From contig JAEERN010000089.1 of NCBI GenBank assembly GCA_016285815.1, forward strand, positions 1 to 30,668: 30,668 nucleotides of DNA. The letters are read 5' to 3'. Both the position numbers and the translations under genes were made by a program. The notes beneath the pieces are model-generated. The model saw nothing but the letters and a program-made list of their open reading frames with translations. It made no database searches and had not been told where the DNA came from. Origin of the DNA: Clostridiales bacterium. Lineage in GTDB: Bacteria > Bacillota > Clostridia > Oscillospirales > QAMX01. Below, in pieces: positions 1-30,668 of this stretch (position 1 is the stretch's first letter; every line of letters starts with the position of its first letter).

Positions 1-1528
1 CGCGGCGTCCTCGGCGGCCGCGGCGCTGGTCTTCCGGCGCGTACCGTTTTTCGCGGTGACGGTGCACCTGGCCGCGGGTGCGGCCCTCTCCTGCACCGTG
101 CCGGAGGGGGTGCGGCGGCTGTTCTTCCGCGAAAAGCCGGAGGAGGACGGGGGCGGCCGCTTCCGCATGGAGAAGACCCGACTTGCCGTGCGGCTGAACG
201 GCATGTCCGAGGCGTTTTCCACGCTGGCCGCGCCGCCCGGGGAGACCGGCGGCGGCGAGCGCTTCAGCCTGTTCGGCCGCGCCTGTGAGACGGTCTGCGC
301 GGGCTGTATCAAACGGAGCATCTGCTGGAACGGCGGCGAGGGCCGCCGTCAGGCCCTGATCGCGGCGGCGGACCGCATCTTCGCCCGGGGACGGGCCGAG
401 CCGGAGGATCTGGCCGAGGCGCTGGACTGCCGGTCGCCCGAGGCGTTCTGCGCGGCCGTCACCGAAACGCTGCGCGACCGTCGGCGGGAACAGCTACGCC
501 TCACGGAGAGAGAGGAGGAAGAACGGCGGCTGGAGAGGCAGTTCAAAAGCCTTTCCGACATCCTGGACCTTTCGGCCGAGGAGATCGGCGCGGAGGACCG
601 GGAGGACAAGCTGGCCGAGGCCCGGGTGCGGCGCATCGCCGCGGAGATGGGGGCCGACTGTGAGGCGGTGGTCCGCCGGGACGCCCGCGGCGCGCTGCGG
701 GTCGAGCTCTGCGCCGCGGACCTGTCGGTGCTGTTCCGACAGCCGGACGAGTTCCGCCGCCGGGCGGAGGACGCGCTGGAGACCTCCTTCGAACCGCCGA
801 CCCAGACCGAGGGAAGGCTGTACGCCAGCCTTTCGCTCCGCGAACAGGCGAGGTTCGTGTGCCGCGTGGGCGCCTGTGCCGAGCGGCGCCGGGGCGAGCG
901 CGTCAGCGGCGACTGCGGGACCTATTTCCGGGCGGACGACGGGGTCACCTATGTGATCCTGTGCGACGGGACGGGAAGCGGCGAGCGGGCTCACGGCTGT
1001 GCCGAGACGGCCATGCGCCTGACCGAGAACTTTCTGCGGGCCGGCGTTTCGCCGGCCTCGGCGGTGGAGATCGTGGCCGCGTCGCTGGAGCGCCGGGACG
1101 GCGGCGCGGTCAACGCGACGCTGGACGTCACGGGGATCGACCCCTATTCCTCGGTGCTGACCTCGGTGAAATACGGCGCCGCGCCGGCCTATATCCGTCA
1201 CCGCACGGCGGACGGGCAGTACAGCCTGTCCCGGATCAGCGCCGGCGGCGGCGGGGGAGAGCTCTACGCCGTGGCCGAGGCGTCGGCGCGGCTGTCCGAC
1301 GGCGACATGGTGCTGATCGTCAGCGACGGGGCCGAGTGCGGGCCTGCGCTGGAAAAGGCGATCCTCGGCGTCATGACCGACGATCCGCGGGATCTGTGCG
1401 AGATCCTCATGCGGCTGCTGCCGGGCGAGGCGCGGGACGACCGGACCGTCATCGCCGTGAGCTACTGCGCGACCGACGCGCGGGAACGCCGTCCGGCGCA
1501 CCGGCCGCGGCAGACGGCCGCCGTCTGA
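1..1528 (+). CDS. spoIIE: SpoIIE-like PP2C serine phosphatase, 5'-truncated by window edge
   Basis: Frame is open from base 2, so the ORF-track start at 56 is artificial. End of a hydrophobic segment, then a Cys motif (VCAGCIKRSICW) typical of clostridial SpoIIE, then PP2C motifs GDC..ILCDGTG, ATLD, KYGAAP, IVSDG, DDRTV. Confidence 0.75.
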   Translation, partial: AASSAAAALVFRRVPFFAVTVHLAAGAALSCTVPEGVRRLFFREKPEEDGGGRFRMEKTRLAVRLNGMSEAFSTLAAPPGETGGGERFSLFGRACETVCAGCIKRSICWNGGEGRRQALIAAADRIFARGRAEPEDLAEALDCRSPEAFCAAVTETLRDRRREQLRLTEREEEERRLERQFKSLSDILDLSAEEIGAEDREDKLAEARVRRIAAEMGADCEAVVRRDARGALRVELCAADLSVLFRQPDEFRRRAEDALETSFEPPTQTEGRLYASLSLREQARFVCRVGACAERRRGERVSGDCGTYFRADDGVTYVILCDGTGSGERAHGCAETAMRLTENFLRAGVSPASAVEIVAASLERRDGGAVNATLDVTGIDPYSSVLTSVKYGAAPAYIRHRTADGQYSLSRISAGGGGGELYAVAEASARLSDGDMVLIVSDGAECGPALEKAILGVMTDDPRDLCEILMRLLPGEARDDRTVIAVSYCATDARERRPAHRPRQTAAV

Positions 1529-1539
1529 GCCGGGCGCGG

Positions 1540-1587
1540 AAAAAGACCGCCTCGGGCCCTTGGAAAAGGGATCGAAGCGGTCTTTTT
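1540..1587. terminator. Bidirectional intrinsic terminator between convergent spoIIE and tpiA
   Basis: AAAAAGACCGC...GCGGTCTTTTT outer stem with inner CCCTT-GGAA-AAGGG hairpin; A-tract and T-tract on opposite sides. Confidence 0.8.
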
Positions 1588-1605
1588 GTTCCGGGAAAGA
1601 GGGAT

Positions 1606-2376
1606 TTACTGGTTGGCCGCGTCCACGATGGCCTTGAAGGATTCGGGCTTCAGCGAAGCGCCGCCGATGAGGCCGCCGTCGATGTTCGGCTGGGCCAGCA
1701 GAGCGGCCGCGTTTTCCGCGTTCATGGAGCCGCCGTACTGGATGGTGGTGGAGCGGGCTGCGCGGGCGCCGAAGATCTCGCGGACGGTGTCGCGGATCAC
1801 GGTGCAGACGGCGTTGGCCTGTTCCGGCGTGGCGGTCTTGCCGGTGCCGATGGCCCAGATGGGCTCGTAGGCGATGATGATGTGGCGGATGTTTTCCACA
1901 CTGGCGCCGTTCAGCGCGCTCTTGACCTGATAGCGGATGCGCTCGGTGGTGACGCCGCGCTCGCGCTCTTCCAGCGTCTCGCCGACGCAGATGATGACCT
2001 TCAGGCCGGCTTCCAGCGCGGCGAGGACTTTTTTATTGACGATCTCGTCGGTCTCACCGAAGTACTGTCTGCGTTCGCTGTGGCCGATGATGACGTATTT
2101 GATGCCGAGGTCCGCCAGCATCTGGGCGGAGACTTCGCCGGTATAGGCGCCGGAGTTCTCCCAGTGGACGTTCTGGGCGCCGATGGCGATCTTAGTGGCG
2201 CGGGTGGCCTTCATGGCCGAGCTGATGTCCACGAAGGGGACGCAGAGAACGGTGGTGCACCATTTGGCCTTGGCGATCAGGGGACGCATGGCGTCGACGA
2301 GGGCGCGGGCCTCTTTGGGGGTCTTGTTCATCTTCCAGTTGCCGGCGATGATGGTCTTGCGATATCTTCTGTTCAT
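1606..2376 (-). CDS. tpiA: Triosephosphate isomerase
   Basis: AGNWKMNK, GAYTGEVS, GHSERR, AYEPIWAIGTG, YGGS, DGGLIGGASL; GAAGGGAG RBS upstream. Confidence 0.97.
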   Translation of the reverse strand: MNRRYRKTIIAGNWKMNKTPKEARALVDAMRPLIAKAKWCTTVLCVPFVDISSAMKATRATKIAIGAQNVHWENSGAYTGEVSAQMLADLGIKYVIIGHSERRQYFGETDEIVNKKVLAALEAGLKVIICVGETLEERERGVTTERIRYQVKSALNGASVENIRHIIIAYEPIWAIGTGKTATPEQANAVCTVIRDTVREIFGARAARSTTIQYGGSMNAENAAALLAQPNIDGGLIGGASLKPESFKAIVDAANQ

Positions 2377-2412
2377 GTTATTCTCCCTTCAAAGAATAGT
2401 ATAGTATTGATT

Positions 2413-2430
2413 ATTATAATGAACACGACA
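2413..2430 (-). promoter_or_regulatory. Probable internal tpiA promoter: -10 TATAAT with upstream TGTCG and no good -35
   Basis: Minus strand reads TTTTGTCGTGTTCATTATAAT in an AT-rich 83-bp intergenic gap. Confidence 0.45.
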
Positions 2431-2459
2431 AAATAGGAAACGAACGGGGAAGCGGGAGT

Positions 2460-3653
2460 TCACTCCTTGTCGGCCAGGCAGGCGATGCCGGGCAGAGTGA
2501 GACCCTCGAGGAACTCCAGCGAGGCGCCGCCGCCGGTGGAGATATGGGTCATTTTGTCCGCGAAGCCGAGCTGTTCCACAGCGGCCGCCGAGTCGCCGCC
2601 GCCGATGATGCTGACGGCGCCGCTCTCCGCGATGGCCTTGGCGATGGACTTGGTGCCGACGGCGAACCGCTCCATCTCGAACACGCCCATGGGGCCGTTC
2701 CAGACGACGGTGCCGGCGTCAGCCAGCGCGGCGGAGAAGCAGGCGATGGATTCCGGTCCGATGTCGAGGCCCATCCAGCCGTCCGGGATCTCCATGGTCT
2801 TGACGACCTTGCTCTCGCAGGCCGCGTCAAACTTGTCGCCGATGACCGTGTCGATGGGGAGCAGGAACTTGACGCCCTTGGCCTCGGCCTTGGCGATCAT
2901 TTCTCTGGCATAGTCGATCTTGTCTTCCTCGCAGAGCGAGTTGCCGATGCAGCCGCCCTTGGCCTTGATGAAGGTATAGGCCATACCGCCGCCGATGATG
3001 ATGGTGTCGACCTTTTCCAGCAGGTTGTTGATGACGCCGATCTTGTCGGAGACCTTGGCGCCGCCCAGCACCGCCACGAAGGGGCGCTTGGGATCGCTGA
3101 GGGCCTTGCCCATGATGCTGATCTCTTTGTTGATCAGATAGCCGCAGACGGCGGGCAGATAGTCGGCGATGCCGGCGGTGGAGGCGTGGGCGCGGTGGGC
3201 CGTGCCGAAGGCGTCGTTGACGAAGATCTCGCCGAAGGAGGCCAGCTCTTTGGCAAAGGCGGGATCGTTCTTTTCTTCCTCCGCGTGGAACCGGACGTTC
3301 TCCAGCAGCAGGACGTCGCCCTCGTTCAGCGCGGCGGCCTTGGCCTTGGCGTCCTCGCCGATGACGTCGGCGGCCATGGCGACGGGCTTGCCCAGCAGCT
3401 CGGCGAGGCGGGCGGCCACGGGAGCCAGGCTGTATTTTTCATTGAACTGGCCCTTCGGTCTGCCCAGATGCGAGCAGAGGACGACCTTGGCCTTGTTGTC
3501 GATCAGATAGCGGATGGTGGGCAGGGCCGCGCGGATGCGCGTGTCGTCGGTGATGTTTTTATCCGCGTCCTGAGGAACGTTGAAGTCACAGCGGACGATG
3601 ACCCGCTTGCCGCAGACGCAGATGTCTTCGATGCTCTTTTTGTTGTAAGTCAT
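2460..3653 (-). CDS. pgk: Phosphoglycerate kinase
   Basis: [71 protein letters not shown]. Start moved to ATG 3653 (MTYNKK), which follows an AAGGAG RBS. Confidence 0.97.
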
Positions 3654-3693
3654 AGCTTTCTCCTTCTTAAATTGCTCTGAAACACCATCGAAA

Positions 3694-3722
3694 ATTATAA
3701 TACTTTTTGCCGGACTTTTCAA
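3694..3722 (-). promoter_or_regulatory. SigmaA promoter of pgk-tpiA
   Basis: Minus strand TTGAAA-17 nt-TATAAT. Confidence 0.8.
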
Positions 3723-3867
3723 CAGATATTTAAAAAAAATTTCCGCCCGGATCGTTGTTTTGCCGTTCTAACGATTTTGAGCAAAAAACGGAGCTCTATC
3801 TTTGTGCAATCCGACAAGACAAAATCGTGTATAATGTGCTTATCTAAGGGGAATGGCGGTCGTTTTC

Positions 3868-4362
3868 ATGCTGAACATCGTATTGGTCGAACCGGAGATC
3901 CCGCAGAACACCGGCAACGTCGCGCGGACCTGCGCCGTGACGGGCAGCGTGCTGCATCTTGTCGGGCCGCTGGGCTTTCGGATCGACGACGCCAAGCTGA
4001 AGCGGGCCGGGCTGGACTATTGGCATTTGCTGGACATCCGGCACTATGTCTCGTTTGACGAGTATTTGGCCCGGAACCCGGACGCGGTCCGCTTTTACGC
4101 CACGACCCACGGCGCCCGCTGTTACACGGACGTCTCCTATCCGGACGGGTGCCACATCCTCTTCGGAAAGGAGAGCGCGGGACTGGATCACCGCCTGATC
4201 TGCGAGCACTACGACCGCGCGATCCGGATCCCCCAGATCAGCGAGGCGCGAAGTCTGAACCTGTCCAATTCGGCGGCCATCGTCGTATACGAGGCCCTGC
4301 GCCAGCTCGGATTTCCGGGCATGCGGCTCAGCGGCGACAGACCGGAGGGAGAACATGTCTGA
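3868..4362 (+). CDS. trmL: tRNA (cytidine/uridine-34-2'-O)-methyltransferase, SPOUT family
   Basis: MLNIVLVEPEIPQNTGN, LKRAGLDYW, FGKESAGL, RSLNLSNS. Alternative start at 3853; TATAAT at 3830-3835 upstream. Confidence 0.92.
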   Translation: MLNIVLVEPEIPQNTGNVARTCAVTGSVLHLVGPLGFRIDDAKLKRAGLDYWHLLDIRHYVSFDEYLARNPDAVRFYATTHGARCYTDVSYPDGCHILFGKESAGLDHRLICEHYDRAIRIPQISEARSLNLSNSAAIVVYEALRQLGFPGMRLSGDRPEGEHV

Positions 4363-5488
4363 ACAGCTGCGTCTTTCCGCCCCCGTGGTCATGGGGGTCG
4401 AGGGGCTTTGCGCCGACGAGCTGCGCCGCGCCGGCTTCGCCGACGTGACGGCGGAGGACGGCCGGGTCTTTTTCGCCGGCGATCTGACCGAGGCGGCCCG
4501 GGCCAACCTGTGGCTGAGGACCGCCGAGCGGGTGCAGATCCTGCTGGGGCGGTTTCCCGCCGGAAGCTTCGAAGAGCTGTTCGAGGGGGTCCGCGCCCTG
4601 CCGCTGGAGGCGCTGATCCCCGCCGACGGCGCGTTCCCCGTCAAGGGCCACAGCGTGAAATCCCGGCTGGTCAGCGTTCCGGACTGTCAGCGCATCATCA
4701 AAAAGGCGGCCGCGGTGCGGCTGGGCGGCGTTTACGGCCGGAACGAGCTGCCGGAGACCGGCGCGCGCTATCAGCTGCACTTCACGCTGATCCGGGACGT
4801 GTGCTCGCTGTATCTGGACACCAGCGGCGAGCCGCTGCACAAGCGGGGCTATCGGGCCGAGTCGACGCTGGCGCCCATCAGCGAGACGCTGGCGGCCGCT
4901 ATGGTGATGATGAGCCGCCGCCGCGGGGACCGGCCCATGATCGATCCCATGTGCGGCTCGGGCACCATCGCCGTCGAGGCGGCGCTGATGGCGGGGAACC
5001 GGGCGCCGGGCCTGGCTCGGCGCTTTGCCCTCGAGCGGTTCGCCGGCTTCGACCGGGCGGCGTTCGCGCGCCTGAAAACAGAGGCGCGCGAGAGCGAGAC
5101 GGCCTTCGAGGGCGAGATCTTCGCCTCGGACGTGGATCCGGAGGCTGCCGAGCTGGCCCGGTCCAACGCCGAAAAGGCCGGGGTCGGAGACAGGATCCTC
5201 GTCTCCGTCGGGGATCTGCGCCAGGTGCGCTATCCGGACAGCGGCGTCGTCATCACCAATCCGCCCTACGGCGAGCGCATCGGCGACCGGGACGAGTCGC
5301 GGCGGCTGTTCGCCTTTCTGGGGCGCGTCACGGCGGCGCGGGAGCTGGGCGCCGTGATCATCTCGCCGGATACCGAACTGGAAAAGGCCTTCGGACGAAA
5401 GGCGGACAAGAAGAGAAAGATCTACAACGGCATGATCCGCTGCGATCTGTACTGCTTCCGGCCGAACCGGCTGTTGAAAAAAGCGTGA
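4355..5488 (+). CDS. THUMP-domain class I SAM RNA methyltransferase (RlmL/YpsC-like, probable 23S m2G)
   Basis: ANLWLRTAERV, LHKRGYR, APISETLAAA, DPMCGSGTIAVEAAL, ITNPPYGERIG; overlaps the trmL stop by 8 nt. Confidence 0.88.
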   Translation: MSEQLRLSAPVVMGVEGLCADELRRAGFADVTAEDGRVFFAGDLTEAARANLWLRTAERVQILLGRFPAGSFEELFEGVRALPLEALIPADGAFPVKGHSVKSRLVSVPDCQRIIKKAAAVRLGGVYGRNELPETGARYQLHFTLIRDVCSLYLDTSGEPLHKRGYRAESTLAPISETLAAAMVMMSRRRGDRPMIDPMCGSGTIAVEAALMAGNRAPGLARRFALERFAGFDRAAFARLKTEARESETAFEGEIFASDVDPEAAELARSNAEKAGVGDRILVSVGDLRQVRYPDSGVVITNPPYGERIGDRDESRRLFAFLGRVTAARELGAVIISPDTELEKAFGRKADKKRKIYNGMIRCDLYCFRPNRLLKKA

Positions 5489-5526
5489 GCGGCGGCACGC
5501 CGCCGGGAAAGGGGAGGGATCGGACC

Positions 5527-6399
5527 GTGACCATCCGCGCGTTTCAGATATTCCGCACCGTGTGCGAGACCGAAAGCGTGACCGCCGCGGCGGAGCGGCT
5601 CGGCGTGTCCCAGCCCGCGGTGAGCGCCGCCGTCAAAGAGCTGGAGACGGCCTACGGCGTCTCGCTGTTCGACCGGATGAACCGCCGGATCTATCTGACG
5701 CAGGAGGGGCGCGTGCTGCGCCGCTATGCCGACCAGATCCTGGCGCTGGCGGACGAGGCGGCCGCCGCCGTCCGCGACGGGCGCGGCGAGGCGACGTGCC
5801 GCCTCGGAGTCAACATGACCGTGGCCGAGACCGTGCTGTCCGACCTGATGGCGCGGCTGAAGCGGGCCCTGCCGGGGACGGAGATCGCCGTTCGGGTCCA
5901 CAACTGCGAGGCCATCGAGCGGATGCTGGCGGAAAACGAGCTGGACGCGGCGATCATCGACCGCGCGGCCCTGCCCGGCACCGTGTCCGAGCCTCTGTGG
6001 GAGGACCGGATGCTGGTGGTGGCGGGTCCCTGGGCGCCGGACCGCCTGTCGGCAGAGGAGTTGGCCGGACAGCGGCTTTTGCTGCGGGAAAAGGGCAGCG
6101 GCAGCCGCGAGTGTGTGGACGCGCTGTTCGCCTCGCTGGGGCGCGGCGCGGCGCCGGCGGCGGAGAGCACCTCGACGCTGGGGCTGGCGGAGATGGCCCG
6201 CTGCGGCATGGGGTACGCCGTGTTCCCCGAGCGGCTGGCCGGGCGCTTCTGCGCGGACGGCCGGCTGAAGCCGGTGGCGCTGGACGGCGGGCCGCTGAAG
6301 CGGACCTACTATCTGGTCCGGATGGAGAAAAAATACGTGACCGCGGCGGCGGACCGGATGATGAACGCGGTGAAGGCCTGCTTTGCCGAAGGGTTCTGA
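5527..6399 (+). CDS. LysR-family transcriptional regulator
   Basis: GTG start after GGAGGG; HTH SVTAAAERLGVSQPAVSAAVKELE, LFDRMNRRIYLTQEG; 290 aa; LLLREKGSGSRE as in CysL/YeiE-type proteins. It is the 3' part of the 4408-6399 ORF. Confidence 0.9.
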   Translation: MTIRAFQIFRTVCETESVTAAAERLGVSQPAVSAAVKELETAYGVSLFDRMNRRIYLTQEGRVLRRYADQILALADEAAAAVRDGRGEATCRLGVNMTVAETVLSDLMARLKRALPGTEIAVRVHNCEAIERMLAENELDAAIIDRAALPGTVSEPLWEDRMLVVAGPWAPDRLSAEELAGQRLLLREKGSGSRECVDALFASLGRGAAPAAESTSTLGLAEMARCGMGYAVFPERLAGRFCADGRLKPVALDGGPLKRTYYLVRMEKKYVTAAADRMMNAVKACFAEGF

Positions 6400-6427
6400 A
6401 AGCGGCCCTCCGCGGGAGAAAACGGCG

Positions 6428-6469
6428 AAACGGCCGTCGGGGCGCAGACGCGCCGCAGCGGCCGTTTTT
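6428..6469. terminator. Intrinsic terminator between LysR and convergent MBL gene
   Basis: AAACGGCCG...CGGCCGTTTTT stem with inner GGCGC/GCGCC pairing. Confidence 0.6.
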
Positions 6470-6507
6470 GTTTGGCAGGAGGATTTCCCGGGAAAAGAGA
6501 AGACGCC

Positions 6508-7320
6508 TCACAGGCGGATCCGGAACGCGCCGAAGTCGAAGAGGCCGCTCCCGCGGCGGAGCTTCCCCACCCGGTCCAGAAGGGCGAAGGCCTCGTCCAC
6601 GTCGGCGATCAGGGAGACCGGAAGGTCCAGCGTGTGGTGCCCGGGAAACAGGCGGTCCACCGCCAGCGTCCGCACCCGCCGGACCGATCGCCGGAACTGA
6701 CGCGGGTCCGTGGTGGGATAGAACGCGTCGAGTTGCCCGGCATAGATCAGATCGCCGGTATAGAGCGCCCCGCGCTCCGGCTCGTAGAAGCAGCAATGGC
6801 CGGGGGAATGGCCCGGCGTGTGGATCACGGTCAGGCTCCGTCCGCCCAGCTCCAGCCGGTCGCCGTCCCGCAGCAGGCGCTGCGCGCCGCCCCGGTAGAG
6901 CCTGTAGTCCGCCGGGTGGAAATCCGGCGGGAACGCGCAGGCACAGCCGGTCAAGGCGTCCCGCACCGCCGAAAGCGAAAGCGAAAAACCGCCGGAGACC
7001 CAATCCTTTTCCCGTTCGTGGACGGCGACGGCCCCGGAAAACGATCCGAGTCCGCCGATGTGGTCCCAGTGCGCGTGGGTGACGGCGGCCAGGACAGGCA
7101 GGTCCGTAAGGGCGCTCACCGCGCGCCGGAGGTCCGCAACGCCGAGACCCGTGTCGATCAGGAGCGCTCGCTCCCGGCCGCAGAGCAGATAGCAGTGCGT
7201 CTCTTCCGGGTGCCGCCATTCGCTGAGGACGAAGGTGTCGCCGTCGATCCGGTCGACGGTGAACCACGGCGCTTCCGGGACGGTCCGGTCCCGGGCGCCG
7301 TCCGGCGTTCGGCGTTCCAC
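6508..7320 (-). CDS. MBL-fold metallo-hydrolase
   Basis: LLIDTG, THAHWDHIGG (HxHxDH), HTPGHSPG, TGD, PGHH; GTG start 6 nt after the nth stop, exact start uncertain. Confidence 0.85.
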   Translation of the reverse strand: MERRTPDGARDRTVPEAPWFTVDRIDGDTFVLSEWRHPEETHCYLLCGRERALLIDTGLGVADLRRAVSALTDLPVLAAVTHAHWDHIGGLGSFSGAVAVHEREKDWVSGGFSLSLSAVRDALTGCACAFPPDFHPADYRLYRGGAQRLLRDGDRLELGGRSLTVIHTPGHSPGHCCFYEPERGALYTGDLIYAGQLDAFYPTTDPRQFRRSVRRVRTLAVDRLFPGHHTLDLPVSLIADVDEAFALLDRVGKLRRGSGLFDFGAFRIRL

Positions 7321-7326
7321 GGCGGA

Positions 7327-7965
7327 TCAGACGGTCCGGCCGGCGGAGGGGCACAGGTCCGCCAGGGAACAGGCGGCGCACCGGGGCGAGCGGGCCTGAC
7401 AGACGGCGCGGCCGTGCAGGACCAGCCGGTGGCAGAAGTCGTTGCTCTCCGCCGGGTCGAGCAGCTCGCGCAGGGCGAGCTCCACTTTTTTCGGATCCGC
7501 GGTGTCACAGAGTCCCAGCCGGTTGGAAAGGCGGATGCAGTGCGTGTCCGCCACCACGGCCCCGGGCTTGTGATAGACGTCCCCCAGGATCAGATTGGCC
7601 ACCTTCCGTCCCACGCCGGGCAGGCGCAGCAGGTCGTCCATGTTGTCGGGGACGATCCCGCCGAACTCGGCCAGCAGCAGCACGGCGCAGTTCTTCAGGT
7701 CCGCCGATTTGACGCGGAAAAAGCCGGTGGGGCGGATGTATTCCTCCAGCTCGGCCACGTCGGCCGAGGCGAAGTCCTCCAGCGTCGGAAAACGGGCGTA
7801 GAGGCCGACGGCCACCTCGTTCACGCGCTTGTCCGTGCACTGGGCGGCCAGACGGGCGTTGAACAGAAGCTGCCACGCGTCCCGGTAGTCCAGCGTACAT
7901 TCGGCGACGGGGTATTCGGCCTTCAGGCGGCGGACGGCTTCGCTTGCGGTTTGCATCTTGTCCAT
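7327..7965 (-). CDS. nth: Endonuclease III
   Basis: LAAQCTDKRVN, HhH LPGVGRKVAN, DTHCIRLSNRLG, 4Fe-4S motif CQARSPRCAACSLADLC. True start is ATG 7965 (MDKMQ) after AAGGAG; the ORF-track extension to 8331 is spurious. Confidence 0.95.
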   Translation of the reverse strand: MDKMQTASEAVRRLKAEYPVAECTLDYRDAWQLLFNARLAAQCTDKRVNEVAVGLYARFPTLEDFASADVAELEEYIRPTGFFRVKSADLKNCAVLLLAEFGGIVPDNMDDLLRLPGVGRKVANLILGDVYHKPGAVVADTHCIRLSNRLGLCDTADPKKVELALRELLDPAESNDFCHRLVLHGRAVCQARSPRCAACSLADLCPSAGRTV

Positions 7966-8002
7966 GATCGCTGCTCCTTCGCGGTGCTTTTTTGACGGGA
8001 TC

Positions 8003-8020
8003 ATTATACCACAATCGACA
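8003..8020 (-). promoter_or_regulatory. Extended -10 promoter of nth-MBL
   Basis: Minus strand TGTCGATTG-TGG-TATAAT (TGnTATAAT); no consensus -35. Confidence 0.6.
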
Positions 8021-8077
8021 GAAAAAAACCAGATGCGGCGGCTTGTTTGTTGAAATGACAGAAAGTAAAGACCGGAC

Positions 8078-8106
8078 TTGTAAAAAGAAAGAAAATTTGG
8101 TATAAT
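8078..8106 (+). promoter_or_regulatory. SigmaA promoter of glyA
   Basis: TTGTAA-17 nt-TATAAT with a TG extension. Confidence 0.8.
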
Positions 8107-8164
8107 GATAGGCGGAAAACAGGTCCGCAGGCGCCTGGCCTGCGGGCCGACAGGGGGACACGCC

Positions 8165-9415
8165 ATGTTCGATTGCAAGACCGTCAATGAGTATCTGCTC
8201 GCCGCCGATCCGGAATTGGGGCGGGCCGTGGAGAGCGAGCTTGCCCGCCAGCGGAGCAAGATCGAGCTGATCGCTTCCGAGAATTTCGTGAGCCCGGCGG
8301 TCATGGCCGCCGCCGCTTCGGTTCTGACCAATAAGTACGCCGAGGGGTACCCGGGAAAGCGCTATTACGGCGGGTGCGAGTGTGTGGACGTGGCCGAAGA
8401 GCTGGCCCGCAAGCGCGCCTGTCGGCTGTTCGGCGCGGACCACGCCAACGTTCAGCCGCACAGCGGCGCCAACGCCAACCTGGCGGCCTTTTTCGCCGTT
8501 CTCAAGCCGGGCGACACCGTGCTGAGCATGGACCTGTCCAACGGCGGCCACCTGTCCCACGGAAGCCCCGTGAACATCTCCGGCAAGTATTTCAACATCG
8601 TTCCCTACGGCGTGGATCCCCGGACCCACCGCATCGACTACGACCGGGTCGAGGCGCTGGCCCGTGAAAAGCGGCCGGCCCTGATCCTGGCCGGCGCCAG
8701 CGCGTATCCGCGCGTCATCGACTTTGCGCGCTTCGCCGAGATCGCCCGGTCCGTGGGCGCGGTCTTCATGGTGGACATGGCCCACATCGCGGGCCTCGTG
8801 GCCGCCGGACTGCACCCGTCGCCCGTGCCTTACGCCGACATCGTGACCACCACGACGCACAAGACCCTGCGCGGTCCCCGCGGAGGCATGATCCTCTGCC
8901 GGGAAGAGTACGCCCGCGCCGTCGACAAGGCGGTGTTCCCCGGCACCCAGGGCGGCCCGCTGATGCACATCGTCGCGGGCAAGGCCGTCTGTCTGGGCGA
9001 GGCGCTGAAGCCCGAGTTCAGGGCCTATCAGCAGCGGATCCTCGACAACGCCCAGGCGCTGGCCGCCGGCCTTTTGGAAGAGGGGTTCCGTCTGGTGTCC
9101 GGCGGGACGGACAACCACCTGATGCTGGCCGATCTGCGGCCCTTCGGCAAGACGGGCAAAGAGCTGGAGCACCAGCTGGACGAGGTCAACATCACAGTCA
9201 ACAAGAACACCATCCCGGGCGACCCGGAGAGCCCCTTCGTCACCTCCGGTCTGCGCCTGGGTTCGCCCGCGGCCACCAGCCGCGGACTGGATACGGCCGA
9301 CTTCCGCCGAATCGCCCGGCTCATCGCCGAGACGGCCCGGGACTTCGAGGGCAAGGCGGACGCGATCCGCGCCGAGGTGGCGGACATCTGCGCCGCCCAT
9401 CCGCTGTACGAGTGA
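8165..9415 (+). CDS. glyA: Serine hydroxymethyltransferase
   Basis: [74 protein letters not shown]. Start at ATG 8165 after GGGGGA. Confidence 0.98.
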
Positions 9416-9493
9416 GATATGCTTCGGCCGGTCCGGCTTCCCGCCGGACCGGTCCGGGGCTGCGGCGTCCGGCCGCCGGAACGGGCCGGATCT

Positions 9494-9537
9494 GCGCGCG
9501 GCCGCCCGAAACGGGCGCGGACCGCGCGCTTTCTTCT
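9494..9537 (+). terminator. Probable glyA terminator
   Basis: GCGCGCGG...GCCCG-AAA-CGGGC...CCGCGCGC followed by TTTCTTCT. Confidence 0.55.
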
Positions 9538-9599
9538 GTCCGGCCGGAAACGTTGCCGGACAGGAAAAGGACTTTTCGGGAAAGCGCAGGTGATCTTTC

Positions 9600-10874
9600 G
9601 TGTATCGGCCCCTTGCCGACCAGCTCCGGCCCACCGGGCTGGACGAGGTGGTGGGGCAGGCCCATCTGGTCGCCCGCGGCGCGCTGCTGCGCCGGATGAT
9701 CGAGGGCGGGACCCTGTCCAACATGATCTTTTACGGCCCGTCGGGGGTGGGGAAGACCACCGTGGCCGAGATCGCCGCGCGGCGCACCAGCCGCGCGCTG
9801 CACCGGCTCAACGCCACCACGGCCACCATCGCGGACATCCGGGAGATCTGCGCCGAGACGGAGGGCCTCGGCGCGCCGGACGGCGTTCTGCTGTATCTGG
9901 ACGAGATCCAGTATTTCAACAAGAAACAGCAGCAGAGCCTTCTGGAGTTTCTGGAGAACGGCCGGGTGGTCCTGATCGCGTCGACCACGGAAAACCCTTA
10001 CTTCGCCGTGTACAGCGCCGTGCTCAGCCGGTCCACGATCTTCGAGTTCAAGCCGGTCTCCGCCCCGGAGATCGAAAAGAACCTGCTGCGGATCGAGGCG
10101 GCGGTCAGCGCCCGGCGGGGCAGCGGCTTCGCCCTTTCGCCGGAGGCCAGAAGGGCGATCGCCTTCGGCTGCGGCGGCGACGTTCGAAAGTCCGTCAACG
10201 CGGTGGAGCTTCTGGCCGCCGCGGCGCCGGCCGGCGTGGACTGGACCGTGTCGGCGGAGGACGCCGCCGCGGTGAGCCAGCGGTCCTCCATGCGGTACGA
10301 CCGGGACGGGGACGCCCACTACGACCTGCTGTCCGCGCTTCAGAAGTCCATCCGCGGCAGCGACGCGGACGCGTCGGTCTTCTATCTGGCCCGGCTGCTG
10401 ACGGCGGGGGACCTGCCCGGCGTCTGCCGCCGGCTGCTGGTCATCGCCGCCGAGGACGTGGGGCTGGCCTATCCCCAGGCGGTCCCCGTGGTCAAGGCCT
10501 GCGTGGACGCGGCGCTTCAGCTTGGCCTGCCCGAGGCGCAGCTTCCGCTGTCCGAGGCCGCGGTGCTGATGGCCACCGCACCCAAGTCCAACTCGGTCGC
10601 CGAGGCCATCGCCGCCGCCATGGCGGACGTGGCCGCCGGCCTCGGCGGGGACGTTCCGGCCCACCTGAAGGACGCGCACTACGCCGGGGCGAAAAAGCTG
10701 GGGCGCGGCGAGACGTATCGCTATCCGCACGCGTTCCCGGACCACTGGGTCGCGCAGCGGTATCTGCCGGACGATCTGACGGGAAAGACGTATTACGAAT
10801 TCGGCCCCAACAAGCTGGAACAGGCTTCCAGGGCCTATTGGGACGCGGTGAAAGCCCGATCCCGGGACGAATAG
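9600..10874 (+). CDS. rarA: Replication-associated recombination AAA+ ATPase (RarA/MgsA)
   Basis: PLADQLRPTGLDEVVGQ, Walker A GPSGVGKTT, LDEIQYFNKKQQ, TTENPYF, KSIRGSD, AAEDVGLA, PKSNS, YRYPH; GTG start after AGGTGA. Confidence 0.95.
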   Translation: MYRPLADQLRPTGLDEVVGQAHLVARGALLRRMIEGGTLSNMIFYGPSGVGKTTVAEIAARRTSRALHRLNATTATIADIREICAETEGLGAPDGVLLYLDEIQYFNKKQQQSLLEFLENGRVVLIASTTENPYFAVYSAVLSRSTIFEFKPVSAPEIEKNLLRIEAAVSARRGSGFALSPEARRAIAFGCGGDVRKSVNAVELLAAAAPAGVDWTVSAEDAAAVSQRSSMRYDRDGDAHYDLLSALQKSIRGSDADASVFYLARLLTAGDLPGVCRRLLVIAAEDVGLAYPQAVPVVKACVDAALQLGLPEAQLPLSEAAVLMATAPKSNSVAEAIAAAMADVAAGLGGDVPAHLKDAHYAGAKKLGRGETYRYPHAFPDHWVAQRYLPDDLTGKTYYEFGPNKLEQASRAYWDAVKARSRDE

Positions 10875-10885
10875 AGGAGGACCCC

Positions 10886-11383
10886 ATGGAATTTCGCAAG
10901 ATGCGCCGAAGCGCCCAGCAGCTTTCCCCCGAGGAGACGCTGGCCATCCTGGACCGCGGCAGCTGCGGCGTGCTGGCGCTGGCGGGGGACGGCGGATACC
11001 CCTACGCCGTGCCCATGAGCTACGTCCGCGCGGGGGACAAGCTTTACTTCCACGGCGCCAGGACCGGCCACCGGGCCGACGCGGTCCGCCGGTGCGGCAA
11101 GGCCAGCTTCTGCGTCGTGGATCAGGACGAGGTGGACGCGGAGCGGTTCACCACGCTCTACCGGAGCGCCGTGGTCTTCGGCGTCGTCCGCCGGATCGAG
11201 GATCCGGCGGCGATGCGGGCGGCCTGTCTGCTGCTGGCGGAAAAGTATTCGCCTGGCCGCAGGGAGGCGGCGGAGGCCGAGACCGAACGGGAGTTCCCGG
11301 CCCTCGCCGTCTACGAGCTGACCATGGAACACGTCACGGGGAAAGAGGGCGTCGAGCTGACGCGCGCCCGGAGGAACGGATGA
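10886..11383 (+). CDS. NimA-like / pyridoxamine 5'-phosphate oxidase-family flavin-binding protein
   Basis: ATG 10886 after GAGGAGG; FRKMRRSAQQL, GVLALAGDGGYPYAVPMSY, LYFHGARTGH, SFCVVDQD, FTTLYRSAVVFG, HVTGKE. It is the tail of the 9419-11383 ORF. Confidence 0.85.
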   Translation: MEFRKMRRSAQQLSPEETLAILDRGSCGVLALAGDGGYPYAVPMSYVRAGDKLYFHGARTGHRADAVRRCGKASFCVVDQDEVDAERFTTLYRSAVVFGVVRRIEDPAAMRAACLLLAEKYSPGRREAAEAETEREFPALAVYELTMEHVTGKEGVELTRARRNG

Positions 11384-12213
11384 GGATCGATTTCCACACG
11401 CACGTCTTTCCCGACCGGATCGCCGCGCGGGCGGTGGAAAAGCTGGAGGCGGCGGGCGATATCCGCGCCCTGTCGGACGGGACGGCGGCGGGCCTGGCGG
11501 CCTCCATGGCCGCGGCGGGGATCGATATCTCGGTGACGCTGCCGGTGGCCACCGCCGGGCGGCAGGTGATCTCCATCAACGACGGCGCGCTGGAACAGGT
11601 CCGGACCTTTTCGGGGCGGGGCTTGTTGCCCTTCGGCGCCATGCATCCGGAGTTCGGGGACTATCGGGCCGAGCTGAAGCGGCTGGCCCGGGGCGGCGTT
11701 CGCGGAATCAAGCTGCATCCGGACTATCAGGGGGTCTTTTTCGACGATCCGAGGATCCTGCGGATCGTCGACGCCGCCAACGAGCAGGGGCTTGTGGTGG
11801 TGACCCACGCCGGGGCGGATATCGGCTTCCCGCCGCCTGCGCACTGCACGCCGGAGCGGGTGCTGGCCCTGCTGCGCGCGGTGCGGCCGGACAAGCTGGT
11901 GCTGGCCCACATGGGCGGCTGGCAGATGTGGGACGAGGCGGGCGAAGCGCTGGCCGGAACGGGCGTCTATGTGGACACGGCCTTCGTCCTCGCGCCCCAC
12001 GCCCACCGGGACGGCCGCCCCGTGGACATGCTCTCGCCGGAGAGATTCACGGCGCTGGTCCGGGCCTTCGGCGCGGACCGGGTGCTGTTCGGGACCGACA
12101 GCCCCTGGTCCGATCAGTGCGGGACCGTCCGCCGGATCGAGGCCTGCGGTCTCACCGAAGCCGAGCGCCGGGCCGTATTCCAGGACAACGCCGCGCGCCT
12201 GCTGGGGCTTTGA
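11380..12213 (+). CDS. Amidohydrolase family (Amidohydro_2-like) protein
   Basis: ATGA overlap with upstream gene; IDFHTH, GIKLHPDYQ, THAG, LAHMGG, VDTA, LFGTDSPW. Confidence 0.88.
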   Translation: MRIDFHTHVFPDRIAARAVEKLEAAGDIRALSDGTAAGLAASMAAAGIDISVTLPVATAGRQVISINDGALEQVRTFSGRGLLPFGAMHPEFGDYRAELKRLARGGVRGIKLHPDYQGVFFDDPRILRIVDAANEQGLVVVTHAGADIGFPPPAHCTPERVLALLRAVRPDKLVLAHMGGWQMWDEAGEALAGTGVYVDTAFVLAPHAHRDGRPVDMLSPERFTALVRAFGADRVLFGTDSPWSDQCGTVRRIEACGLTEAERRAVFQDNAARLLGL

Positions 12214-12239
12214 GGCCCGGCGCACCGCCGGACAAATAG

Positions 12240-12291
12240 AAAAAGCGCGCCGCGGAAAGCCGATCTGGCTCTCCGCGGCGCGGGCCGTTTT
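12240..12291. terminator. Terminator between convergent amidohydrolase and FAD oxidoreductase
   Basis: CGCGCCGCGGA...TCCGCGGCGCG 11-bp outer stem; A-tract at 12240-12244 gives a U-tail on the minus strand. Confidence 0.65.
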
Positions 12292-12323
12292 GGGGGGAAG
12301 AAGGCCGGAAGCGGCGCCTGCGC

Positions 12324-13577
12324 TTATCCGAGGAAGGCGCCGCGGGCCGACAGGATCCGGCGGATCTCGGCGACGTCGGCCTCCGGCACGGGGACCCCCG
12401 CCTTCAGGGCGACGGCCGCGCCGACGCCCGCCGCCTCGCCGGTGGTGGCGCAGATGGGCATGATGCGGATCGAGGCTTGGGCCTCGTGCGTGGCGGAGAG
12501 ACAGCGGCCGCCCACCAGCAGATTGTCCGTTCCCCGGGGGATCAGAGACCGGAAGGGGATCGTGTAGTACGCGCCGGCGGGGAAATAATAGTGGCTGGTG
12601 CCGGTGCCCTCCGGGTTGTGGATGTCGATGTCGTAGTTGCCCGCGGCGATGGCGTCGGGAAAGCGCGTCTCCGCCCGCAGCTCTTCGCCTGTCAGCAGGT
12701 GGAGCCCGTCGATCATGCGGCTCTCGCGCACGCCGACGGCGGGCGCGGAAAAGGCGATCTCGCTGTCTTCGAAGCCCGGGATGTTTTCCTTTAAAAAGCG
12801 GAAGATCTCAAACATCTGCTCGCGGCCCTCGCGCTCGGCCCGGGACAGGTCGAAGGGGTCGGTGGGATCCAGACGCACGATGCGGGTGGTGTTGAAATGC
12901 AGCATCCCGGGCACCAGCGAGTCGAAGACAAGAACGTTCTCCCGCGGGTTTTTGATCTTGCCCTCGCGCTGCAGCGCTTCGTAGAGGGGGTTGATCTCGC
13001 GCCGGTGGGCGCGGAAGCGCTCTTTGTCCACGTTGGCCAGACGGAAGCACAGGGTCATGGGCTGGCAGAGCGAGTCGGCATCCCGGCCCAGACGGAAGGG
13101 ACAGCCGGCGAGATACGCCAGATCGGCGTCTCCCGTGGCGTCCACGTAACAGCAGGCCGACAGGGAAAAGCTGCCCTTTTTGCCGGAGAAGGTGAGTCCG
13201 GTGATGCGGCGCCCGTCCCGGGAGACGCCGGTCAGAAGCGCGTGAAACAGCACGTCCACGCCGGCCTCGGCGGTCATGCGGTCCAGCACGACCTTCATGT
13301 ACTCCTCGTGGAAGGTGCGCTTTCCTTTGATCTGGCCGAGCTCCTCCAGACGGCGGAGGACCTCGGAGAAGATCCCGCGGGAGAGCTCCAGCTGCTCTCC
13401 GGCGCCGTCGGTGGTGGCGAAAGGCATGAAGGGGTTGACGAGACAGTTCACGGCGGCGCCGCCCAGCGCGCCGCCGGCTTCGGCCAGCAGGACGGAAAGC
13501 CCTTCCCGGGCCGCCGCGATGGACGCGGCGACGCCGGTGAGGCCGCCGCCGACCACGATGACGTCATAGTGCTTCAT
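12324..13577 (-). CDS. FAD-dependent oxidoreductase (FAD_oxidored-like), substrate unknown
   Basis: DVIVVGGGLTGVAASIAAAREG Rossmann motif, YVDATGDADLA, GVRESR, YTIPFRSL, NLLVGGRCLS; AGGAGG RBS. Confidence 0.88.
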   Translation of the reverse strand: MKHYDVIVVGGGLTGVAASIAAAREGLSVLLAEAGGALGGAAVNCLVNPFMPFATTDGAGEQLELSRGIFSEVLRRLEELGQIKGKRTFHEEYMKVVLDRMTAEAGVDVLFHALLTGVSRDGRRITGLTFSGKKGSFSLSACCYVDATGDADLAYLAGCPFRLGRDADSLCQPMTLCFRLANVDKERFRAHRREINPLYEALQREGKIKNPRENVLVFDSLVPGMLHFNTTRIVRLDPTDPFDLSRAEREGREQMFEIFRFLKENIPGFEDSEIAFSAPAVGVRESRMIDGLHLLTGEELRAETRFPDAIAAGNYDIDIHNPEGTGTSHYYFPAGAYYTIPFRSLIPRGTDNLLVGGRCLSATHEAQASIRIMPICATTGEAAGVGAAVALKAGVPVPEADVAEIRRILSARGAFLG

Positions 13578-13624
13578 CTTTTCCTCCTGACTGGGGCCGC
13601 TCCGCGGCGGCGGGACCCTGATCG

Positions 13625-14683
13625 TTATGCGTTATAGGCGTGCTTGGCGCGGCGGAACCCGTCGGGGAACAGCCGGGCCGACAGACGGATGCATCGGGTC
13701 ATCCAGCGCGTCAGGGTCACGTTTTTGGTGGCCAGCACGCGGGCGGACAGGCGAAAGGCGCGGCCGCAGTCCCGGGGGAACGTCCGGCAGCGGACCAGCG
13801 CGGGGTCCCGGATCACCCGCCCCACGGCGGCGCGCTTTTCGGCGCGGCTCAAAGGACAGGCGGGCGAGTCCAGCGGCGTCAGGCACGAGAGGGCGCTTTT
13901 GACCAGCATGTAGTTCAAAAGCGGCCGCCGCTCGTTCTCCGGAACGCCGAAGGCGCGGCACAGCTCTTCGATCCGCCGGTCGATGGAAAGACAGATCTCG
14001 AACTTTTCCGGCAGATAGCGGGTCGAAAGCGTCTCCCGCGCGCTGCGGCGATAGCGGTAAAGGGGATAGGGCAGCACCACGGCGCGGGGCGCCGCGGCGA
14101 TGAGGTCGAAGCAGAACAGCCGGTCCTCGCCGAAGGGGACGGCGGGAAAGCGGATCCCGTTCCGCCGGATCAGGTCCAGCGAACAGACCTTGTTCCAGCA
14201 GGGGTTCAGCATGTTCCGGGCGTACAGCTCCAGCACGGCGTCCCGATAGTCGGTCACCGAGTCCAGAACGCGCTCGGCGGCGACGTAGTCGAACATGCTG
14301 TGCTCGTCGACGTTCTCCAGCGCGAAGCCGAAGACGACCAGCTCGGCCTTCTGTTCGGTCAGCGCCCGGACCGCGCTCTCCAGCGCGAAGGGGATCAGAA
14401 GATCGTCGCTGTCGAGAAAGGCGACGTAGCGTCCCCGGGCGGCGTCCAGCGCGCGGTTCCGCGCGGCGGAGACGCCGCCGTTCTCCGCGCTTTTGATCAC
14501 GCGCACGCGCTTGTCCGGCCAGTTCCCGGCCAGCGCGGCGGTGCCGTCGGACGAGCCGTCGTCCGACACGAGAACCTCGAAGGGGAACGAGGTCTTCTGG
14601 GCGCAGACCGAACCCAGCGCCTCGCCCAGCACGCTCTCGGCGTTATGGGCGGGGATGATGACGGAAAGCAGCGGCTCAGACAC
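13625..14683 (-). CDS. Family 2 glycosyltransferase
   Basis: SVIIPAHNAE, VSDDGSSD, GGVSAARN, FLDSDD, PCWNKV, GEDRLF; GTG start overlaps the kinase stop by 8 nt. Confidence 0.88.
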   Translation of the reverse strand: MSEPLLSVIIPAHNAESVLGEALGSVCAQKTSFPFEVLVSDDGSSDGTAALAGNWPDKRVRVIKSAENGGVSAARNRALDAARGRYVAFLDSDDLLIPFALESAVRALTEQKAELVVFGFALENVDEHSMFDYVAAERVLDSVTDYRDAVLELYARNMLNPCWNKVCSLDLIRRNGIRFPAVPFGEDRLFCFDLIAAAPRAVVLPYPLYRYRRSARETLSTRYLPEKFEICLSIDRRIEELCRAFGVPENERRPLLNYMLVKSALSCLTPLDSPACPLSRAEKRAAVGRVIRDPALVRCRTFPRDCGRAFRLSARVLATKNVTLTRWMTRCIRLSARLFPDGFRRAKHAYNA

Positions 14684-15698
14684 AGTAGTCCCGGAATCTC
14701 CGGATCACCTGTTCCGGCGTGGCGAAGCCCGTGACGCCGATCTGCTGGATGGTGATGGAGGAGACGATGTTGCCCATCTGGGCGGCGTCCTCGGCGCTGG
14801 CGCCCAGCGCCAGGCTCAGCACGATGCCGGAGGACGAAGCGTCCCCCGCGCCGCAGATGTCGAAGGGGCCGGGCACGTCGATGGCGGGGGAGACGTGCAT
14901 CCCGGACGCGTCGAAGCAGATGCTGCCCTCTTTGCCGCGGGTGACGAAGACGGGGCGGCCGTTGCGCTCGTAGAGCTTTTTGCCGCATTCAAAGACCACC
15001 GAGTCGTCCGGCTTGCCCTCGAAGTCGGGCATAACGCTCTTGACCACCTCGAAGTTGTTGCACTTGACCACGACGCCGGAGAACAGGTGGATGAACGCGC
15101 GCGAGTCGGCGTAGATGACGAGATCCGGCCGACGGGCGGCCAGCTCCATCAGCGCCTTGCGGACGCTGCGGTTCACGACGCCGCAGTCCTCTTCGACGAA
15201 CTGGTCCAGCACCAGCACGGCCTGGGACGTCTCCGCGCAGCGGTTCAGGTTTTCGATGATCTTCGCCTCGATCTCGGGGCGGACCGGAACGAAGTTCTTG
15301 AAGTCCAGCCGGTTGAGCTCGGCATAGTCGCCGGGCTTGCCGCGCATGGGCTTGGTATAGGTCGAGGTGCAGCGCGCGGGATCCCGGACCATGCCCGAGG
15401 TGTCCGCGCCGATCTTTTCCAGCGCCTGGATCAGCTCCCAGCCCTCGCCGTCCTCGCCGACGATGCCGACGCAGCGGACCTTGGCGGTCAGACCGCGCAG
15501 ATTGTTGGTGACCGTGCCGGCGCCGCCGGGATAGATGCCCTTGCCCACCACCTGATAGGCGGTCAGACCGGTCTCCAGACTGGGCTCGTCCAGATCGGGG
15601 TCGATGTACAGATATTTGTCGAGGCAGAAGTCACCCAGAACGGTGACGGTGCACTCCGGCGCGCGGGACATGAGAGATCGGATGCTTTCGAGAGTCAT
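14676..15698 (-). CDS. PfkB-family kinase, HldE/RfaE kinase-domain-like
   Basis: ATG 15698 after AGGAGG; VLGDFCLDKY, PGGAGTV, VGIVGEDGEG, VTRGKEG, anion-hole DICGAGD. Confidence 0.8.
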   Translation of the reverse strand: MTLESIRSLMSRAPECTVTVLGDFCLDKYLYIDPDLDEPSLETGLTAYQVVGKGIYPGGAGTVTNNLRGLTAKVRCVGIVGEDGEGWELIQALEKIGADTSGMVRDPARCTSTYTKPMRGKPGDYAELNRLDFKNFVPVRPEIEAKIIENLNRCAETSQAVLVLDQFVEEDCGVVNRSVRKALMELAARRPDLVIYADSRAFIHLFSGVVVKCNNFEVVKSVMPDFEGKPDDSVVFECGKKLYERNGRPVFVTRGKEGSICFDASGMHVSPAIDVPGPFDICGAGDASSSGIVLSLALGASAEDAAQMGNIVSSITIQQIGVTGFATPEQVIRRFRDYCV

Positions 15699-15733
15699 GG
15701 CGGTTTCCTCCTGTATTTCTGTTTTGGTCGGGA

Positions 15734-17068
15734 TCACTTCTGAAGGATGAAGTCGACGATCTTCTGAGCCTCTTCAAAGTCCGGGATGACCGCGCCGGCG
15801 CCGGCGCCCACCAGACGCTGGCGCTTCCACTCGTCGATGCCGCACTTGCGGGCCTCGTCCGTGGCGACGGCGATGGGATAGCCGCCGATGCGGGAGACCA
15901 GCTCGATCTCCACGAACCCGTCGCCGAAGCTCAGCAGCTCGCTGCCGTCCAGATCGTTTTCCGCCAGCAGGCGGCGGATGACCAGCTCTTTCGTGCAGGC
16001 GGTGGCGTGCTCGTCCAGCGCGCCGTAGATGTTTTCGCCGAAATAGCGGTCCATGCCCAGCAGGGCCGCCTCTTCGCGGACCTGAGGCTGGTCGGTGCCG
16101 GAGGCGCAGTAGAGCCGGATGCCGTTGTCCAAAAGCGTCTGCAGCAGCTTGCACGAGCCGCGGACCAGCAGCGTCTCGGGGTCGATCTCGCCGCTGCGGA
16201 GGCCCTCGCGCCGGTCGTGGATCTTTTCCATCAGACGGCGGATGTACTCGGCCTTGTAGTCCATGGGATCCAGCGGCGTGCCGCCGCGCTTTTTGATCTC
16301 GTCGGCCAGGGCCATGCACTGGTAGATGGTCTGTTTCCCGGTCAGCATGTCGACGAACTCGGTGACGCAGCGCTCGATCTCCTCGGGCGTTTCGTCCGCC
16401 GCGCCGGGGGCCTTGACCAGCTCTTCGCAGAAATAGGGGATCATGATCTTCTGCCAGCCCTCGCGGATCAGGGACAGGGTCCCGTCAAAGTCGAACAGGG
16501 CGAACTTGAAGTCGTGGCCGTCGGGCGGGAAGATGACCTCGAGGCCCCACTCGTCCTTCAGCGTCTCGCGGACGGTGCGGATGACGGCGTGGAAGGCGAT
16601 GAAGCAGATGTCGGCCACCTCGGAGGGACAGCCGCTGTCGACGAAGAAGCGCAGGTCGGCGCTTTCCGCCAGCGCCTCGCCGCCGAGGCCGGTGAAGGCC
16701 ACGGTCTTCAGACCGGCCGCGGACGCGGCGGCCGAAAGGGCGGTCAGCGCGTCGTCTGCGCCGAAGGTCGCCAGCACGTCGCCAGCGCCGGCGGCGTCCG
16801 GAAGGGCGGCGGGACAGGCGCCGAGACAGACGGCGTTCAGGCCCTTGCGGCCCAGAACGGCACAGCCGCGGGACAGACTGACGGCCGCGTCGGCCGCCAT
16901 GCCGGCGGTGCGTTCGCTGCCGGCGGTATAGACGGTGCCGCCGGCTTTCCAGACGGAGACGAAAAGCCCGGCGGCCGCGGTGACGGCGGATTCGTCGATG
17001 CCGGCCTTCAGGGCGGAAACGGCGTCAAGGTAGCCGCGGGCGGCCGCGGCGGGATCCTGTTTGCTCAT
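15734..17068 (-). CDS. Fusion of degenerate GmhA-like SIS domain (N-terminal ~140 aa) and HAD-superfamily hydrolase
   Basis: N-terminus GGTVYTAG..GDVL..GLKTVAFTGLGG..ADLRFFV..H follows SIS/GmhA layout; C-terminus has FDFDGTLS (HAD I), CASGT (II), SFGDG (IV); GAGAGG RBS. Confidence 0.8.
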   Translation of the reverse strand: MSKQDPAAAARGYLDAVSALKAGIDESAVTAAAGLFVSVWKAGGTVYTAGSERTAGMAADAAVSLSRGCAVLGRKGLNAVCLGACPAALPDAAGAGDVLATFGADDALTALSAAASAAGLKTVAFTGLGGEALAESADLRFFVDSGCPSEVADICFIAFHAVIRTVRETLKDEWGLEVIFPPDGHDFKFALFDFDGTLSLIREGWQKIMIPYFCEELVKAPGAADETPEEIERCVTEFVDMLTGKQTIYQCMALADEIKKRGGTPLDPMDYKAEYIRRLMEKIHDRREGLRSGEIDPETLLVRGSCKLLQTLLDNGIRLYCASGTDQPQVREEAALLGMDRYFGENIYGALDEHATACTKELVIRRLLAENDLDGSELLSFGDGFVEIELVSRIGGYPIAVATDEARKCGIDEWKRQRLVGAGAGAVIPDFEEAQKIVDFILQK

Positions 17069-17199
17069 GGGTCAGACCTCTCTTTTTCGGATTGAAGGGC
17101 TTTCCCGGCGGCGGCGCCGCGCGGGGGAGACGGCGGTCCCTGCGCGCGGGATCCCGGGCGGGGAGGCGCGCGGCGGAAGCTTCTGCCGCTCCACGTTCC

Positions 17200-17228
17200 A
17201 TTATAGCACAAGCGCGCCGCCGTGCCAA
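17200..17228 (-). promoter_or_regulatory. SigmaA promoter of the SIS-HAD/kinase/GT2/FAD operon
   Basis: Minus strand TTGGCA-17 nt-TATAAT with TGC extension. Confidence 0.75.
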
Positions 17229-17358
17229 GAGACCGGACAGGGAAATTTGTAAAAAAACTGTGGGACGGCTTGCAAAATCCTTTGGGGGGCCGTGCCAAGA
17301 GACCGGACAGGGAAATTTGTAAAAAAACTGTGGGACGGCTTGCAAAATCCTTTGGGGG
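17219..17358. repeat. Exact 70-bp tandem duplication (17219-17288 = 17289-17358)
   Basis: GCCGTGCCAAGAGACCGGACAGGGAAATTTGTAAAAAAACTGTGGGACGGCTTGCAAAATCCTTTGGGGG occurs twice with no mismatch. Confidence 0.97.
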
Positions 17359-17368
17359 AAGGTATAAT
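17340..17368 (+). promoter_or_regulatory. SigmaA promoter of the GH38 operon
   Basis: TTGCAA-17 nt-TATAAT, about 50 nt upstream of ATG 17420. Confidence 0.75.
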
Positions 17369-17419
17369 CATAGCAGAGCCTTTTCAGAGACAAAGGCCAC
17401 GGAACGAAGGAGGGCCCCA

Positions 17420-20400
17420 ATGGACAGACAAATGGTTCGCGCCATCGCCGAGACGCTCAAAAAGCGCACGAGAGTCTCGTATTCCCCCGTCGGCGGGATG
17501 GAGTTCCGGACGGCGAAATACCTCGCCCCGGAGCAGTATGAGTACACCTCAGAGTTCGCCCCCCTTGCGGAAAACTCGGTCATCCCGGAAGAGACGACCT
17601 TTATCCGCGGAAGCATCACCTTCCCGGACGAGATCCTCTGCGGACCGGATTTCCGCGACTATCTGAACATCGTCATCCCTGACCGTGAGGGGATCCTCAC
17701 CATCGACGGCGAGCCCTATCACGGCGTCGACCGCAACCGCAGCCGCGTGCCGCTGCGCCCCGAATGGGCCGGGACCACGAAGTCCTTCGAGCTGGCCGTG
17801 TTCTCCCGCAACGCCCGCAAGACCTTCGTCGAGGGGATCGGCATCGAGCGCGTCGATCTGAAGATCGAAAGCTGCTATTACCTCTATCTGGTGGCCAACG
17901 AGTTCCTGGCGACCTGCGGGAACGAGCCGGACAACGCCCACATCAAGGTCCGCGTCAACGCGGCCATCGAGGCCGCCATCCGGGATCTGGACCTGGACCT
18001 GACGGGCGACGAGCTGCGCGCCTCCGTGGCGCTGGCCGAGTCGCGCCTGACCGAGGGTCTGGCCGCCATCGACGACGGCGACGTCCGCGGGCTCATCAGC
18101 CTCATCGGACACACGCACATCGACGTGGCCTGGCTGTGGCAGCTGAAGGACACCGTCCGCAAGTGCGGCCACTCGTTCACCAATATGCTGCGTCTCATGG
18201 ACGAGTTCCCGGAGTTCACCTTCTCCTGCAGCCAGCTGCAGCTCATGGACTATACCAAACAGTACTATCCCGCGGTGTTCGAACAGATCAAAGAGCGCGT
18301 CCGCGAGGGCCGCTGGGAGATCGTCGGCCCCATGTGGGTCGAGAGCGACTGCAACGTGGTCTCCGGCGAGTCGCTGGTGCGCCAGATGATCTACGGCATC
18401 AACTTCTCGGAGAAAGAGTTCGGCACCCGCAGCCGCGTGGCGTGGCTGCCCGACACCTTCGGCTTCCAGCCCAATATGCCCCAGATCCTCAAGAAGAGCG
18501 GCACGGACTATTTCTACTCCTACAAGCTCCACTGGCAGCACCAGAACCGCTTCCCCTACGGGATGTTCCGCTGGGAAGGCTTGGACGGCAGCGAGATCAT
18601 CTGCTCGACGGCGTTCAACCCCGGCGGCTATAACGGCGAGCCCACCCCCGCGGAGCTGCGGGAGAGCAAGAACAACAACCTGCAGAACGGCGAGTTCGAC
18701 AACGTGATCTTCCCCTACGGCTTTGGCGACGGCGGCGGCGGCCCGACCCGCGAGATGGTCGAGCACGCCAGACGGCTCAAGGATTTCCCGGGCCTGCCGC
18801 GCACGCGCATGGAGCGCGCCGACGAGTATTTCGCCCGGCTGGAGCAGGAACGCGACCGTCTGCCCAAGTGGTTCGGCGAGCTGTACATCGAGACCCACCG
18901 CGGCACCCTCACCACCCAGGGGCACAACAAGCGCGCCAACCGCACGGCGGAGATCGGCTATCAGAACGCCGAAAAACTGGGCGTCGTCGCGTCGCTGCTG
19001 GGCGGCCATCCCGACTGGAACGCCCTGCACGAGGGCTGGAAGAAGATCTTGCTGCTCCAGTTCCACGACATCCTGCCGGGCAGCTCCATCCGCGAGGTGT
19101 ACGCCGAGGACTGTGCGGAGGGCTATCGCTTCATCTTCGACAAGCTGGACGGCTTCAACGCCGGCATCCGTCCCGCCGAGGGCGGCGCGCTGACGGTCTG
19201 GAACCTGCTCTCCTGGGAGCGCAAGGCGCTGGTCAGCGTCGAGCTGGACGCCGCCGAGATCGCGGGCAAGACCGTGGCGGACGCGTCGGGCAAGCTGCTG
19301 CCCACCGTGGTCGAGCCCATCGCGGACGGCCGCGTGCGCGCCACGTTCCCGGCCTGCCTGCCGGCCATGGGCTTCGCCCGCTTCTGCCTGGCCGACGGCG
19401 CCGCCGCCGAGGGACAGGCCGACGCCGTCGCGGTGAACCCCGACGGGAGCATCACCGCCGAGACCGCGGCGTTCCGCGTCACCGTGGACACGCTGGGCCG
19501 TCTGTCCAGTGTCTGGGACAAGGCCCAGGGCCGCGAGGTGCTGGCCGCCCCGGCCAACGACATCCGCCTCTTCCGCGACGGTCCCCAGAGCGAGGACGCG
19601 TGGAACATCTACGACACCTATAAGAACCGCCCGGTGGACTGCGACTGGGCCGTCTCCCTCTCCGTCAAGGAGAACTCGCCGCTGCGCACGGTGATCCACG
19701 TCAGCAAGAAGATCGAGAAGTGCGACATCGAGCAGGACATCTGCCTCTATCCCGACTCGCCGGTCATCGACTTCAAGACTGTGATCGACTGGACCGAGCG
19801 GCACAAGGTCATGCGCGTCTACTTCCCGGCGGACGTCAAGAGCCAGTTCGCCGCCTATGAAGTCGGCTTCGGCACCTTCCTGCGGCCGGCCAAGCAGAAC
19901 ACCAGCTTCGACAAGTCCCGGTTCGAGGTCAACGCCCACAAGTTCGCCGATCTCTCCGAGGGCGATTACGGCGTGTCCCTGCTCAACGACTGCAAGTACG
20001 CCCACAGCTGCGACGACAATGTGCTGGGCCTGACGCTGCTGCGCGGCACCACCAGCCCCGACCCGCTGGCCGATCTGGGCGTCCACGAGATCAACTACGC
20101 GTTCTATCCCCACAAGGGCGACTGGCGCGCGGCCGGCACTGCCCGCCGCGGCCACGAGCTGAACAACGCCCCCGTCGTGTGGCGCACGGCCGCCGATTTC
20201 GGTGCCGGTCTTGCCGGGAAGAGCCTGGTGTCCTGCGACAGCGCGAACATCATCGTCGACACCGTCAAGCCCGCCGAGGACGGCGACGGCGTCATCCTGC
20301 GCGCCTACGAGAGCAACGGTTGCCGCGGCGGCGCCAGGATCTGTCTGGCCAAGGCGCCGGCACAGGTGACGGCGGTGAGCCTCATCGAGGGCGACGACAC

Positions 20401-20479
20401 CCCGGTGGAAGCCGACGGGAACTCCTTTGGCTTCTCCTACGGTCCCTATGAGATCCTGACCTTCCGCGTGAGATTCTGA
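17420..20479 (+). CDS. Alpha-mannosidase, GH38 (cytoplasmic type)
   Basis: ATG 17420 after AAGGAGG; GHTHIDVAWLW, WVESDCN, GESLVRQ, WLPDTFG, FGFGDGGGGP variant, ELYIETHRGT, QFHDILPGSSI, LNDCKYA, LTLLRG; 1019 aa, no signal peptide. Confidence 0.95.
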   Translation: MDRQMVRAIAETLKKRTRVSYSPVGGMEFRTAKYLAPEQYEYTSEFAPLAENSVIPEETTFIRGSITFPDEILCGPDFRDYLNIVIPDREGILTIDGEPYHGVDRNRSRVPLRPEWAGTTKSFELAVFSRNARKTFVEGIGIERVDLKIESCYYLYLVANEFLATCGNEPDNAHIKVRVNAAIEAAIRDLDLDLTGDELRASVALAESRLTEGLAAIDDGDVRGLISLIGHTHIDVAWLWQLKDTVRKCGHSFTNMLRLMDEFPEFTFSCSQLQLMDYTKQYYPAVFEQIKERVREGRWEIVGPMWVESDCNVVSGESLVRQMIYGINFSEKEFGTRSRVAWLPDTFGFQPNMPQILKKSGTDYFYSYKLHWQHQNRFPYGMFRWEGLDGSEIICSTAFNPGGYNGEPTPAELRESKNNNLQNGEFDNVIFPYGFGDGGGGPTREMVEHARRLKDFPGLPRTRMERADEYFARLEQERDRLPKWFGELYIETHRGTLTTQGHNKRANRTAEIGYQNAEKLGVVASLLGGHPDWNALHEGWKKILLLQFHDILPGSSIREVYAEDCAEGYRFIFDKLDGFNAGIRPAEGGALTVWNLLSWERKALVSVELDAAEIAGKTVADASGKLLPTVVEPIADGRVRATFPACLPAMGFARFCLADGAAAEGQADAVAVNPDGSITAETAAFRVTVDTLGRLSSVWDKAQGREVLAAPANDIRLFRDGPQSEDAWNIYDTYKNRPVDCDWAVSLSVKENSPLRTVIHVSKKIEKCDIEQDICLYPDSPVIDFKTVIDWTERHKVMRVYFPADVKSQFAAYEVGFGTFLRPAKQNTSFDKSRFEVNAHKFADLSEGDYGVSLLNDCKYAHSCDDNVLGLTLLRGTTSPDPLADLGVHEINYAFYPHKGDWRAAGTARRGHELNNAPVVWRTAADFGAGLAGKSLVSCDSANIIVDTVKPAEDGDGVILRAYESNGCRGGARICLAKAPAQVTAVSLIEGDDTPVEADGNSFGFSYGPYEILTFRVRF

Positions 20480-20521
20480 CGCGGAGCGGGAAACCTGACG
20501 GTAAAAAGGAGAATAACGATC

Positions 20522-21352
20522 ATGGCAGGAAAAGCGAACGTCGGCCTTCAGCTCTATACGGTCCGCGACGAACTGAGCCGCGACTTTGTCGGGACGCTGG
20601 AGACGGTCAAAAAACTGGGGTACGAGGGCGTCGAGTTTGCCGGGAACTACGGCGGGCTGGCCGCCGCGGATCTGAAAAAGCTCTGCGCCGAGCTGGGGCT
20701 GGAGATCCTCTCGACGCACTGCTCCTTCGAGAACTTCGAAAAGGACTTCGAGGGGAGTCTGGCCTATCACAAGGAGCTGGGGATCCGCTATCTGGCCATC
20801 CCGTGGATGCCCGCGGACAAATGCCCCGGCAAGCCGGGTTTCGAGTCCATGCGCGGCCTGTTCTGCGATATGCAGAAGGCGCTGGCCGCCGAGGGGATCC
20901 AGCTTCTTTACCACAACCACGATTTTGAGTTCATCCCGCATCCGGACGGCGGTCTGGTCTATGACAGGCTGATCGAGTCCGTTCCGGGGCTGAACCCCGA
21001 ATTCGACGTCTGCTGGGTGACCTATTCCGGCAACGACCCGGTGGCGTATCTGAACAAGTTCGCCGGTCGGGTGGACGTGGTCCATCTCAAGGACTTCGAG
21101 GGCCGCAACAGCGAGCCGGCCTACGCCCTGATCGACGCGGACGGCAACGCCGTCGCCGCCGAGAAGACGGAAGCGGTCAACACCTTCCGCTTCCGCCCGG
21201 TGGGGTCCGGCGTCGTCCGGATGCCCGAGGTGCTGGCCGCGGCCCTGGCTGGCGGCACCAAGTCCTTCATCGTCGAACAGGACGACTGCTACGGCGACGC
21301 CTTCGGCGCCGCCGAGCAGAGCCGCGCCTGGCTGCGGACGATGGGACTGTGA
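20522..21352 (+). CDS. Sugar-phosphate isomerase/epimerase, xylose-isomerase-like TIM barrel (AP_endonuc_2 type)
   Basis: GLQLYTVR, GVEFAG, LYHNHDFEF, EFDVCW, HLKD, IVEQD metal-site motifs; AAGGAG RBS. Confidence 0.88.
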   Translation: MAGKANVGLQLYTVRDELSRDFVGTLETVKKLGYEGVEFAGNYGGLAAADLKKLCAELGLEILSTHCSFENFEKDFEGSLAYHKELGIRYLAIPWMPADKCPGKPGFESMRGLFCDMQKALAAEGIQLLYHNHDFEFIPHPDGGLVYDRLIESVPGLNPEFDVCWVTYSGNDPVAYLNKFAGRVDVVHLKDFEGRNSEPAYALIDADGNAVAAEKTEAVNTFRFRPVGSGVVRMPEVLAAALAGGTKSFIVEQDDCYGDAFGAAEQSRAWLRTMGL

Positions 21353-21374
21353 GACCGATCTGATCCAAACGTTT

Positions 21375-21418
21375 CGCTTCCCGCCGCTCTGTTCCGCAAA
21401 ACAGAGCGGCGGGAAGCG
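21375..21418. other. Perfect 19-bp stem-loop inside the operon, no U-tract
   Basis: CGCTTCCCGCCGCTCTGTT-CCGCAA-AACAGAGCGGCGGGAAGCG. Confidence 0.85.
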
Positions 21419-21491
21419 GAATACGGTCCGGCGGAGAGCGCGGACCGCGCGGACCGCGCGGGAAAGGCCCCGCCGAAAGCATATGAGGTGA

Positions 21492-24530
<3,039 letters not shown>

Positions 24531-24656
24531 AAACGGCCCGAACGCATCGAAACCGCTCCGGCAAGGGGGAGAGCCCCCGCCGCCGGACGCCGAACCGCCC
24601 CGGAAGAGACCGCCGTCTCCTCCGGGGCGGTCTTCTGTCCGCCGCGAGCCCGCGCG

Positions 24657-24689
24657 AAAAAAAGAGACGGATCGCTCCGTCTCTTTTTT
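24657..24689. terminator. Bidirectional terminator between GH2 and convergent DUF6259-like gene
   Basis: A7-GAGACGGA-TCGC-TCCGTCTC-T6. Confidence 0.9.
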
Positions 24690-24709
24690 GATTTTGCGGG
24701 ATCCCGCGC

Positions 24710-26790
24710 CTATTGCTCCAGCACCACCGCGGCCGTGTGCGGCGCCAGCGTCACGGTGCAGCCCTCCTGCCAGTCGCCGTCCACCGCACGCCAGCGGGCG
24801 ATCGTCCCCCCGTCCGGCAGCACGGTGAAGGTCTGCGGCCTGTCGCCGTTGTTGGTCACCACCACCGCCTTCCGGCCGTCGGCGCGGGTGAACACCGTAT
24901 AGTGCGGGTGCGGGCAGCCGCCGGCGTCGAGCACCGCAGCCCCGCGCTTTTCGGAGAAGGTGCCGTACCAGACGTAATCGGCGGTCTCTTCCCGCAGCGC
25001 CTGCATCTTTCTGCCGTAGTCCATGGTCAGCGGGAAGTCGGAGGGGCGGCCCTTGAAGAAAAAAGGCTCGTAGGAGGGCACGTAATTGCACATCAGACAC
25101 TTGTTCAGCGTGTCCCGGTCGTCGAAGCCCGGCACGGCGACCATCAGACCGGTGGCGTTGCCGTCGGGCCGGAGGTACCGTTTGGAGGGGATCTCGTCGT
25201 AGGCGTAGGTGCGGAAATACGCCATGTTGTACTGCTGGAACTCCATGTCGTAATCGGCCTCGCCGCAGAAGAAGAAGTCCTCGGGCGCCATGGCGCGGAA
25301 TTCGGCGATCAGGTCGTTGTCGTGCTCGTACACGAACGCGCCCCGGCGGTGGCCGTGATCGGCCGCGAAGCACAGGACCGCCTCGCCGTGGTGCTGGCAC
25401 TCGTCGTAGAGGATGCCGTCCGCGCCCAGATCCAGGATCTTTTGGAATTCCCGGCGGTACAGGGCCCGCAGCCCGCCGCAGAAGCACATGACGGCGAAGC
25501 GGTGGGTGCCCACGTCGCACAGCTGGGACGGAGTCTGGTACTGATACCCGCCGTGGACGTACACCAGGCCGTGGGGATCCCGCGCGGCATAGCGGTACAG
25601 CTCGTCGCGGTACCGCGGCGTGGTCATGTCCGTCCAGGTGAATTTCGCGAAGAGGATCACCTTCACGCCGAAGGCGTGACAGTCCTCGATGGCTTTCTTC
25701 AGCTCCTCCCGGGTGCCGAGGCGCGGATCGGTGTCGTGGCTGGGGTTGCCGCCGTCCTGCCCGCCGCGGTTCCAGCCCACCAGCTGGATGGCGGAGATGC
25801 CGTATCCGGCGCATTCCTCGGCCACCTTGGGCAGATCGGCGTACCGCAGCCGAAGCTCGTCCTCGGGGGAGTTGATGTGCAGCTGCAGCCAGCTGTGGGG
25901 CCTGGCCGCCCAGGCGGGCTGCCGGGGCACCGTCCAGCCCCATTCCTTCCGCCGCCGCATATAGATTCCGCGCCGCTTTTCCAGTCGCCGGCGAAGACCT
26001 CGAGGTGCACCGGGGTCACCTCCCGCCGACCGCCCTTTTCCACAAAGGGGAGATGGATCACGTCGAAGGGAGCGTAGACCTCCTGACCGGCGAGGAAGTC
26101 CCCCTCCGGGACCAAAGACCCGGACAGAGACGTCACCCCGGGGTACTGCCGGTGGCGCCAGGTCATATACTGGCCGACGTTCTCATAGGGCGACACGTAA
26201 AAGCCGAGGTCTCTGTCCGACAGGATCAGGTAATACGGGCCCAGATAGGGCGCCGAGCCGTGGCACATGCAGGTGGGAACGTCCACGCCCCAATAGCCCT
26301 TGTTGTCCTGGAACGACGGATACAGTTCCGACCGGAAGGGCCCCGAATAGGACTCCCAGAAGGTCCACAGGCGCCCGGCGCCCGCCGGACGGCGCAGGTC
26401 GCCGAAGCAGGGCGAGCAAACGTCCTCCACCGTGCCCTCGCCCCGGTTGTCGACGATCGTGCGCCACACCAGCGCCGGGCCGTGCGCCTCGACGACGACG
26501 GTAACCGTCACGTCGTGACGGCCGCCGAAGCGGCTCTCCACGCCGTCCCAGACCAGCTCCGCCCGCCGCCCGTCCTCCGAGACGGCGAGAGAGGTCAGGG
26601 GCTGTTCCCAGCCGTAGACGGGGTTGTTCCGTCTGCCCTCCAGCGGGATGAGCAGCTCCCAGTTCCGGCCCAGATGCGGCCGGTCCAGCATCACCCAGTC
26701 GCCGATCAGCGACCGGGCGCCCACGACGGCGCCGTGCTCGTTTTCGATGGTCAGGGACAGGGTGTCCGACCGGATTTCAAAGCATCCCAT
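24710..26790 (-). pseudogene. Frameshifted DUF6259-like putative glycoside hydrolase (~693 aa if repaired)
   Basis: ATG 26790 (MGCFEIRS) after GGAGG. First frame reads ..FAGDWKSGAE, then the protein-like sequence continues in the -1 frame as IYMRRRKEWGW..WLQLHINSPE..QLVGWNRGGQDGGNP..GADGILYDE. The span is 2081 nt, one short of a codon multiple. The DUF name is from recall. Confidence 0.75.
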
Positions 26791-26835
26791 ACGCGTTCCG
26801 TTCCTCCGATCTCGTTCTGAGGCGTTCCTGCCTGT

Positions 26836-26864
26836 ATTGTACCAGATACAGGTCGCGATTTCAA
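26836..26864 (-). promoter_or_regulatory. SigmaA promoter of the DUF6259-like gene with overlapping inverted repeat
   Basis: Minus strand TTGAAA-17 nt-TACAAT with TGG extension; CCTGTAT-N8-ATACAGG at 26831-26852 straddles the -10. Confidence 0.75.
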
Positions 26865-26896
26865 CACTTGTCTCAGGTTTTTCGTATTTTTGAATC

Positions 26897-26926
26897 AAAA
26901 AACGGACCGCGCCGGACGCGGTCCGT
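26897..26926 (-). terminator. Terminator of yerC-MTase-hslO-DUF5131 operon
   Basis: Minus strand ACGGACCGCG-TCCGG-CGCGGTCCGT followed by T-tract, 10 nt after the stop at 26936. Confidence 0.8.
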
Positions 26927-26935
26927 ATCCTGAAC

Positions 26936-27838
26936 TCAGAACGTCTGCGGAGAGGGGAGAGAGGCCGCCGGACCGCACTTTCCACAGTCGGAACAGCCGT
27001 TGCAGATCAGCCGGCCGCCGCAGCGGGCGCAGGCTTCGCGGTAACGGGGCGTGTAGAGCTGTTCGGCCGGGATCTCCAGTCCCAGCGGATCCGTGAGACG
27101 CCAGCGGATGGGCTTTCCCGCAAAGCCCATGCCGGATTTGAACGCCATCTCGCTCTGCAGGCGCTTTTGGGGGAGGAAATAGCGCTTCCCGTCCTTGAGG
27201 AAGACGGACCCCGTCTCCAGGAAGCAGAAGGTGACGTCCCGCTCCTCGCACTCGGCGCGGAGCCGCTGCACCCATTCGAAGCGGCAGGGACGGCGGCCGC
27301 CGTAGTTTTCGCCGCCGCAGGCGACCTGTTCGATCTGGCCGTCGGCCAGATAGGTCTTCAGGCTGACGCCGCCGATCAGCGGCGCGCACATGACGCCCTT
27401 GTGCCGGAAGGGCAGGGACAGCAGATGCGGGACGCGCTCGTCGGCGCGGCGCTGGTTCTCGCACGTCACGTTGAACATGACGTTCTCGAGCCCGTCGCCC
27501 CACCACGGGGGAAGCTGGTCCCGGACGCGTTCGGGACGCTTGGTCAGCAGATAGAACTTCACGTCGCCGCGCTGGCGCATGATCTCCCAGGCCTCGCTGC
27601 GCCAGGGGTCCGCGTCCTCCAGAAAAAAGTCGGAGGTCATACAGACGCGGATCAGCTCGCCGCTCCGGATCTGAAAGCTTCCGTCGCGGCGCTTCTGCAG
27701 CGGGTAGTAGAAGCTCTGGGTCCGGTAGATCTCCGCGCCGTCGCGATCCCGCGCGCGGTCGAGAAAGTACATATAACAGTTTTCGCAGCCCTCGCTGCAC
27801 TTTCGGCAGCCGTGCCACGGGTTCCAGATATCGTGCAT
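26936..27838 (-). CDS. DUF5131 (Gp37Gp68-like) radical-SAM-like protein with Cys-rich C-terminus
   Basis: ATG 27838 after GGAGG; WNPWHGCRKCSEGCENCYMY, CMTSDFF, LLTKRPER, NVTCENQ, CGGENY; ends CARCGGRLICNGCSDCGKC. Confidence 0.85.
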   Translation of the reverse strand: MHDIWNPWHGCRKCSEGCENCYMYFLDRARDRDGAEIYRTQSFYYPLQKRRDGSFQIRSGELIRVCMTSDFFLEDADPWRSEAWEIMRQRGDVKFYLLTKRPERVRDQLPPWWGDGLENVMFNVTCENQRRADERVPHLLSLPFRHKGVMCAPLIGGVSLKTYLADGQIEQVACGGENYGGRRPCRFEWVQRLRAECEERDVTFCFLETGSVFLKDGKRYFLPQKRLQSEMAFKSGMGFAGKPIRWRLTDPLGLEIPAEQLYTPRYREACARCGGRLICNGCSDCGKCGPAASLPSPQTF

Positions 27839-27885
27839 GGTCTTCGTCCTCCGGACGGGCCCGCCGGGCGGGGAAGAGGAGCGCG

Positions 27886-28764
27886 TCAGCGCTCCGCGTC
27901 GACCTGTTTGAGCAGCTCTGCGGCCGAGATGCGGTAGACCGCGTCGCAGAAGTGACACTTGACCTCGACGGTGTCCTCTTCGGCGGCGAGGCGCTCCAGC
28001 TCTTTCCGGCCCAGCGAGAGCAGGATCTGTTCGGTGCGCTCCCGCGAGCAGGTGCAGCGATAGCCGCAGGGGATGGTGCGCGTCACGCTGCCGAAGTCGC
28101 TCTTCAGCGCCAGCCGGGCGATGTCCTCGGTGGTCATGCCGTCGGCCAGCATCTTCGTCATGGGCGGAAGAGCCGCGATGTCGGCCTCGACGCGCTCGAT
28201 CACCGATTCGTCGGCCCCCGGCATCAGCGACAGGATGAATCCGCCTGCGGCCCTGACGCTGCAGTCTTCGTTCAGCAGCACGCCCAGCGAGCAGACGCCC
28301 GGCGTCTGTTCGCTGTCGTAGAGATAGCGCGTCACGTCCTCGGCGATCTCGCCGGAGACCAGCTCGACCCGGCCCACATAGGGCTCTTTCAGATTGATGT
28401 CCTTGATGACGGTGAGGCTGCCCTTACCGACGGCGGCGCCCACGTTGGGCGAGCCGTCCTCCCTGGGCGGCAGCGAGACGTAGCGGTTGCCCAGGCACCC
28501 GCGGCACCAGCCGAGCCCGTCCGAGACGGCGATGGCGGTGCGGACGGGCCCGCTGCCGTCCAGCCGAAGGGTGACCGAGGCGTCCGGCTCTTTCAGGTCC
28601 GAGCCCATGATGGACGCGGCGGTCAGAAGCCGGCCCAGCAGGATGGTGCCCGTGGGGAACAGGACGTGGTACGAGCGTGCCTTTTCGACGGCTGCGGTGG
28701 TGTCGGCCACCACAACGCGGACCATCAGGTCCGAGCTCATGGCGTTGAGGATGTTGTCAGACAT
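27886..28764 (-). CDS. hslO: Hsp33 redox-regulated chaperone
   Basis: LGRLLTAASIMG, LDGSGP, VGKGSLTVIKD, VELVSGEIAED, YLYDSEQTP, AGGFILSLMPGA, zinc motif CTCSRE..CHFC. Confidence 0.95.
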   Translation of the reverse strand: MSDNILNAMSSDLMVRVVVADTTAAVEKARSYHVLFPTGTILLGRLLTAASIMGSDLKEPDASVTLRLDGSGPVRTAIAVSDGLGWCRGCLGNRYVSLPPREDGSPNVGAAVGKGSLTVIKDINLKEPYVGRVELVSGEIAEDVTRYLYDSEQTPGVCSLGVLLNEDCSVRAAGGFILSLMPGADESVIERVEADIAALPPMTKMLADGMTTEDIARLALKSDFGSVTRTIPCGYRCTCSRERTEQILLSLGRKELERLAAEEDTVEVKCHFCDAVYRISAAELLKQVDAER

Positions 28765-28785
28765 GGAAAACTCTCTTTCTTTGCG

Positions 28786-29562
28786 TCAGATACGGATGGT
28801 TTCGGGCGGGGTCCCGTCCCGGACGGCGACGACGGTCAGCCGTTCGCTGTCGGGCCGGGCCGGCCGGAGTGAGAACCCGTCGCACACGGCGCGGCGCGTC
28901 ATGTGCCCCGCGGCCAGCGCCTCGTCCAGCTCGTCCAGCGAAAAGGCGCGCTCGGCGACGGTGTCGCTGCCGCGGACGTAGGTGCCGGAGGCCGTCTCGG
29001 AGAACAGGTCCAGATCGATTTGCAGGCGGGCCGTTTTCGGCGCGAAGCGATAGCGGTAGGTGCAGAACAGCCCCTCCGCCTCGCGGACGAAGGCCAGCTT
29101 GTCCAGCCGCGCCATGCGCGGGACGGTGATGACGTCGAAGACGAAGACGCCGCCGGGCTCCAGAAACAGCCCGACCCGGGAAAAGGCGCGGGCCAGCGCG
29201 CGCGGGCCGGACAGGTGGTTCACGCTGTCCAGACAGCAGAAGACGGTGCGGACCGTGCCGTAGAGGTCCAGCGCCTCCATGCGCTGGCACAGGAAAAGCG
29301 CGGGCCGCCCGGTCCCGGCGCATTTGCCGGCGGCCACCGAGAGCATCTCGGGCGAAGCGTCCGCGCCGATGACGTCCAGCCCCCGGTCGGCAAGCGCGCG
29401 CGACAGGCTGCCCGTCCCGCAGGCCAGGTCCAGCACGAGGCCGGGCTCCTGCTGCCCGTACCGCGCCGCGAGCCGCAGGAACACGTCCGCGACGCGGGCA
29501 TAGTCCACGTCGTCGGTGAGCCGGTCGTAGGCGTCGGCGAGAAGAGAATAGGCGGACAGCAC
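28786..29562 (-). CDS. Class I SAM-dependent methyltransferase (YqeM-like)
   Basis: YDRLTDDVDY, VLDLACGTG, IGADAS, CQRMEALDL, DSVNHL, LEPGGVFVFDV; GTG start just after the yerC stop. Confidence 0.88.
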   Translation of the reverse strand: MLSAYSLLADAYDRLTDDVDYARVADVFLRLAARYGQQEPGLVLDLACGTGSLSRALADRGLDVIGADASPEMLSVAAGKCAGTGRPALFLCQRMEALDLYGTVRTVFCCLDSVNHLSGPRALARAFSRVGLFLEPGGVFVFDVITVPRMARLDKLAFVREAEGLFCTYRYRFAPKTARLQIDLDLFSETASGTYVRGSDTVAERAFSLDELDEALAAGHMTRRAVCDGFSLRPARPDSERLTVVAVRDGTPPETIRI

Positions 29563-29567
29563 GGGCG

Positions 29568-29867
29568 TCAGTCCTTTCCGTCCGCGGCGTCCAGCCGGTC
29601 GAAGACCAGACGGTATCCGCGGCCGTAGCTCAGACAGCGGTTCACGCGGCTGACGGTGGAGCTTGAGACGCCGGTGGAGCCGACGATGCGCAGATAGGGC
29701 TCGCCGCGGTCCAACAGCCGCGCCACGCGGATCCGCTGGGCCAGCGCGGAGATCTCCGTGGGCGTGCAGAGGTCTTCCAGCAGCAGGACCGCCTCTTCCG
29801 GCGTCTGCAGACAGGCAAGCGCCCGGTACAGCTCTTCAAGGTCTGGTTTGTTTCGACTTGCCGGCAT
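29568..29867 (-). CDS. YerC/YecD TrpR-like regulator
   Basis: ATG 29867 after AAGGA; LEDLCTPTEISALAQRIRVARLL, TGVSSSTVSRVNRCLSYG; 99 aa. It is the tail of the 29568-30407 ORF. Confidence 0.9.
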   Translation of the reverse strand: MPASRNKPDLEELYRALACLQTPEEAVLLLEDLCTPTEISALAQRIRVARLLDRGEPYLRIVGSTGVSSSTVSRVNRCLSYGRGYRLVFDRLDAADGKD

Positions 29868-29895
29868 GAAAACAACGTCCTTTCTCTGTGGTTGT

Positions 29896-29909
29896 AAAAC
29901 GATCGTTTT
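29896..29909. promoter_or_regulatory. Perfect 14-bp palindrome in yerC/DUF421 divergent region
   Basis: AAAACGATCGTTTT. Confidence 0.5.
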
Positions 29910-29945
29910 CGGGAAACACTTGAAAACGGAAGGAGGGATGCGCGG

Positions 29946-30599
29946 ATGCTGATCGCACTGGCGAGGACCGTCCTGCTGTATCTCGTGGTGGTGGCGGTCA
30001 TGCGCGTGCTGGGCAAGCGTCAGATCGGAGAACTCGAGCCCAGCGAGCTGGTGATCACGATCCTGGTCAGCGAGCTGGCCGCGGTGCCCATGCAGGATCC
30101 CGGGCTTCCCATGCTGGCGGGGCTGACGCCCATCGCCGTGCTGCTGGCCCTGGGGATCCTGACGTCCGTGTGGGGCGCGCGCTCGCCGCGCGTGCGGCAG
30201 GTGCTGTACGGCAAGCCCAGCATCGTGATCGACGGGGGAAGGTTCGTCCAGAGCGAGATCCGCCGGCTGCGGCTGTCGGTGGACGAGATCACGGAAGAGC
30301 TGAGGCTCAAGGGTGTCGCCGACGTGGAGTCGGTGCGCTTCGCCGTGGTGGAGACCAACGGACAGGTGAGCGTGCTTGAGGACGACGGGACCGGCGGCCC
30401 GCGGCACCTGCCCGTCTCGCTGATCTGCGAGGGGACCGTGATGGAGCGGAACCTTCCGCTGGCCGGGCTGGACCGAAAAGGCCTGAAGGCGCTGTTGGCC
30501 GGACAGGGGATCCGGGGGCCGGAAGACGTGTTCTATATGTACCGGACGTCCGGCGGCGCGGTCCGGATCATCCGGACGGAAAAGGAGGCGCCGCGATGA
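29946..30599 (+). CDS. DUF421 (YetF-like) membrane protein
   Basis: RVLGKRQIGELEPSELVITILVSELAAVPM, LYGKPSIVIDGG, EELRLKG, AVVETNGQVSV; AAGGAGG RBS. Confidence 0.92.
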   Translation: MLIALARTVLLYLVVVAVMRVLGKRQIGELEPSELVITILVSELAAVPMQDPGLPMLAGLTPIAVLLALGILTSVWGARSPRVRQVLYGKPSIVIDGGRFVQSEIRRLRLSVDEITEELRLKGVADVESVRFAVVETNGQVSVLEDDGTGGPRHLPVSLICEGTVMERNLPLAGLDRKGLKALLAGQGIRGPEDVFYMYRTSGGAVRIIRTEKEAPR

Positions 30600-30668
30600 G
30601 GCCGCGGTGGCTGACGCTGCTGGCCGCCGCCGCGCTGGCGGCGGTCCTGGCCGGCGGGATTGCGGTCC
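30596..30668 (+). CDS. Start of a membrane/secreted protein, 3'-truncated (position fits the usual DUF4363-like partner of DUF421)
   Basis: ATGA overlap with DUF421 stop; MRPRWLTLLAAAALAAVLAGGIAV is hydrophobic. Family inferred from synteny only. Confidence 0.55.
   Translation, partial: MRPRWLTLLAAAALAAVLAGGIAV

Follow-up and report, generated by a model that had tools for sequence, protein, structure and literature searches.

The window, a stretch of 30,668 nucleotides from a rumen Clostridia genome, carries four co-oriented open reading frames on the minus strand, which encode a SIS–HAD fusion, a PfkB kinase, a GT2 glycosyltransferase and a PF12831 FAD-dependent oxidoreductase (Table 1), with domain assignments backed by Pfam and NCBIfam. 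The initial annotation had read these genes as an operon under a single promoter with a 35-nt gap, an 8-nt overlap and a 47-nt gap; the spacing proved exact on re-reading, and a strong sigma-70-type promoter was found upstream of the SIS–HAD gene and a terminator after the last gene. Two promoter-like sites were seen in the region compared with 0.4 expected from shuffled sequence. Together, promoter, junctions and terminator would be compatible with a single transcription unit, and exact RNA-library contigs fall on three of the four genes, namely SIS–HAD (both parts), kinase and GT2, although they do not prove transcription or co-transcription.

Table 1. Features of the operon and of the divergent gene cluster in the window.
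Feature	Position	Strand	Basis or remark
Intrinsic terminator-like hairpin	12246..12282	-	16-bp stem, 13 G-C pairs, T run; directly after last gene
FAD-dependent oxidoreductase, last gene	12324..13577	-	PF12831, E 5e-117
GT2 glycosyltransferase	13625..14683	-	PF00535, E 9e-32; 8-nt overlap with kinase stop
HldE/HldA-like PfkB sugar(-phosphate) kinase, 340 aa	14676..15698	-	rfaE_dom_I, sequence, fold
SIS–HAD fusion, 444 aa	15734..17068	-	Pseudo-SIS, residues about 1-180; C1-capped HAD, about 185-444
Sigma-70-type promoter of operon	17200..17228	-	TTGGCA, 17 nt, TATAAT, extended -10 TG; 11/12 matches
Perfect tandem duplication, 70 nt	17219..17358	.	Two copies, 100% identical
GH38 alpha-mannosidase	17420..20479	+	Pfam GH38 N, middle and C domains; ATG 17420, ribosome-binding site GAAGGAGG
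Xylose-isomerase-like TIM-barrel protein (AP_endonuc_2)	20522..21352	+	Conserved neighbour of cassette
GH2 LacZ-type glycosidase	21498..24530	+	Conserved neighbour of cassette

The divergent arrangement with catabolic glycosidases that had been described for the operon is confirmed by the GH38, TIM-barrel and GH2 genes on the plus strand, an association that synteny shows to be kept across relatives. Within this bacterial family, the GH38 gene adjoins the cassette as a conserved neighbour.

The kinase is the clearest link to heptose metabolism. It matches TIGR02198 (rfaE_dom_I) at 123.6 bits, without reaching the curated equivalog cut-off of 345, and this is the top NCBIfam model in all 40 kinase family members, the best of which (E 2.5e-46) also falls well under the cut-off. 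By sequence, HldA is matched at E 3.4e-9 and identity to HldE is 22-26%; among solved folds HldA is best (Z 36.4, rmsd 2.8 Å, 307 residues aligned), followed by the next PfkB family at Z 31.1, and HldE and HldA account for all of the best 30 Swiss-Prot models. The heptose-pathway resemblance proposed in the initial annotation is therefore borne out by NCBIfam model, fold and Swiss-Prot models alike, and the kinase does not group with ordinary ribokinases or fructokinases. Alignment with HldA (4e84) also recovers both motifs quoted there, with GDFCLDKY opposite GDVMLDRY and GGAGTV opposite GGAANV. Residues of the GDxxLDxY and GAGD motifs (G22, D23, D27, G283, A284, G285 and D286) do not vary among 40 homologues. 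Homologues are likewise 340 residues long; the start codon, ATG 15698, is preceded by a GGAGG ribosome-binding site. The family comprises 465 clusters at 50% identity (E below 1e-30), and the kinase evolves with an omega of 0.09-0.14, a rough value with dS near saturation (0.8-2). Because of its score and its low identity to HldE, both the substrate and the phosphorylated position may differ from those of HldE. An rfaE_dom_II (TIGR02199) adenylyltransferase, fused or separate, was not found in the genome, which is 93% complete, in agreement with the claim that a nucleotidyltransferase is missing; at this completeness, such an enzyme or a second kinase could still have escaped detection.

The N-terminal half of the fusion protein appears, from its motifs, to be a dead GmhA. 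Pfam detects the HAD (PF00702, 38.6 bits; cut-off 26.4) and no SIS domain in this protein, and the gmhA model TIGR00441 reaches the N-terminal domain at only 17.8 bits (E 0.0027), below its cut-off of 209 bits. Of the fused homologues, 74 strictly conserve the motifs GNGGS, ANDFxYE, GSGNS, (I/L)EDxH and EH, and 9 have lost them. The window's domain reads GSERT in place of GNGGS, GAD in place of GSGNS and VADIC..FH in place of IEDIH..EH, and a deletion has removed its ANDFxYE segment, so that the degeneracy noted previously extends to all catalytic motifs. The relative P0137 matches solved GmhA structures at E 1e-28. A model of the SIS domain superimposes on GmhA structures with TM 0.65-0.75, although the alignment used for folding consisted mostly of intact homologues. 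Omega reaches 0.77 in the SIS part against 0.14-0.16 in the HAD part, rough values with dS near saturation (0.8-2), and the SIS part diverges 4.6 times as fast as the HAD in decayed pairs compared with 1.3 times in intact pairs, which would fit near-neutral evolution of the dead domain.

The HAD, by contrast with this decay, keeps its catalytic motifs (DxD; S/T; K; GDG..E), with D193, D195, S323, T325, K360, D383 and E387 invariant in 39 homologues, together with invariant basic residues in the cap (R202, K245, K272 and R286). Among solved structures, Lactococcus beta-phosphoglucomutase gives its best fold matches (TM 0.75, E 1e-8, identity 16-20%), and AlnB and phosphoglycolate phosphatase match the fold equally well. 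The GmhB model TIGR00213 has no match in this protein and none across the 93%-complete genome. As had been suggested, the domain is a larger, C1-capped HAD rather than GmhB, and its motifs point to a catalytically intact phosphatase or phosphotransferase.

Comparison with relatives shows a point absent from the initial annotation, namely that the operon is a reduced derivative of a larger cassette. In its full form the cassette comprises a ROK kinase, a GmhA-like SIS fused to the HAD, a GSU2086-family protein and the HldE-like kinase. Both congeners, and other genera as well, have the complete set next to the GH38, TIM-barrel and GH2 genes that adjoin the operon here. In congeners G032 and G033, the GSU2086 gene (NF052581; 374 bits, cut-off 250) lies between the SIS–HAD gene and the kinase gene; next to the window's kinase, neither the gene nor a remnant of it was found within the window. 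A gap in the assembly is an unlikely cause, because the junction between the HAD stop and the kinase start is spanned, with zero differences, by a DNA contig from a public run (possibly of the sample from which the MAG was built). Of the 35 genomes of the bacterial family, 18 have the kinase, and GSU2086 is present in precisely these and no others. At every locus examined, a decayed SIS accompanies the absence of GSU2086 and ROK, and an intact SIS accompanies the presence of GSU2086. Deletion of ROK and GSU2086 with SIS decay arose at least five separate times among relatives, and at least five lineages still carry the reduced architecture; the SIS probably degenerated because the cassette had been reduced. 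Between two lineages that are both reduced, strong purifying selection on the kinase and HAD still holds (omega 0.11).

A second GSU2086 and GmhA-like pair is retained elsewhere in the genome. A genome-wide search for a nucleotidyltransferase and an intact gmhA yielded none of the former; it did yield a GmhA-like gene, SIS_B, with intact motifs on contig C11, where it lies with a GH92 alpha-mannosidase gene, the adjoining GSU2086_B (C11:754-1710; 366 bits, cut-off 250) and manA. The GSU2086_B and SIS_B pair, at 81-94% identity, is present in all five genomes in which the cassette locus is reduced (the window's own and G019-G022) and in the four intact ones examined. From this distribution, ROK, the GmhA-like domain and GSU2086 appear dispensable as a set only where the second pair exists, and the kinase and HAD seem always to be kept.

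Co-conservation of the four genes, as originally envisaged, stands for the kinase and HAD, which in other lineages even form a single fusion protein (the HAD of these fusions is 48% identical to that of the window), and fails for the last two genes. A GT2 orthologue lies downstream of the kinase only in G033 and L012/L013, and its identity is 57%, compared with 90% for the kinase; its omega is 0.31, roughly estimated with dS near saturation. In both the window and G033, the GT2 gene is translationally coupled to the kinase gene. No relative has a counterpart of the FAD oxidoreductase gene next to the cassette; the nearest orthologue (60%) is on another G020 contig. At this locus the GT2 gene is genus-specific and the FAD oxidoreductase gene window-specific, and both are probably passengers that joined the transcription unit recently; a role of the GT2 in glycan decoration and a relevance to ALPK1 are speculation.

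The combination of isomerase, kinase and phosphatase is that of the ADP-L-glycero-beta-D-manno-heptose pathway of Gram-negative LPS (GmhA, HldE or HldA+HldC, GmhB and HldD). The kinase is nearest HldA/HldE by HMM, sequence and fold, including the N-terminal helix, and the SIS domain of relatives keeps every GmhA motif. Unlike that pathway, the operon has neither an adenylyltransferase nor HldD, its kinase reaches about one third of the HldE cut-off, its phosphatase is a large C1-capped HAD instead of the capless GmhB, its isomerase domain is dead, and its host is of Gram-positive type without LPS, with cytoplasmic glycosidase genes as neighbours. A Gram-positive heptose route that also starts with GmhA is the GDP-D-glycero-alpha-D-manno-heptose pathway of S-layer glycans, which proceeds through HddA (a GHMP-type kinase), GmhB and the guanylyltransferase HddC; HddA, GmhB and the guanylyltransferase are absent from the operon. 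PgmB of Lactococcus lactis, a C1-capped subfamily-IA HAD with a beta-sugar 1,6-bisphosphate intermediate, resembles the window's HAD in fold and differs in sequence and in its cap, which is about 25 residues larger in the window.

Another close system is the GSU2086 cassette itself (GmhA-like SIS, GSU2086-family DHS-fold protein, HldE-like kinase and HAD), with which the operon shares its kinase, HAD and SIS families, the link to mannoside and sugar-uptake genes and the absence of a nucleotide-activation step. Unlike that cassette, the window's locus lacks GSU2086 and ROK and has a pseudo-SIS, with the GSU2086 and GmhA-like pair surviving only on another contig, and the HAD is fused to the SIS, not to the kinase. 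The order GmhA-like, GSU2086, HldE-like is that of the Geobacter gmhA-GSU2086-hldE operon, in which GSU2086, described as a hypothetical protein, has hldE on one side and gmhA on the other, and insertions in any of the three genes cause similar fitness defects (PMC5585712). This was the sole paper found, and no published function for the GSU2086-centred cassette was found in the literature.

We propose, as the probable though by no means certain reading, that the operon is a reduced heptose-derived sugar-phosphate cassette whose kinase–HAD core acts in salvage or catabolism of a manno-type sugar, with its partner steps supplied in trans. In the window's lineage, within the genus, the ROK and GSU2086 genes were deleted, after which the fused GmhA-like domain would have lost all its catalytic motifs and drifted near-neutrally; its reading frame may have been preserved solely to provide the HAD with a translation start. 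The remaining working core would be the HldE-type kinase and the capped HAD. With HldE and GmhB as models, the kinase could add a second, anomeric phosphate to a manno-configured sugar phosphate (heptose-7-phosphate or mannose-6-phosphate), and the HAD could then remove or relocate one phosphate. The isomerase and GSU2086 steps would most likely come from the C11 pair beside GH92 and manA; we treat this complementation as an assumption because GSU2086_A of the cassette locus and GSU2086_B are only 40% identical. Salvage or catabolism seems most likely, rather than envelope synthesis, given the divergent cytoplasmic GH38, TIM-barrel and GH2 genes and the lack of a nucleotidyltransferase. Most likely, the pathway converts manno-type sugar phosphates without nucleotide activation and is tied to mannoside use. 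A catabolic role alone leaves the need for both a kinase and a phosphatase unexplained, which counts against the proposal.

One alternative, which we consider unlikely, is that the HAD works as a beta-phosphomutase, like beta-phosphoglucomutase, and converts a beta-sugar-1-phosphate to the 6- or 7-phosphate and back, with either the beta-1-phosphate or the 1,6(7)-bisphosphate activator coming from the HldE-like kinase. Through the kinase–HAD pair a free manno-type sugar would then enter metabolism, making the ROK kinase dispensable, and ROK indeed goes together with SIS_A and GSU2086_A while the kinase and HAD stay. The fold match to the Lactococcus enzyme and the invariant basic cap residues also speak for a mutase. 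However, beta-phosphoglucomutase, with its very many PDB entries, is a generic top match for C1-capped HADs, identity is low and the phosphatases score as high; among the sequence features tested, none discriminates mutase from phosphatase.

A biosynthetic role, the second option of the initial annotation, is rather improbable. Here the kinase and HAD would produce heptose-1-phosphate or mannose-1-phosphate, an unrecognized nucleotidyltransferase would activate it and the GT2 would decorate a cell-surface glycan. Such enzyme logic parallels ADP-heptose synthesis, the founding GSU2086 gene of Geobacter sits in a biosynthetic hldE-gmhA operon (PMC5585712), and the GT2 and kinase genes are translationally coupled. 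Against it, the GT2 is not at the locus outside the genus and evolves fast compared with the kinase, no rfaE_dom_II was found in the genome (93% complete), and the conserved neighbours are cytoplasmic glycosidases, ROK, sugar transporters and manA, with no envelope genes. That the whole operon is a decaying remnant without current function, heading for loss, is highly improbable: the loss of two genes, a dead domain and a duplication in the promoter region speak for it, but purifying selection acts strongly on the kinase and HAD, also between reduced lineages, their catalytic motifs are all intact, the reduced architecture is retained in several lineages, and exact RNA-library contigs, no proof of transcription in themselves, lie on the operon genes.

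A bolder reading, which we regard as doubtful, is a nucleotide-free heptose-phosphate pathway in LPS-free gut Clostridia. In a catabolic version, the HAD would be a beta-phosphoheptomutase, and GSU2086 and GmhA would return the carbon to sedoheptulose-7-phosphate; the manno-heptoses would come from the envelopes of other bacteria, and the route would be the first of its kind. In a producing version, mannosides would induce formation of beta-heptose 1,7-bisphosphate or 1-phosphate. Were either version true, Gram-positive commensals would hold heptose phosphates related to ALPK1 agonists, and the repeated joint loss of ROK, SIS and GSU2086 would mark these as one sub-pathway, separable from the kinase–HAD step.

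The GSU2086-centred cassette is widespread and functionally uncharacterized, and the window offers a natural dissection of how its enzymes depend on one another. This dissection points to enzymes worth assaying jointly, GSU2086 with the product of GmhA, and makes natural kinase–HAD-only operons available for comparison. It also provides a clean example of a catalytic domain that apparently became a neutral spacer once its pathway partner was lost. If the substrate is a heptose phosphate, rumen Gram-positive bacteria would have a heptose pathway tied to mannoside breakdown.

The 70-nt tandem duplication between the divergent genes spans the -35 boxes of both promoters. In two independent DNA runs the repeat is single-copy, X1 and X2 skipping from 17218 to 17289.

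The locus is an offshoot of the heptose pathway in which strong constraint acts on a kinase of HldE type and on a capped HAD domain, both lying beside cytoplasmic mannosidase genes, and its main value lies in the natural dissection of an uncharacterised pathway. The window, contig C120, comes from a metagenome-assembled genome of 2.03 Mb (93% complete, about 68% G+C) that carries a SpoIIE gene; annotation assigns the relatives of this genome to Clostridia or Oscillospiraceae. More than ten studies of gut metagenomes, bovine and sheep, contain the same stretch. The four minus-strand open reading frames lie where the initial annotation had placed them, and the single promoter it proposed ahead of them was located as a near-consensus site. 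The 35-nt gap, 8-nt overlap and 47-nt gap that it described follow from the kinase ATG listed in the table. Exact contigs from two RNA libraries fall on the SIS, HAD, kinase and GT2 parts, and one RNA-library contig runs from the 3′ end of HAD into the 35-nt gap; these contigs hint at transcription. The HAD–kinase junction is bridged, with zero differences, by a DNA contig that supports this architecture well.

Features of the operon region, of the second locus on contig C11 and of the paired TIM-barrel genes in relatives
Feature	Position	Strand	Remarks
SIS–HAD protein, 444 aa	window 15734-17068	minus	HAD = PF00702; N-terminal part matches gmhA at E 0.0027 only
PfkB kinase	window 14676-15698	minus	start ATG 15698, GGAGG site upstream; homologues 340 aa
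GT2 glycosyltransferase	window 13625-14683	minus	third gene of operon; profile search
FAD-dependent oxidoreductase	window 12324-13577	minus	last operon gene; PF12831
Near-consensus promoter	window 17228-17200	minus	11/12 matches, extended -10
Terminator, 16-bp stem	window 12282-12246	minus	immediately 3′ of last operon gene
GH38 promoter	window 17340-17368		TTGCAA-17-TATAAT
Second locus (L018)	C11 87-5480
GH92 α-mannosidase	C11 2124-4247	minus
GSU2086_B	C11 754-1710	minus
SIS_B, GmhA-like, intact	C11 89-700	minus	contig ends there
Class I manA	C11 about 4346-5479	plus	divergent from GH92
Paired TIM-barrel genes	L019 1446-3102
Paired TIM-barrel genes	L020 3941-5578
Paired TIM-barrel genes	P0130 contig (G020)

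The core kept in relatives consists of SIS–HAD, a protein of about 323 residues and the kinase, in that order. At 374 bits (cut-off 250), the middle protein clearly belongs to the NCBIfam GSU2086 family, and its similarity to deoxyhypusine-synthase and ArgZ-type Rossmann domains is no more than faint. Within the window's bacterial family, the full locus comprises GH2, TIM barrel and GH38 and, divergently, ROK, SIS–HAD, GSU2086 and kinase; the two congeneric species, G032 and G033, have this form, with kinases 89–90% identical to that of the window. The window locus lacks ROK and GSU2086: no remnant of either was detected in the window at E < 0.3, and a search for a ROK orthologue elsewhere in the genome returned only paralogues at 29–34% identity. 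Every inspected locus with a decayed SIS domain lacks both genes (window, L014, L015/16, L019, L020 and those of genomes G019–G022, G020 being the carrier of protein P0130), and every locus with an intact SIS domain has GSU2086 (L006–L013 and those of G032, G033, G016 and G007). The bridging DNA contig, the SIS decay and the same architecture in four other species rule out an assembly artefact as the source of the GSU2086 absence.

Across 74 fused SIS homologues, GNGGS, ANDFxYE, GSGNS, (I/L)EDxH and EH are strictly kept, and searches with such intact fused domains hit solved structures of GmhA (E 1e-28). Alignment bears out the degeneracy first noticed in the window domain, which lacks the GmhA motifs: GNGGS has become GSERT, GSGNS has become GAD, the last two motifs read VADIC..FH, and about 17 residues that include ANDFxYE are deleted. 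Decay is present in nine proteins of the set, L015 and P0135 being full-length intermediates. On a tree of the HAD domain (121 rows) it requires six changes, at least five of them forced by well-supported branches, and the proteins of the window and L014 are each nested among intact sisters. Between P0130 and P0131, identity is 99% over HAD and falls to 71% over SIS, and the SIS/HAD divergence ratio averages 4.6× over decayed pairs compared with 1.3× in intact pairs. Nei–Gojobori estimates, which are rough because dS is near saturation, give ω of 0.77 (SIS) and 0.16 (HAD) between the window and an intact congener, compared with 0.16 and 0.13 for an intact–intact pair. Judged from these sequence comparisons, the decayed domain evolves almost neutrally. 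L015 looks like a transitional stage of reduction, because its SIS domain is full-length yet has already lost GNGGS and GSGNS. At the same locus (9125–10001), the GSU2086 gene has given way to non-coding DNA, AT-richer and about 870 nt long.

The kinase was initially likened to HldE by its motifs, which align with those of Burkholderia HldA, its sole full-length PDB match by sequence. Among NCBIfam models it scores highest with rfaE_dom_I, at 123.6 bits (cut-off 345), and reaches 49 bits with the ribokinase model; rfaE_dom_I also ranks first in 40 of 40 homologues tested. A predicted structure (pLDDT 95.7) superposes best on HldA (Z 36.4 over 307 residues, 2.8 Å; best non-HldA kinase, Z 31.1), and HldE and HldA account for all of the 30 best Swiss-Prot models, with Geobacter HldE at the top. 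These HMM, sequence, fold and Swiss-Prot rankings place the protein, which at 22–26% identity is not an equivalog, next to the clade of HldE kinases rather than with ribokinases or fructokinases. The family comprises 465 clusters at 50% identity (E < 1e-30). With ω of 0.09–0.14, and 0.11 between two reduced lineages, the kinase is the most constrained gene of the locus. A literature search on HldE in Firmicutes found nothing relevant.

The four HAD motifs are kept without exception in 39 homologues. The domain is not GmhB, from which it had already been set apart: neither the SIS–HAD protein nor the whole genome contains a match to TIGR00213 (GmhB). A sequence search of the PDB gave only a marginal match (E 0.026); the nearest solved folds are those of C1-capped subfamily IA, namely β-phosphoglucomutase (TM 0.75), AlnB and phosphoglycolate phosphatases. 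Other lineages carry members of these HAD and kinase families as one fused protein. An example is the 639-aa fusion P0294, of which the HAD part is 48% identical to that of the window (E 1e-82); the partner in the window is SIS, not kinase. These alternative fusions argue that all of the activities belong to one pathway.

Exactly the same 18 of 35 species genomes of the bacterial family carry the kinase and GSU2086 families. There are two GSU2086 genes where locus A (the cassette beside GH38, TIM barrel and GH2) is intact and one where it is reduced. The sole GSU2086 of reduced genomes is that of a GSU2086_B and GmhA-like SIS_B pair, 81–94% identical to the pair at locus B on contig C11 of the window's genome, where it follows GH92 and SIS_B keeps the GmhA motifs. 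In other genomes locus B has varying neighbours, among them GH92, GH78 rhamnosidases and a hydrogenase-like gene, and in the genomes compared the pair has no conserved kinase or HAD beside it. In the simplest reading, the isomerase and GSU2086 copies of locus A duplicate what the B pair provides and have been shed repeatedly, whereas the kinase and HAD have no backup. We infer that the B pair complements the lost A copies in trans, and put this conditionally because the GSU2086 copies at A and B are only 40% identical. A role for the GmhA-like SIS as a stand-in mannose-6-P isomerase was ruled out by the class I manA on C11 and in most cassette-bearing genomes.

The closest Swiss-Prot model to the kinase, Geobacter sulfurreducens HldE, is presumably GSU2085. 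In the hldE–gmhA operon of that organism, GSU2086 lies between hldE (GSU2085) and gmhA (GSU2087), and transposon insertions in hldE, GSU2086 and gmhA cause similar electrode fitness defects (−3.1, −3.2 and −3.7), with polar effects possible (PMC5585712, the one paper that we found naming GSU2086). GSU2086 is thus a neighbour of hldE there, just as it stands next to the HldE-like kinase in the cassette of the relatives. This operon and its insertion phenotypes tie the GSU2086 family to genuine heptose-phosphate metabolism, which fits the closest Swiss-Prot model of the kinase. Literature searches found no publication describing the cassette and nothing on heptose catabolism, heptose salvage or a heptosidase.

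The proposed scheme is modelled on HldE and GmhB: the kinase would put an anomeric phosphate on a sugar phosphate of manno configuration, either heptose-7-P or mannose-6-P, after which the HAD would remove or relocate one phosphate; SIS_B and GSU2086_B would link the pathway to a ketose phosphate. As a rival to this scheme, the HAD may act as a β-mutase. The conserved neighbours of the cassette are glycosidases, ROK, sugar transporters and manA, and the nucleotidyltransferase reported missing from the operon was not found in the genome either, which favours salvage or catabolism over envelope synthesis. The conservation pattern of GT2 speaks against biosynthesis through this gene: GT2 overlaps and follows the kinase in the genus only (G033, L012/13; 57% identity, ω 0.31), and homologues in other genomes lie elsewhere than at the locus, with only 33–36% identity. 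No relative has a gene at the locus that corresponds to the FAD oxidoreductase; the nearest orthologue (60%) sits on another contig of G020, and congeners have none above 34%. A co-conserved four-gene unit is therefore not supported, and conservation rules out both genes as core pathway members; they are within the transcription unit and outside the conserved system. Selection maintained on the kinase and HAD leaves almost no room for plain gene decay of the operon.

GH38, the xylose-isomerase-like TIM barrel and GH2 are transcribed away from the operon, in line with the divergent glycosidases first described. The longest GH38 open reading frame begins at GTG 17222 and homologues are 1019–1022 aa; ATG 17420, preceded by a GAAGGAGG site, is most likely the true start. 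Between the divergent genes, a perfect 70-nt tandem duplication (17219–17358) doubles both −35 boxes and the AT-rich segment between them. The repeat is single-copy in two independent DNA runs (X1 and X2), so the duplication is strain variation or an assembly artefact. Where the window has a single xylose-isomerase-like TIM-barrel gene between GH38 and GH2, several relatives have two side by side. Downstream of GH2 lies a DUF6259-like gene (24710–25985), an open reading frame of 416 aa whose Pfam match is no more than weak. An Amidohydro_2 (PF04909) gene adjoins locus A (window 11092–12213, plus strand, convergent with the FAD oxidoreductase) and another adjoins locus B (L018 5476–6279, plus strand); the two are 26% identical, and their presence beside both loci may be coincidence.
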